Shown: piece after piece, positions 1-29,941 of the stretch | Position numbering within the stretch: the first letter of the stretch is position 1 | How the letters are laid out: the number at the start of each line of letters is the position of its first letter | Program-made: the position numbers and the translations under genes | The notes under the pieces: model-generated | The model's input: the letters and a program-made list of their open reading frames with translations, nothing else | Databases searched by the model: none | Told to the model about the DNA's origin: nothing | Source of the DNA: Lachnospiraceae bacterium | GTDB taxonomy: Bacteria; Bacillota; Clostridia; Lachnospirales; Lachnospiraceae | Assembly (NCBI GenBank): GCA_017412265.1 | Contig: JAFPYK010000211.1 | Location: forward strand, 1 to 29,941 | Reading direction: 5' to 3' | Length of the DNA: 29,941 bases

Positions 1-1068
1 ACCGAAGATGTAGGTGCCCAGGATGACCTGCTTGACCGTGCGCCCGCGGCTGATGCTTCCCATGAAGAACGGAGAAGCCACCGCCCAGACCATCCAGTAG
101 GCCCAGAAGAAGATCGTCCAGTTCTGCGGGAAATTATTCGTGCGCAGGGCGTCCGTCCAGGTCGAGAGCCCGATGAAGTTCTGCAGCATATTGCCCAATG
201 CGGAGAAGCCGGTCTCGAGGATATATCTCGCCTCATTGCCGAAGATCAGCACGTAGACTAAGAGCGCCCCGAACAGGTACATGCACGCGTTGGCAAGCCA
301 GGATACACCCTTGATGCCTCGCATGACCGCGATCGTGTAGACCAGGCAGGTCACAACCAGAATGCCGATGGTGATAAACTTCGAGCCGTGAACGCCGAAG
401 AGTGTCGAGAGCGCTTCGCCAAGCAGAGGCGTCGCCACCGAGAAGGTCGTCGCGGTTCCCGCGATCAGCGCGAACACGGCCAGGACGTCGATGATCTTGC
501 CGGGCAGTTTATCCGTCTTATTCCCGAGGATCGGCCGGCAGGCCTCGGAGTACTTCTGCTTGTGAACGCCGCGCACGTGCAGCATGAAGCCGAAGCAGGC
601 CGCCAGCGTCGCGTAGAAGCTCCACGGGATCGGGCCCCAGTGAAAGAGCGGATAGGTCGACGCCCAGTCCTGGAACGAACCCATATCCGCCACGTGCGGC
701 TCCAGCATATACGAGATCCACTCGCACATCGAATAGAACAGGATGTCCGCCGCCAGGCCGCAGGTGAATACCATCGCGCCCCAGGTCCAGAAATTATACT
801 GCGGCTTCTCGTCCGGTCCGCCCAGGCGGATCTGGCCGATGTCCGAAAATGAAATCCACAGCGAGACCACCAGGACACCCAGGCCGATCACCAGGTAATA
901 CATGCCGAAGGTATCCCCCAGGAAGTCGCGGATCGCGGTCAGCGCGTTCGTCGACCCCTCCGGGTTGATCACAAAGAACAGGCAGAAGACCAGGATCACC
1001 GCAAACGGGATGATCGTCGTTGCCGGATCCAGCCTCCGCAGGCTCTTCTTCTCACTCTGCTTATCCAT
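1..1068 (-). CDS. BCCT-family transporter, probably choline-specific (BetT-like); 3' end lies beyond the window
   Basis: Missing from the ORF track because it has no stop in the window. Manual translation from the ATG at 1068 gives MDKQSEKKSLRRLDPATTIIPFAVILVFCLFFVINP, WGAMVFTCGLAADILFYSMCEW and NFPQNWTIFFWAYWMVWAVASPFFMGSISRGRTVKQVILGTYIFG, which carries the BCCT signature. A GGAGG RBS overlaps the end of the upstream licC. Confidence 0.92.
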   Translation of the reverse strand, partial: MDKQSEKKSLRRLDPATTIIPFAVILVFCLFFVINPEGSTNALTAIRDFLGDTFGMYYLVIGLGVLVVSLWISFSDIGQIRLGGPDEKPQYNFWTWGAMVFTCGLAADILFYSMCEWISYMLEPHVADMGSFQDWASTYPLFHWGPIPWSFYATLAACFGFMLHVRGVHKQKYSEACRPILGNKTDKLPGKIIDVLAVFALIAGTATTFSVATPLLGEALSTLFGVHGSKFITIGILVVTCLVYTIAVMRGIKGVSWLANACMYLFGALLVYVLIFGNEARYILETGFSALGNMLQNFIGLSTWTDALRTNNFPQNWTIFFWAYWMVWAVASPFFMGSISRGRTVKQVILGTYIFG

Positions 1069-1069
1069 C

Positions 1070-1795
1070 TCAATTAACCTCCTTTACTGCTGCCGCATAG
1101 CTCTCATCCAGAGCCGCAAGCTCCGCCAGGCTGTCCACCTCGATGATGTCCCCCGCCTGCATCGGTGTAACCCCCAGCCGGTAGTTCTCCGGGTGGCAGA
1201 ACATCGCCACGTCGTCCCAGTAGATCTGCCGGTTTTTCCTCTCTTCAAACTCCAGCTCCAAGTCCTTCCGGAGCTGCCTTCCGTCTTCTGCGCTCCACCG
1301 GCTGATCGAATACAGCTGCCAGCCGTGCGCCCCGCCGGTGCGCGAACAGGAGGTCACGATCCCCTCCTCGTCCGTCTGCATCAGCCATTCATCGGTCTCC
1401 GCGTCGATCCAGACCCCGTTGTAGCCGGACCGCTCTGCCTCCGCCTTCAGGATCTCCGGCCGATAGATGATCTGGTCTCCGTCCAGGATCATCACATCCT
1501 CCAGATGCTCTCTCGCCACATAAAGCGACGAGATATTGTTGCAGGTATCGTAGTACGGATTCTCGATCAGCTGCACGCCCGGATACTCCGCCGGCAGCCC
1601 CGCGAATTTCTCCTTCAGATACCCGACCACGATATAGATCTCCGTGATCCCGTTGGCATGCAGCCCCTCGATCACGGTATCAATCATGCGCCGACCGTTC
1701 ACCGGAACCAGCGGCTTCGGGACCGTGAGCGTGAGCGGACGCATCCGCTGCCCGACGCCGGCTGCCATGATAATCGCTTTATTTACTCGAAACAA
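1070..1795 (-). CDS. licC: LicC-like choline-phosphate cytidylyltransferase (241 aa, TTG start)
   Basis: AIIMAAGVGQRMRPLT..PKPLV, NNISSLY, ILDGD, YWDDV and EVDS motifs. Lies between a choline kinase fusion and a BCCT transporter. Confidence 0.85.
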   Translation of the reverse strand: MFRVNKAIIMAAGVGQRMRPLTLTVPKPLVPVNGRRMIDTVIEGLHANGITEIYIVVGYLKEKFAGLPAEYPGVQLIENPYYDTCNNISSLYVAREHLEDVMILDGDQIIYRPEILKAEAERSGYNGVWIDAETDEWLMQTDEEGIVTSCSRTGGAHGWQLYSISRWSAEDGRQLRKDLELEFEERKNRQIYWDDVAMFCHPENYRLGVTPMQAGDIIEVDSLAELAALDESYAAAVKEVN

Positions 1796-3551
1796 CGTCC
1801 TTCATCTCCTCTGTCGCATAGCGGTAATAATCCTTCGCGAACCGGTACTGCCGCAGCGAATACTCGCCGAATTCCACGCCGAGGCTCCGCTTGTACTCGC
1901 ACCAGTTGCTCCACAGAAGTCCGCAGGCCGCCACATAACAATAGATCTTGATGCGCGTCTCCTTCGGGCAGTCCCCTTCAAAATACAGGTCGATCAGCCG
2001 GTCGATCTGCCATTTGTCATACAGGCTGTAGATCGAGAACATCGCCAGGTCCACATGCGGGTCCTGCATGCCCGAGTACTCCCAGTCCGTCAGCTGGAGC
2101 TCCTCCTCCCCGTCTGCCCCCTTGCAGAAGAGGAAATTATCCGGCACCGCGTCGATGTGCGTCAGCACACGCTCCTGCACATGCCAGTCAATGTAGCTCT
2201 TGAGAGAGAGGACCTGCTCCTTCGTCTTCTCGTAATCCCGGTACACCGAAGGCGCCCCTTTCCAGAGCGACTCATAGAATTCGATCTGTCCGAAGATGTC
2301 AAATGAATGGTCCACCGTGAGCTTCATCTCGTGGAACTCGCGCAGCTTGTCCATGCATCTCTTCAGGTCCGGCACACTGTCCGGATCCGCCACCCGGATT
2401 CCCTCCAGGTACTTCGTGATCTTGAATCCGTTCTCTGGATTGATATAGACCACGTCGTCGCAGAGCCCGTGCCCGGCGATCGTCTGATAGACCTTCGCCT
2501 CGTGGTGACGGTCGATCAGCTGGTCCGTGCCCTCGCCCGGGATCCGCATGATGAATTTCTCGCCGCGGACCGAGAAGAGGAAGGACCGGTTCGTCATGCC
2601 CTTCTTGAGCACCTGAATGCCCGTGATCTCCTCATGCCTGCAGCCGAAGACGCCGCAGATGACGTCCAGTGCGTCCGACTGCAGATGGTTCGAATCCGCG
2701 TCCAGCTCCCGCAGCTGCTCGTACGTATTGATCTCGACGATCTCATCCCCGGGCGCGATCCGCGCGCAGACGGTCATCCGGCCGTCCTCGAAGAGCGCCT
2801 TCTCCCAGAACGCGTCGTCATTCTTCGGATCCGCGCACAGAAGCGAGATCCGCTCCCGCAGCAGGCCCGCCTCCGGGCCCGTCAGGTAAGCGATTCCGAT
2901 CATACGGCTCCCGGTCTCGCCCGCGTCCGTGTGGACCAGCTCCCCCTTGCGGTTGATGCGCACTTCGCTCTCCGCGTCCGGCTGGTCGCTCACCATGTAC
3001 CAGGAATACAGCTCCCTCTCCGCAAACGGATTCTTCTCGCACCACAGATCCGCCGGAAGGATGTAGGTATTCGAGATCAGCCGGACCGCCAGGTCCAGGC
3101 TCTTTATATTATTTCTTGTCGCATATTCTTCGTTATAGATCAGCTGAACACCGAATTCATCGATCAGGTACTCAAACGCATCCTTCATGTAGCCGACCAC
3201 CACGGTGATATCCCGGATGTTGACTTCATGCAGCTGCCGGATCAGCCGGTCGATCAGCCGCTCCCCGTGCACCTCCAGAAGCCCCTTCGGCGTGTTCAGA
3301 TTGATCGGGACCATCCGCATGCCGAATCCCGCCGCAAGAATGATCGCATTCTTCGGCCGGTGCGCGGTCATCTCCTCCGCGGCCTTCCTCGTCAGCCGGA
3401 TCCCGTCATCTACAAACCCCGCATCCATCAGGCTGCGCAGCGAACGGTTGATCATCCCCAGCGAACAGCCGCAGCGCTCCGAGAGCACACGCTGATTCAC
3501 ATAAGGCTCCGCTGCCAGCGAAAGGAGAACATCTTTTTCTTGCTTGTTCAT
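1779..3551 (-). CDS. Three-domain fusion: winged HTH + LicC-like nucleotidyltransferase + LicA-like choline/ethanolamine kinase (590 aa)
   Basis: N-terminus NQRVLSERCGCSLGMINRSLRSLMDAGFV (wHTH); AIILAAGFGMRM..PKGLL (NTase); KKGMTNRSF, MRIPGEGT, THIDAVPDNFL, DWEYSGM (choline kinase-like). Start moved from 3581 to the ATG at 3551 because of the GAGAGG RBS and because 3581 lies only about 10 nt downstream of the -10 box, leaving no room for an RBS. Confidence 0.9.
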   Translation of the reverse strand: MNKQEKDVLLSLAAEPYVNQRVLSERCGCSLGMINRSLRSLMDAGFVDDGIRLTRKAAEEMTAHRPKNAIILAAGFGMRMVPINLNTPKGLLEVHGERLIDRLIRQLHEVNIRDITVVVGYMKDAFEYLIDEFGVQLIYNEEYATRNNIKSLDLAVRLISNTYILPADLWCEKNPFAERELYSWYMVSDQPDAESEVRINRKGELVHTDAGETGSRMIGIAYLTGPEAGLLRERISLLCADPKNDDAFWEKALFEDGRMTVCARIAPGDEIVEINTYEQLRELDADSNHLQSDALDVICGVFGCRHEEITGIQVLKKGMTNRSFLFSVRGEKFIMRIPGEGTDQLIDRHHEAKVYQTIAGHGLCDDVVYINPENGFKITKYLEGIRVADPDSVPDLKRCMDKLREFHEMKLTVDHSFDIFGQIEFYESLWKGAPSVYRDYEKTKEQVLSLKSYIDWHVQERVLTHIDAVPDNFLFCKGADGEEELQLTDWEYSGMQDPHVDLAMFSIYSLYDKWQIDRLIDLYFEGDCPKETRIKIYCYVAACGLLWSNWCEYKRSLGVEFGEYSLRQYRFAKDYYRYATEEMKDVVSSK

Positions 3552-3557
3552 GAACAA
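3544..3557. promoter_or_regulatory. Perfect 14-bp palindrome TTGTTCATGAACAA over the start codon of the wHTH fusion; candidate operator
   Basis: The palindrome is read directly from the sequence, with an extra TGAACA half-site at 3575-3580. Operator function is inference. Confidence 0.4.
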
Positions 3558-3591
3558 TGACCTCTCAATATTTGTGAACATCTACAGCCAC

Positions 3592-3620
3592 ATCATAATG
3601 CTCCCCGCCGGACTTGTCAA
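3592..3620 (-). promoter_or_regulatory. Sigma70/SigA promoter of the choline operon
   Basis: Minus strand TTGACA (3620-3615), 17-nt spacer, TATGAT (3597-3592). Confidence 0.8.
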
Positions 3621-3783
3621 GCCTCTCGCCCGCCCACGCCCCATTTCCTCAGAAATTCTTCAGAATCTCATGCCGGACGGCCCCCTCTGGCCCTTCACAC
3701 TCTCCCGCTTGCGCATTTTCCCGACGATCTCGGACCGATCCGCGGCAAAATGTTGCTGATTTCAACTATACGTAGAAGAAGCA

Positions 3784-3812
3784 TTGACATCATTTTGTGA
3801 ATATGTTATATT
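3784..3812 (+). promoter_or_regulatory. Sigma70/SigA promoter with extended -10, driving the ugd cassette
   Basis: TTGACA (3784-3789), 17-nt spacer, TG-n-TATATT (-10 at 3807-3812). Confidence 0.8.
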
Positions 3813-3885
3813 TTCCAGCAGACAACCGCAGAATGTGTTGTCTTCAGCAACAGATTATTACTCTCAGACGAGAAAGGAATATAAG

Positions 3886-5388
3886 ATGAAACGTTTGGAC
3901 CGTACCGATATGATCCGGCAGATCGTCTCCCGCCGCAAAGCGCTGCATCTCACCCAGACAGAGCTCGCGCAGCGCACCGGGATGAACCGTTCTGTCCTGT
4001 CCAACCTGGAAAATGGTATCTATATGCCCAGCATCGAACAGCTGGAATTGATCGCAGAGGAATTATCGATCGATATCACCTCTCTTTATAAGGAAGATTC
4101 CCCCGCGAAGGCGGAGGTTCCCGGAACTTTTCAGATCGCCGTCGCCGGTGTCGGATACGTCGGCCTCTCCCTGGCCGTCCTGTTATCCCAGCACCACCGC
4201 GTGACCGCCGTGGACATCGTCCCCGATAAGGTCGACAAGGTCAACCGCCTTCAGTCCCCGATCCGCGACGAATACATCGAGCGCTTCTTCTCGGAAGCCT
4301 CCTTGGGCGAGCGCGAGCTGGACCTGAAGGCCGTCACCGACGGCAGCCCGGCTTACCTGGCCGCGGACTTCATCATCATCGCCGCGCCGACCAACTACGA
4401 TGCCAAGCTGAATTTCTTTGACTGCTCCGCGGTCCGCTCCGTGCTGGACCAGGTGCAGGCCGCCTGCGCGTCCCGCCAGGATTCCCCGGTCGTGGTCATC
4501 AAGTCCACGGTGCCCGTCGGCTTCACCGCCCAGGTGCGCAGGGAATACCCCGGCCTCAAGATCATCTTCAGCCCGGAGTTCCTCCGCGAATCCAAGGCCT
4601 TATACGACAATCTGTATCCGAGCCGCATCATCGTGGGATGCGACGAAGACACCCGGGAGGATGCCCGGATCTTCGCCTCCCTCCTGCAGCAGGGCGCCTG
4701 GAAGAACCCCGTGGAAACCCTCTTCATGGGCACGACCGAGGCAGAGGCGACGAAGCTCTTCGTCAACACCTACCTCGCGCTGCGCGTATCCTTCTTCAAT
4801 GAGCTCGACACCTACGCAGAGGTGAAGTCGCTGAACTCCGCCTCCATCATCAAGGGTGTCTGCACCGACCCCCGCGTCGGCGACTTCTACAACAACCCGT
4901 CCTTCGGCTACGGCGGCTACTGCCTGCCGAAAGACACGAAGCAGCTTCTCGCCAACTATCAGGACGTTCCCGAGAACCTGATCCAGGCCATCGTGGAATC
5001 GAACCGGACCCGAAAGTCCTTCATCGCAGACCGCGTCCTGGAGATCGCAGGTGTCTACGGCAGCAACGATTCCTACTCCCCGGCGCGCGAGCAGCAGCAG
5101 AGAGACATCGTCGTCGGCGTGTACCGGCTGACGATGAAGTCCGACTCGGACAACTTCCGCCAGTCCTCGATCCAGGGCGTCATGAAGAGAATCAAGGCCA
5201 AAGGCGCCACGGTCATCATCTATGAGCCCACCCTGGAAGACGGCTCCACGTTCTTCGGCAGCAAAGTCGTCAACGACCTGGAGACCTTCAAGAAAGCCTG
5301 CGGCTGCATCCTCGCCAACCGCTACGACCCCGCGCTCGACGACGTCGCCGACCGCGTCTACACCCGTGACCTGTTCCGCAGAGACTGA
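3886..5388 (+). CDS. ugd: XRE/Cro-type HTH fused to UDP-glucose 6-dehydrogenase (500 aa)
   Basis: [29 protein letters not shown] (XRE HTH), then [48 protein letters not shown] (catalytic Cys) and YTRDLF. Start moved to the ATG at 3886 (AAAGGA RBS); the ORF-track start at 3784 is the -35 box. Confidence 0.93.
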
Positions 5389-5422
5389 TGAACGATCCGT
5401 CAGGAAGGAGAATTTTACCAAT

Positions 5423-6601
5423 ATGAGCAAGAAATGCGAAGAACGCTTTTATGAGATCTATCAGAGAGACGCAGAAGGCGTCTCCTTCTGCCCCTACCGT
5501 ATCTGCCCGATCGGTGCCCACTCGGACCACAACCTCGGCAAGATCACCGGCCTCGCGATCAACAAGGGCATCCATATCGCCTACCGCCCGAAGAAGAACG
5601 GCGTCATCGAGATGGCTTCCCTCCAGTTCCCGAAGCGAGCCCAGTGGCACATCCATTCCGTGCCGAAATTCAAGGAAAATGACTGGGCCGACTACCTGCG
5701 CGGCGCGACGTGGGCTCTCGAGAAGCACCACACCCTGAACGTCGGCCTCTGCGGCGTCATCGAGGGTTCCCTCCCGATCGGAGGCCTCTCCTCCAGCGCG
5801 GCCGTCATCCTGGCCTTCCTCTCCGCTCTCTGCAAGGTGAACGGAATTCATTTAACCGCGCAGCAGATGATCGACACCGCGTTCGACGCGGAGAAGAACT
5901 ACGTCGGCGTCTCCGTCGGCACCCTGGACCAGAGCTGCGAGGTGTTAGGCAAGAAGGACCATCTCCTCTACCTCGACACCAGGGACAACTCCTACGAGCT
6001 GATTCCCACCAGCCCGGTGATGAAGCCCTACAAGATCGCGATCTTCTTCAGCGGCCTGGAGCACAGCCTCGCCGGATCCAAGTACAATATGCGTGTCGAC
6101 GAGCTCCGCTCCGGCGTCTACGCGCTGCAGGCCTATGCCGGTCTCCCTTATGGGAAGTTCAACGAAGCCAACGCGAGAAATGTCCCGCGCGAGATCTATG
6201 ACGCCTACAAGGACCGCCTGCCGATCCCGTGGGCGAAGCGCTGCGAGCACTGGTATACGGAGTTTGAGCGCGTGGAGAAGGGCGCCGAAGCCTGGCGCCG
6301 CGGCGACATCGAGGAATACGGCCGCCTCTCCTTCGAGTCCGGCTGGAGCAGCATCCACAACTGGGAATCCGGCGCTCCGGAGCAGATCCGTCTCTACGAG
6401 ATCATGCGCGAGACCAAGGGCATCTACGGCGGGCGCTTCAGCGGAGCCGGCTTCAAGGGCTGCTGCATGGCCCTGATCGATCCCGCCTACGTGGAGAGCA
6501 TCGAAGAATCTGTCACAAGCAAATACCTGGGATCTTTCCCGGAACTCACCGGCAAATACTCCTTCCACCTGTGCGAGAGCGCCAACGGAACCGAACGTTA
6601 A
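5423..6601 (+). CDS. GHMP-family anomeric sugar kinase, galacturonokinase-like (392 aa)
   Basis: PYRICPIGAHSDH, GLSSSAAV, GTLDQS, FSGL, YNMRV, KRCEH and YGGRFSGAGFKGCCMA. Start set at the ATG at 5423 after an AAGGAG RBS. The family is certain; the substrate is inferred. Confidence 0.85.
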   Translation: MSKKCEERFYEIYQRDAEGVSFCPYRICPIGAHSDHNLGKITGLAINKGIHIAYRPKKNGVIEMASLQFPKRAQWHIHSVPKFKENDWADYLRGATWALEKHHTLNVGLCGVIEGSLPIGGLSSSAAVILAFLSALCKVNGIHLTAQQMIDTAFDAEKNYVGVSVGTLDQSCEVLGKKDHLLYLDTRDNSYELIPTSPVMKPYKIAIFFSGLEHSLAGSKYNMRVDELRSGVYALQAYAGLPYGKFNEANARNVPREIYDAYKDRLPIPWAKRCEHWYTEFERVEKGAEAWRRGDIEEYGRLSFESGWSSIHNWESGAPEQIRLYEIMRETKGIYGGRFSGAGFKGCCMALIDPAYVESIEESVTSKYLGSFPELTGKYSFHLCESANGTER

Positions 6602-6620
6602 GTTCAGAAAGGACTCACAT

Positions 6621-7358
6621 ATGAAATGCATTGTTTTAGCGGCAGGCTATGCCACGCGTCTGTATCCTCTGACCGAGAACTTTCCGAAGCCCCTTCTGAA
6701 GGTCGGCGACAAAACCATCCTGGACTGGCTGCTCTGCGACATTGACCGCTCCGGCCTGATCGACGAATACATCGTCATCTCCAACCACCGGTTTGCCGGC
6801 CATTTTCAGGCATGGGCAGAGAATCACACGCTTCCTCTTCGCATCATCGACGACGGGACCTCTTCCAACGAGACGCGTCTGGGCGCGGTCCGTGATATCC
6901 AGTTCGCTCTGGATGAGACCGGCATCAGCGACGACCTCCTGATCGTCGCCGGCGACAACCTCCTGGACTTTTCCCTGGTCTCCTTCCTGCAGTATGCGCA
7001 GGCGAAGCAGACCTCCTGCACGATGCGCTACTACGAGGCAGATGAAAAACGCCTGAGCAAGAGCGGCGTCGCCGAGATCTCGGACGATGAGCGGATCTTG
7101 TCCTTTGAGGAGAAGCCGGCCGTCCCCAGGTCCCACTGGTGCACGCCTCCCTTCTACATCTACCGCAAGGAAGACGCGGCCCGCATCAAGGACGCCCTGC
7201 AGGACGGATGCGGCACCGACGCTCCCGGCAGCCTGATCTCCTGGATGTGCCGGCACACCGTCATGCACAGCATGCAGATGCCCGGCAGCCGCTATGACAT
7301 CGGCGACCTGAAGAGCTACGAGAACGCACAGAAGAATTATCACGGATTACAGAAGTGA
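6621..7358 (+). CDS. Sugar-1-phosphate nucleotidyltransferase (NTP_transferase family, 245 aa)
   Basis: MKCIVLAAGYATRLYPLTENFPKPLL, AGDN, FEEKP, DIG motifs; AAGGA RBS. Confidence 0.9.
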   Translation: MKCIVLAAGYATRLYPLTENFPKPLLKVGDKTILDWLLCDIDRSGLIDEYIVISNHRFAGHFQAWAENHTLPLRIIDDGTSSNETRLGAVRDIQFALDETGISDDLLIVAGDNLLDFSLVSFLQYAQAKQTSCTMRYYEADEKRLSKSGVAEISDDERILSFEEKPAVPRSHWCTPPFYIYRKEDAARIKDALQDGCGTDAPGSLISWMCRHTVMHSMQMPGSRYDIGDLKSYENAQKNYHGLQK

Positions 7359-7367
7359 GGTAAAGCG

Positions 7368-8432
7368 ATGAACAAGACTAGAGTCGAACTGGAAGGAAAA
7401 ACCATCCTTGTGACCGGATCTCCCGGATTCATCGGGGCCAACCTGGTCCTCAAGCTGCGGGAAGAGCTGCATCAGGGAAGAGTCATTTCCCTCGATAATA
7501 TGAACGAATATTATGATCCCGCCTTGAAGGATTACCGGCTTGCGCTGATCGAGAAGCAGGATTCCCCCGTAGAGCACATTTTCATCAAAGGCTCCATCGC
7601 GGATGCCGCTCTGGTCCGCGAGGTATTTGAGACCTACCGCCCGCAGGTGGTCGTGAACCTGGCCGCACAGGCCGGCGTCCGGTATTCGATCGATCATCCG
7701 GACGTCTATATCGAGAGCAACCTGATCGGCTTCTTCAACATTCTGGAGGCCTGCCGCCACTACGAGGTCGAGCACCTGGTCTACGCCTCCAGCTCCTCCG
7801 TGTACGGAGGCAACACCAAGGTTCCCTTCTCCGTGGAGGACAAGGTCGACAACCCGGTCTCCCTGTACGCGGCAACCAAGAAGAGCAATGAGCTCCTGGC
7901 CCACAGCTACTCCAAGCTGTACAACATCCCTTCCACGGGCCTGCGTTTCTTCACGGTCTACGGACCCGCCGGCCGGCCGGATATGTTCTATTATTCCGCC
8001 ACGGAGAGACTTGTGCGGGGCGAGTCCATCAAGCTCTTCAACTACGGCAACTGCAAGAGAGACTTCACCTATGTGGACGATATCGTCGAGGGCATCTACC
8101 GCGTCATGCAGGGTGCTCCCGCGAAAATGACCGGAGCGGACGGGCTTCCGATCCCGCCCTACGCGGTCTACAACATCGGCGGCGGCACACCGGAGAATCT
8201 GATGGATTACATCCAGACGCTCCAGGAGGAGCTGGTCGATGCCGGCGTTCTCCCGCAGGACTATGATTTCGAGGCCCACCGGGAGCTGGTCGGCATGCAG
8301 CCCGGCGATGTGCCGGTCACCTACGCGGACTCCTCTGCCCTGGAGCAGGACTTCGGCTTCCGGCCGTCCATCGGAATCCGCGAGGGCCTTCGCGCATTTG
8401 CCCGCTGGTACAAGGAGTACTACGGCATCTGA
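7368..8432 (+). CDS. UDP-glucuronate 4-epimerase (extended SDR, 354 aa)
   Basis: TGSPGFIG, NLAAQAGVRYS, YASSSSVYG, PVSLYAATKKSNEL, GLRFFTVYGPAGRPDM and QPGDV are characteristic of the UDP-GlcA epimerase subgroup. Confidence 0.88.
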   Translation: MNKTRVELEGKTILVTGSPGFIGANLVLKLREELHQGRVISLDNMNEYYDPALKDYRLALIEKQDSPVEHIFIKGSIADAALVREVFETYRPQVVVNLAAQAGVRYSIDHPDVYIESNLIGFFNILEACRHYEVEHLVYASSSSVYGGNTKVPFSVEDKVDNPVSLYAATKKSNELLAHSYSKLYNIPSTGLRFFTVYGPAGRPDMFYYSATERLVRGESIKLFNYGNCKRDFTYVDDIVEGIYRVMQGAPAKMTGADGLPIPPYAVYNIGGGTPENLMDYIQTLQEELVDAGVLPQDYDFEAHRELVGMQPGDVPVTYADSSALEQDFGFRPSIGIREGLRAFARWYKEYYGI

Positions 8433-8451
8433 CTTCCGTCTGACACATGAC

Positions 8452-8492
8452 AAAAACGCCTGAGAATCCGCAGATTCTCAGGCGTTTTTTTT
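8452..8492. terminator. Bidirectional intrinsic terminator between the convergent epimerase and wzx genes
   Basis: AAAAACGCCTGAGAATC-cgca-GATTCTCAGGCGTTTTT perfect inverted repeat; T8 on the plus strand and T5 on the minus strand. Confidence 0.92.
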
Positions 8493-8499
8493 GTCATTC

Positions 8500-9996
8500 T
8501 TACTTATTCTTATGCAGTTTCTTTTTGAGGAAAGCCATCAGCGGCTTGATCTGCTCTCTGTGCAGATACAGGTTGATTCCGATATAGAGCAGGACGATGA
8601 CGACCTTGAATCCGAAGTTCAGAATGATGAACTTATTGCCGTACTTGAAGAAGGACAGTGACAGTCCCGCGGCGATAAACCCGGATACCATCACGAAGTT
8701 TAAGAGGAAATCCTTCATCTTCAGGCCGATGTCCTCGAACCTCCGGCTGATGAAATAGATGATCAGCACGCGGATCACCATCGAGATTCCGTCCGCCGCA
8801 ATCGATCCCAGGACCCCCCACGCGGGGATCAGGAAGTACGACAGGAGCACGTTCAGGATACTGCTCGTCACGGTCGCGGTGAAGAGGAACTTCGAGGCCT
8901 TCTTGTAGTAGAACAGGACCTCCACGTAGAAATAATAAGCCGTCTTGATCGTGAACACCAGCACGATCAGCGGGACGTATTTCCACGCGTCATAGTAATC
9001 CTTCTTGATGAACAGGATGATGTAATCATGGGCAAAAAGTGATATACCCAGGAAGAACAGGCCGATCACCGCGCACAGCAGCTTCACGGTCTTGCGGATG
9101 TTGCTCTTGTAGGCCTCTTCTCTCGCGTGCAGCTTCTCGTACAGCCAGGGGCCGTACGCATAATCCACATAATTCTGCACCGTATCCGCCATGTTGCCGA
9201 ACTGCGTCGCAACCGTATAGACGCCCAGGCTGCCGAGCGACACCGCGTCGCCGATCAGGACCTTCGATACCAGGACCGCGATCTGCGTCGACAGGTTGTG
9301 CGGCATGATCGGCACCGAGTACTTCAGCGCCTTCTTAAGCAGCGGCAGGTCCAGGCAGTACACCATCTGCCGGGTCGCCAGCATGTAGATGATGAAATAG
9401 ATCGAGTGAGCGCCGTAAGAGATCGCAGACGCAAGGATCGTTCCGAGCGCGCCCATCTTGAGGACCACGACAAAGAGAATGTTCAGCCCCAGAGTCACGA
9501 AGAAGAACACGATCGTAACCAGCGAGCTGTGCATGGCCTTCTGCTGGCTTCGCAGCACATTGTCGAAGATCAGCTGCTGGCAGTGAAACAGCAGGGCGAT
9601 CAGGCTGACGAAGATGATCGGATAATACGGTACCCCGGAGAAAATGTGCTCCGATACCAGTCCCCGCAGCAATGTCAGCAGCGTCCCGAACACAAGGCCG
9701 GAGAGCAATGTGAACAGGCTGATCGTACCATAGAAGCGTTTGAGCTGCTCCGGGTCATCCTTCAGGTCCACATAGAAGCGCATGACTGCAGAGAACAGGG
9801 AAAATGCAACCACGAAGCCCATCGTGGTGATGAAGCTGGTGGCAATACTGTTAATTCCGTAGTCCTCGGTCGTCAGATACGCGGTGTAGAGCGGAAGGAG
9901 GAAGAAGCTGAAGCACTTCAGCAGCAGTCCGCTTGCCGAATATATAAACGAGTTTAATACCACCCGTTTTGTTGTTGTATTTTTCTGTTCAGCCAT
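8500..9996 (-). CDS. wzx: Wzx polysaccharide repeat-unit flippase (498 aa)
   Basis: NSFIYS...FFLLPLYTAYLTTEDYG N-terminus and many hydrophobic segments; last gene of the operon. Confidence 0.9.
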   Translation of the reverse strand: MAEQKNTTTKRVVLNSFIYSASGLLLKCFSFFLLPLYTAYLTTEDYGINSIATSFITTMGFVVAFSLFSAVMRFYVDLKDDPEQLKRFYGTISLFTLLSGLVFGTLLTLLRGLVSEHIFSGVPYYPIIFVSLIALLFHCQQLIFDNVLRSQQKAMHSSLVTIVFFFVTLGLNILFVVVLKMGALGTILASAISYGAHSIYFIIYMLATRQMVYCLDLPLLKKALKYSVPIMPHNLSTQIAVLVSKVLIGDAVSLGSLGVYTVATQFGNMADTVQNYVDYAYGPWLYEKLHAREEAYKSNIRKTVKLLCAVIGLFFLGISLFAHDYIILFIKKDYYDAWKYVPLIVLVFTIKTAYYFYVEVLFYYKKASKFLFTATVTSSILNVLLSYFLIPAWGVLGSIAADGISMVIRVLIIYFISRRFEDIGLKMKDFLLNFVMVSGFIAAGLSLSFFKYGNKFIILNFGFKVVIVLLYIGINLYLHREQIKPLMAFLKKKLHKNK

Positions 9997-11119
9997 TCTT
10001 CAGCCCTTCTAACCACAGCTCGCGGTGCGCCTCGCATTCGATGAAATTCTCAAGCGCGATGCGCTGTGCTTTTGTATATTTTTTCTTGAGAAGCCGGCGA
10101 TAGTAGCGGCCGCCGCTCAGGCGGTTGAGCACCTTGGTCGCGAAGCCTCTCTTGCCGAAGACCGCGTTCTCATAGACGTGGAACATCTCCGCGGCAAATT
10201 TGCGATAATTCTCCTCGATGAACCCGTCCTTCCGGATCTCCTCGCCGCGTGCCCGGAAGGCATCCAGGATCTCTGCCGCCTCTGCTCCTTCGGCCAGCCG
10301 CACCGCATGCCCGTTCTTGACCACCGGATGGTATGTGACATTCAGCCCGCCTTCGGTGTCCACCTCCAGCAGCAGTCCCGTCAGCCAGCACTCGTGGTCA
10401 TCCAGGTCAAAGAGAAGATTGCCCTGCCCGTAGATGATTCTGCCGCCCTGATACTTCTCCTCACAGCCGATGCAGTGAGAATGCTGGCAGATCACGAGAT
10501 CCGCCCCCTTCTCCACCAGCTTGCGGCAGGTCTTCTGAAGCTGCGGGGAAGGATACCGGTAGAGCTCCTTGCCTCCGTGGTACAGAACGATCACATGATC
10601 ACAGTTCTTCTTCAGCTCTGCCACCTGGTCCGGAACGGTCAGCGGGTCGAACGGATTCGCACCCGGGCGCTTCTCTCCTGCGATCGAGAACTCGTGCTCC
10701 GCGCAGGCGATGACTCCGACGCTCACATCTCCCTTCTGCAGGATATACGGCTTCGCGGCCTCCGCGAGATTCTCTCCGGCACCCACATGGGCGATCCCGG
10801 CCTCATCCAGCACGCGGATCGTCGAGAAGAGGCCCTCCGTCCCCTGGTCGAGGATGTGATTGTTCGCAGCCGCGGCCAGCGTAATCCCCAGAGCCTTGTA
10901 TCCCGCGATGCAGGATGTCGCGGCCCGCAGGGCCGGCCCGTGCTTCTCAATCGGGGTCTGGTGGTCCGTCAGAGGCACCTCCAGGTTAATCACCGCCGCA
11001 TCCGCCTGATGTAATAAGCTCAACAGTTCGGAGCCGACAAGGCCGGCTCCGTCCCCTTTTTCAAATAAGGCGGTATTCGCTTTTGTAGGGACGACATCTG
11101 CCCCAATCATCAACTTCAT
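9989..11119 (-). CDS. CapA/PGA_cap-family metallophosphatase-fold protein (376 aa), no obvious signal peptide
   Basis: GAD, INLE, ANNHILDQG, HGGKE, QHSH and YGQGNLLF motifs. Confidence 0.85.
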   Translation of the reverse strand: MKLMIGADVVPTKANTALFEKGDGAGLVGSELLSLLHQADAAVINLEVPLTDHQTPIEKHGPALRAATSCIAGYKALGITLAAAANNHILDQGTEGLFSTIRVLDEAGIAHVGAGENLAEAAKPYILQKGDVSVGVIACAEHEFSIAGEKRPGANPFDPLTVPDQVAELKKNCDHVIVLYHGGKELYRYPSPQLQKTCRKLVEKGADLVICQHSHCIGCEEKYQGGRIIYGQGNLLFDLDDHECWLTGLLLEVDTEGGLNVTYHPVVKNGHAVRLAEGAEAAEILDAFRARGEEIRKDGFIEENYRKFAAEMFHVYENAVFGKRGFATKVLNRLSGGRYYRRLLKKKYTKAQRIALENFIECEAHRELWLEGLKNG

Positions 11120-11134
11120 CTGTCTGTTCTCCTG

Positions 11135-12007
11135 TTATTTTGCAGCTCTCTGCTGAAAGAGGCGGATCCGGTTCGTGTGATATTTCACCTCGTGGATGCG
11201 TCTGGGCAGCGGCGGTACACTCATATAATCACCGTAGAGCAGCGCCAGCAGTTCCTCGCGCCGCACCGGGACGCGGATCGGCCCGTAGCCCGTCTCGACG
11301 ACCTCGGTCTCCTTCATGAGCTCTGCCGGGTAATCCTTCCAGTCCGCATAGGTATCCGCAGTCACATAATAGGTAGCTCCCTCCAGCGGGTACTTCTCCG
11401 CAAGCTCCCGGTAAGTCCGGTCGATCTTCCCGACGGACGCCAGCAGGGCCGGCAGTTTTCTCTTCAGAAGCAGCGAAGCAAACCGCCGCGGCCGTCCCAT
11501 CGACTCCTCGATCAGATTCACAAACTTCCCGTAGCGCTTCTCCGAGATATCCGCCATCTGCCTGGCAAATGCCCTCCGCTCCGCCTCATCCTCCGGCGAG
11601 CCGATCAGGAAGAAGACATCCACGTGCAGCGCCTCGGTCCGGTACTCCTTCGGAGCCAACCGCATGATCATATGCCGGCAGCGCGGATCCAGGTCCGGCG
11701 AGTACGCATAATACTCGCTGCCAAGGTCCTTCCGGAGCGCCTCCAGAAGCTTCTCCTTCTCCGCGAAAGGCACCAGCACGTCCACGTCATAGTCCCACGG
11801 AATCTGGCCTCCGTCGCGCACGACACCCAGCAGAGACCCGTAGGCGAGCTGGTAATTGACCTGGTTCTTCTCACAGACCCGGTGCAGCTTGGCCAGCGTC
11901 TTCGCCGTCACGCCCTGATACACCTGAAATTCCTTGTATGTCTCTTCAAAATCCGCGGGACACTCATCCCACGCCAACGCTTCCTTTAAAAACTCTTCCG
12001 ATGTCAT
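11135..12007 (-). CDS. licD: LicD/fukutin-family phosphotransferase (290 aa)
   Basis: [34 protein letters not shown] motifs. Confidence 0.88.
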   Translation of the reverse strand: [290 protein letters not shown]

Positions 12008-12928
12008 CTACGACTCCTTGCCGGGCAATTTGATCCAGCTGCCCAGCAGCAGATCATATTCCTTCTTGTCAAACGGTGCGAACCCCGCCCCGTCATAGAA
12101 CGTCAGCTCTCCGAAATACAGCTTCCCGCTGACACAGTACCAATCCACCCGGATGTGCGGGATTCCTTCCGACAGGATGCGGGAGCAACGAAGCATCTCA
12201 TCCAGTACCGGCGGCTTCGGGAAATCCTTCCCCGAGGTGTGGTATTTCCGGAGCTGTCCCTGCGAGATCTCGCTTCTCTTCCACTCCACGTCATAGTAAT
12301 CCTGCGTGGGATGGTCCGAGTATCTCCCCTGGTGCAGCTCGATGAGCTTCGGCTCTCCGCCGAAGCACAGGACCTTATAATCCCTCAGTTCCTCTCCGGT
12401 GTCGTCCTCCATGTACTGCTCTGCGATGATGCGCGGCTTGATATCCTTGTACGGCCACTCCCGGAACTTCTGATAATAGTTCTGCTTCAGCCCCTCGCGC
12501 AGGGTCTTCCGGGCCTTCTCTTCATCCAGCTTGCTGCGGTCCTTGCAGATCACGAGCCCGTGGCTGTCGTGCGTGCACTTGAGCACGAACTGGTCGGGCA
12601 GCTCCTTAAAATCGATGTCCTCCGCCCGCTCCCAGACACCCAGATTCGGAATCACATACTGTGCCCCGATCTTCTGCGAGACATATTCCTTCACCGCATA
12701 CTTGTCTGCCATCGTCGTATACAGCGGATTGTGATCATGCAGCTTCAGCCACTGCAGCTTCTCGTTGAATGTGCGCGGGTTTTCCAGATCCAGCGGATAT
12801 CCCATCAGCAGCCGGAACTTCTTCTTCAGGAACTTCTCATCCGACATCTTATTCAGGAAACCATAATCCGAGAGCACCGCGAAACGGTACTTCGGATCGC
12901 GCAGCAAACGAATGCATTTTTCGATCAT
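12008..12928 (-). CDS. TupA-like ATP-grasp protein, copy 1 (306 aa)
   Basis: PRTFNEKLQWLKL, DKYAVKEYV, FVLKCTHDS, REWPYKDIKPRIIAE, DYKVLCFGG, RVDWY, GELTFY. Confidence 0.88.
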   Translation of the reverse strand: MIEKCIRLLRDPKYRFAVLSDYGFLNKMSDEKFLKKKFRLLMGYPLDLENPRTFNEKLQWLKLHDHNPLYTTMADKYAVKEYVSQKIGAQYVIPNLGVWERAEDIDFKELPDQFVLKCTHDSHGLVICKDRSKLDEEKARKTLREGLKQNYYQKFREWPYKDIKPRIIAEQYMEDDTGEELRDYKVLCFGGEPKLIELHQGRYSDHPTQDYYDVEWKRSEISQGQLRKYHTSGKDFPKPPVLDEMLRCSRILSEGIPHIRVDWYCVSGKLYFGELTFYDGAGFAPFDKKEYDLLLGSWIKLPGKES

Positions 12929-12992
12929 GACTCTACTCCCGTCCTTTCATAGATCTTATCTACATTCTGATGATTTATTCAGTTATCGTCAG

Positions 12993-13017
12993 AAAAACTG
13001 CCGGCGCCTGCCGGCAG
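12993..13017 (-). terminator. Intrinsic terminator inside the polysaccharide operon
   Basis: Minus strand CTGCCGGC-aggc-GCCGGCAG-TTTTT, starting about 15 nt after the stop of tupA copy 2. Confidence 0.75.
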
Positions 13018-13032
13018 CACCTCTTACTTCTT

Positions 13033-13944
13033 CTATCTCTGCTTCGGCGGCAGGACGATCCAGTCTCCCAGCGTTCTGTCCCATTCCTCCGGCGTGAACT
13101 CCTCGAAGCCCCCGCCCGGGAAGAACGTCATCTCTCCGAAGAGGACCTTCCCGTCCAGATCATAGAAATCCACCCGCACGAAAGGAATCCCTTCGCTGAG
13201 GATCTCCGCAAGCCTGCACATCTCTTCATACTGCTCCGGCTTGTCGATCACTTCACTGCTGGCAGGATAATGCCGCTCGAAGGTCATCCGCTCCCAGTCC
13301 TTGTCGAAGAACGTGACCTTCAGCCCCTTCCCGTTGAAGCGGTCCGTGCAGACAAATGAGCACTTGACCTCGCCTCCGAAGCACATGATCTTATAATCAT
13401 TGAGCTCCCCGTGAGCATCCTCCAGGTAGGGCTCTGCGAGAATTCTCGGCTTGACGTTCTTGTACGGCCACTCTCTGCCGTAGTAGAAGAAATTCCTCGT
13501 CAGGCAATGATCAATCTTCTGTTTGGCGGCCTCTTTGTCCAGCCGGCTCTTGTCCTTGCAGATGACCAGTCCGCCGCTGTCATGCGTGCATTTGAGCACA
13601 AACTGATCCGGAAGAGCATCAAAATCGATCTCCTCAAAGGAATCCCACACGCCCAGCGTGGGAATGACATATTCTCTGCCGATCTGCTTCGACACATACT
13701 CCTTGACCTTCTCCTTGTCTACCAGGTCCGTATACTTCGGATTGTGGTCATAGAGCTTCAGCCACTGCAGCTTCTCGTTGAACGTCTTCGGCTCTTCGAG
13801 GTTCGGCTCACAGCCCATCACCACCCGGAATTTCCTGTGGATGAATTCCTCATCCGAGAGCCGGTTTAAGAACCCTTTGGACGCATTGACAAGAAATCTG
13901 TACTTTGGGTCTCTCGCATAGCGGATTAATTTCTGAATCAACAT
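13033..13944 (-). CDS. TupA-like ATP-grasp protein, copy 2 (303 aa)
   Basis: PKTFNEKLQWLKL, FVLKCTHDSGG, REWPYKNVKPRILAE, RVDFY, GEMTFFPGGG. Start moved to the ATG at 13944 (GAGGAG RBS). Confidence 0.88.
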   Translation of the reverse strand: MLIQKLIRYARDPKYRFLVNASKGFLNRLSDEEFIHRKFRVVMGCEPNLEEPKTFNEKLQWLKLYDHNPKYTDLVDKEKVKEYVSKQIGREYVIPTLGVWDSFEEIDFDALPDQFVLKCTHDSGGLVICKDKSRLDKEAAKQKIDHCLTRNFFYYGREWPYKNVKPRILAEPYLEDAHGELNDYKIMCFGGEVKCSFVCTDRFNGKGLKVTFFDKDWERMTFERHYPASSEVIDKPEQYEEMCRLAEILSEGIPFVRVDFYDLDGKVLFGEMTFFPGGGFEEFTPEEWDRTLGDWIVLPPKQR

Positions 13945-14067
13945 CGGTTTCTCCTCGCGCAAGTGAAACATATTGCCTGTCAGAGAAACAACGTTTCATA
14001 CTCCCATGTATGCTCAGATTCGTTACTTAGAGATCCGTTTTACCGGGACGCCTCCCGGCCTGCCCGG

Positions 14068-15102
14068 TCAGCGCTCGAAGGAAGACTTCTTCGGGTAAAT
14101 GCTCTCAAATGCATCGATGAACTGCTTCTGAATCTCTTCAAAATGATCGCCGTGATAATCATCGTTGATGCAGAGCATCTTGTGCTCACGGTTCCGGATG
14201 ATCCTCAGCGTCTCCTCATTCTTCTTCGCGTCCGCGCAGATGCTGGTGGACACCCCCGCCTTCGGCGAGCGCGGCATGAAGGTTCCCTTCGCCAGCTGCC
14301 AGTAGGAGAACATCCGGCTGCTCACGTCGGTGGGCTGGCGGAACTTGTGCTCACAGGCCAGCTTAAGGACTTCCTCCTCGTGCTGCCAGGCATCCTCAAA
14401 TGTGGACTTTAAGTAAGAATAAGGCACATGAGGGCTCTTGAAGCCCGTGAACTTGATCCACGGTGTCAGCAGAAGCGTCCGGATGACCTGCTTGCCATAG
14501 ACAGGCGAGTACCATTTTCTCCAGTTCTTCCGCATGCTCTCACGCTTGTTGAAGTTGCGGTTGATCGCCGCGACGTTGAAGATCAGGGTCGTATAGAGAG
14601 ACTGCGCCTTGATCGGGTCACCGTCATTGGTCGTCTCGTTGATCGTGATCGCGTCCAGCACTGCGGTATCACAGGGCAGCCCGTTCTTGAAGAAATCCGT
14701 GGCCTCCGTCTTGCGCAGCAGGAACATATCGTCGTTGAAATACACGAACCGCTCCGAAAGTCCCGGAATCCGGTGAAGATTCATCTCAATCGGCCGGCAC
14801 GAGAAGGTCGGAAGATACTCCGCCGGGATAAAGTCCTTGTGATTGACGATCTTGAGCTTCGGGTGATCCGTGTTGAGCCATGCCGGAAGATGACCCCAGG
14901 TCACGAAATAGATGTTCCTGACCCAGGTTGCATTCTCCTCAACGGCGCGGAACCAGTATCTCAGGAAATCCCAGTCGCGGTAGCGGTTCGCCCGCACGTC
15001 GCCGCTCTTCTTCTGCTGGTATTTTGCTTTTTCCTCTAACCAGGCCGGATCGCTTCCGTCCACCCAGGTAATCACAATATCAATATTCTGCTCGCTTCCC
15101 AT
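14068..15102 (-). CDS. Stealth-family hexose-1-phosphate transferase (344 aa)
   Basis: Stealth conserved regions: IDIVITWVDGSDPAW; RYWFRAVEENATWVRNIYFVT; PIEMNLHRIPGLSERFVYFNDDMF; MLCIND. Confidence 0.92.
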   Translation of the reverse strand: MGSEQNIDIVITWVDGSDPAWLEEKAKYQQKKSGDVRANRYRDWDFLRYWFRAVEENATWVRNIYFVTWGHLPAWLNTDHPKLKIVNHKDFIPAEYLPTFSCRPIEMNLHRIPGLSERFVYFNDDMFLLRKTEATDFFKNGLPCDTAVLDAITINETTNDGDPIKAQSLYTTLIFNVAAINRNFNKRESMRKNWRKWYSPVYGKQVIRTLLLTPWIKFTGFKSPHVPYSYLKSTFEDAWQHEEEVLKLACEHKFRQPTDVSSRMFSYWQLAKGTFMPRSPKAGVSTSICADAKKNEETLRIIRNREHKMLCINDDYHGDHFEEIQKQFIDAFESIYPKKSSFER

Positions 15103-16167
15103 TCAGTCTCCCTGCACTTCCTTCATAATTCCAATGGTTCTTCCCACGCCCTGCTTCAGGTCGTAGCGCGGGCGCCAGCCCAGCTGCCGCAGCTTCTCTC
15201 CGTCCAGCCGCGCCTTCGTCGCGACGCTGTAACCCGCGGCTTCCACCGCATCCGGAAGCTCGAAGACCACCTTCCTGCCCACGGTTTCGGCAACCGCCGC
15301 GGCAAGGTCCTTCAGGCGGCTGTCTCCGCTCTCGTCCGCGATATTATAGGCCTCTCCGTCCTGCCCCAGAAGCATGACCGTCAGCAGGCCGCTGACCGCG
15401 TCGGCCACATACGTGAAGCTGTAGTACTGCTCTCCCTTGGACTTGAGCACGATGTCCTCATCATTTAACGCCTTGCGGATAAACTGGCTCAGCGCTTTCG
15501 TGTCATCCATCTTCATCGTCGGCCCGTAAGACCGCGTGAGCCTGGGGATGACCACGTCCAGGTTCTTCTGGGCCCGGTAAGCCTGGCACAGCGCCTCGCC
15601 GCACCGCTTGCTCTCCGGATATCCCGCGCGCATCGTATTGCAGTTGATATAGCCGCAGTACGCTTCGTCAAATAACTCCACGTCTCCCCGGTTATTCCCG
15701 TAGATCTCATTGGAAGACGCGAAGACAAACCGCTCCGCGCGGCGGCTCGCCGCAAACTCCAGAAGCTCATACAGCCCGAAGACATTGATCGTGATCGTGC
15801 CGATGGGATCGGTCGCATACTGCTTCGGATGCGTATTCGAGGCGAGATGCAGCACATAGTCCACCCTCTCGAGCGAAGAACCGTCCAGAGGCTCCCGCAT
15901 ATCGTGCGCGAGGAAGGCCAGACGCTCATCCCCCGCCCATCTGCGGAATCTCCCGGCCGCGGATTCCGGATTCCTCGTGATGGCAACCACCTTGCAGGAG
16001 ATGTCCTCCTGGTTTTTACACATCAGCACGTCGGTGAGAAAGCTGCCGATCAGCCCGGTCGCGCCGGAGATCAAAAGCGTCTTCCCGTCCAGCTTCTCCC
16101 AGGGGAGCGCCAGCGAGCACACCGCCTTCAGATCCTGACAGTATAAAGGACTATCGTAAAGGTTCAT
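15103..16167 (-). CDS. Extended SDR, probable CDP-ketose reductase of a CDP-alditol pathway (354 aa)
   Basis: ISGATGLIG, HLASN, ASSNEIYG, YPESKRCGE motifs; directly follows an IspD/TarI-type cytidylyltransferase. The specific function is inferred from this pairing. Confidence 0.7.
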   Translation of the reverse strand: MNLYDSPLYCQDLKAVCSLALPWEKLDGKTLLISGATGLIGSFLTDVLMCKNQEDISCKVVAITRNPESAAGRFRRWAGDERLAFLAHDMREPLDGSSLERVDYVLHLASNTHPKQYATDPIGTITINVFGLYELLEFAASRRAERFVFASSNEIYGNNRGDVELFDEAYCGYINCNTMRAGYPESKRCGEALCQAYRAQKNLDVVIPRLTRSYGPTMKMDDTKALSQFIRKALNDEDIVLKSKGEQYYSFTYVADAVSGLLTVMLLGQDGEAYNIADESGDSRLKDLAAAVAETVGRKVVFELPDAVEAAGYSVATKARLDGEKLRQLGWRPRYDLKQGVGRTIGIMKEVQGD

Positions 16168-16190
16168 ACCCTTTCACCTCTCCAGATGTA

Positions 16191-16907
16191 TTATTTCAGC
16201 CAGTTGTTCGAATCCGCTTTCAGGAAGGCCTTAAAGAGCTCCAGGTCATCCTTCGTCGTCAGCTTGATGTTCCGGTCTGAGCCCGCTGCGAAGTACAGCC
16301 GCTCTCCCAGTTCAACCATCATCGTGTTCGTGTAGGAAGAACCGTAGATGCCGATCTCCTTCTCGAACGCCTCATGATACGCGTCAAAGAGGCGGCGGAA
16401 CCGGTAGGCCTGCGGTGTAGACACACGCCGGATCGTCTCGCGGGGGATATACTGGACTGTGCTGATATCATCGTCCGCCACGAAGATCTGCTCATTGTAA
16501 GGCATGGAGGTCACCGCATTGCCGTACTGCCGGCACTTCACGATTACGTCCGTGAGGACCGTCGCGTCGACCAGCGGGCGGATCCCGTCGTGGATGATAA
16601 CCGTATCGTCATCCGCGCAGATTCCCTCCAGGTTGTAGACACCGTTGCGAATCGATTCCTGGCCGGTCTTCCCTCCGGGAACGATCCATTTCAGCTTATC
16701 GATGTTAAACTGCTTCGCATAGGCCCAGACCACGTCGGCCCAACCCTCGATGCAGACTACCTCGATCGCGTCCACCTGCGGATGCTTCTGGAATCCCTCC
16801 AGTGTGTAGATCAGCACCGGCTTGTCATTGATGGTGATGAACTGCTTGGGAATACTCTGGCCCATTCTGCTGCCGGATCCGCCGGCAATGATAACTGCAA
16901 CTGTCAT
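16191..16907 (-). CDS. IspD/TarI-family cytidylyltransferase (238 aa)
   Basis: IAGGSGSRMGQSIPKQF, GQESIRNG, IHDGIRPLV, STPQAY, NIKLTTKDDL. Confidence 0.9.
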   Translation of the reverse strand: MTVAVIIAGGSGSRMGQSIPKQFITINDKPVLIYTLEGFQKHPQVDAIEVVCIEGWADVVWAYAKQFNIDKLKWIVPGGKTGQESIRNGVYNLEGICADDDTVIIHDGIRPLVDATVLTDVIVKCRQYGNAVTSMPYNEQIFVADDDISTVQYIPRETIRRVSTPQAYRFRRLFDAYHEAFEKEIGIYGSSYTNTMMVELGERLYFAAGSDRNIKLTTKDDLELFKAFLKADSNNWLK

Positions 16908-18142
16908 GTTAGATCTCCTGACTCTCTTAGTATCTTATCCTTGTCTGTGTGTTTGTTTCTGAACTCAATATATATTGCCAGATACAGCAGATAATTCGTT
17001 CTGCTGTCATAGGACACAAATCCGACGTCCAGCACCAGCATCAGCAGGAGCAGGATCACGCAGATCATCGCGTCATCCTCCACCCATCGCCTCTGCTGCC
17101 GGACAGCTCTCGTCAGAAGGAGGAACGGCATGCTGTAATACAGCAGGAATCCGATCAGGCCTCCGTCCGCCAAAAGCTCCATATAGTTGTTGTGAAGATA
17201 ATACTCTCCCTTGTTGAATACCTCTCCGCCGATCATTCTGGCATTGTCCATGCCGATGCCGAGGAGCGGATGCTCCCTCCAGATCTCGACGCCCAGCTCG
17301 ATCAGCTTGACCCGGTTCAGCGTCGAATTATCGATCTTGCCCTCGCCGCTGAAGAAATTCAGGAATGTCTCAAGCCGGCGGATAATGCCCGCGAACATGG
17401 GCATTCTGGAGGCGACCACCAGCGCGACGACGCCCAGGATCAGAATCAGCCCGAACCGCGTCACCCGCTTGAATCGCTTGGGATCCGACGCGTTCTTCAT
17501 CAGGATCAGCAGGCCGGCGCCGGCGACCAGAAGCAGGAACGCCTTGCGGCTCTCGGAAACTGCCAGGACCAGGAACGAAGGAATCAGGAACACGATATAC
17601 CAGCGGATCTTCCGCTCCTTCAGAATCAGGTACACCTGGATGATGATCGCGTAGGCGATGCTCATGCCCAGCGTGTTCGCGTTCATCGCGTCATTGGAGA
17701 TTCGCTGCTTGCCCAGTGCCTCCAGCACATTCTTAACACCATAGAAGAGGAAGGCATAGACCGAGATCAGATATCCGGTCCACATGACGAGCCTGAGGAT
17801 CTTCTCGACCGAAGCCCTGCTCATGCAGACCAGGCTGACCAGCAGTGTCGTGATCAGCACCCACAGCAGGTCCTTCGTCTTGCTGACCGCCAGCCGCGGG
17901 TACAGTGCCCACAGGCTGCTCGCAAAACAGAAAATCATGAAGAGCAGCAGATGGATCAGCGGCAGCGGATAGACAAACAGAATCCGGAAATGCCCGAGCA
18001 TCAGGTACCAGACCAGGGTCAGCACCACCGTTGCCAGGACGAGGATCTTTCCGTGAGGGATGTGGCCTCCGACGAACAGAGAGACGTAGACCATCAGAAG
18101 CAAGCCCCATATTATTCTGTTTTGCTCGATTCTTTCTCTCAT
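16904..18142 (-). CDS. wzy: Wzy polymerase / O-antigen-ligase-family membrane protein (about 412 aa)
   Basis: Multi-TM; NANTLG, SESRKA, a large loop with STLNR, HPLLGIG and HNNYMELLADGGLIG. Start moved to the ATG at 18142 (AAAGG RBS). Confidence 0.8.
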   Translation of the reverse strand: MRERIEQNRIIWGLLLMVYVSLFVGGHIPHGKILVLATVVLTLVWYLMLGHFRILFVYPLPLIHLLLFMIFCFASSLWALYPRLAVSKTKDLLWVLITTLLVSLVCMSRASVEKILRLVMWTGYLISVYAFLFYGVKNVLEALGKQRISNDAMNANTLGMSIAYAIIIQVYLILKERKIRWYIVFLIPSFLVLAVSESRKAFLLLVAGAGLLILMKNASDPKRFKRVTRFGLILILGVVALVVASRMPMFAGIIRRLETFLNFFSGEGKIDNSTLNRVKLIELGVEIWREHPLLGIGMDNARMIGGEVFNKGEYYLHNNYMELLADGGLIGFLLYYSMPFLLLTRAVRQQRRWVEDDAMICVILLLLMLVLDVGFVSYDSRTNYLLYLAIYIEFRNKHTDKDKILRESGDLT

Positions 18143-18195
18143 CGTCTCAACCTTTCTGTCATCCCCGGATCCGGATTGCATCCCGGGAGCCTCCC

Positions 18196-19350
18196 TTAAG
18201 CCTGCTTTGATTCAATCAGGGATACCGCAGTCTCGCAGGCCTTGCCGGTATCGTAGCTGTCCAGTGCGGCATGATGCTTCTTCACACGCTCCCGGTACTC
18301 CTCATCCGAGAAGGTTTCCATCTGGCGCACCAGCTCCTCGTTGGAACGCGCGATCGGGAACGGCCACTGGCTTGTGGGCACATAAAACCCTCTCTCTGCT
18401 TCGTACTGGTCAATATCCGGTGCATAGATGAAGCACGGGCGCATGGTCAGTGAGAAGTCCCACATCAGAGAGGAGTAATCGGTAATCACTGCAGAGCATG
18501 CATAGAGCAGTTCCTGCATGTCCGGGTAGCGCGTACAGTTCACGACATCCATGCCGGGGAACTCCTTGACCCCGATCCGCGGATGAAGGCGGATGCCGAA
18601 TTTCCAGCTGCCGCCGAGGGTTCTCGAGAGCGTCTCGGTGACCTTCTCGTAATCCACGTCGATCAGGCGGGCTTCCTTGCTGTTCGCGAAGCTCGAAGTG
18701 TCGGAGCGGTACGTCGGCGCATAGAGCACCAGCTTCTCGTCCTCCTTAAGCCCCAGGGTCCGGTAGACCTTCTCCCGGATCTCCGGGCGCTCCTTGAAGA
18801 AGATATCATTTCTCGGAAGTCCGGCAGGGATGCACTGCTTCGGGTCAAACATCATCGCAGGCGCCTCATACTTTGTAAATGCGCCGCAGGACGCGAAGAG
18901 GATGTCCGTGTTCGACGCGTTCATCTTATCCTCGGCCCGGCTGTACTTCGTATCCCAGACGTCGATGCCGACCTTCTTGTAGGCGCCGCCGCCGTGCCAG
19001 GTGTTGATGATCTTCTGCTTCCTGCGCTTCGGAAGATACGATACGCCGCCGCAGTTCGTGAAGATCACGCGGCTCGTCAGCACATAGTAGAAGTACTTGA
19101 CCGACATCGGCTTGACCGCGACTGCGTCTGGCGCGGTCTCCGTCCCGGCCTTCACCGGGTAGATTACCTCGTACTTGCCGGGACATTTCTCCCGAAGGTA
19201 CTCATTGATGTATTTCAGACTGTCATTGTAAGTGAATCCCTGTTCGTTAATCAGGGCAATCCGGTTCTTGCGGACCGGGAACACCCAGTACACGTGCAGA
19301 ACCGCGTGCAGAGCTCTCTTAATCGCTAAATGCAGCCATTCCTTGTTCAT
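18196..19350 (-). CDS. TagF/TagB-family CDP-glycerol/alditol phosphotransferase (about 384 aa)
   Basis: NTWHGGGAYKKVG, GLPRND, LYAPTYR, DMQELL, ITDYSSLMWDF. Start at the ATG at 19350 (GAGGTG RBS); the GTG at 19362 is an alternative. Confidence 0.9.
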   Translation of the reverse strand: MNKEWLHLAIKRALHAVLHVYWVFPVRKNRIALINEQGFTYNDSLKYINEYLREKCPGKYEVIYPVKAGTETAPDAVAVKPMSVKYFYYVLTSRVIFTNCGGVSYLPKRRKQKIINTWHGGGAYKKVGIDVWDTKYSRAEDKMNASNTDILFASCGAFTKYEAPAMMFDPKQCIPAGLPRNDIFFKERPEIREKVYRTLGLKEDEKLVLYAPTYRSDTSSFANSKEARLIDVDYEKVTETLSRTLGGSWKFGIRLHPRIGVKEFPGMDVVNCTRYPDMQELLYACSAVITDYSSLMWDFSLTMRPCFIYAPDIDQYEAERGFYVPTSQWPFPIARSNEELVRQMETFSDEEYRERVKKHHAALDSYDTGKACETAVSLIESKQA

Positions 19351-19358
19351 TCGTATTC

Positions 19359-20624
19359 TCACCTCACGGATACTTCGTAGAGTCGCCGGCGTCCCTCAAA
19401 GACCGAGTCGAAGCAGACACGGTCTCCCGCGCGGTTGAAGCGCGGGTGCAGATCGCAGCGCGTATCATTGTCATAAGAGAACGGAGAGAAGACCTCGGCA
19501 ACGGTCCTTAACGGTTCCGTTTCGCTGTCTGCGACCCGCAGATACTGGACCCTCTTCCTGTCCGGATAAGAGTCCGTGACGATCATGCTGCGGTCGGGAT
19601 TGTAGCTCGGATGCCCGTCGCCGTTGATCTCCGGCCAGCAGTGAACGAACTCCTGCGTCCGGTCCTTCATCAGGTAATAGCCGGGGCCGGATTCCTTCTT
19701 GTTCTCGAACGCGAGGATCTCCTCGTTGCTCTTCCAGAAGCAGTGGCTCACCATATCGTCGTCCGAGAGCACATACATCTCCGACCCGTCCGCGTTGCAC
19801 GTCATCAGCCGGGTGTACTTCCGCTCTCCCACGAACCACCGGTACAGCACCATGAACCGCTTGCCGTCCGGGCAGATCATCAGATGATTGACCTTGTGGA
19901 CCGCTCTCGGATCCAGCATCTCTTCTCTCGGCTCAAACGCGGCAAAATCCTTGTACGTGAGGAGGTTTGTCACCTCGCCGGTGTGAAGATCGATCTTCCT
20001 CACCGCCACGGCATCCGGCAGCGCCTCTCCCTTGGTTTTCTCCGGAAGATTGTAATATCCGTAGCCCGGGCGCAGCGAATAAAGCCTGCTGAAATCGAGT
20101 GTCAGCGCGTAGCTTCCGTCCTCACTCACCGAATAGACCGGAGCCGGAATCACTCTCTCGGAGCCGCTCTCGATCTCGTGGATCACGCTCACATACTGCC
20201 CGTTACGAAAATCATTGTAAATGATCCGCGCAGAGCAGTCCGGGCCCAGCCACTGCATCATGCAGCCCTGCTGGACGTTCCAGGTATGCGTCTCGGCGAT
20301 CTTGCGCACCCGCTCCGGCGCGTCCTTCTTCGCCTTCGTATCGATCAGCAGAATGTCCGCAGGCTCCTTCGGGCTGACGTCCTTACGCGTCTCCTTTGCC
20401 CGGAGGCAGAGCACATAGCGGTCGGTCCGGTCCCACGGGGACCGGTCATAATAGCCGAAGAAATACTCCCACGCAGGGTCATTGGGCGAGAGCCGGCTCA
20501 CCTTTCCCTTGCACCGAGGCGGCCTGCTCACCGCGACCATCGCGTGCTGGTAGACGGACTTGACCGCCTTCTTTACTTTGGGAAATCTGTTCAGATAATA
20601 ATTTACTCTTTGCTCAAATCCCAT
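19359..20624 (-). CDS. TolB-like beta-propeller protein of unknown function (421 aa)
   Basis: Repeated H-x-x-[FWY]-x-P-D-G-like blades (NHLMICPDG, SHCFWKS, GHPSYNPD, LHPRFNRAG); GAGGAG RBS; tightly coupled to its neighbours. Confidence 0.7.
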   Translation of the reverse strand: MGFEQRVNYYLNRFPKVKKAVKSVYQHAMVAVSRPPRCKGKVSRLSPNDPAWEYFFGYYDRSPWDRTDRYVLCLRAKETRKDVSPKEPADILLIDTKAKKDAPERVRKIAETHTWNVQQGCMMQWLGPDCSARIIYNDFRNGQYVSVIHEIESGSERVIPAPVYSVSEDGSYALTLDFSRLYSLRPGYGYYNLPEKTKGEALPDAVAVRKIDLHTGEVTNLLTYKDFAAFEPREEMLDPRAVHKVNHLMICPDGKRFMVLYRWFVGERKYTRLMTCNADGSEMYVLSDDDMVSHCFWKSNEEILAFENKKESGPGYYLMKDRTQEFVHCWPEINGDGHPSYNPDRSMIVTDSYPDRKRVQYLRVADSETEPLRTVAEVFSPFSYDNDTRCDLHPRFNRAGDRVCFDSVFEGRRRLYEVSVR

Positions 20625-20629
20625 CGGAA

Positions 20630-21451
20630 TTATCTCCTCAGCAGTTTTTGATAAATGAACTTCTGGAAGCCTACCGGCAGAATGAATGTGCCCAGCTGGG
20701 CGACGGCAACCTTCAGGAAATCAAAGAAGGAGTTAAAGCCGGATCTCCAGGCGTTGTAACGGATCTCAATCAGGATCTTCGTGTTGATCCAGGATTTTCT
20801 CTTCTTGTAGGTCCCCTCGTCAAACCGGAACCGGAACAGCGGCTCCGGCAGGTTGGCACATACGGCTCCCGCGGAAAGCATCCGGATCCACAGGTCCGTG
20901 TCCTGGTTCTTCCGGTAATCCGAATAGCAGCCGACCTTCTCAACCATTGACTTGCGGTACATGACCGTCGGATGGTTGAAGGGATCCCTCGTCTTCGCGA
21001 AACGGTAGATCTCCTCATTCGTCAGGGGGACCCTCCGCTCCCCGACGACATTGTCGATCGTGCCCACGAACTCCTTGACCGGGCAGCCGATAATATCCAG
21101 AGAAGGGTTCTTCTCAAACTCCTCCGCCTGGCGGCGGCACCGCTCCGGCAGCGAATAATCGTCCGAATCCATGCGCGCGATCAGCTCGCAGGAGGCCTGC
21201 TTGATACCTTCGTTCAAGGCGCGGCCCAGTCCGACATTGACCGGCAGAGAGACCTCCTTGATCGGGGCTCCCGCCTGCTTCTTCTCGTCAATGACACGCT
21301 GCAGCTCCTCCGTGACCGGGCCGTCCTTGACCAGGACGATCTCCTTCGCGGGGTAGGTCTGGCTGAACATACTGTCCAGTGCCAGAGAGAAATACGCCGG
21401 ATTGTCTTTTCCGTAGACGGTCATTAATACAGAATATGGTTCCATCGTCAT
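20630..21451 (-). CDS. GT2-family glycosyltransferase (about 273 aa)
   Basis: YSVLMTVY, LVKDG, NVGLGRALNEG, ARMDSDD, FNHPTVM, QDTDLW. The start may instead be 21445. Confidence 0.9.
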   Translation of the reverse strand: MTMEPYSVLMTVYGKDNPAYFSLALDSMFSQTYPAKEIVLVKDGPVTEELQRVIDEKKQAGAPIKEVSLPVNVGLGRALNEGIKQASCELIARMDSDDYSLPERCRRQAEEFEKNPSLDIIGCPVKEFVGTIDNVVGERRVPLTNEEIYRFAKTRDPFNHPTVMYRKSMVEKVGCYSDYRKNQDTDLWIRMLSAGAVCANLPEPLFRFRFDEGTYKKRKSWINTKILIEIRYNAWRSGFNSFFDFLKVAVAQLGTFILPVGFQKFIYQKLLRR

Positions 21452-21466
21452 CTTCCCATCCAATAC

Positions 21467-22156
21467 TCAATGTTTTAATACTGCAAATACAGTCTCAAAC
21501 ATAATCTTCAGGTCTCCGAACGCAGACATCTCCCGGATGCCCTTCAGATTCCACTCCATCTTGCCGGGCAGCACGTCCCGGACATAGACCAGGTCCACGT
21601 CCTCCGCCTCTTTCAGGAGGCGGCTCTCATCCTTGTAGCGGATGCTGGTCTCACTCGTAATGCCGGCCGGCAGCAGCAGCGTCGCCCGGTATTCCGGTTT
21701 ATATTTCTTCACATATTTCACGGCTTCCGGCCTGGTTCCCACGAAGGACATGGTCCCCTGGAGCACGTCGATCAGCTGCGGCAGCTCATCGATCCGCAGA
21801 TGTCTCAGCTTTGCTCCGACCCGGGTGATCCTGGGGTCGCCCCCCACGGTCACGGCCGAGCCGATCTGGTCCGCGTGGTCCACCATCGTCCGGAACTTAT
21901 GAATCTTAAATCGTTTTCCGTACTGGGTCACCCTCTCCTGCCGGTAGAATACCGGTCCGGGAGAATCCAGCTTGATCCAGATCGCGACCGCCGCCATCGG
22001 CAGAGCCAGCAGAACCAGCAGGATCCAGGCAACGGTTACGTCAAATGCACGCTTTAACGTCAGCAGTCCCTGTTTTTTCACAAGGCTGTCATAGTACGGA
22101 CGCACTTCCTCATTCTGCAGAAATGCCGGCAGTTCTTCCCACCTGCGAAGCTTCAT
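21467..22156 (-). CDS. Initiating undecaprenyl-phosphate sugar-1-phosphate transferase (Bac_transf; resembles pneumococcal TacA / Bacteroides WcfS)
   Basis: KRAFD, QERVTQYG, KFRTM, DPRITRVG, DELPQL, MSFVGTRPE, GITS. Start at the ATG at 22156 (GAGGG RBS); 22171 is an alternative. Confidence 0.9.
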   Translation of the reverse strand: MKLRRWEELPAFLQNEEVRPYYDSLVKKQGLLTLKRAFDVTVAWILLVLLALPMAAVAIWIKLDSPGPVFYRQERVTQYGKRFKIHKFRTMVDHADQIGSAVTVGGDPRITRVGAKLRHLRIDELPQLIDVLQGTMSFVGTRPEAVKYVKKYKPEYRATLLLPAGITSETSIRYKDESRLLKEAEDVDLVYVRDVLPGKMEWNLKGIREMSAFGDLKIMFETVFAVLKH

Positions 22157-22172
22157 CGGCTTGACCCTCATT

Positions 22173-23492
22173 TCACAGATATTCCTTCACAACCTCGCTG
22201 AGCACCTCGATGACGTAAGACACATCCTCATCCGAGAGCAATGTGTGCAGCGGCAGGGTGATCAGGTTGTGATAATAGTCATAGGCGTTCGGATAATCCT
22301 TGATATCCGCGCCCAGCGCCTTGTAGGCAGTCATCATGGGCAGCGGCTTGTAATGCACATTCGTGGCTACGCCCTTCGCGGCCATCTTCTCGATGATCTC
22401 GCCGCGCTGCTGCTCCGTGATGCCGGGCACCCGGATCAGGTACAGGTGGCAGCTGCTGTCCATCGTCTCATTGTGGTGAACCAGGTGAGAGATGCCCAGC
22501 GCGTCGCAGGCCGCGTCATATCTGTTCAGAATCCAGGTTCTGCGCGCGAGCAGTCCGGGATAGCGGTCCAGCTGGCGCAGTCCCATCGCCGCCATGATAT
22601 CAGTCATATTGCATTTGTACCAGGGGCCGATGATATCGTACTCCCAGGCACCAAGTTTCGTCTTGGCCAGGGCGTCCTTGTTCTGCCCGTGCAGGGACAG
22701 AAGCTGGTACATGTGATAGATCTCCGCGTTATCAATGCCGGGAATCGGAAGCCACGCCGACGCTCCGCCCTCCGCGGTGGTGAAATTCTTCACCGCGTGG
22801 AAGCTGAAGGATGTAAAATCAGCCATCTGTCCGCAGTTGAGCCGCTTCCCGCCGAACACTCTCGAAGCCCCGAGGCTGTGAGCGCAGTCGGCCACGACAG
22901 CCACCCGGCCCAGAGCCTTCTGGATCCGGGAACCCAGATCCGACAGCACGTCCTCATGGCAGTCCATCGGCGTGAAGAGCGATCTCTTCTCCTCGACGAT
23001 CCGGTTGATCTTCTCGTAGTCGCAGACAATGCCTCCCAGGTCCACGGTGACAATCGCCTTAGTCCGGGGAGTGATCAGTGCGGCCAGCTTCTCGTAGTCC
23101 ATCTCCGGCATATGCGTGTCTGGATCTCCGTCTTTCTGAATATCCGCAAACACAACAACAGCACCGCAATGAATTGCGGCGCTCGCACTAGCCGTATATG
23201 TATATGCGGGAACGATCACTTCGTCCCCCTCCCGCACGCCCAGGATCCGCAGATTCAGTTCCTCTGCGGCCGTGGCGGAATTCAGGCAGACCACCCGGTT
23301 CGCATACCGGGCAGCCCCCTCCTCACTCTCACAGTCCACGTCGTTGCGGCCCGTCTCGATGTAAGCCGCAAGACGTCTCTCCAGCAGCTTGGTCCTCGGT
23401 CCGGTGGTAATCCATCCGGACTTTAACGCTTCGATGACCTCCGCAATCTCATACTCTCCGATATCCGGAGGGCTGAACGGAATTTTTCTCAT
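22173..23492 (-). CDS. DegT/DnrJ/EryC1/StrS PLP aminotransferase (AatB/WcfR-like, 439 aa)
   Basis: IPFSPPDI, SGWITTGP, LNSATAA, DCAHSLG, SFSFHAVKNFTTAEGG (PLP Lys), YKCNMTDI, NVHYKPLP, ITLPLH. Confidence 0.92.
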   Translation of the reverse strand: MRKIPFSPPDIGEYEIAEVIEALKSGWITTGPRTKLLERRLAAYIETGRNDVDCESEEGAARYANRVVCLNSATAAEELNLRILGVREGDEVIVPAYTYTASASAAIHCGAVVVFADIQKDGDPDTHMPEMDYEKLAALITPRTKAIVTVDLGGIVCDYEKINRIVEEKRSLFTPMDCHEDVLSDLGSRIQKALGRVAVVADCAHSLGASRVFGGKRLNCGQMADFTSFSFHAVKNFTTAEGGASAWLPIPGIDNAEIYHMYQLLSLHGQNKDALAKTKLGAWEYDIIGPWYKCNMTDIMAAMGLRQLDRYPGLLARRTWILNRYDAACDALGISHLVHHNETMDSSCHLYLIRVPGITEQQRGEIIEKMAAKGVATNVHYKPLPMMTAYKALGADIKDYPNAYDYYHNLITLPLHTLLSDEDVSYVIEVLSEVVKEYL

Positions 23493-23506
23493 ATTCTCTC
23501 ACCCTT

Positions 23507-25627
23507 TCATTGATCTTCTTCCGACTCGTCCGGCTTCTCTCCGGCTGCCTCGGCTTCGTGATTCTGCTCCTCAGCCAGAAGCGTCTCGTAGGTGGCATCC
23601 TTCTCCGGCTCCTGGTTCTCCTGCGCCGGATGATAGGTGGACACCATGTTCGCCACCAGTGTCCGGATCTCCTTCTTGTTGGCATAGGCCGCGCGCATCA
23701 GCGCCTCCAACTGCCCCAGGAATTCATCTACGTCAAACGGGATCGGGCACCCGATATGAATCAGGTCGTTCTCCGTCTTGCGCAGGCCCTCCTCCGCCAT
23801 CAGCTTCTCTTCATACAGCTTCTCGCCGGGCCGGAGGCCGGTATATTCAATCTTGATATCGACGTCCGGCTTAAACCCGGACAGGCGAATCAGGTTTCTC
23901 GCAAGTGTATCGATCTTGACCGGGCTTCCCATATCCAGGACGAAGATCTCTCCGCCTCTGGCATAAGTGCCCGCCAGCATCACCAGTCGCACCGCCTCGG
24001 GGATGGTCATGAAATACCGGATGATATCCGGATGCGTGACCGTCACCGGACCGCCCTTCTCGATCTGCTTCTTGAAGATCGGGATCACGGAACCGTTGCT
24101 CCCCAGCACGTTGCCGAAGCGCACGGCCACAAACTCCGTCTTCACATCCTTGAAGACCCTGCCCGTGCCGTCCTTGTCCGCATTCTCAAATCCCACATGG
24201 GTAAAGAGCTGCGGGATCTCATCCGCCTTGCCGGCCTTGATCTTCTCGTCGAAGCTCTGGATGAACATCTCGCACAGACGCTTGGAAGCGCCCAAGATAT
24301 TGGTCGGGTTCACCGCCTTGTCGGTGGAAATGAGCACGAACCGCTCACAGCCGTGGACCATCGCCGCGTAAGCTGTCTTGTAGGTTCCGATCGCGTTGTT
24401 CTTGATCGCCTCGTTCGGGCTGTCCTCCATCAGCGGCACATGCTTGTGGGCCGCCGCGTGATAGACGATCTGCGGACGGTAGTCCTCAAAGACCTCGAAC
24501 ATCTTCCGGCTGTCACGCACGGATCCGATCAGGGTCACCAGATCGAGCGCCGGGTACTTCTCCCTCAGCTCCAGCTGGATCGCGTACGCGTTGTTCTCAT
24601 AGACGTCAAATATAATCAGCTGCTTCGGATCGTGTGCCGCAATCTGCCGGCACAGCTCGCTTCCGATCGATCCGCCGCCGCCCGTTACCAGGACGACCTT
24701 GCCGCTCACGAACTGGTACACACCGCTCATGTCCGCCTTGATGGGATCTCTCCCCAGGAGGTCTTCCACAGAGACCTTCTTCATGGCGCTGACCGAGACC
24801 TCACCGTTCACCAGCTGGTACATGCCTGGCAGATTCTTCAGTTCACAGTCCGTCTCCTGGCAGATATTCAGGATATCCCTTCTCTCCATGGCAGAGGCAG
24901 ACGGAATGGCCAGAAAGATCTTATCGATCTTGTATTTATCCACCGCTGCCAGGATCTCGTCCCGGCCGCCGACGATCGGTACACCGTCCACGTAGCGGTT
25001 CCATTTGTTCGGGTTGTCATCGATGATGCAGACCACACGGTCCTGAAGTTCCTTCGCTCTCTGGATCTCCCTCAGGATGTTCTGCCCGGCGATGCCCGCG
25101 CCGATCAGCATGACCCGCTTGATATCATGATCGTCGGCCCGGTGCTCCCGCAGAAGCAGGACGAACCGGTAGGCGAACCGGACACCCAGGATGAAGACAA
25201 ACTGGATCAGTGCTCCGATGCAGTAATAAGAGATGGGCATCCGCTGATACAGAGCCGTAATCGCCACGATATGGAACACTGCCGTGATCGCGGAGGAAAA
25301 ACCGACACGCATCAGTTCGGAATAGCTGGCGAATCTCCACAGGCTCCTGTAGAGATGCAGGAACCAGAAGACCACAAGGCAGAACACGGTATAGATCGGG
25401 ATAAACTTCTCCCAGGCAACGATATACTGCGGCTCGATCTTGGAGAACGTGCAGTCGAAGCGAAGCCAAAGTGCCATAAAATATGCCATATTGACCACGA
25501 TGATGTCGTACACTCCGAGAACCAGGGCAATCATCTGCCAATGTTCCAGGCCGAACGGTCTTTTCTTTTTTCCTTTTTTCAGGCTCGAACTCGATACCTT
25601 TTCATCCTTTCGATGTTCAGTGCCCAT
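23507..25627 (-). CDS. Membrane-bound UDP-GlcNAc 4,6-dehydratase (CapD/PglF/AatA family, 706 aa)
   Basis: Four N-terminal TM segments; IGAGIAG; TGGGGSIGSELCRQ; HAAAHKHVP; STDKAVNP; RFGNVLGSNGSV; RYFMTIPEA; GLRPGEKL. Confidence 0.93.
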   Translation of the reverse strand: MGTEHRKDEKVSSSSLKKGKKKRPFGLEHWQMIALVLGVYDIIVVNMAYFMALWLRFDCTFSKIEPQYIVAWEKFIPIYTVFCLVVFWFLHLYRSLWRFASYSELMRVGFSSAITAVFHIVAITALYQRMPISYYCIGALIQFVFILGVRFAYRFVLLLREHRADDHDIKRVMLIGAGIAGQNILREIQRAKELQDRVVCIIDDNPNKWNRYVDGVPIVGGRDEILAAVDKYKIDKIFLAIPSASAMERRDILNICQETDCELKNLPGMYQLVNGEVSVSAMKKVSVEDLLGRDPIKADMSGVYQFVSGKVVLVTGGGGSIGSELCRQIAAHDPKQLIIFDVYENNAYAIQLELREKYPALDLVTLIGSVRDSRKMFEVFEDYRPQIVYHAAAHKHVPLMEDSPNEAIKNNAIGTYKTAYAAMVHGCERFVLISTDKAVNPTNILGASKRLCEMFIQSFDEKIKAGKADEIPQLFTHVGFENADKDGTGRVFKDVKTEFVAVRFGNVLGSNGSVIPIFKKQIEKGGPVTVTHPDIIRYFMTIPEAVRLVMLAGTYARGGEIFVLDMGSPVKIDTLARNLIRLSGFKPDVDIKIEYTGLRPGEKLYEEKLMAEEGLRKTENDLIHIGCPIPFDVDEFLGQLEALMRAAYANKKEIRTLVANMVSTYHPAQENQEPEKDATYETLLAEEQNHEAEAAGEKPDESEEDQ

Positions 25628-25649
25628 CCTGATAAACCTCTTTCTTCAA

Positions 25650-27062
25650 TCATCTGGTTAAGATAAATCCGATCAGGGGATTGCCGGACGCCTTAACCGC
25701 TCCCAGCTCATCTGCAATCTCTGCATTGGCGGAAGTCTGCCATCCTTCGACGCAGACTACAGAGCACTCTTCTCCGAGCGCCTCCACTGCGGCAGCATCC
25801 TTGTTCGGGTTCCCCCCGAGTTTACATTCGATTCCCGACAGCTTCCGGGCCAACAGCTCGCAGATCGCGGCCATCTTCTGGCCGTCGGCCGTGCCCAGGA
25901 GCAGCACCTTCTTCGCGTCATGCAGACGCAGGCGAAGCGCCGCGGCGATGTATGCCGCTTCCTCTTCTTCGCTCGCCTTGTCGATCATTCCGAGATGAGC
26001 GGCGCAGGCGCGGTCCATGCCTTTCACATGTCTCTTCTTCCCCGACGTGAAGACGCCGAGCACCGGAACACCGTAACGCTCCTGCAGGACCTTGGGGCTG
26101 CACACCCGGTCTCTCAGATAGAAATCCACGAAGAAATAACCCGCGGCGAGAATCAGGCCGCCGATGAGTCCGATGATCCCCAGCTTAATGCCCTGCTTGA
26201 TGATCGTGGTCTTGCTGGGAACCGTCTTCTCCGGCTCCACCAGCTTCTTTAACTGCGCCTCTGCGTCGTCAATCTCTGTCGAGTTGCTCTCATAATCGCT
26301 GCTGAAGGCAATCTGGAGATTGGCCAGATCCAGGTCGAGTGTCCGGGAAGATCCCTCGCTGACCACAGACAGTGTATGTTCACCGATCACCGTGTTCAGC
26401 AGCTGCTCGTTCTCCTCCATCACGCGCCGGACCTCAGCCAGCACCTTGTCGCCCCGCTCTTCCGTATCCGCGATCACGGTAATCGTCATCAGCCCGTTTG
26501 CGAGATCCGCATCGATCGAATAGATGTTTTTCTTCGCATACTTCGTGACCGTGTGAGCCGTCGTCAGATCCGCCCCGCCGGGCATGTCGATCAGGTCATC
26601 GAACGGAATCCGGTTCACCGCCGCCGAGTAGCTGTTCACCAGCGCCTCGGTATAGTTGGGATTCTGGTACATGACCCCCGGTATGATCTCGTAGTTCGTA
26701 TCAATAAAATACGTCACCGAAGTCTGGTAAATATTGTACGGATCCATGAGAAGGAGGAGCGAATTCTGCTTATAGTAATCCAGCTTGGCCACCCACTCCC
26801 GGAGGTTCGCGGCCTTCGTCTCGTAGGTCTCCTTGCTGCGCTCATACTTCTCCAGCTTCGTGAGGTAGGCCTCTTCTGCCTTCGCTCTTGCTTCCGGATC
26901 CGTATAATCGCGGTACTCTTTTACAACGCCGTATACTCCCAGAAGAAGCCCGAACAGAAGCATGGTAACGATTATGGCACGCCAGTGGCGCATGATCGAC
27001 CAGAACAAATCACAAATACGTACTTCGATTTCATCATTTCTGCTATAAGTGTTCTCTTTCAT
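25650..27062 (-). CDS. Wzz/Wzc-like polysaccharide co-polymerase with a degenerate C-terminal domain (about 470 aa)
   Basis: EIEVRICDLF, TM1, coiled-coil loop, TM2 (GIIGLIGGLILAAG), RYGVPVLGVF. Start at the ATG at 27062 with an upstream GGAGG (long spacing). Confidence 0.8.
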   Translation of the reverse strand: MKENTYSRNDEIEVRICDLFWSIMRHWRAIIVTMLLFGLLLGVYGVVKEYRDYTDPEARAKAEEAYLTKLEKYERSKETYETKAANLREWVAKLDYYKQNSLLLLMDPYNIYQTSVTYFIDTNYEIIPGVMYQNPNYTEALVNSYSAAVNRIPFDDLIDMPGGADLTTAHTVTKYAKKNIYSIDADLANGLMTITVIADTEERGDKVLAEVRRVMEENEQLLNTVIGEHTLSVVSEGSSRTLDLDLANLQIAFSSDYESNSTEIDDAEAQLKKLVEPEKTVPSKTTIIKQGIKLGIIGLIGGLILAAGYFFVDFYLRDRVCSPKVLQERYGVPVLGVFTSGKKRHVKGMDRACAAHLGMIDKASEEEEAAYIAAALRLRLHDAKKVLLLGTADGQKMAAICELLARKLSGIECKLGGNPNKDAAAVEALGEECSVVCVEGWQTSANAEIADELGAVKASGNPLIGFILTR

Positions 27063-27105
27063 TTTGTCAGAAACTTCCTCCAAGTATAGGTTTATAATCC
27101 ATTAT

Positions 27106-27134
27106 AGTATAGCATAAACAGTGCCCTGAATCAA
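27106..27134 (-). promoter_or_regulatory. Sigma70/SigA promoter with extended -10 at the head of the polysaccharide operon
   Basis: Minus strand TTGATT (27134-27129), 17 nt, TG-c-TATACT (27111-27106); an overlapping TATAAT lies at 27106-27101. Confidence 0.75.
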
Positions 27135-27200
27135 CCATTAGCGGTATAAGCCCGTTTCCCGGATTTCCTTTATTTTCCGAGCCCCGGCAGGAGACGCAGG

Positions 27201-27243
27201 AAGGAGCGTCCCGGACCTGCAATAGCGCAGGCGGGCGCTCCTT
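27201..27243. other. GC-rich imperfect stem-loop just downstream of the SGNH-like gene
   Basis: AAGGAGCG-t-CCCG-ga-CCTGC-aatagc-GCAGG-CGGG-CGCTCCTT; no U-tract on either strand. Confidence 0.5.
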
Positions 27244-27248
27244 GGTAC

Positions 27249-28943
27249 TTACTCTTCAACGATGATATCATATCTTGGGAATCCGAAGATCAGGCTGTTC
27301 TCGTAGGCTCTCAGGAACCGGTTCGTCCAGGCCGCCGTTCTCTTCCCCGGGTGTGCGGAAGAATAAGTGTTAAATACGACGCTGTCCAGGACCAGGCCGG
27401 TTCCGGGGTCGATTACAACCACGTTCATGCCGATGGTATTCTGCGCATATTCATTGCCCTCCAGGATGACCGAGCACCGGGAATACGCCAGATATCCGCC
27501 GCTGACAAGCTGAAGCCTCGCACCTCCGTCCAGCGTCAGCTCCTTGCTGAGCGTATCGACAGACTCTGCCTCATACCGCACGTTTCCCTTCTCGATAACC
27601 GCCAGATATGAATGCATATACATCTTCTCATCGAAGGCCGTCTTCAGTCCCAGGCCGCTCAGCTTCTCTTTCTCTTCTTCGCTGAGCCCCGCCTGCATGT
27701 CATTCTGCCCGGCGATCACGATGACATATCTGTCCCGGTTCTGAATCAGCTTGTCCAGATAAGCGGTAAGACTGCCCTCAGCCTCCAGCTCCACGACGTC
27801 AAAGACCTGGCGGTAGGCCGGCAGATTCTCCTCGTACCGCTCATTGCGCACGGAACCCACTCCGCAGTTCTCCTGCAGGTATTGTCCGAAGTAATCCGAC
27901 GTCTTCAGGCTGCCCTTCGCATTCAGGTGCTTGCCGCCGTCCACGCTGTCCGTCCCGAGGTCAAGAGGCACATCCGCCTCATACATCAGGTCGATATACT
28001 CGATGCCCAGATCCTCCGCTGTTTTCGCGGTCGTCTCAAACCGGTCCTCCGTCCACGCGGAGAAATAACTGCCCGGCTTCGCGTAGCAAGGCACCTTCGT
28101 GAGGACCAGCTGACACCGGTTCTCATCGCAGAGCTCCTTCATCTTCCGCAGGAACACCAGATTCTGCTCTGGGATCTCCGTGCGGTACAGACCCCGCTCC
28201 TTCAGTTCGTCCGCCTGCTCCTTCATGCTCTCCTTGGTCAGAGTCACTTCCTGAACCACGGAGGAGAGGAACTGGCCGGCTGTGTAGTAGTTATCCAGCG
28301 TCTGGTAACCCGTGAAATCCGTCTCGTTCATCTCCTGCCAGCGGTCATGATACTTGATGACCGGCAGCAGACAGCTCCAGAAGACATTTTCCGCATAGGC
28401 CCCCGCTGCCTCCCGGACCTGGGGATTGTCCTTCGCCCGGTCGTACAGCTGCTGATAGTTCCACGCGAATTCCACCTTCTCCGGCGAGAGCGGGAACGCG
28501 TCCATGATATAATGCACGCCCGCGTCCAGGTTGCGCCCGGTATCGTCACTGAAGAAGAGCTCGCTGGCGTCCAGGATGATCACCTTCGGGCTCTGGGTCC
28601 GGAAGATCTGCTGCATGAGGAAATAGCTTCCCTCCACCGTCTGGACACTGGTCGCCAGATTATAAGCAGAGATCCCGTACTGCTCGTACAGCCTCATAGG
28701 CGAGACACCGAAGAGCATATGGCTTGTCCCCAGGAAGAACACGTCCTCGGTATTCTTCTCCAGCGACCGGAAACCATCCACCGTATATTTCTGATTTTCA
28801 TCAAATTTCGGCCAGGAGTATTTCGGTGTCAATAACTTCTGGACACAGAAGAACAACACCAGCCCCAGGCCCCAGAAGAGAACCGTCCGGCACAGCCGCG
28901 TCCACGGCCTCTTCTCTCTTGTGTCTGTTTTTTCCACTGCCAT
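27249..28943 (-). CDS. Membrane-anchored SGNH-fold protein with a C-terminal ILEI/PANDER-like domain, copy 1 (about 564 aa)
   Basis: N-terminal TM; FLGTSH (block I Ser); DGGKHLN (DxxH); C-terminal GMNVVVIDPGTGLVLDSVVFNTY. Start at 28943 (better RBS) or 28964. Confidence 0.65.
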   Translation of the reverse strand: MAVEKTDTREKRPWTRLCRTVLFWGLGLVLFFCVQKLLTPKYSWPKFDENQKYTVDGFRSLEKNTEDVFFLGTSHMLFGVSPMRLYEQYGISAYNLATSVQTVEGSYFLMQQIFRTQSPKVIILDASELFFSDDTGRNLDAGVHYIMDAFPLSPEKVEFAWNYQQLYDRAKDNPQVREAAGAYAENVFWSCLLPVIKYHDRWQEMNETDFTGYQTLDNYYTAGQFLSSVVQEVTLTKESMKEQADELKERGLYRTEIPEQNLVFLRKMKELCDENRCQLVLTKVPCYAKPGSYFSAWTEDRFETTAKTAEDLGIEYIDLMYEADVPLDLGTDSVDGGKHLNAKGSLKTSDYFGQYLQENCGVGSVRNERYEENLPAYRQVFDVVELEAEGSLTAYLDKLIQNRDRYVIVIAGQNDMQAGLSEEEKEKLSGLGLKTAFDEKMYMHSYLAVIEKGNVRYEAESVDTLSKELTLDGGARLQLVSGGYLAYSRCSVILEGNEYAQNTIGMNVVVIDPGTGLVLDSVVFNTYSSAHPGKRTAAWTNRFLRAYENSLIFGFPRYDIIVEE

Positions 28944-28994
28944 TTTCCCATCAAGCTTTCTCATGCGGTGTGCGCATGTGATCTATATCAGGCA

Positions 28995-29941
28995 TCAGAA
29001 GTCATCTCCCGCATCCGGGAACATCCGTGCCCTCTCATATCCCGCGATCAGCGTCTTAATCATCTCCGGGTCTCTGAATCCTGCCGGATCGGCACCGGCG
29101 GGGTCGAACACAACACTGTCCACGGCCAGGCCGCTGTCTGCGTCAAGCACGATCACGTTGAGCCCCTTGAAGTTCAGAGCATAGTCTTCTCCGTCGACCT
29201 CGACATGGCAGGAAGAAACGCTGAGATAGCCCTTGCTGAGCACCGAGAGCGTCTTCCCGCAGTCAAGTTCGGCCACGTAGGTCACCGGGTCTACGGAACT
29301 CTTCTCGAAGATCACCTTCCCGCGGTGAATCACTGCTCCGTAGGAGAGCTTCTGCATGCTCTCATCCCAGACCGTCTTCAGCTTCAGGGCCGCCAGGGCC
29401 GCCTTCTGCTCCTCTGTGATTGCCTCCTGCAGGTCATTCTGCACGGCAAGCACGATCGTATACTGATCCGCGTTTTCCCGCAGCAGCTTCATATATGCGC
29501 AGAAATCCTGCTCGTTCTCCAGGTCTGCGGTCTTCCGGATCTCCCGGTAGACAGGCATATTCTCCTCGTATCTTTCGTCAATCTTTCCGGCAAGCCCATA
29601 CCGCTCCGCGAGAATCTGACCGTAATAATCCGCCGTTTTCTCCGCCCCGCGGTAGTTCAGATGTCTTCCGCCGTCCATCGTATCCCGGGCGAGATCCAGC
29701 CCGAGATCCGCCTGATAGACCAGGTCCAGGAACATCAGATTCTCTTCCCCGGCAGCTTCCTCCACCGCCTTGCTGCGCACCTCCGGCCACGCAGAGCTGT
29801 AGGTGTTCGGCATCGCATACACCGGCACCTTGGTCAGGATCAGCTCGCAGGAGTGCTTCTCGCACAGCTCCTTCATCTGCCGCAGAATGGCCAGGTTCTC
29901 CTTCGGGATCTGCGAATCATACAGACCCTCGTCTGCCATCA
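28995..29941 (-). CDS. Paralog of the adjacent SGNH/ILEI-like protein; 5' end beyond the window
   Basis: Collinear with the C-terminal half of 27249..28943 (MKELC, LTKVP, DGGRHLN, GLNVIVLDADSGLAVDSVVFD). The ATG at 29939 aligns with the middle of the paralog, so it is probably internal. Confidence 0.7.
   Translation of the reverse strand, partial: MADEGLYDSQIPKENLAILRQMKELCEKHSCELILTKVPVYAMPNTYSSAWPEVRSKAVEEAAGEENLMFLDLVYQADLGLDLARDTMDGGRHLNYRGAEKTADYYGQILAERYGLAGKIDERYEENMPVYREIRKTADLENEQDFCAYMKLLRENADQYTIVLAVQNDLQEAITEEQKAALAALKLKTVWDESMQKLSYGAVIHRGKVIFEKSSVDPVTYVAELDCGKTLSVLSKGYLSVSSCHVEVDGEDYALNFKGLNVIVLDADSGLAVDSVVFDPAGADPAGFRDPEMIKTLIAGYERARMFPDAGDDF

Follow-up and report, generated by a model that had tools for sequence, protein, structure and literature searches.

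The fusion gene and its operon

The window, meaning the whole stretch of DNA analyzed here, is 29,941 nucleotides long and comes from a Lachnospiraceae bacterium. It carries a single open reading frame that joins an XRE-type helix-turn-helix (HTH) domain to a UDP-glucose 6-dehydrogenase (Ugd). Three further genes and an intrinsic terminator follow on the same strand. The features of the fusion gene and its operon are as follows:

3873-3878, + strand: ribosome-binding site AAAGGA, 7 nt before the ATG, read from the sequence
3886-5388, + strand: HTH-Ugd fusion gene, a single 500-aa open reading frame with its ATG at 3886
3886-4089, + strand: XRE/Cro-C1 HTH domain, aa 1-68 (Pfam HTH_3; AF2 model)
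3988-4011, + strand: predicted recognition helix, aa 35-42 (helix 3 of the AF2 model)
4090-4128, + strand: linker of 13 aa (aa 69-81), variable in sequence and conserved in length
4129-5388, + strand: UDP-glucose 6-dehydrogenase module, aa 82-500 plus the stop codon, of the HasB/Ugd type and complete
4921-4923, + strand: codon of the catalytic Cys346
5423-6601, + strand: GHMP (galactokinase-like) sugar-1-kinase, gene 2 of the operon
6621-7358, + strand: sugar-1-phosphate nucleotidyltransferase, gene 3 of the operon
7368-8432, + strand: NAD-dependent epimerase (UDP-glucuronate 4-epimerase-like), gene 4 of the operon
8452-8489, + strand: intrinsic terminator closing the four-gene operon (17-bp stem, then a T run)

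The original prediction, made from the letters of the sequence, held that an XRE HTH at the N-terminus and a full Ugd share one frame and that no separate start precedes the Ugd domain. Both points are borne out. Specifically, Pfam places HTH_3 (PF01381) at aa 16-65, with an E-value of 1.2e-13 and 51.3 bits vs a cutoff of 23. Three Ugd domains follow in the same 500-aa frame, all above their gathering cutoffs: UDPG_MGDP_dh_N (PF03721) at aa 83-258, the central Ugd domain (PF00984) at aa 285-374, and the C-terminal UDP-binding domain (PF03720) at aa 411-487. No ATG, GTG, or TTG occurs in frame between M47 and M281. Thus, the enzyme part has no separate start and should not be makeable alone. 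Among the NCBIfam models, TIGR03026 scores 292 bits on the fusion vs a cutoff of 189.8. The Ugd equivalog PRK15057 scores 499.6 bits, short of its cutoff of 757, and so the assignment of Ugd substrate specificity rests on ~55-60% identity to HasB/Ugd.

Occurrence and origin of the fusion

The assembly that holds the window is 1.96 Mb in size, lies in 343 contigs, and is 84% complete. The stretch is present in bovine-gut metagenome runs from at least 10 studies, and in four independent bovine-gut studies, short contigs run across the HTH-linker-Ugd junction (nt 4090-4128), with no indel reported. A search of a 5.8-billion-protein collection places the same architecture well beyond this genome, in more than 120 protein clusters. 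Of the best 120 matches, 119 are 493-544 aa long, carry PF01381 together with Ugd domains, and align over 98-100% of the query at 69-75% identity (one at 99%). The exception, P0004, is 611 aa long, has 84% query coverage, and has no HTH family listed. Source names, where given, read “nucleotide sugar dehydrogenase” or “UDPglucose 6-dehydrogenase”. A search against 50%-identity representatives returned mostly fragmentary or plain Ugd proteins and two clear fusions (P0144 and P0240), and it is unfit for family counting. Finally, a scan of one genome per species finds the fusion in 74 species-level genomes. The notion that the fusion is an artefact, either an assembly chimera or a read-through joining two genes that are in fact separate, can draw on the fragmentation and incompleteness of the source genome, but it is effectively refuted by the junction-spanning contigs, by the hundreds of independent assemblies, cultured isolates included, that show the same architecture, and by the absence of a start codon at the junction.

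Most of the 74 carriers belong to the Lachnospiraceae, the Oscillospiraceae/Ruminococcus, and the Erysipelotrichaceae, and they are mostly Bacillota of the gut and rumen; a few are MAGs of Coriobacteriia. Cultured carriers include Dorea hominis NSJ-36, Streptococcus suis YS161, a Ligilactobacillus, Absicoccus intestinalis, and Lactonifactor. In the window’s own order, 5 of 301 sampled genomes carry the fusion. Thus, the fusion is patchy and is not a lineage trait. In a tree of the Ugd module, the fusions cluster strongly (6 label changes vs 27 in shuffles), the window’s gene sits inside a fully supported clade of 36 fusions, and the taxonomy is scrambled. This pattern is consistent with a small number of origins and subsequent horizontal spread together with polysaccharide loci.

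Two of the fusion genes appear interrupted. In [Clostridium] polysaccharolyticum DSM 1801 (L055, 5001-6512), one in-frame stop falls in the conserved N(F/Y)FD motif, which reads N*FD; either the gene is a pseudogene in the type strain or the stop is a sequencing error. The fusion gene in a Slackia MAG (L065) appears to be frameshifted.

An intact dehydrogenase

The best solved matches to the enzyme module are Klebsiella pneumoniae Ugd (3PHL) and Streptococcus pyogenes HasB (1DLI), both with an E-value of ~1e-133. Both alignments begin at aa 82 of the fusion, and F82 occupies the position of their Met1. From there the enzyme module aligns end to end with the solved enzymes, and it shares with them the NAD motif and every catalytic residue. 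The solved enzymes, by contrast, begin at the Rossmann fold, whereas the fusion adds 81 N-terminal residues (HTH plus linker); it also has a short insertion, relative to 3PHL and 1DLI, at about aa 388-405. A search for a PDB chain spanning both the HTH and the Ugd modules found none. Solved relatives of this Ugd class are dimers.

The NAD motif, the Lys, and the catalytic Cys had each been read as intact, and the alignment agrees: all of the HasB catalytic residues have counterparts in the fusion. The NAD motif is G88-x-G90-x-x-G93. T208 corresponds to HasB T118, E231 and E235 to E141 and E145, K290 to K204, N294 to N208, C346 to C260, and D350 to D264. Among 188 full-length homologues, the catalytic Cys motif is kept in all 188, and the other catalytic motifs are kept in 187-188. 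Therefore, the members of the HTH-Ugd family are best regarded as enzymes and not as enzyme-derived sensors, and, judged by its residues, the fusion protein is very likely an active Ugd. It is also the sole Ugd found in the 84%-complete assembly of the window’s genome.

A conserved HTH on a linker of conserved length

Among 120 homologues, mean column conservation is 0.74 for the HTH, 0.43 for the linker, and 0.88 for the Ugd module. The original prediction was coupled to a check on whether the HTH keeps conserved recognition residues, and it does: R17, Q24, G32, R35, S39, E42, P48, and Q52 are invariant or nearly so. Specifically, both alignments show no variation at R17, Q24, E42, P48, Q52, and also L60; L27, G32, and R35 hardly vary, if at all, among homologues, and the 21-sequence N-terminal alignment has S39 throughout. 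On these measures of conservation, both halves of the fusion are under selection.

The AF2 model of the fusion has a mean pLDDT of 82.5. It places the HTH helices at aa 6-19, 24-31, 35-42, 50-60, and 64-67, with block-mean pLDDT values of 82-94. Confidence is lower in the linker, with a block-mean pLDDT of 68 for aa 71-80. The length of the linker is nevertheless tightly held, with the GxGxxG motif beginning at aa 87-90 in 167 of 188 homologues, and this constancy hints that the geometry between the HTH and Ugd modules matters.

The closest solved relatives of the HTH are a designed DNA-binding protein, PezA, and SinR. The fusion shares the five-helix HTH fold with small XRE repressors (434 repressor/Cro, SinR, and PezA), and its putative operator, described below, is likewise palindromic, with half-site centers ~12 bp apart. 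The difference lies in dimerization. Small XRE repressors dimerize by a small C-terminal domain, whereas in the fusion the 420-aa enzyme would do so.

A probable operon for UDP-uronic acids within a surface-polysaccharide locus

By its content, the operon seems to combine salvage and de novo routes to UDP-uronic acids. The gene found most often with the fusion is the epimerase, which is 60-85% identical, on the same strand, and downstream of the fusion in about half of 72 loci. The kinase and nucleotidyltransferase pair lies beside the fusion gene in ~8 other loci of the 72. The full set of kinase, nucleotidyltransferase, and epimerase genes after ugd recurs in L031, L046, L050, L066, L096, and L102.

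The operon lies within a surface-polysaccharide locus that includes genes for a Wzx-like flippase, PGA_cap, LicD, and TupA-like ATP-grasp proteins. In the window, these genes occupy 8500-13971 on the - strand, and the two TupA-like ATP-grasp genes adjoin each other (12008-12928 and 13033-13971). The gene content of this remaining part of the locus points to a surface polymer bearing phosphocholine or amino acid decorations. On the other side of the fusion, at 1779-3581 on the - strand, a divergent neighbor encodes a winged-helix HTH_24 domain (aa 11-57) fused to enzyme domains of its own, namely a nucleotidyltransferase (aa 79-184) and a choline-kinase/APH domain (aa 322-544); the protein resembles LicC-LicA.

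A palindrome at fusion promoters

A strong sigma-70-type promoter precedes the fusion gene, and three copies of a 17-bp palindrome are arranged around it:

3751-3767: distal operator-like palindrome TGTTGCTGATTTCAACT, matching at 9/10 positions, 17 nt upstream of the -35 box
3784-3812, + strand: sigma-70-type promoter with 11/12 consensus matches
3784-3789 and 3807-3812, + strand: near-consensus -35 box TTGACA and TG-extended -10 box TATATT, separated by a 17-nt spacer
3804-3820: second operator-like palindrome TGTTATATTTTCCAGCA, matching at 9/10 positions, overlapping the -10 box and the predicted TSS
3836-3852: proximal operator-like palindrome TGTTGTCTTCAGCAACA, matching at 10/10 positions, centered at about +25 from the predicted TSS

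The palindrome, TGTTRY-N5-RYAACA, is a candidate operator found at promoters of fusion genes. To derive it, short inverted repeats were counted blind in the 220-nt regions preceding 73 fusion genes. The count yielded the search pattern TGTT[AG]-N7-[CT]AACA, which is scored at its 10 defining positions. Exact matches occur in 34 of the 73 upstream regions vs 0.1 in shuffles, and matches at 9 or more of the 10 positions occur in 49 of 73 vs 3.1 in shuffles. Positions 6 and 7, which lie outside the search pattern, are also biased, toward Y and then T, giving the consensus TGTTRYT-WWW-ARYAACA with an A/T-rich center. Twenty-four of the 73 regions have no match at 9 or more positions. Several loci with no clear match have variant palindromes of the same 17-bp geometry, e.g., TGTCAT-N5-ATGACA and TGATAT-N5-ATATCA.

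The site is largely confined to these promoters. There are 47 exact sites in the 15.7 kb of upstream sequence vs 3 in 607 kb from the rest of these loci, a ~600-fold difference in density. Upstream of plain ugd genes, by comparison, matches at 9 or more positions number 0 of 29. Within the 29.9-kb window, all three such matches fall in 3751-3852. The strict form TGTTGC-N5-GCAACA occurs at 10 sites in five other whole genomes (2.0-4.3 Mb), and 9 of the 10 lie at the fusion promoter; a reversed control pattern has no occurrence in those five genomes. The window’s genome (1.96 Mb) contains 4 exact palindromes vs 3.4 expected from base composition, and only the site at 3836 lies at a promoter. We considered the other three as further regulon targets and rejected them: two lie over long open frames and one lies in a terminator-like hairpin. 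The last of these, on contig C110 of G000 (3312-3328), sits within a GC-rich structure (CCGGCC-TGTTGCAGATCACAACA-GGCCGG) and is probably a chance match.

The arrangement seen in the window recurs elsewhere. The window’s palindromes are spaced by 53 bp (distal to second), 32 bp (second to proximal), and 85 bp, near 5, 3, and 8 helical turns, and spacings of 32-33, 52-53, 83-84, and 127-134 bp turn up repeatedly at other fusion loci. Most homologous loci have a comparable promoter, placed 60-80 nt before the ATG. In 24 of the 42 loci with a recognizable promoter, the proximal palindrome is centered at +25 to +40 from the predicted TSS, and distal palindromes in other fusion loci lie at -60 to -130. 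Such placement is what would be expected of a repressor, possibly one that binds cooperatively or forms loops.

The original prediction also proposed that the fusion may repress its own operon in response to UDP-Glc, UDP-GlcA, or NADH. This idea gains from a conserved 17-bp palindrome that brackets the gene’s own promoter and is almost absent elsewhere. It gains nothing from co-variation between the recognition helix and the operator. Specifically, residue 36 (S/A/G/T) co-varies with operator base 5 (G/A) at a raw Fisher p of 0.003, but there is no trend in phylogenetically independent pairs, and the operator base follows locus GC (0.50 vs 0.42). We therefore discarded this co-variation.

A proposed trigger enzyme that may control its own operon

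We propose that the fusion protein is a trigger enzyme that autoregulates the UDP-uronic-acid operon through the palindromic operator, and, from the sequence evidence, we give this reading a probability of about 0.62. One protein would act both as a catalytically competent Ugd and as a regulator, with the XRE HTH permanently attached at its N-terminus. The two HTH domains of a dimer would bind the 17-bp palindromes upstream of, over, and just downstream of the protein’s own promoter. The bound protein would most likely repress its own operon, i.e., ugd and the genes for the GHMP kinase, the nucleotidyltransferase, and the UDP-GlcA 4-epimerase-like enzyme. The surface-polysaccharide locus around the operon would, in turn, draw its UDP-uronic acids from it. 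Binding of UDP-Glc, UDP-GlcA, or NAD(H) in the active site could alter how the HTH is presented, such that transcription would track the level of substrate or product. Because the operator is essentially unique in the genome, the fusion would be a local, single-target autoregulator.

A more specific version of the trigger-enzyme reading, which we put forward tentatively, is that the Ugd catalytic cycle gates operator binding, either as the domains close on UDP-Glc and NAD+ or as the products UDP-GlcA and NADH occupy the enzyme, in a device that has spread horizontally among gut and rumen bacteria. If so, the enzyme would itself sense nucleotide sugars or redox state directly and set the transcription of the UDP-uronic-acid operon. 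To our knowledge, no transcription factor of this type has been described for the supply of cell-surface polysaccharide precursors.

Feedback could also operate with no ligand at all. The HTH would bind the palindrome, nucleotide sugars and NAD(H) would have no effect, and the concentration of the enzyme itself would be the signal, as in plain negative autoregulation. The operator evidence is the same for this arrangement as for a trigger enzyme, and the poorly conserved linker, with its lower model confidence, does not suggest a tight allosteric interface. The tightly conserved length of that linker points the other way, however, as does the fact that the known fused trigger enzymes BirA, NadR, PutA, and RbkR respond to ligands. 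We consider ligand-blind feedback unlikely, albeit a credible competitor.

The palindrome might instead belong to another regulator, in which case the fused HTH would serve other DNA targets, protein-protein contacts, or nucleoid tethering. What links the fused HTH to the palindrome is the co-occurrence of gene and site, the co-variation test is negative, and one third of the loci have no clear site. Nonetheless, the site accompanies the fusion gene in different families and phyla despite differing neighbor genes, it is absent from the 29 plain-ugd promoters, and it is almost unique to the fusion promoter in six genomes. A homologue of the window’s divergent neighbor was sought next to the fusion gene in 72 other loci and not found, and no further regulator gene is conserved in the neighborhood. 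Ownership of the site by another regulator is thus improbable.

Still less probable, and in our estimate very much so, is that the palindrome works as RNA, with a hairpin in the 5' UTR affecting stability or translation. The proximal copy does lie within the predicted 5' UTR in most loci. The distal copies, however, lie upstream of the -35 box and would not be transcribed from the fusion promoter, the fold of the window’s 5' UTR is no better than that of shuffled sequences (z = -0.94), and conserved arms around a variable AT-rich center are typical of sites bound by protein dimers.

Relationship to known systems

The trigger-enzyme reading has precedents in other pathways. BirA, NadR, PutA, and archaeal RbkR are trigger enzymes with a fused DNA-binding domain (PMC5397151). 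In each, an active enzyme is covalently joined to a DNA-binding domain, and the operators lie at genes of the enzyme’s own pathway, which is the logic that we infer for the fusion. The sequence of the fusion likewise has intact catalytic residues and a DNA-binding domain in one polypeptide, the features by which a trigger enzyme of this kind is recognized. The fusion differs from these proteins in its enzyme family, in the type of its DNA-binding domain (XRE HTH_3), and in its pathway (nucleotide-sugar oxidation).

In layout, the closest known protein is BzdR, which consists of an N-terminal XRE HTH, a linker, and a shikimate-kinase-like domain (PMC3602430). The fusion has the same order of XRE HTH, linker, and enzyme fold. 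An NCBIfam model for an anaerobic benzoate catabolism transcriptional regulator, PRK08154, which we take to be of the BzdR type, weakly matches aa 9-79. The enzyme-like domain of BzdR is a sensor and not a working enzyme. We considered the equivalent for the fusion, in which catalysis has been lost and only ligand sensing remains, and ruled it out: unlike BzdR, the fusion family keeps its catalytic residues in 187-188 of 188 homologues. A literature search on HTH-Ugd fusions found no relevant paper and no biochemical work.

Ugd is a point at which the supply of capsule, exopolysaccharide, and uronic acids is controlled, and the known means of controlling bacterial Ugd are tyrosine phosphorylation and separate regulators. 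If the trigger-enzyme reading is correct, the fusion would give abundant Firmicutes of the gut and rumen a compact means of feedback control over the supply of polysaccharide precursors, and the few known trigger enzymes with a fused DNA-binding domain would be joined by one that acts on a sugar nucleotide. The system is simple to assay: it consists of one protein and a single 17-bp site, and enzyme activity could be followed spectrophotometrically. The fusion could also be usable as a nucleotide-sugar-responsive switch.

Finally, some genomes pair the fusion with a plain Ugd, which lies directly beside it in ~9 of the 72 other loci. In L039, L045, L046, L048, L049, L086, and L100, a plain Ugd of ~430 aa (57-58% identical) lies at about +1514 to +1579 from the fusion start. 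In the Ugd-module tree, these tandem plain copies fall together in a fully supported clade of their own; they did not arise by recent duplication. In genomes with such a pair, the fusion may be mainly a sensor or regulator. In one further locus, L074, the adjoining plain Ugd gene is divergent from the fusion.

Follow-up and report, generated by a model that had tools for sequence, protein, structure and literature searches.

The locus described here raises the question of why the genes for a sugar kinase and a small nucleotidyltransferase should lie between those for a UDP-glucose 6-dehydrogenase (Ugd) and a UDP-glucuronate 4-epimerase, beside a surface-glycan locus in the Lachnospiraceae genome of a rumen bacterium. 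The window, i.e. the whole 29.9-kb stretch of DNA that was analysed, contains these four genes (g1 to g4) as a putative operon. We think it rather probable that this operon supplies UDP-glucuronic acid (UDP-GlcA) and UDP-galacturonic acid (UDP-GalA) to the adjacent surface-glycan locus, using both a de novo route and a galacturonic acid (GalA) salvage route and being repressed by the product of its own first gene. The features concerned are as follows.

3751 to 3767, no strand assigned: O1, operator-like site TGTTGCTGATTTCAACT, 17 nt upstream of the -35 hexamer
3784 to 3812, + strand: sigma-70-type promoter, TTGACA-17-TATATT, 11 of 12 matches, with an extended -10 TG
3836 to 3852, no strand assigned: O2, operator-like site TGTTGTCTTCAGCAACA, between the -10 hexamer and the ribosome-binding site, core match exact
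3886 to 5388, + strand: g1, XRE-type HTH fused to UDP-glucose 6-dehydrogenase, 500 aa (Pfam, Ugd homology)
5423 to 6601, + strand: g2, GHMP sugar-1-kinase of the galacturonokinase (GalAK) clade, probable GalA 1-kinase, 392 aa (Pfam, fold, tree, motif)
6621 to 7358, + strand: g3, small RmlA/GalU-fold sugar-1-phosphate nucleotidyltransferase, probable UDP-uronate pyrophosphorylase, 245 aa (Pfam, catalytic motifs, linkage)
7368 to 8432, + strand: g4, UDP-glucuronate 4-epimerase family SDR, 354 aa (Pfam Epimerase, Swiss-Prot fold matches)
8452 to 8489, no strand assigned: intrinsic terminator, 17-bp stem and T run

Between the strong promoter and the strong terminator (3784-8489) the four genes are close-packed on the + strand, with gaps of 34, 19 and 9 nt, and a signal scan found no terminator-like site on that strand inside the operon; the evidence that the operon is transcribed is weak. 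The terminator is common to the operon and a convergent wzx gene that ends at 8500. The start of g1 has GAAAGGA just upstream of its ATG, and that of g2 was set at 5423, not at the mechanical ORF start of 5222, because its homologues begin at the MSKK... methionine. Long antisense ORFs over the operon lack family support and were taken as by-products of the ~59% G+C content. The ORFs, Pfam domains and signals confirm the preliminary description of one promoter, four tightly spaced genes and one strong terminator, and the Pfam domains of g1 to g4 agree with the identities it had given (HTH-ugd, GHMP kinase, NTP transferase and UDP-GlcA 4-epimerase).

The outer genes of the operon encode clear homologues of the bacterial de novo pair, Ugd and UDP-glucuronate 4-epimerase (Cap1J, GlaKP, LpsL, BcUGAepi). 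In g1, HTH_3 occupies residues 16-65 and all three UDPG_MGDP_dh domains lie at 83-487; residues 82-500 are 55% identical to Ugd of E. coli K-12 across the full length of the latter, and the GGYCLPKD cysteine motif is retained. The three domains, the catalytic Cys motif and the close characterised homologue identify g1, on its sequence, as a UDP-glucose 6-dehydrogenase; its score against PRK15057 is 499.6, under the cut-off of 757. Nine of the 12 best Swiss-Prot fold matches of g4 are UDP-glucuronate 4-epimerases, LpsL and Arabidopsis GAE1-6 being among these nine; the other three are CapI and two uncharacterised proteins, and identity falls from 37-47% in ranks 1-12 to 22-29% thereafter. The protein reads YAATK (the SDR Tyr-x3-Lys) and SSSSVYG, is without the dehydratase Asp-Glu pair, and is thereby placed in the UDP-glucuronate 4-epimerase family (GAE/Cap1J/LpsL). 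What sets the operon apart from the known de novo pair is the N-terminal XRE-type HTH of its Ugd, and the kinase/nucleotidyltransferase pair between the ugd and epimerase genes.

The kinase carries the Pfam domains GalKase_gal_bdg, GHMP_kinases_N and GHMP_kinases_C. Among its Swiss-Prot fold matches, Arabidopsis galacturonokinase Q8VYG2 comes first (35% identity, E 1.9e-40, TM 0.93), and every galactokinase ranks lower, at 25-31% identity. The kinase is 34% identical to Camellia galacturonokinase (196 bits), as against 25% (56 bits) to the GalK-like protein of its own genome, which is encoded by a separate gene adjoining galE. In a tree, a branch with support of 100/99 sets E. coli GalK apart from a group of 58 GalAK-like proteins, to which the window's kinase and the plant enzymes belong. 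The sugar motif, PYRICPIGAHSDH in 77 of the 80 members of the g2 family (the remaining 3 deviate at flanking positions only), is of the type GAHxDH, as opposed to the GEHxDY of GalK. Of the residues of GalK, g2 retains the Arg, His, Asp, catalytic Asp and Tyr, whilst the Glu is replaced by Ala, as in plant GalAK. Yang et al. 2009 reportedly found that the A41E exchange kills the Arabidopsis enzyme (AtGalAK) and that its Tyr250 is functionally significant. Some members of the GalAK clade have Phe at the Tyr position, whereas the window's family keeps the Tyr, as well as the Asp with which galactokinases read the axial O4. By these comparisons g2 belongs to the plant galacturonokinase clade and is not a galactokinase: it scores 181.9 bits against TIGR00131 (cut-off 226.65), falls below all four PRK galactokinase models and has Ala for Glu. 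Loss of the Glu alone does not exclude neutral sugars, because the genome's own GalK-like protein carries Asn there. We regard g2 as a probable GalA 1-kinase and infer that it prefers GalA over GlcA; the earlier proposal of the GHMP kinase as a uronic-acid kinase candidate is thus strengthened by its placement in the GalAK clade and by that clade's sugar motif.

For the partner enzyme, g3, only PF00483 (NTP_transferase) and PF12804 were matched in Pfam. No UDPGP domain (PF01704) is present, and g3 was therefore rejected as a UDP-sugar pyrophosphorylase (USP); it was likewise rejected as an RmlA, GalU or AglF equivalog, the best of these, AglF, giving 70 bits against a cut-off of 400, and none of the curated family models with cut-offs claims it. 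The catalytic motifs of RmlA are retained (Arg, Lys, GDN, EEKP), whilst the C-terminal sugar-binding part fails to align to RmlA. The sequence of g3 does not reveal its nucleotide specificity, and its use of UTP is presumed. A search of the 84%-complete genome yielded no GalU scoring above cut-off, so that g3 could have another role.

The company that the kinase keeps was counted in 53 loci of other genomes having enough flanking DNA. The nucleotidyltransferase gene directly follows the kinase gene in 52 of the 53, and Ugd, the epimerase or both lie alongside the pair in 47, in twelve arrangements (epimerase in 39, Ugd in 35, both in 27, neither in 6). The four genes therefore co-occur elsewhere, in shuffled orders, a point on which the preliminary description had staked its reading beforehand. 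The pair is set in capsule or variable islands rather than in pectin-degradation loci. The module is very common: close homologues occur in over 8000 protein clusters and in at least 592 species representatives. Nearly all of the carriers that have a name are genomes from the rumen or the herbivore gut, in line with the enrichment in pectin-rich gut or rumen taxa for which a neighbourhood survey had been proposed. The kinase is ~80% identical between phyla of rumen bacteria and rare in the window's own order, and the kinase and nucleotidyltransferase genes have spread by horizontal transfer. The crossing of phyla at ~80% identity implies that the module is under strong selection in herbivore guts. 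Within the window, the glycan locus next to the operon holds two TupA-like ATP-grasp genes, members of a family that ligates amines to uronic-acid carboxyl groups.

GalA salvage into UDP-GalA beside de novo synthesis is, in our view, the most likely role of these genes. In the de novo route, for which homology is strong, the Ugd domain of g1 would oxidise UDP-glucose to UDP-GlcA, and g4 would interconvert UDP-GlcA and UDP-GalA. In the salvage route, g2 would phosphorylate free D-galacturonic acid at C1 with ATP as donor, g3 would join GalA-1-P and UTP into UDP-GalA, and the epimerase could then convert this to UDP-GlcA. The genome carries UxaC and altronate-dehydratase-family genes and, with this isomerase pathway for burning uronic acids present, the cell would import uronic acids anyway. 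Salvage would spare the cell the two NAD+ reductions that the Ugd step entails, a saving that may be of consequence for an anaerobe living by fermentation.

The proposed logic, GalA to GalA-1-P to UDP-GalA, is that of plant GalAK (Arabidopsis At3g10700, Q8VYG2, EC 2.7.1.44) and USP. The plant kinase and g2 share a GHMP clade, the GAHxDH motif and the conserved Tyr; however, they are only 34-35% identical, and an insertion that follows the sugar motif in the plant enzyme (~19 extra residues in Camellia GalAK, beyond the position equivalent to residue 84) is missing from the bacterial family. As its partner the bacterial kinase has an RmlA-fold enzyme of 245 aa (PF00483), not one of the UDPGP family, and the two bacterial genes are adjacent, share an operon with the de novo route and are horizontally spread. 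Fkp of Bacteroides fragilis, an L-fucokinase/GDP-fucose pyrophosphorylase that salvages host- or diet-derived sugar into surface glycans, likewise couples a GHMP kinase to a nucleotidyltransferase in a bacterium, but it is a fused protein with another sugar, another nucleotide and a kinase of another clade. DrGKUP of zebrafish, in which a glucuronokinase and a putative UDP-GlcA pyrophosphorylase are joined, also couples a GHMP uronic-acid 1-kinase to a short bacterial-type nucleotidyltransferase for uronic-acid salvage; its kinase is of the separate glucuronokinase family, both parts are in one chain, and the pyrophosphorylase activity was undetected in standard assays (PMC3938481). Neither a native bacterial equivalent nor an experimental test of the GalA salvage route in bacteria was found in the literature searched. 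The route had been called undescribed, and this holds for that literature but less so for databases, as IMG automatic annotation names some bacterial homologues 'galacturonokinase'.

The pair might, alternatively, activate another sugar (D-galactose, L-arabinose, GalNAc, D-fucose or a rare sugar) and stand beside Ugd and the epimerase only because genes for nucleotide-sugar supply cluster. The substrate of g2 was indeed assigned from sequence, the exchange of Glu for Ala also widens the pocket, the pair is alone in 6 of the 53 loci, and g3 combines an unalignable sugar-binding part with the lack of any matching curated family. We nevertheless hold this reading to be unlikely: g2 lies within a clade of which a single member has been characterised, and that one is specific for GalA; the genome has its separate GalK-like gene beside galE, and the tie to two uronate-specific enzymes, across phyla and many rearrangements, exceeds casual clustering. 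The suggestion that the two enzymes replace a missing GalU or GalT, making UDP-glucose or UDP-galactose from free hexose for Ugd to oxidise and g4 to epimerise in one linear pathway, would explain the shared transcript unit and the missing GalU. An absent GalU means little in a genome that is only 84% complete, however, and g2 is without the galactokinase Glu and below the galactokinase cut-offs. Moreover, the pair is also found without Ugd, the E. coli enzyme with which the Ugd shares 55% identity is specific for UDP-glucose and, to our knowledge, no anomeric glucose kinases of the GHMP fold are known; we consider such a pathway very improbable.

A closer rival in its chemistry takes D-glucuronic acid as the substrate, with g2 as a glucuronokinase, g3 forming UDP-GlcA, the pair serving as an alternative to Ugd, and the epimerase leading on to UDP-GalA. 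GlcA is set free from glucuronoxylan in the rumen. The Y250F exchange reportedly makes AtGalAK accept GlcA, which lends weight to the Phe of some clade members, and 11 of the 53 loci read kin-nt-epi or epi-kin-nt without Ugd nearby, as would suit a pair that replaces Ugd. The zebrafish fusion of a GlcA kinase to a bacterial-type small nucleotidyltransferase (PMC3938481) points the same way. Against this, the 8 loci that read ugd-kin-nt or kin-nt-ugd without an epimerase suit a GalA route replacing the epimerase equally well, and the window's family retains both the Tyr and the axial-O4-reading Asp. Glucuronokinases are furthermore a separate GHMP family, sharing almost no identity with GalAK (PMC2823444), and no plant GlcAK or DrGK-type glucuronokinase is among the 30 best Swiss-Prot fold matches of g2. 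GlcA as the substrate seems to us quite improbable. The reading as a GalA salvage operon is supported, all of its computationally testable parts having passed.

The remaining part of the proposal concerns regulation. The palindrome TGTTGCT-N3-AGCAACA, new here and a candidate operator for self-regulation, flanks the promoter on both sides and recurs upstream of other fused dehydrogenase genes. O1 and O2 are the 2 matches to TGTTG-N7-CAACA (at most 1 mismatch) in the window, where 0.39 would be expected by chance. Among 83 related loci, 23 have the HTH-Ugd fusion as well. The 6.2 kb of DNA that precede 24 HTH-ugd genes contain 21 sites, compared with 43 in ~922 kb elsewhere; the O1-type motif lies at -130 to -190 of other HTH-ugd genes, and O2-equivalent sites lie at -29 to -50 in loci L005, L008, L034, L039, L058, L062 and L072. 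With its HTH_3 domain and a conserved palindrome around the promoter, g1 is a candidate XRE-type autoregulator; 9 of the 24 loci have no match to the site within 260 nt. The N-terminal HTH of g1 may bind both sites and, as these bracket the promoter, the enzyme would repress its own operon. Of the feedback by the HTH-Ugd that the preliminary description had claimed, the bracketing palindrome lends substance only to a candidate operator, whereas feedback by a UDP-sugar, or any modulation of repression by nucleotide sugar or NAD(H), is a guess. The fusion with its defined operator candidate offers a simple test case for an enzyme doubling as a repressor.

The preparation of UDP-GalA is difficult. 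According to one group, GalA-1-P has gone off the market, and for their synthesis the plant kinase had too little stability and activity (PMC7984243); a robust bacterial kinase/transferase pair would be useful. A bolder version of our proposal, possible but doubtful, is that the HTH-Ugd is a 'trigger enzyme', at once a working dehydrogenase and a binder of both palindromic sites, through which the operon is tuned to the cell's nucleotide-sugar or NAD(H) state; together with it, the kinase/nucleotidyltransferase pair would form a dedicated route, spread horizontally, that lets rumen bacteria from several phyla make capsule straight from the pectin monomers of the diet without the NAD+-dependent oxidation. 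If GalA salvage itself is true, a branch that textbooks assign to plants would be added to bacterial nucleotide-sugar metabolism, and gut and rumen bacteria would channel a sugar acid from the diet directly into the glycans of their surface, thereby tying pectin breakdown to the make-up of the capsule.

The kinase is the second of four close-packed genes. The open reading frames, their Pfam and NCBIfam domains and the promoter and terminator signals bear out the single promoter and single strong terminator given in the preliminary description:

3784-3812, + strand: promoter, near-consensus TTGACA-17-TATATT with a TG extension
3886-5388, + strand: HTH-Ugd fusion, with HTH_3 and three UDP-glucose/GDP-mannose dehydrogenase domains
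5423-6601, + strand: galactokinase-like GHMP kinase
6621-7358, + strand: NTP_transferase, claimed by no equivalog
7368-8432, + strand: SDR epimerase
8452-8489: terminator with a 17-bp stem

The intergenic gaps are 34, 19 and 9 nt, and no terminator-like site was found on the + strand between the promoter and the terminator. No inverted repeats of note surround the kinase gene in the window. One RNA-labelled run yielded two exact contigs, inside the kinase and nucleotidyltransferase genes, at a depth of about 2-3 at which DNA carry-over is possible.

The kinase scores below all curated galactokinase cut-offs of NCBIfam (TIGR00131: 181.9 bits against a cut-off of 226.65). A scan of 1.8 billion representatives recovered a large clade around it, reaching down to about 31% identity, in which nearly every member carries PYRICPLGAHxDHQ. 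Two members, from Camellia sinensis and Tetracentron sinense, are named galacturonokinase, as are some bacterial members by IMG. By BLASTP the kinase is closer to the Camellia enzyme (34% identity, 196 bits) than to the GalK-like protein of its own genome (25%, 56 bits). Maximum likelihood places 58 galacturonokinase-like rows, including our kinase and both plant enzymes, on one side of a branch with support of 100/99; on the other side are E. coli GalK, a GGHTDY protein and the GalK-like protein of the same genome. The best Swiss-Prot match to its AlphaFold model (pLDDT 94.5) is the Arabidopsis galacturonokinase Q8VYG2 (35% identity, E 1.9e-40, TM 0.93), with all galactokinases ranked lower. 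Four independent tests, i.e. the scan, BLASTP, the tree and the structural match, thus place the kinase with plant galacturonokinase and not with galactokinase. Comparison with human GALK1 and Pyrococcus GalK indicated that the counterparts of Arg37 (R26), His44 (H33), Asp46 (D35), the catalytic Asp186 (D169) and Tyr236 (Y221) are retained. Glu43 of GalK, which lies beside the C6 hydroxyl of galactose, is replaced by Ala32, and 77 of 80 family members share the motif PYRICPIGAHSDH unchanged, with variation in the remaining three confined to flanking positions. As a lead, A41E is reported by Yang et al. 2009 to destroy the activity of the Arabidopsis enzyme, and Y250F to let glucuronic acid (GlcA) in. 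A second GalK-like gene of this genome (G000:C65, L085:409-2829) adjoins galE and encodes about 430-470 aa with the motif GGNHTDH. At 133.9 bits its product also misses the TIGR00131 cut-off, and it is probably the real galactokinase, of a Clostridia/Bifidobacterium type that lacks the classical Glu.

The nucleotidyltransferase retains the RmlA-type Arg, Lys, GDN and EEKP motifs. Its alignment to RmlA-type enzymes covers residues 1-187 only, leaving a C-terminal sugar-binding region particular to this protein. Sequence comparison gave no confident position for the base-contacting Gln of RmlA; the gene's company leads us to infer UTP as the nucleotide. Galacturonic acid-1-phosphate (GalA-1-P) is reportedly a substrate for an RmlA homologue (PMC9056299), so this type of fold can handle that compound. 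Residues 82-500 of the HTH-Ugd fusion share 55% identity with E. coli K-12 Ugd across the latter's entire length, and the cysteine motif GGYCLPKD is retained. For the epimerase model (pLDDT 80.7), the best Swiss-Prot matches (37-47% identity) are CapI, an E. coli O111 protein, MJ1055 and nine named UDP-glucuronate 4-epimerases (S. meliloti LpsL, R. rhizogenes, Arabidopsis GAE1-6 and T. geofontis); below this group, identity falls to 22-29% against dehydratases and GalE. The depositors' name for the best PDB match (5u4q), dTDP-glucose 4,6-dehydratase, conflicts with this ranking and with the motifs, namely YAATK and SSSSVYG, the latter at the position of Asp-Glu in 4,6-dehydratases; we take the 5u4q name to be a generic label. 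Homologue searches with the epimerase and the nucleotidyltransferase returned generic labels only; one 69% match to the epimerase lies in Subdoligranulum variabile.

Close homologues of the kinase number more than 8000, and its type occurs in at least 592 species representatives, with names including Prevotella, Bacteroidales, Clostridia, Lachnospiraceae, Oscillospiraceae, Christensenellales, Fibrobacter, Treponemataceae, Erysipelotrichaceae and one planctomycete. Almost all carriers were sampled from the rumen or the gut of herbivores, in keeping with the gut or rumen enrichment anticipated in the preliminary description, and the Prevotella and Lachnospiraceae carriers are metagenome assemblies. 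DNA near-identical to the window is present in bovine gut metagenomes. Among 53 loci with sufficient flanking DNA, 52 have the nucleotidyltransferase gene immediately after the kinase gene, 39 have a close homologue of the epimerase, 35 have Ugd and 6 have neither of these last two. The four genes do occur together elsewhere, both partners lying beside the pair in 27 of the 53 in shuffled orders. The twelve arrangements include ugd-kinase-nucleotidyltransferase-epimerase, kinase-nucleotidyltransferase-ugd-epimerase, epimerase-kinase-nucleotidyltransferase-ugd and ugd-epimerase-kinase-nucleotidyltransferase. Linkage kept through such reshuffling across phyla argues for a common pathway. Since the neighbourhoods examined belong to capsule loci or to variable or defence islands, and not to pectin-degradation loci, the pair appears to serve biosynthesis.

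Of 164 good genomes in the window's order, just 7 show a kinase match of E 1e-100 or better; the top identities there are 57-65%, against up to 80-83% in other phyla. The G+C content of the kinase gene follows that of the host (r = 0.68; GC3 range 0.40-0.88), so many of the horizontal transfers are not recent and the kinase protein is strongly constrained.

Several features of these loci were observed alongside. In other genomes the kinase-nucleotidyltransferase module frequently lies in variable islands beside anti-phage or toxin-antitoxin-type genes (HamA with a helicase, AbiC/AbiEii-like, ApeA-like HEPN and SocA; L001/L002:12840-16783, L003:1457-6467 and 12045-17173, L052:8331-12272). An NTP_transf_5 (PF14907) gene stands immediately 5' of the kinase gene in two unrelated loci (L003:6559-7854, L091:2580-3746), and three Clostridia loci (L053, L063, L079) carry tandem dehydrogenases before it, HTH-Ugd and then a second Ugd with about 58% identity. 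Apparent 'Rosetta stone' proteins (P0123, P0124, P0135, P0170, P0181), in which the N-terminal 180-310 residues of the kinase are followed by NTP_transferase, AAA_25, Ugd, recombinase or SIS domains, resemble assembly chimeras or frameshifts and were not used as evidence. Most likely they are chimeras that arise in assembly because many rumen species occurring together carry the kinase gene at about 80% identity; some may instead mark genuine recombination break points. A single 584-aa nucleotidyltransferase-epimerase 'fusion', found on one contig and matching our nucleotidyltransferase to residue 183 only, was likewise set aside.

The host genome (metagenome-assembled, 1.96 Mb, 84% complete) encodes the uronate isomerase UxaC (695 bits) and two genes of the altronate/galactarate-dehydratase family. 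This gene content makes it very likely that the host imports and burns hexuronates, and such import would place free GalA in the cytoplasm. Judged from sequence, uronic-acid salvage with GalA as the substrate is the reading that we consider reasonably probable, and the kinase clade, the linkage, the habitat and the operator candidate, i.e. all computational tests run, lend support to the interpretation given in the preliminary description. That the kinase acts on a neutral or rare sugar is unlikely, although its clade has just one characterised member. GlcA as the substrate is still less likely: loci with kinase, nucleotidyltransferase and epimerase genes but without Ugd would fit a GlcA route, but those with the pair and Ugd and no epimerase fit GalA equally, and both the clade and the conserved Tyr and Asp residues speak for GalA. 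The weakest alternative, a linear pathway feeding Ugd, we regard as very improbable.

The nearest functional analogues are the plant pair of galacturonokinase and USP, zebrafish DrGKUP (PMC3938481) and Bacteroides Fkp. Our bacterial kinase falls within the galacturonokinase clade; its partner enzyme lies outside the plant USP family. A group working on UDP-GlcA 4-epimerase reported that GalA-1-P has gone off the market and that, for them, the plant kinase was neither stable nor active enough (PMC7984243). Our search of the published literature, with many subscription papers outside its reach, found no study of a bacterial galacturonokinase or of UDP-GalA salvage, and no paper found describes this operon layout, an HTH-Ugd fusion of this kind or the spread across phyla.

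The HTH-Ugd fusion is present in 23 of 83 related loci, with titles seen from Clostridia and other Bacillota. A palindrome with the consensus TGTTGCT-N3-AGCAACA recurs 5' of its genes: allowing at most one core mismatch, there are 21 copies in the 6.2 kb 5' of 24 HTH-ugd genes against 43 in about 922 kb elsewhere, an enrichment of about 70-fold. The copies lie within 260 nt of the gene in 14 loci, with L065 as an additional case having sites farther 5', and are frequently paired, around -30 to -50 and -130 to -190. The only matches in the window (0.39 expected) lie on either side of the promoter:

3751-3767: candidate operator site
3836-3852: candidate operator site

Such pairing would suit autorepression by blocking or looping of the promoter, and the enriched palindrome and the two predicted flanking sites support the regulation by HTH-Ugd that had been suggested.

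The operon faces a long surface-glycan locus on the minus strand, and three more minus-strand genes lie upstream of the operon:

1-1068, - strand: BCCT transporter
1073-1795, - strand: second small nucleotidyltransferase
1782-3581, - strand: wHTH-nucleotidyltransferase-choline kinase fusion
8500-29939, - strand: glycan locus with Wzx, CapA-like protein, LicD, two TupA-like ATP-grasp proteins, Stealth protein, IspD and SDR pair (CDP-ribitol-like), Wzy, TagF-like transferase, GT2, initiating sugar transferase, DegT aminotransferase and PglF-like dehydratase
11138-12007, - strand: the LicD-family transferase of this locus
12011-12928 and 13036-13971, - strand: neighbouring TupA-like ATP-grasp paralogues (E 5e-72 and 8e-75)
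14071-19362, - strand: Stealth-family hexose-1-phosphate transferase, SDR and IspD pair, Wzy and TagF-like glycerophosphotransferase together
19362-20624, 25653-27083 and 28998-29939, - strand: long ORFs of 421, 477 and 314 aa

The three upstream genes resemble a choline uptake and activation set, which together with the LicD-family transferase suggests a polymer decorated with phosphocholine. The DNA-binding domain on the LicC/LicA-like enzyme (1782-3581) parallels the HTH-Ugd design. The gene group at 14071-19362 suggests Wzx/Wzy-dependent synthesis of a teichoic-acid-like polymer with phosphodiester linkages. The three long ORFs had no Pfam match at E 0.01, one giving a sub-threshold DUF4199 hit. 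The TupA-like paralogues are likely consumers of the operon's products, because their family would amidate the carboxyl groups of uronic acids. Given the neighbouring surface-glycan and choline-type genes, we read the operon as a nucleotide-sugar supply unit for a complex polymer that probably both contains uronic acid and is decorated with phosphocholine.

Follow-up and report, generated by a model that had tools for sequence, protein, structure and literature searches.

The window analyzed here (a whole stretch of 29,941 nts of DNA from Lachnospiraceae bacterium, an organism of the rumen) encodes a GHMP sugar-1-kinase, P0001 (392 aa), which belongs to a galacturonokinase (GalAK)-like 'GAHxDH' clade and is nearer in both sequence and structure to the characterized GalAK than to any galactokinase (GalK). 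Judging from its motifs, its relatives and its gene context, it is probable that this candidate GalA 1-kinase is an ATP-dependent enzyme that, together with the product of the next gene (P0002), salvages GalA into what is probably UDP-GalA for a surface polysaccharide. The analysis demonstrates the clade to which P0001 belongs, its intact catalytic residues, the layout of the operon and the conserved pairing with the transferase gene, whereas the identity of the sugar and of the nucleotide, as well as the role and destination of the product in the cell, are what we infer. To our knowledge, galacturonokinase has been characterized solely from plants. Our literature search, which left out most subscription-journal papers, found no paper on a bacterial galacturonokinase or on its partner transferase.

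Membership of the kinase in a galacturonokinase-like clade

Positions 5423-6601 (+ strand) translate as a single open frame of 392 codons, and a Shine-Dalgarno-like AGGAAGGAG (5404-5412, +), as read from the sequence, lies 10 nts upstream of the kinase ATG. The protein has matches above cut-off to three Pfam domains, GalKase_gal_bdg, GHMP_N and GHMP_C (for the GHMP domains, PF00288 with E 1.4e-11 and PF08544 with E 4.6e-06, both above their cut-offs), and its motif II (LPIGGLSSSAA) and motif III (SGAGFKG) are those of the GHMP kinase superfamily. The initial annotation had described this gene as carrying galacturonokinase rather than GalK motifs, a description with which the motifs, the NCBIfam scores, the HMMER search, the tree, the AU test and the structure all agree. 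The sugar-binding signature PYRICPIGAHSDH (residues 24-36) is located at 5492-5530 (+), exactly where it had been placed, and the quoted INKGI, KRCEH, SGWSSIHNWESGA and GIYGGRFSGAGFKGCC are every one found in the translation; the motif given as FSGL..L...YNMRV is also there, with the true spacing FSGL-3-L-4-YNMRV, in which each gap is one residue longer. The plant motifs that had been given for comparison are in essence those of the galacturonokinases of Camellia sinensis (V9QNR1, here P0259) and Tetracentron (P0277), which have PYRICPLGAHIDH, PGYN(H/R)RV, SGLSSIQNYECG and GVYGARFSGAGFRGCC. GalKs of related genomes carry PGRVNLIGEHTDY and G(S/A)RMTGAGFGGC, and where the signature of P0001 reads GAHSDH, its GalK counterpart is GEHTDY.

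None of the five NCBIfam galactokinase equivalog cut-offs is reached by P0001 (score/cut-off: 202.2/443, 194.9/385, 181.9/226.65 for TIGR00131, 164.1/499 and 120.4/509), and plant GalAK likewise lies under every one of them. When 1.84 billion protein representatives were searched exhaustively with HMMER, 610 were matched at E 1e-30 or better. Among the best 150 of these 610, all full-length proteins have G-A-H-x-D-H, with rare exceptions, and the same 150 include the Camellia and Tetracentron galacturonokinases and a Spirogloea protein (38-41% identity). The two galacturonokinases match P0001 at E 1e-50 to 1e-55. The motif likeness of P0001 to plant GalAK is far beyond chance, since all three Pfam domains pass and Camellia GalAK is matched at 202.6 bits (E 9.5e-55), compared with 138.9 bits for the best solved GalK.

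The AlphaFold (AF2) model of P0001 has a pLDDT of 94.3. Its top structural match in Swiss-Prot is Arabidopsis galacturonokinase (Q8VYG2; TM 0.93, 34% identity), and every GalK ranks under Q8VYG2 among the reviewed structural matches; the solved GalKs give TM values of 0.82-0.88. There is no GalAK structure in PDB, where GalKs alone match this fold, and P0001 could be the first GalAK to have its crystal structure solved.

A maximum-likelihood tree was built from 69 proteins, namely 58 of the GAH type and 11 on the GalK side (nine GalKs, P0289 and the other GalK-like protein of this genome), and omits several chimeric-looking representatives of 400-550 aa. GalK is split from the GAH clade, with the query and the plant enzymes inside the latter, at 98/99 support, and a tree constrained to place the query with GalK was rejected by the AU test (delta lnL 37.5, p 0.009). 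Thus, P0001, for which branching within GalK had been proposed as a contrary result, lies outside GalK. The GAH family is large and mostly prokaryotic or metagenomic, with 34-57% identity between its subclades. Plant GalAKs form one group in it (99/96 support), and P0001 belongs to a separate 16-member group (99/95 support); the tree does not resolve the backbone between these two groups, nor does it make P0001 the sister of the plant enzymes. The one characterized relative, plant GalAK, is 34-38% identical to P0001 and sits in the other subclade.

Several differences accompany this separation. P0001 lacks an insertion of ~19 residues that plant GalAK has after the position of query residue 84, and the insertion is probably a feature of the plant lineage rather than a catalytic requirement. 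P0001 has N37, G337 and K345 where the aligned plant GalAKs (Camellia and Tetracentron) have Q, A and R, and it departs from the clade consensus (≥85%) at N37 (Q), L228 (C), G231 (A), A251 (L), C274 (A) and I334 (V). Owing to the different subclades, the missing plant insertion and these departures from consensus, P0001 is best regarded as a family member rather than as a demonstrated one-to-one ortholog. Of the earlier proposal of a bacterial GalAK ortholog, membership in a GalAK-like family therefore stands, on the tree, the structure and the gene context, and the word ortholog is too strong. The further suggestion that the gene is relevant to the origin of the plant enzyme gains little from P0001 alone, as a protein from another well-supported subclade, across an unresolved backbone, says little about it. 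In a 2012 survey, GalA kinase was not found in Physcomitrella or green algae (PMC3355719); in contrast, a zygnematophyte homolog of the GAH kinase (from Spirogloea) was found here.

Alignment reveals that P0001 retains Arg26 and Asp169, the catalytic pair in the GalK fold, together with Asp35 and Tyr221, and that its motifs II and III are intact. Of the residues diagnostic of the clade, it has A32, H36, L168, G211, S310, G317 and F339; the GalK counterparts of Ala32, His36 and Leu168 are Glu, Tyr and Met, respectively. The Ala32 column contains Ala in 55 of the 58 GAH-clade members and Glu in 9 of the 11 proteins on the GalK side, and the His36 column contains His in all 58 clade members and Tyr in 10 of the 11. 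At column 221 (YNxR), Tyr is present in 41 and Phe in 17 of the 58 members, P0001 having Tyr. The basic residue of motif III is Lys345 in P0001, Arg in plants and Gly in GalK, and varies among R, K, G and N across the 58 GAH-clade members. On this alignment, His36 and Lys345 of P0001 are read as clade-specific.

The GalK Glu at the Ala32 position lies against the C6-OH of the sugar, so that its replacement by Ala may, as the initial annotation proposed, leave space for a C6 carboxylate, and the equivalents of Asp35 and Tyr221 in GalK structures presumably read the galacto C4. We take Ala32 and Tyr221 of P0001 to correspond to A41 and Y250 of AtGalAK. Yang et al. (2009) reportedly made the mutants A41E, Y250F and A368S of the Arabidopsis enzyme; the Y250F change is said to admit GlcA, and one residue can reportedly shift the sugar specificity in this fold. 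The same study is said to describe an extra segment ('extra domain') of plant GalAK near the sugar-binding motif.

In summary of the shared features, Arabidopsis GalAK (Q8VYG2, EC 2.7.1.44) and its plant orthologs are in the same clade as P0001 and have in common with it the signatures GAHxDH, YNxRV, SSI.NYE.G and RFSGAGF(R/K)G. With GalK (TIGR00131; PDB 2cz9, 1s4e, 1pie and 1wuu), P0001 shares the fold, the catalytic Arg and Asp, motifs II and III and 25-32% identity, whereas GEHTDY, GIMDQ, RMTGxGFGG and the Leloir neighbors are absent.

The operon, the window and the source genome

From the sequence, the kinase gene reads as the second of a four-gene operon, which is preceded by a promoter-like site (3784-3812, +; TTGACA-17-TATATT with 11/12 matches and an extended TG, a consensus match only). 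The first gene, P0004 (3886-5388, +), encodes an XRE-type HTH fused to a UDP-glucose 6-dehydrogenase (UGDH), with Pfam matches to HTH_3 and to UDPG_MGDP_dh N, central and C, and a score of 292 for the NCBIfam nucleotide-sugar dehydrogenase TIGR03026 (cut-off 189.8). Its N-terminal HTH comprises ~80 residues (HTH_3 E 1.2e-13), so the operon is headed by an enzyme-regulator fusion.

Downstream of the kinase gene is P0002 (6621-7358, +), a short sugar-1-phosphate nucleotidyltransferase of 245 aa (NTP_transferase PF00483, E 2.4e-28) and a candidate GalA-1-P uridylyltransferase. It carries AAGYATRL (the G-x-G-x-R loop), VAGDN (the (V/A)GDN acidic motif) and EEKP (EKP). It reaches no NCBIfam equivalog cut-off, and no characterized close relative of it was found. 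The fourth gene, P0003 (7368-8432, +), encodes an SDR epimerase (Pfam Epimerase, E 3.7e-52) that is probably active as a UDP-glucuronate (UDP-GlcA) 4-epimerase. Its best PDB match is 5u4q (E 1.3e-100), deposited under a generic name; the B. cereus UDP-GlcA 4-epimerase BcUGAepi (6zl6) is matched at E 7.7e-34, WbgU and WbpP score alike, and a neighbor cluster in the Atlas is named 'putative UDP-glucuronate 4-epimerase'. A terminator-like hairpin (8452-8489, +; 17-bp stem and T run) lies between the operon and a convergent flippase gene.

On the opposite strand, the remainder of the window is taken up by a surface-polysaccharide locus with genes for a flippase, Wzy, GT2, an initiating transferase, and TagF-like, Stealth, LicD, DegT and Polysacc_synt_2 proteins. 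Two tandem TupA-like ATP-grasp genes were also observed in this locus (12008-13971, -; E 5e-72 and 8e-75). The TupA-like ATP-grasp family has been linked to uronic-acid polymers, and a uronic acid in the surface product would fit the presence of these two genes.

Besides the window, its source genome was also examined. UxaC is encoded in it, and hexuronates therefore probably reach the cytoplasm; neither GH28 nor pectinesterase turned up in this MAG, which is 84% complete. A division of labor with a canonical GalK paralog was considered and rejected because the only other match, on contig C65, is also under the GalK cut-offs, and no protein of the MAG was found to pass any of them. This second protein with a GalK signature (L001:490-1902, -; G000 contig C65) has GGNHTDH and HGGGFAG, adjoins galE and belongs to a long-branch GalK-like family, its best TIGR00131 score being 134 against the cut-off of 226.65.

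Gene neighborhoods and distribution of relatives

Relatives were scanned in one genome per prokaryotic species, which gave at least 549 loci, and the 80 nearest (L017-L096; 67-82% identity to P0001) were taken as the close orthologs. The pairing of kinase and nucleotidyltransferase is conserved among them: a P0002 ortholog lies directly downstream of the kinase at 78 of the 80 loci, and of the two exceptions, one is on a contig that stops inside the kinase gene and the other on a contig that stops <1 kb beyond a UGDH gene following the kinase. Gene order is otherwise not constant, with an epimerase ortholog (≥58% identity) within 6 kb of the kinase at 44 and UGDH within the same distance at 35 of the 80 loci. 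In five genomes with no epimerase beside the kinase, an ortholog is present elsewhere in every case, and four of the five have UGDH; as a background value, the same epimerase is present in just 4 of 40 relatives of this genome.

According to NCBI phylum, the 80 close orthologs belong to Bacillota (57), Bacteroidota (22) and Fibrobacter (1), and they were recovered from MAGs of the rumen, omasum, caecum, colon and other gut sites. On the kinase tree, Prevotella and Fibrobacter are nested among Clostridia, and no fewer than 3-4 switches of phylum are required. Since orthologs are 67-82% identical across phyla, the cassette appears to have been transferred between phyla; mis-binning is unlikely as a general explanation because several of the loci are on contigs of 70-280 kb. 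The kinase gene is absent from one genome of the same genus, and this absence, along with the phylum switches, indicates that the cassette is accessory and mobile.

More distant members of the family (37-45% identity to P0001) were also analyzed, and six of eight have a short nucleotidyltransferase after the kinase. Such pairs were seen in a KSB1 bacterium, in a glycan locus of the actinobacterial type and next to a sodium:solute symporter. At the P0163 locus, kinase, epimerase, UGDH and nucleotidyltransferase are found together. In genome G039, the order GT, kinase, nucleotidyltransferase and PPTase is followed by a PL2 pectate lyase (E 1.6e-140), and the kinase P0190 adjoins UxaC, KduI and an SDR, which make up a hexuronate/pectin catabolic cluster. 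At E 1e-80, no epimerase ortholog was found in G010 or G039, both of which have distant kinases, and the distant member P0168 has none of these uronic-acid neighbors. Taken together, a tie of the kinase family to uronic acids is supported by independent gene context.

Several of these loci have peculiarities of their own. On the G039 contig (C11; L103:76-10070), the PF03407 GT and the GAH-type kinase come after an NRPS-like protein (C-A-T-TE) that is fused to an MFS transporter, and the product of this cluster may be a small molecule or lipid decorated with uronic acid. P0190 (L106:2186-9391) is a basal GAH kinase that has GFGG in motif III and no transferase, and is located in a UxaC/cupin/Ldh_2/IclR/KduI/SDR cluster, which puts a 1-kinase among genes for hexuronate catabolism. 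In P0163 (L104:6001-7314), LSAQ replaces the LDQ of the clade, leaving no catalytic Asp, and Leu replaces the conserved Tyr, and from these replacements the protein may be inactive or repurposed. The same-family genome G010 has a P0002 ortholog with an in-frame TAA (G010:C42:1736-2503), which could reflect either a pseudogene or an error in sequencing; the G010 kinase, 48% identical to P0001, is on a different short contig.

P0002 paralogs with 37-41% identity were observed in Clostridia without the kinase (L100-L102, in G035, G028 and G031), in the conserved arrangement pseudouridine synthase/transferase/QueG-like. They were considered as a clue to specificity and set aside, as the pseudouridine synthase and QueG-like genes that flank them say nothing about it. 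A possible kinase-transferase fusion, P0194 (570 aa), was also discarded: its kinase part is cut at residue 319, is without motif III and is joined to the first Met of the transferase, so that it is probably a deletion or an assembly artifact. In many representatives, among them P0147, P0148, P0159, P0205 and P0194, kinase residues 1 to 180-320 run into a domain with no relation to the kinase (UGDH C-terminus, recombinase, AAA_25, SIS or the transferase). Such representatives probably arose as chimeras during assembly or mark the junctions of rearrangements in a shuffled cassette.

Proposed role in GalA salvage and competing explanations

According to the proposed mechanism, free GalA from digested pectin would be taken up and then phosphorylated at C1 by P0001, and P0002 would convert the resulting GalA-1-P to NDP-GalA, most simply UDP-GalA, UTP being the simplest substrate because the neighboring enzymes handle UDP-sugars. 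The same operon would also make UDP-GalA de novo, by UDP-Glc dehydrogenase and then UDP-GlcA 4-epimerase, and both supplies would feed the surface-polysaccharide locus in the window. Given this de novo route, salvage looks redundant.

The role proposed for P0001 is the same as that of plant GalAK, i.e., GalA to GalA-1-P for UDP-GalA salvage. In plants, the transferase step after GalAK is carried out by the UDP-sugar pyrophosphorylase 'Sloppy' (PMC3355719), to which the partner of P0001, a 245-aa RmlA-like transferase encoded by the adjacent gene, is unrelated. Zebrafish DrGKUP is a GHMP glucuronokinase fused to a short bacterial-type nucleotidyltransferase (a putative UDP-GlcA pyrophosphorylase) and functions in uronic-acid salvage (PMC3938481). 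Like P0001-P0002, it couples a uronic-acid 1-kinase to a short nucleotidyltransferase; unlike this GalAK-like pair of two genes, it is one fused protein, of an unrelated GlcAK lineage, and its sugar is GlcA. Another analogous system is Fkp of Bacteroides fragilis, an L-fucokinase/GDP-fucose pyrophosphorylase (PMC11982464 and PMC6468028). It, too, is a gut-bacterial GHMP kinase and nucleotidyltransferase, salvaging a sugar of the diet or the host for use in surface glycans, and differs from P0001 in its GHMP lineage, its fusion into one protein, its neutral 6-deoxy sugar and its GDP carrier.

The main rival explanation is a different or broader specificity: P0001 could be an anomeric kinase of the same clade, still feeding the nucleotidyltransferase, whose sugar is GlcA (alone or with GalA) or a C6- or C2-modified galacto-sugar such as GalNAcA. 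P0001 keeps both Tyr221 and Asp35, which in GalK structures read the galacto C4 and would thus disfavor GlcA; among the 58 clade members, however, Phe at column 221 (17 members) and the variation of the motif III residue among R, K, G and N suggest that specificities differ. Similarly, GalAK is the best reviewed match of P0001, although specificity is known for just one member of this deep clade (34-57% identity between subclades). As to gene context, UGDH and the epimerase would be equally sensible with UDP-GlcA as the entry point, and the UxaC and KduI contexts do not separate GalA from GlcA, whereas the PL2 pectate lyase neighbor in G039 points to galacturonides. Moreover, known glucuronokinases have been reported to show almost no identity to GalAK (PMC2823444). 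Weakened by the residues, the pectate lyase and this report, a specificity other than or beyond GalA seems rather unlikely, while still deserving serious consideration.

An ordinary Leloir galactokinase with a divergent signature appears improbable. P0001 does match the Pfam galactose-binding signature, some of its relatives are named galactokinase by NCBI and IMG, and no protein of the MAG passes a GalK cut-off; but P0001 itself is under all five equivalog cut-offs, it has other residues at the Glu and Tyr positions of GEHTDY, the 98/99 split and the AU test (p 0.009) separate it from GalK, and its gene lies between those for UGDH and the nucleotidyltransferase with no galT, galM or galE adjoining. 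That P0001 is a non-catalytic sugar sensor or regulator is hardly credible, despite the precedent in this fold of the galactokinase-derived yeast Gal3p (PDB 3v5r and 3v2u) and a relative (P0163) without the catalytic Asp, as Arg26, Asp169 and motifs II and III are intact, the translation of P0001 is coupled to that of an enzyme requiring the kinase product, and the operon already has an HTH regulator domain of its own.

Beyond GalA salvage by P0001 and P0002 in this organism, a more ambitious proposal can be put forward tentatively, with doubts somewhat outweighing confidence: that the genes constitute a mobile, self-contained GalA-salvage cassette, that this family is the prokaryotic stock of streptophyte GalAK, and that the transferase is the first GalA-1-P-specific pyrophosphorylase. 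If the cassette reading is true, herbivore-gut bacteria of at least three phyla would build surface glycans directly from dietary pectin. The observations suggest that bacteria of the rumen and hindgut recycle the sugar most abundant in pectin for their own surfaces and pass this ability between phyla. From a practical point of view, the Nidetzky group reported that the plant kinase lacked stability and had too little activity, so that a kinase suited to making GalA-1-P was lacking (PMC7984243), and UDP-GalA is consequently hard to obtain according to the same enzymology group (PMC7984243). A compact candidate kinase with its own transferase would offer a two-enzyme route from cheap GalA to NDP-GalA.

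Public names of the relatives are inconsistent, including 'GHMP kinase', 'galactokinase' and, in IMG, 'galactokinase/galacturonokinase'. On account of the IMG labels, the idea of a bacterial galacturonokinase is already implicit in databases, and thousands of entries named 'galactokinase' or 'GHMP kinase' are probably misnamed or under-named.

Follow-up and report, generated by a model that had tools for sequence, protein, structure and literature searches.

The TupA ligase family (PF14305) is named after teichuronopeptide, a polymer that contains polyglutamate, as the Pfam description also records, and its namesake comes from Bacillus halodurans C-125, in which this polymer combines uronic acid with amino acid. 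D-allo-threonine is the C-alpha epimer of L-threonine. The C-terminal domain of Cj1438 (Cj1438C), encoded in the Campylobacter jejuni HS:2 locus, was shown to form an amide on the C6 carboxyl of glucuronate in an ATP-dependent manner, and it acts on a glycoside or on chain-bound glucuronate (PMC11800379). Known glycans of P. mirabilis O27 and O28 and of H. influenzae d carry single amino acids, which differ, on one or two uronates (PMC10609480). The Escherichia coli O110 O-antigen contains the galacturonic acid (GalA) amide of D-allo-threonine (PMC7685785). Two characterized systems are relevant to CapA: CapA/PgsA of poly-gamma-glutamate systems is proposed to introduce D-glutamate by epimerization (PMC8179263), and MslH, the epimerase of a lasso-peptide C-terminal Trp (PDB 8GQ9), is established to invert the C-alpha at a peptide C-terminus (PMC10406935).

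The window is a DNA stretch of 29,941 nucleotides from a Lachnospiraceae bacterium (GCA_017412265.1, contig JAFPYK010000211.1). The source organism is a gut bacterium and the locus is a surface-sugar gene cluster. Its features are as follows.

1-3581: predicted BCCT-type transporter, LicC and HTH-LicC-LicA
3784..8432, plus strand: convergent cassette of an HTH-UDP-glucose dehydrogenase, a galactokinase-like GHMP kinase, a nucleotidyltransferase and an NAD-dependent epimerase
8452-8489: bidirectional terminator-like hairpin beyond wzx
8500..9996, minus strand: wzx flippase (PF01943), the final gene of the operon, with an 8-nt overlap onto the capA stop
9989..11119, minus strand: capA, 376 aa (PF09587, E 1.7e-50)
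11135..12007, minus strand: licD, LicD-family phosphotransferase (PF04991)
12008..12928, minus strand: tupA1, 306 aa (PF14305, E 5e-72)
12997..13018, minus strand: GC-rich hairpin with a T-run after it in the gap from tupA2 to tupA1, a putative terminator-like or RNA-stability element
13033..13944, minus strand: tupA2, 303 aa (PF14305, E 8e-75)
19359-20624, minus strand: beta-propeller protein of a type often fused to glycosyltransferases
20630-21463, minus strand: GT2, the only glycosyltransferase of this type at the locus
21467..25627, minus strand: PglF-like dehydratase, DegT aminotransferase and initiating transferase, putatively for an AATGal-type primer

The coordinates and Pfam matches bore out the gene order of the first-pass annotation: tupA2, tupA1, licD, capA and wzx are five adjacent intact genes on the minus strand, separated by 104, 0, 15 and -8 nt. 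The tupA2 start it had placed at 13944 is also right, since a GAGGAG ribosome site serves that ATG. All five genes recur in identical order in another public assembly, GCA_017453615.1 (99.5% identical), where 12 codons of capA differ from those of the window synonymously and 4 non-synonymously.

The convergent cassette likely supplies UDP-GlcA or UDP-GalA, and from it we infer a uronic acid in the polymer. Dehydrogenase or epimerase homologues were found at 20 of 40 full-length ligase-capA loci. The GT2 and the beta-propeller protein (19359..21463) are the sole candidates for uronic acid addition; with only one clear glycosyltransferase, there is probably one uronate per repeat. The LicD substrate is probably phosphocholine, and a choline/ethanolamine kinase is encoded within the window. 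LicD was rejected as a member of a ligase-CapA module because a homologue occurred in just 4 of 80 capA loci, and Stealth was rejected with 1 of 80.

Both TupAs matched the whole PF14305 domain, with 242.6 and 251.9 bits against a gathering cut-off of 25. The ATP-grasp residues (Lys, DYK, RxD and GExT) are intact in both; in TupA2 the conserved positions are K118, E171, D183-Y-K185, R257-x-D259 and G270-E271-x-T273. TupA1 diverges in the stretch after the DYK motif, with all conserved residues present. The two proteins are 54% identical and do not group together in the tree, on which grounds a recent tandem duplication was rejected. In the TupA2 clade (SH-aLRT 95), 16 of the 20 rows lie directly beside capA; given this dominance of capA-adjacent TupAs, TupA2 is probably the original partner of CapA. 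The TupA and CapA trees were quick searches of subsampled rows with SH-aLRT as the only support. A PDB sequence search with TupA returned no relative.

By analogy with Cj1438C, with which they share PF14305, a surface-polysaccharide locus with uronate supply and a predicted identical acyl-activation chemistry (PMC11800379), the window ligases most likely amidate the C6 carboxyl of a uronic acid. In contrast to Cj1438, they are stand-alone, two in number, and part of a Wzx/Wzy pathway. The partner also differs: the HS:2 locus has the HAD phosphatase Cj1435, and the window has CapA. Neither a PLP enzyme nor a HAD phosphatase, which lie beside the ligase in the C. jejuni-type cassette for serinol or ethanolamine amidation, was found in the window to furnish amino-alcohol phosphates. 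Because Cj1438C acts on glycoside or chain-bound glucuronate, screens with UDP-uronates could miss ligase activity. Unlike the teichuronopeptide of B. halodurans C-125, the window locus bears no sign of a long polyglutamate chain.

The CapA chain opens on its first catalytic beta-strand (Asp8), and the highest hydrophobicity score of any 19-residue segment is 1.24. It therefore lacks a signal peptide or transmembrane segment, in agreement with the earlier statement, and is soluble. The AF2 model (pLDDT 94.6) was closest to MslH, with Z 35.7 and an rmsd of 2.2 Å over 288 residues (VIA); the next family, the YmdB-type phosphoesterases, reached Z 16.6 or less. Foldseek aligned the model to MslH with E 1e-19 and TM 0.67. 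Sequence alignment and motif pair residues D11, E44, N87, H88, D91, H259 and H295 of MslH (PMC10406935) with D8, E47, N87, H88, D91, H181 and H215 of CapA, and these seven were invariant across 118 homologues. Both His/Asp dyads of MslH are thus kept, as H88/D91 and H215/D8. Where two-metal YmdB has an Asn after the Glu, CapA and MslH both have Val. In the single-metal site of MslH (E44, N87, H259 and H261), three of the four ligands are present as E47, N87 and H181, and the H261 position is G183. Judging from the alignment, the invariant E185 may substitute for His261. CapA scored 74.7 bits against the MslH equivalog (NF038314, cut-off 700); given this score and the glycan locus, CapA is not an MslH orthologue, although it probably works like MslH. 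It differs from MslH in sequence (some 27% of structurally aligned residues are identical), in a C-terminal helical domain of its own with a CExH motif, and in a glycan rather than a RiPP context.

We examined 80 loci from 339 related stretches in GTDB species genomes; they came from Bacillota, Bacteroidota, Spirochaetota and others, and include loci of the cultured strains Coprococcus catus VPIC661 and Anaerobutyricum hallii DSM 3353. The window CapA falls in a soluble subfamily, and an ATP-grasp ligase was encoded near the subfamily member in 72 of the 80. The suggested co-occurrence of TupA and CapA proved to be real, with TupA in 68 of the loci, and in 4 further loci a RimK-like ATP-grasp unrelated to TupA lies directly upstream of capA. 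Since either ligase can adjoin it, CapA tracks the product and not one ligase family. In the other direction, 150 genomes of the same family contained 26 TupA genes, and only 1 of these had a subfamily CapA beside it. Such a one-way link is as expected for an optional tailoring step. Four subfamily members lie in apparently catabolic loci with alpha/beta-hydrolases (ABC/hydrolase) and no ligase. On plasmids, only distant haloarchaeal CapAs were found. We found no paper on the TupA-CapA pair in a search whose coverage excluded most subscription journals.

The E. coli O-antigen clusters, located through published serotype primers, allowed genes to be compared with glycan structures. The O110 cluster encodes an ATP-grasp ligase, wzx and a full-length CapA of the soluble subfamily, as the window does, and ugd and an NAD-dependent epimerase lie directly outside it. 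Compared over its full length, this CapA shows 30% identity to that of the window (E 1e-47). Every catalytic residue is conserved in it, as is the CExH motif that the subfamily has at its C-terminus, and the tree places it with the subfamily (SH-aLRT 93) as a distant member on a long branch. The O110 ligase differs from those of the window in being single and RimK-like rather than a TupA. No paper was found that gives the O110 capA a function, and a blastn search with the low-GC capA gene found no E. coli homologues. Because its D-allo-threonine is the C-alpha epimer of L-threonine, O110 supports an epimerase; it is the one positive case in which structure and genes can be matched. Support also comes from O167, with an L-alanine amide, and from O143, with a serinol route (PLP enzyme, HAD and TupA): both have TupA, and a subfamily CapA was found neither in their clusters nor on their chromosomes. 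O46/O134 counts against an epimerase. Its structure was reportedly published as glucuronoyl-D-allo-threonine, yet the cluster has TupA only and no subfamily CapA was found on the chromosome searched; a 2016 corrigendum is said to have changed the residue to L-threonine. The chromosome of O91 (glycine amide) gave no match to PF14305, which makes this serotype uninformative. Three E. coli ligase clusters with neither CapA nor a serotype label (L142/L143, L144 and L145) were left out.

We consider it reasonably probable that the TupAs amidate a uronate with an L-amino acid and that CapA then inverts its C-alpha, as MslH does, to give a D-amino-acid amide. A Wzx/Wzy-type repeat unit with GalA or GlcA would be assembled on the lipid carrier in the cytoplasm. 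The TupA ligases would activate the uronate C6 carboxyl with ATP and couple it to the amine of an L-amino acid, and TupA1 and TupA2 would most likely load different ones. The product would be an N-uronoyl amino acid whose alpha-carboxylate stays free, chemically equal to a peptide C-terminus; the substrate of MslH likewise has an N-acyl amino acid with its alpha-carboxylate free. Soluble CapA would hold the alpha-carboxylate at one metal, the two dyads would invert the C-alpha, and a downstream step (glycosyltransferase, Wzx or Wzy) would pick out the D form. The genes, residues, fold, co-occurrence and the subfamily member in the O110 cluster are what we observed, and each step in the window organism, their order and the amino-acid identities are our inference. 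The change of His261 to G183 and the four ligase-less, catabolic-looking loci count against this reading, as does having in O110 a single positive case, with a distant CapA and a ligase that is no TupA.

The same amidation by TupA could be followed by a different role for CapA, that of a metallo-hydrolase: an editing or trimming amidase, or a phosphatase that acts, like Cj1435, once ethanolamine-phosphate or serinol-phosphate has been ligated. Its calcineurin-like fold, in which the NNH..D motif is kept, the four members in ABC/hydrolase loci and the choline/ethanolamine kinase of the window are consistent with this. However, CapA lacks the second-metal ligands of phosphoesterases and its MslH match is twice as strong, homologues of the O143 PLP enzyme and HAD were found in none of the 80 capA loci and LicAC in only 1, the serinol-type O143 cluster has a HAD phosphatase and no CapA, and a hydrolase leaves the D-allo-threonine of O110 unaccounted for. 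We regard this alternative as unlikely, though deserving some weight. In the first-pass annotation CapA was seen as a hydrolase for editing or transfer; the fold, the active-site residues and the O110 cluster make an MslH-like C-alpha epimerase more likely. It is rather doubtful that the ligases work in series, one joining an amino acid to the uronate and the other adding to it until a teichuronopeptide-like dipeptide or short peptide results, of which CapA would flip either the terminal or the first residue. An epimerase fits such a scheme as well. The locus has two intact, diverged TupAs and one clear glycosyltransferase, and the TupA name derives from a polyglutamate-containing polymer; a peptide of at least two residues in the window polymer is possible. 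Full-length TupA pairs occurred in only 6 of 80 capA loci, however, the window TupAs are not a conserved pair, and single amino acids are what the known glycans carry. A wider proposal is a long shot: that this widespread, undescribed cytoplasmic CapA subfamily comprises the glycan-linked amino-acid epimerases behind D-allo-threonine and other D-amino acids in bacterial surface polysaccharides, and that here two ligases and an epimerase build a non-ribosomal dipeptide of mixed chirality on a zwitterionic, phosphocholine-bearing wall polymer.

The acceptor proposed earlier was either a uronic-acid carboxyl or the free amine of AATGal. The former gained support from Cj1438C chemistry (PMC11800379) and from TupA in the O167 and O46/O134 clusters. 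For the latter, the ligases would activate the amino-acid carboxyl and acylate the 4-amine. That amine is likely free because a dehydratase and an aminotransferase are encoded in the operon and an N-acetyltransferase is not, and N-aminoacylated amino sugars do occur. This route nevertheless fared poorly and appears very improbable: an AatB-like aminotransferase was present in just 8 of 40 full-length ligase-capA loci, the O167, O143 and O46 TupA clusters have no AATGal-type sugar pathway, and the characterized family member activates the sugar carboxyl. That the genes build a poly-gamma-glutamate capsule is scarcely credible. Its sole support is the Pfam name PGA_cap. Neither CapC (PF14102) nor PgsB/CapB (TIGR04012) turned up in the locus or in the genome, which is 84% complete, in keeping with the earlier view that classical synthesis is unlikely. 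The window CapA has PF09587 in common with CapA/PgsA but no CapB/CapC partners and no membrane anchor: a hydrophobic segment occurred in 0 of 84 subfamily members and in 18 of 20 generic CapAs, from which the subfamily stands apart in the tree.

The poly-gamma-glutamate type of annotation of the window CapA is probably a mis-annotation. If the epimerase reading is true, many 'poly-gamma-glutamate synthesis protein CapA' annotations in polysaccharide loci would need re-assignment, and E. coli O110 would gain a candidate gene for its D-allo-threonine. The O110 cluster is a small, cultured system in which the idea is directly testable. The reading would also provide a rule by which L- versus D-amino-acid decoration could be predicted from gene clusters. 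It is plausible that D-residues would resist host or phage amidases and alter serology. Epimerase chemistry of the MslH/PgsA type would then extend from peptides to glycans.

The first-pass annotation had described tupA2, tupA1, licD, capA and wzx as consecutive, and this was borne out by the coordinates, by the gaps between them (104, 0, 15 and -8 nt) and by a second public assembly, which carries the same five genes with mainly synonymous differences in capA. The order at the end of this minus-strand Wzx/Wzy-type operon is stealth, tupA2, tupA1, licD, capA, wzx, and a purine-rich ribosome site precedes each of the genes. The features are as follows.

13944-13033, minus strand, tupA2 (PF14305)
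12928-12008, minus strand, tupA1 (PF14305)
12007-11135, minus strand, licD
11119-9989, minus strand, capA (PF09587)
9996-8500, minus strand, wzx
3784-8432, plus strand, cassette facing wzx: HTH-UDP-glucose dehydrogenase, galactokinase-like GHMP kinase, nucleotidyltransferase, epimerase
19359-20624, minus strand, soluble beta-propeller of 421 aa, no Pfam match
27249-29939, minus strand, upstream of the operon, two paralogues (44% identical) with weak GDSL/ILEI similarity

The PF14305 match spans the entire domain in both TupAs, which are 54% identical. The CapA is a PF09587 match without any hydrophobic segment, in agreement with the earlier reading that it lacks a signal or TM segment. The absence of capBC also held, as neither CapB nor CapC was found in the host genome (84% complete, 1.96 Mb), of which the window is contig C100. 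The host belongs to the Lachnospiraceae, since one genome of its family encodes a TupA identical to the Coprococcus catus protein. GC-rich hairpins lie on either side of tupA2 (window 12997-13018 and about 14040-14065, minus strand); a T-run follows the downstream one, yet wzx lies still further downstream.

Upstream, the operon encodes a PglF-like dehydratase, a DegT aminotransferase, an initiating transferase, one GT2 and the beta-propeller protein, together with a TagF-like protein, a Wzy_C protein, an IspD/TarI-like protein, an epimerase/dehydratase and Stealth. The cassette facing wzx is the likely source of UDP-uronates. The presence of LicD is accounted for by the left window end, where a predicted BCCT-type transporter, LicC and HTH-LicC-LicA are encoded. 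Among relatives of the beta-propeller in the Atlas, fusions with GT2, GT4 or GT32 domains are frequent, and in three related loci (L029, L042, L043) it comes after the same GT2. A third relative of the two paralogues is found on contig C136.

In C. jejuni, the TupA-like domain at the C-terminus of Cj1438 amidates the glucuronate C6 carboxylate with serinol-phosphate or ethanolamine-phosphate, once the sugar is chain-bound (PMC11800379). TupA-family proteins, 26-39% identical to those of the window, are encoded in the E. coli O167, O46/O134 (with an amide of threonine type) and O143 clusters. The conserved residues are intact in both window TupAs, whose divergence is greatest immediately after the DYK motif. 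In the tree, capA was the direct neighbour in 16 of 20 rows of the TupA2 clade, and TupA1 fell outside it. Neither a PLP enzyme nor a HAD phosphatase of the serinol route was present in the window or at any of 80 related loci, which makes plain amino acids more likely as the amines. The free amine of AATGal, the predicted primer sugar, had been offered as an alternative acceptor; this is unlikely, because an AatB-like aminotransferase occurred in only 8 of 40 full-length ligase-capA loci, versus 20 of 40 with uronate-supply genes. Very probably the TupAs join amino acids to a uronate by an amide, an already known type of decoration.

Two full-length TupAs were present at 6 of the 80 capA loci. 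Given the one obvious glycosyltransferase, each repeat may contain a single uronate; in that case the two ligases might attach alternative amino acids or work serially to give a dipeptide. Alternative loading would resemble the glycans of H. influenzae d and P. mirabilis O27/O28, with their mixed or double amino-acid substitution (PMC10609480).

We examined the 80 best genomic relatives of the window CapA (44-61% identity), which span Bacillota, Bacteroidota, Spirochaetota, Fusobacteriota and others. TupA co-occurred with capA, lying within the fetched flank at 68 of the 80 loci (at least 47 with full-length TupAs immediately beside capA), and 4 further loci had an unrelated RimK-like ATP-grasp immediately upstream; these and the following counts are descriptive only, because the sampled genomes are related and not independent. 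Among the remaining 8 loci, 3 were truncated by contig ends and 4 had catabolic-looking surroundings. In 150 evenly drawn host-family genomes, 20 carried TupA (26 genes), and a subfamily CapA, that is, a soluble relative of the window CapA, adjoined only 1 of these TupA genes. The sole subfamily copy in this sample with no ligase detected within 18 kb (L122:8492-9646, genome G137, beside a GT2) has lost E47, H181, H213 and the CExH motif. Most of the 60 genomes that gave a match carried generic CapAs, which never adjoined TupA. A hydrophobic segment was present in 0 of 84 subfamily members versus 18 of 20 generic CapAs, and the two groups were apart in a quick tree. CapA requires a ligase, the ligase does not require CapA, and a ligase of either family suffices. 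This one-way dependence is what an optional step on the ligase product would show.

Several other features of these loci were recorded. The kinase-nucleotidyltransferase pair of the cassette recurred in about 9 of the 80. A Sphaerochaeta contig (L028:4750-15892) carries two capA and three tupA genes on opposite strands. The host's second CapA (G000:C293:1779-2522) is generic, has a hydrophobic segment and is unlinked to TupA. The RimK-like family (L095:3529-4524; homologues at L042:8914-9969, L050:8086-9135, L071, L074, L075 and L142:8392-9417) has no good Pfam model; its members are found in O-antigen/capsule clusters, some with CapA and some without. Ligase-free subfamily CapAs with intact catalytic residues (L062:9860-12087, L080:8896-11146, L081:5788-13002, L084:6921-13005) neighbour ABC transporters, alpha/beta-hydrolases (AXE1, weak glucuronoyl-esterase-like matches), an amidohydrolase or a GH106-like protein; these are possibly catabolic loci for amino-acid-amidated glycans.

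The only sequence relative of the window CapA with a solved structure was MslH, the lasso-peptide C-terminal epimerase. The AF2 model of CapA (pLDDT 94.6) matched MslH with Z 35.7 and rmsd 2.2 A over 288 residues, versus Z of at most 16.6 for YmdB-like phosphoesterases. MslH binds the peptide C-terminal carboxylate at one metal and inverts C-alpha by His88/Asp91 and His295/Asp11 (PMC10406935). Residues H88/D91, H215/D8, E47, N87 and H181 of the window CapA were invariant among 118 homologues. By sequence alignment and motif, both His/Asp dyads are common to the two proteins; MslH His261 aligned with CapA G183, with the invariant E185 close by. An N-uronoyl amino acid would offer the MslH-type unit, an N-acyl group and a free carboxylate, and the soluble CapA would invert the C-alpha of the uronate-linked amino acid from L to D. 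We regard the window CapA as probably an epimerase. The combined mechanism, TupA amidation of a uronate plus CapA epimerization, is modestly favored, the two component claims being linked.

C-alpha inversion of L-threonine gives D-allo-threonine. In E. coli O110, GalA is amidated with D-allo-threonine (PMC7685785). The O110, O46/O134, O167 and O143 clusters were located in RefSeq genomes with published serotype primers (PMC7403468). Both O110 clusters had the order GT-GT-ATP-grasp-wzx-capA-wzy-GT, with the ligase whole in cM2a and split in two in L6-21. The O110 CapA aligned with the window CapA over its full length (30% identity, E 1e-47; hhalign 100%), kept every catalytic residue plus the subfamily E141, E143 and C-terminal CExH, and was placed with the subfamily in a quick tree. 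The O167 cluster (L-alanine amide) had TupA and no subfamily CapA. The O143 cluster contained a PLP enzyme, HAD and TupA, the C. jejuni route; we take O143 to be S. boydii 8, hence its serinol amide. No subfamily CapA was found on the O167 or O143 chromosome, while the O110 control gave a match at E 4e-63. The O46/O134 cluster had TupA only, although the published residue is glucuronoyl-D-allo-threonine; a 2016 corrigendum reportedly revised it to L-threonine. The tally is therefore one positive (O110), two consistent negatives (O167 and O143) and one discordant case (O46/O134), for strains that were primer- and RefSeq-typed and structures solved on other strains.

We found no paper in the open-access literature on a soluble MslH-like CapA as an epimerase in such loci. 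The finding is real and non-random: uronate amidation is its known part, and a soluble CapA resembling MslH would be an extra component, probably an L-to-D epimerase.

What the first reader, a model, noticed from the sequence alone, without database searches (positions are those of the whole stretch)
21467..25627. AATGal initiation trio without an N-acetyltransferase: predicted zwitterionic, pneumococcal-teichoic-acid-like polymer
Seen: dehydratase, aminotransferase and priming transferase are adjacent, and no PglD-like acetyltransferase is present in the window. The aminotransferase and transferase closely match my recollection of pneumococcal AatB and TacA (e.g. SFSFHAVKNFTTAEGG, SLHGQxKDALAK, WEYDI, QERVTQY). 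Known: AATGal with a free amine defines immunomodulatory zwitterionic polysaccharides (B. fragilis PSA, pneumococcal serotype 1), and pneumococcal teichoic acid combines AATGal, alditol-P and phosphocholine. Inference: this anaerobe-type genome co-locates an analogous full gene set and may make a host-active zwitterionic glycan.
Basis: partly seen in the sequence, partly recalled or inferred. Interest (0 to 1): 0.68.

Follow-up and report, generated by a model that had tools for sequence, protein, structure and literature searches.

The report
AATGal-type primer module, rumen Clostridia
Three adjacent genes in a cattle-gut bacterium very probably make the rare positively charged sugar AATGal and use it to start a phosphate- and choline-rich cell-surface polymer, much as the pneumococcus starts its teichoic acid; the module is a known kind and is common in gut and rumen bacteria.

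Summary
Window 21467-25627 (minus strand) carries three tightly packed genes. They are a membrane PglF-type UDP-GlcNAc 4,6-dehydratase, a sugar 4-aminotransferase about 59% identical to pneumococcal Spr1654/AatB (PDB 6EWJ), and a small phosphoglycosyl transferase. No PglD-type acetyltransferase was found in the window or in the 84%-complete genome.

- The same 18-gene operon adds Wzx, Wzy, a Wzz-like protein, TagF-like, Stealth and LicD phosphotransferases, and a CDP-alditol synthase.
- Choline uptake and activation genes lie beside it.
- The genome carries 76 choline-binding repeats.

Across 85 related loci, the same aminotransferase family is followed in one of two ways. Either a window-type or WcfS/WbgY-type transferase follows directly, with no amine-modifying gene (0 of 60). 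Or amine modifiers follow, together with a different transferase clade (15 of 16). This favours a free amine at the priming step.

Not shown: C4 stereochemistry, whether the amine stays free in the finished polymer, and any effect on the host.

The module occurs in at least 597 GTDB species. A published wcfR screen anticipated it, and this scan has flagged it repeatedly on other genomes. It is a new member of a known kind, of moderate to low interest.

The parts
23507..25627 (-). Membrane-anchored UDP-GlcNAc 4,6-dehydratase (PglF/Spr0092/UngD2 type), 706 aa
   Evidence: PF02719 at 3e-113 and CoA_binding_3. PDB PglF 5BJU at 5.9e-82, with the STDKAV stretch aligned and a roughly 32-aa insertion at residues 462-493. 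Four N-terminal hydrophobic segments.
22173..23492 (-). PLP-dependent UDP-4-keto-6-deoxy-GlcNAc 4-aminotransferase (Spr1654/AatB/WcfR type), 439 aa
   Evidence: DegT at 8e-77. PDB 6EWJ (Spr1654) at 3.2e-137, about 59% identity over the full length, with the Schiff-base lysine motif SFSFHAVKNFTTAEGG identical. PglE scores only 33.8 bits. Homologues at 57-78% identity in at least 597 GTDB species.
21467..22171 (-). Small monotopic phosphoglycosyl transferase (Bac_transf), 234 aa, predicted UDP-AATGal:Und-P AATGal-1-P transferase
   Evidence: PF02397 at 2.4e-54. One re-entrant hydrophobic segment. The DELPQL dyad is conserved and there is no GLLLP loop. In the tree it sits in a 100%-supported clade, joined at 89% to the WbgY/Fusobacterium/Bacteroidales type. 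It is the only Bac_transf in the MAG.
20630..21463 (-). GT2 glycosyltransferase, likely adds the second sugar to Und-PP-AATGal
   Evidence: PF00535 at 5.5e-25. It lies 3 nt after the transferase gene. This is the same position as the GT2 next to the aminotransferase in the S. sonnei O-antigen cluster.
19359..20624 (-). 421-aa beta-propeller protein, homologue of the 414-aa 'glycosyl transferase' of the S. sonnei O-antigen cluster
   Evidence: No Pfam family. 29% identity over 98% of its length to L091:4769-6013. Atlas leads only: a TolB/PD40-like fold that is often fused to GT2, GT4 or GT32 domains.
18196..19362 (-). TagF-like CDP-alditol/glycerol phosphotransferase
   Evidence: PF04464 at 1.4e-63. 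TarF/TarL/TarB NCBIfam hits, all below cut-off.
16904..18181 (-). Wzy_C membrane protein (repeat-unit polymerase or ligase)
   Evidence: PF04932 at 5.7e-17. About 10 hydrophobic segments. It is the only Wzy_C in the MAG.
15103..16907 (-). IspD/TarI-like cytidylyltransferase plus SDR reductase: split CDP-alditol (probably CDP-ribitol) synthase
   Evidence: PF01128 at 1.1e-37 and PF01370 at 1.9e-43. The ribitol-5-P cytidylyltransferase subfamily scores 133 bits, below cut-off. The P. distasonis locus carries the fused form, annotated as bifunctional cytidylyltransferase/SDR.
14068..15102 (-). Stealth family hexose-1-phosphate transferase
   Evidence: Stealth CR1-CR4, with CR2 at 8e-44.
12008..13971 (-). 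Two TupA-like ATP-grasp ligases (probable amidoligases acting on a uronic acid carboxylate)
   Evidence: PF14305 at 8e-75 and 5e-72. The precedent is Cj1438C (PMC11800379). No BLAST similarity to the ATP-grasp_4 ligases that follow the aminotransferase in other loci.
11135..12007 (-). Divergent LicD-family phosphotransferase (phosphocholine or alditol-phosphate)
   Evidence: PF04991 at 3.4e-16. N-terminal match to a cholinephosphotransferase model.
8500..11119 (-). PGA_cap (CapA-like) protein and Wzx flippase; end of operon
   Evidence: PF09587 at 1.7e-50 and PF01943 at 3.8e-13. Twelve hydrophobic segments in Wzx. A 17-bp-stem bidirectional terminator lies at 8452-8489.
25650..27083 (-). 477-aa two-TM protein, probable Wzz-like chain-length regulator; first gene of the operon
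   Evidence: No Pfam family. Atlas leads to 'chain-length determining protein' clusters. A promoter-like site on the minus strand spans 27134-27106.
1..3581 (-). Choline supply genes: BCCT transporter, LicC-like cytidylyltransferase, HTH-nucleotidyltransferase-choline kinase fusion
   Evidence: PF02028 at 1.5e-96; PF12804; PF01633 at 9.8e-15 plus PF12804 plus HTH_24.

Best explanation
The three genes form the synthesis-and-priming module for 2-acetamido-4-amino-2,4,6-trideoxy-D-galactose (AATGal, also called FucNAc4N).

Proposed steps:
1. The membrane-anchored PglF-type dehydratase converts UDP-GlcNAc to UDP-4-keto-6-deoxy-GlcNAc.
2. The Spr1654/WcfR-type PLP aminotransferase aminates C4, using glutamate as donor.
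3. The small monotopic transferase moves AATGal-1-phosphate, with its 4-amine still free, onto undecaprenyl phosphate.
4. On this primer, the rest of the operon (27083 to 8500) builds a repeat unit rich in phosphodiesters: a GT2 and a propeller protein, TagF-like alditol-phosphate transfer from a CDP-alditol made in the operon, Stealth hexose-1-phosphate transfer, and LicD-type phosphocholine or alditol-phosphate transfer.
5. A uronic acid made by the neighbouring Ugd is probably included and amidated by the two TupA-like ligases.
6. The unit is flipped by Wzx, polymerised by the Wzy_C protein under a Wzz-like regulator, and attached to the wall by LCP enzymes encoded elsewhere.
7. The phosphocholine would serve as anchor for the organism's many choline-binding-repeat proteins.

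Shown here: domain identities, homology levels, gene order and comparative co-occurrence.

Inferred: the galacto configuration, the free amine in the mature polymer, the order of assembly, and wall attachment.
For: Enzyme identities:
- Pfam, NCBIfam and PDB matches for all three enzymes.
- The aminotransferase is about 59% identical to Spr1654, the aminotransferase assigned to AATGal synthesis in pneumococcal teichoic acid (PMC5936713; PMC4649388). It is remote from PglE.

Comparative genomics:
- The aminotransferase-transferase pair is adjacent and in the same order in most related loci.
- In 85 loci, 0 of 52 window-type and 0 of 8 WcfS/WbgY-type loci have an amine modifier within 5 kb. Among loci with another transferase clade, 15 of 16 have one: ATP-grasp_4, PglD-like, formyltransferase or PIG-L.
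- Aminotransferases of the two kinds of locus are interspersed in the tree.
- In the transferase tree the window clade has 100% support and joins the WbgY/Fusobacterium/Bacteroidales clade at 89%.

Published assays:
- The pneumococcal, F. nucleatum and B. fragilis small transferases use UDP-FucNAc4N (PMC11626204).
- PglF plus WcfR plus WcfS give Und-PP-AATGal in E. coli (PMC13063421).

Own genome:
- No PglD-like gene in the MAG.
- No homologue of the PglD-like, PIG-L or ATP-grasp modifiers. The only formyltransferase hit is 29.5% identical, on contig 23, and was not examined.
- Operon content.
- Choline genes and 76 choline-binding repeats.
- This is the sole non-MraY priming transferase and the sole Wzy_C in the assembly.
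- Two LCP genes lie elsewhere.
Against: - Neither Spr1654 nor any enzyme of this clade outside Bacteroides has had its product's C4 configuration determined. PMC5936713 states that this remains to be shown.
- The S. sonnei AATGal aminotransferase is only 30.6% identical to the window's, so function does not map simply onto this family.
- The pneumococcal-type transferase also accepts UDP-Bac to a lesser extent (PMC11626204).
- The MAG lacks about 16% of its genes.
- ATP-grasp enzymes can acylate UDP-4-amino sugars (Pyl of B. cereus, cited in PMC11626204), and two ATP-grasp ligases of another family are in the operon.
- The transferase could not be compared directly with Spr1655 or WcfS.
- The LicD is divergent (57 bits, N-terminal half only).
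Confidence: 0.66

Rival explanations
1. The amine does not stay free. After priming, or on the nucleotide sugar, the 4-amino group is acylated. The acylating enzyme would be one of the two TupA-like ATP-grasp ligases of the operon, or an acyltransferase encoded in the unassembled 16% of the genome. The mature polymer would then not be zwitterionic through AATGal.
For: - ATP-grasp ligases sit directly after this same aminotransferase family in 9 to 10 related loci.
- Two ATP-grasp genes lie at 12008-13971.
- The MAG is 83.8% complete.
Against: - The window's ligases are PF14305 (TupA-like), not the ATP-grasp_4/LAL type found next to the aminotransferase elsewhere, and show no BLAST similarity to them.
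- The biochemical precedent for the TupA-like fold is amidation of a glucuronate carboxylate (PMC11800379). A Ugd gene is present.
- In all 15 loci with modifiers the transferase belongs to another clade, whereas the window's transferase belongs to the clade never seen with modifiers.
Confidence: 0.2
2. AATGal is only a linkage-unit primer, present once per chain. The TagF-like enzyme polymerises alditol phosphate on the lipid-linked primer, and the Wzy_C protein acts as a TacL-like ligase rather than a polymerase. The amine would then contribute little to the polymer's charge.
For: - A TagF-family enzyme is present.
- Wzy_C proteins include ligases such as pneumococcal TacL (PMC12017771).
- An earlier follow-up in this scan reached this reading for a Lachnospira module (e1-5192774).
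Against: - The operon has a MOP-type Wzx flippase, a Wzz-like protein and a single Wzy_C. This is the set expected for block polymerisation of repeat units, each of which starts with the primer sugar.
- No ABC exporter is encoded in the window.
- The TagF-like protein is the size of a single-addition enzyme (388 aa; its best NCBIfam hit is TarF, below cut-off).
Confidence: 0.12
3. The aminotransferase gives the gluco epimer, so the primer is N-acetylbacillosamine with a free 4-amine rather than AATGal.
For: The stereochemistry of Spr1654-type enzymes has not been shown directly (PMC5936713). The pneumococcal and F. nucleatum transferases also accept UDP-Bac (PMC11626204).
Against: - Pneumococcal and S. 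oralis teichoic acids contain AATGal by NMR, and Spr1654 is the aminotransferase assigned to its synthesis (PMC4649388).
- The window's enzyme is about 59% identical to Spr1654 and only marginally similar to PglE, the bacillosamine enzyme.
- Bacteroidales homologues at 57-60% identity sit next to 195-aa transferases, as wcfR sits next to wcfS.
Confidence: 0.07

Closest known systems
Streptococcus pneumoniae (mitis group) type IV teichoic acid initiation: Spr0092 dehydratase, Spr1654/AatB aminotransferase, Spr1655 transferase, followed by a Wzx/Wzy-type pathway with ribitol phosphate and phosphocholine
   Same: - Same three enzyme types.
- The aminotransferase is about 59% identical over its full length, with an identical lysine motif.
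- The aminotransferase and transferase genes are adjacent, as spr1654-spr1655 are.
- Same overall logic: MOP flippase, Wzy_C protein, CDP-alditol, LicD, choline uptake and activation, and choline-binding-repeat proteins.
   Different: - The dehydratase is linked to the other two genes here but unlinked in the pneumococcus (PMC4649388).
- A BCCT transporter is used rather than LicB, and the choline kinase is fused to a nucleotidyltransferase and an HTH domain.
- Alditol phosphate is probably added by a TagF-like enzyme, not LicD3.
- Extra Stealth, TupA-like, CapA-like and Ugd functions are present.
- There is only one LicD, and it is divergent.
- The aminotransferase has insertions of about 17 and 11 residues.
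- Direct comparison with Spr1655 was not possible.
Bacteroides fragilis PSA initiation: UngD2 (or PglF) + WcfR + WcfS
   Same: - Biochemically established route from UDP-GlcNAc to UDP-AATGal to Und-PP-AATGal (PMC13063421).
- Aminotransferase directly followed by a small transferase, with no acetyltransferase.
- Bacteroidales homologues are 55-60% (aminotransferase) and 44-48% (transferase) identical to the window's proteins.
   Different: - The Bacteroidales transferases are 195-196 aa and form a separate clade.
- PSA has a pyruvylated galactose as its negative charge, not phosphodiesters.
- The B. fragilis proteins themselves could not be fetched for comparison.
Shigella sonnei / Plesiomonas form I O-antigen cluster (WbgV-WbgZ region on the virulence plasmid)
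   Same: - Five genes have counterparts here: propeller-type 'glycosyl transferase' (29% identity), GT2, aminotransferase, 196-aa transferase (43% identity) and PglF-like dehydratase (37% identity).
- No acetyltransferase is present. From general knowledge, the product contains free-amine FucNAc4N.
   Different: The aminotransferase is only 30.6% identical, no closer than PseC or ArnB enzymes. Gene order differs. The cluster has no phosphotransferases or choline genes.
Campylobacter PglF-PglE-PglD-PglC (di-N-acetylbacillosamine) and B. subtilis EpsC-EpsN-EpsM-EpsL
   Same: The first step is the same, and the dehydratase is clearly PglF-like (5.9e-82). Both use a small monotopic transferase with the DE dyad.
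   Different: - No PglD/EpsM-type acetyltransferase.
- PglE scores only 33.8 bits.
- The transferase lacks the GLLLP loop, and its C-terminal region does not align with PglC (PMC10186338).

Membership tests
AATGal (FucNAc4N) synthesis-and-priming module (Spr0092/Spr1654/Spr1655; UngD2/WcfR/WcfS) | Retaining PglF-type UDP-GlcNAc 4,6-dehydratase with a membrane anchor | tested here: met
   PF02719 at 3e-113. PglF 5BJU at 5.9e-82 with STDKAV aligned. Four N-terminal hydrophobic segments.
AATGal (FucNAc4N) synthesis-and-priming module (Spr0092/Spr1654/Spr1655; UngD2/WcfR/WcfS) | Aminotransferase of the Spr1654/WcfR clade with the PLP lysine | tested here: met
   6EWJ at 3.2e-137, about 59% identity, residues 3-435 aligned, lysine motif identical. 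WcfR itself was not available. Bacteroidales homologues are 55-60% identical.
AATGal (FucNAc4N) synthesis-and-priming module (Spr0092/Spr1654/Spr1655; UngD2/WcfR/WcfS) | Product has an axial (galacto) 4-amino group | not testable with these tools
   Needs enzymology and NMR. Not shown even for Spr1654 (PMC5936713).
AATGal (FucNAc4N) synthesis-and-priming module (Spr0092/Spr1654/Spr1655; UngD2/WcfR/WcfS) | Small monotopic transferase of a FucNAc4N-using cluster, adjacent to the aminotransferase | tested here: inconclusive
   - The genes are adjacent, 1 nt apart.
- The window clade (100% support) joins the WbgY/Fusobacterium/Bacteroidales clade at 89% SH-aLRT.
- The validated reference proteins (pneumococcal A0A0H2ZRD5, WcfS Q93QV6, F. 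nucleatum D5RFH4; PMC11626204) could not be fetched, so cluster membership was not tested directly.
AATGal (FucNAc4N) synthesis-and-priming module (Spr0092/Spr1654/Spr1655; UngD2/WcfR/WcfS) | No N-acyl-, N-formyl- or aminoacyl-transferring enzyme acting on the 4-amine | tested here: met
   None in the window. None in the 83.8%-complete MAG by PglD_N, TIGR03570 or Hexapep searches, or by tblastn with the modifiers from related loci. The TupA-like ligases remain a formal possibility.
Di-N-acetylbacillosamine pathway (PglFEDC) | PglD-type N-acetyltransferase | tested here: not met
   No PglD_N match. TIGR03570 scores at best 26.5 bits against a cut-off of 160.8, and that match lies on the dehydratase's own Rossmann-like domain.
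Di-N-acetylbacillosamine pathway (PglFEDC) | PglC fingerprint: GLLLP loop and C-terminal aromatic box | tested here: not met
   In the alignment to C. concisus PglC, the loop reads GSAVTVGGDPR. The alignment ends at PglC residue 151, so the C-terminal box is not matched (PMC10186338).
Pneumococcal-type (type IV) phosphocholine teichoic acid | Wzx/Wzy-type assembly on undecaprenyl phosphate with alditol phosphate inside the repeat | tested here: met
   Gene-content evidence only: Wzx, Wzy_C, a Wzz-like lead, IspD plus SDR, and TagF-like.
Pneumococcal-type (type IV) phosphocholine teichoic acid | Phosphocholine decoration (choline uptake, LicA, LicC, LicD) and choline-binding proteins | tested here: met
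   - Gene-content evidence only: BCCT, choline kinase fusion and two cytidylyltransferase-like genes; LicD.
- 76 Choline_bind_1 repeats on at least 12 ORFs, against 0 of 14 control genomes.
- The LicD is divergent and its substrate is unknown.
Pneumococcal-type (type IV) phosphocholine teichoic acid | Polymer attached both to peptidoglycan (LCP) and to a glycolipid (TacL) | tested here: inconclusive
   There are two LCP genes elsewhere. The single Wzy_C protein cannot be assigned as polymerase or TacL-like ligase.

The most novel reading that the evidence does not exclude
This uncultured ruminant-gut Clostridia bacterium makes, as its only lipid-linked wall glycopolymer, a Wzy-assembled, AATGal-primed, phosphocholine-bearing teichoic acid. 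On this polymer it hangs a large family of choline-binding-repeat proteins. That would mean the 'type IV' teichoic acid plus choline-binding-protein system, described in the literature as unique to mitis-group streptococci, also exists in strict anaerobes of the rumen. Here it carries additional hexose-1-phosphate and amidated uronic acid features.
Probability: 0.35. Interest if true: 0.5.

Novelty: new member of a known kind. Interest (0 to 1): 0.3.

Why it matters
AATGal is the positive charge in the few zwitterionic bacterial polysaccharides known to modulate T cells, and it is the first sugar of pneumococcal teichoic acid. This locus shows the same primer module joined to a choline- and phosphate-rich polymer in a cattle-gut anaerobe.

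The comparative result is a practical rule for annotating these very common loci. The same aminotransferase family is followed either by its own transferase clade with no modifier, or by amine modifiers plus a different transferase clade. Which of the two follows predicts whether the amine is free at the priming step.

This does not open a new question. A published wcfR-based screen already predicted hundreds of such loci. The small-transferase specificity clusters are already mapped experimentally. This scan has met the module many times on other genomes.

Tried and rejected
1. I tried to anchor the aminotransferase on the S. sonnei AATGal enzyme through the plasmid collection. It is only 30.6% identical, like PseC or ArnB enzymes, so it gives no support. 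It shows that AATGal aminotransferases are not one tight clade.
2. I tried to obtain pneumococcal Spr1655, B. fragilis WcfR/WcfS or C. jejuni PglE as sequences for trees. The one genome-contig scan returned only the 80 closest loci, with no Streptococcus or B. fragilis. PDB hits are not usable as protein ids, and typing sequences was avoided. The transferase's SSN cluster therefore remains untested.
3. The Neff et al. 2016 paper (the wcfR screen) is not held. I relied on its description in PMC10167101.
4. I looked for a trans-acting acetyltransferase. The Hexapep hits turned out to be a GlmU-like protein and the C-terminus of a GlgC-like gene.
5. I asked whether the module is a core trait of the bacterial family. 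It is not: window-type transferases occur in 7 of 60 genera sampled. LicD is common, in 40 of 60.
6. Transcription: contigs from three RNA libraries match short pieces of the trio exactly. DNA carry-over cannot be excluded and coverage is sparse, so this is not counted as evidence.
7. Promoter and terminator scans inside the trio gave only chance-level hits.
8. The name 'TacA' for the pneumococcal transferase was not found in the TA paper I searched for it. In that paper the operon is called SPV_1620-aatB.

Full report
**What is there**

The window is one whole contig (C100) of a metagenome-assembled genome. The MAG is 1.96 Mb in 343 contigs, 83.8% complete and 4.7% contaminated. GC is about 57%.

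Near-identical DNA for the trio occurs in bovine and sheep gut metagenomes from many separate studies. The closest homologues come from rumen and gut Oscillospiraceae, Ruminococcaceae and Lachnospiraceae MAGs. The organism is therefore an uncultured ruminant-gut Clostridia bacterium.

Coordinates 21467-25627 hold three minus-strand genes separated by 14 nt and 1 nt.
- 23507-25627, 706 aa. Polysacc_synt_2 at 3e-113 and a CoA_binding_3 domain, with four N-terminal hydrophobic segments. The best solved relative is C. jejuni PglF (WlaL, 5BJU) at 5.9e-82. The STDKAV stretch that holds the PglF catalytic Thr-Asp-Lys aligns exactly, and there is a roughly 32-residue insertion at 462-493.
- 22173-23492, 439 aa. 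DegT family at 8e-77.
- 21467-22171, 234 aa. Bac_transf at 2.4e-54, with one hydrophobic re-entrant segment.

**Which amino sugar**

The aminotransferase matches PDB 6EWJ/6EWQ/6EWR at E 3.2e-137 (461 bits) over residues 3-435. That entry is Spr1654 of S. pneumoniae, the essential aminotransferase assigned to UDP-AATGal synthesis for teichoic acid (PMC5936713).

I counted 234 identities over the 395 aligned residues in the printed alignment. These include the Schiff-base lysine motif FTSFSFHAVKNFTTAEGG.

The next best solved relatives are ArnB-type enzymes (164 bits and below). PseC scores 90 bits. PglE, the bacillosamine enzyme (1O61, 4ZTC), scores only 33.8 bits.

The S. sonnei plasmid-borne aminotransferase of the FucNAc4N O-antigen is only 30.6% identical. 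The assignment therefore rests on the Spr1654 clade and not on a general 'AATGal family'.

The Spr1654 paper itself says that product formation from UDP-4-keto-6-deoxy-GlcNAc remains to be demonstrated. The biochemical anchor is B. fragilis WcfR (PMC13063421; PMC11626204), which I could not fetch. Bacteroidales and Parabacteroides homologues of the window's enzyme are 55-60% identical and are followed by 195-196-aa transferases, the wcfR-wcfS arrangement.

**The transferase**

Against solved structures it is no closer to PglC (74 bits) than to WbaP (71 bits). In the alignment to C. concisus PglC:
- the catalytic DELPQL is conserved;
- the diNAcBac-specific GLLLP loop is replaced by GSAVTVGGDPR;
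- the alignment stops before the C-terminal aromatic box (fingerprint defined in PMC10186338).

It is 43-47% identical to the 195-196-aa transferases that sit next to the aminotransferase in S. sonnei, F. vincentii and P. distasonis. It is 55-72% identical to the transferases next to the aminotransferase in 52 Clostridia loci.

In a maximum-likelihood tree of 76 transferases, the window-type proteins form a clade with 100% SH-aLRT support. This clade joins the S. sonnei/Fusobacterium/Bacteroidales type at 89%.

Published assays show that the pneumococcal, F. nucleatum and B. fragilis small transferases use UDP-FucNAc4N. They fall in two similarity clusters (PMC11626204). Whether the window's protein belongs to the pneumococcal cluster could not be tested directly.

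**Is the amine left free?**

Within the window, none of the 25 genes has a hexapeptide, PglD_N, GNAT or formyltransferase domain.

Six-frame searches of the MAG gave the following:
- No PglD_N match.
- No NeuD/PglD match above cut-off. The best is 26.5 bits, on the dehydratase's own Rossmann-like domain.
- Four hexapeptide matches, belonging to a GlmU-like protein and to the C-terminus of a GlgC-like gene upstream of glgD.

The stronger argument is comparative. I classified 85 loci with an aminotransferase homologue: 80 from GTDB species and five from annotated records. Seventy-six of them also hold a transferase.
- In 52 the aminotransferase is followed by a window-type transferase, directly in all but two or three loci.
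- In 8 it lies directly beside a 195-aa type transferase.
- In 16 the transferase is only 29-37% identical to the window's.

Genes next to the aminotransferase in this third class include ATP-grasp_4/L-amino-acid-ligase-type enzymes, a PglD-like acetyltransferase, formyltransferases and PIG-L deacetylases.

Counting homologues of these modifiers within 5 kb on the same strand gives 0 of 52, 0 of 8 and 15 of 16.

On the aminotransferase tree the third class is scattered among the first: 15 changes for 16 rows, no better than shuffled labels. One aminotransferase family therefore feeds two alternative downstream modules.

Fifteen independent contrasts on the best tree all go the same way. Only four rest on well-supported branches, so the formal test is weak.

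tblastn of the modifiers against the MAG finds only a 29.5% match to a formyltransferase on contig 23, which I did not examine further.

Together these results favour transfer of the unmodified 4-amino sugar to undecaprenyl phosphate.

**The rest of the operon**

Promoter-like and terminator-like sites suggest one operon, from the gene at 27083 down to wzx at 8500. It ends at a 17-bp-stem bidirectional terminator at 8452-8489. In order of transcription it encodes:
- a two-TM protein with Wzz-like leads;
- the trio;
- a GT2;
- a 421-aa beta-propeller protein, 29% identical to the 414-aa 'glycosyl transferase' of the S. sonnei cluster;
- a TagF-like phosphotransferase;
- a Wzy_C protein;
- an IspD/TarI-like cytidylyltransferase and an SDR, which together resemble the fused CDP-ribitol synthase annotated in a P. 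distasonis AATGal locus;
- a Stealth hexose-1-phosphate transferase;
- two TupA-like ATP-grasp ligases;
- a divergent LicD;
- a CapA-like protein;
- Wzx.

At the left end of the window lie a BCCT transporter, a LicC-like gene and an HTH-nucleotidyltransferase-choline kinase fusion. Between that group and the operon, on the plus strand, lie a UDP-glucose dehydrogenase (499 bits), a GHMP kinase, a nucleotidyltransferase and an epimerase.

Elsewhere the MAG has:
- 76 choline-binding repeats on at least a dozen ORFs, where none of 14 control genomes has any (confirmed on two proteins);
- two LCP ligases;
- no other Bac_transf gene;
- only MraY among GT4-type transferases;
- no other Wzy_C.

In the assembled part of the genome it is the only such pathway.

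**The ATP-grasp question**

ATP-grasp enzymes can acylate UDP-4-amino sugars (Pyl of B. cereus, cited in PMC11626204). Ligases of the ATP-grasp_4 type do sit after this aminotransferase in other loci.

The window's two ligases are of the TupA-like family (PF14305). They lie 8 kb from the aminotransferase, beside LicD and the CapA-like gene, and have no BLAST similarity to the aminotransferase-adjacent ligases.

The characterised enzyme with this fold, Cj1438C, amidates the carboxylate of glucuronate in a capsule (PMC11800379). The family is generally predicted to add amino-acid decorations to surface polysaccharides (PMC13419641). With Ugd next door, uronate amidation is the more likely role. 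Acylation of the amine is not excluded; I give it about 0.2.

**How common, how new**

The aminotransferase has thousands of homologues at above 75% identity in metagenomes. Relatives occur in at least 597 GTDB species across Clostridia, Bacteroidales, Coriobacteriia and others.

A published genomic screen for wcfR orthologues with neighbouring PSA-like genes already reported hundreds of genomes in diverse orders (described in PMC10167101). This scan has flagged the same module on many other genomes, with follow-ups calling it a known kind that is common in gut Clostridia.

Within the organism's own family the window-type transferase was found in only 7 of 60 genera sampled, while LicD was in 40 of 60. 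The primer module is thus a patchy, probably mobile, part of variable surface-polysaccharide loci.

Only 1 to 15 of the 80 GTDB loci share any given downstream gene of the window.

**Verdict**

It is unsupported for everything that needs chemistry or immunology.

This is a new member of a known kind. The most useful by-product is the rule that transferase clade and the presence of modifiers, not the aminotransferase, tell whether the amine is free at the priming step.

Evidence for expression is limited to a few exact-matching short contigs in RNA libraries. I do not count it.

Noticed in passing
window 19359-20624 (-): The 421-aa protein has no Pfam family. It is 29% identical over 98% of its length to the 414-aa 'glycosyl transferase' upstream of the GT2 and aminotransferase in the S. 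sonnei O-antigen cluster (L091:4769-6013). Atlas leads describe a TolB/PD40-like beta-propeller that elsewhere is fused to GT2, GT4 or GT32 domains. It may be an uncharacterised accessory or glycosyltransferase family tied to AATGal-primed glycans.
   Followed up: partly
G000 contigs C178, C307, C144, C212, C231, C241, C25, C214, C117, C278, C95, C329: There are 76 choline-binding (Choline_bind_1) repeats on at least a dozen ORFs in a 2-Mb genome, while none of 14 control genomes has any. Two proteins were confirmed with Choline_bind_1 and Choline_bind_3. The catalytic domains of these proteins were not identified.
   Followed up: partly
L012, L016, L019-L022, L027, L028, L038, L039, L046, L063, L072, L084 (downstream of the aminotransferase): In 15 of 16 loci with a different transferase clade, the same aminotransferase family is followed by ATP-grasp_4/LAL-type ligases (sometimes two in tandem), formyltransferase plus PIG-L deacetylase, PIG-L alone, or a PglD-like acetyltransferase. 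This is a set of alternative N-modification cassettes for the 4-amino sugar.
   Followed up: partly
L090 (P. distasonis plasmid NZ_OY725790.1, 64772-81968): A Bacteroidales capsule locus combines the aminotransferase plus 195-aa transferase pair with a bifunctional cytidylyltransferase/SDR (CDP-ribitol synthase type), LicD, Wzx and Wzy. AATGal plus alditol-phosphate chemistry therefore also occurs in Bacteroidota.
   Followed up: no
window 3784-5388 (+) and 1779-3581 (-): Both divergent operons start with an enzyme fused to a DNA-binding domain: XRE-type HTH plus UDP-glucose dehydrogenase, and winged HTH plus nucleotidyltransferase plus choline kinase.
   Followed up: no
window 8452-8489: A 17-bp-stem hairpin flanked by an A-run and a T-run lies between the convergent epimerase and wzx genes. 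It looks like a bidirectional intrinsic terminator.
   Followed up: no
window 25650-27083 (-) and 27249-28964 (-): Upstream of the dehydratase lies a 477-aa two-TM protein with Wzz-like (chain-length regulator) leads but no tyrosine-kinase partner. Beyond it lies a 571-aa protein with one N-terminal hydrophobic segment and weak GDSL/SGNH and ILEI-like matches.
   Followed up: partly
window 12929-13032: A terminator-like hairpin (13018-12997, minus strand) sits in the 104-nt gap between the two TupA-like genes, inside the operon.
   Followed up: no
window 21766-25524: Short contigs (150-220 nt) from three RNA-type libraries (anaerobic digester, bovine gut, sheep gut) match pieces of the three genes with 0-2 differences. 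This is a hint of transcription, not proof.
   Followed up: partly
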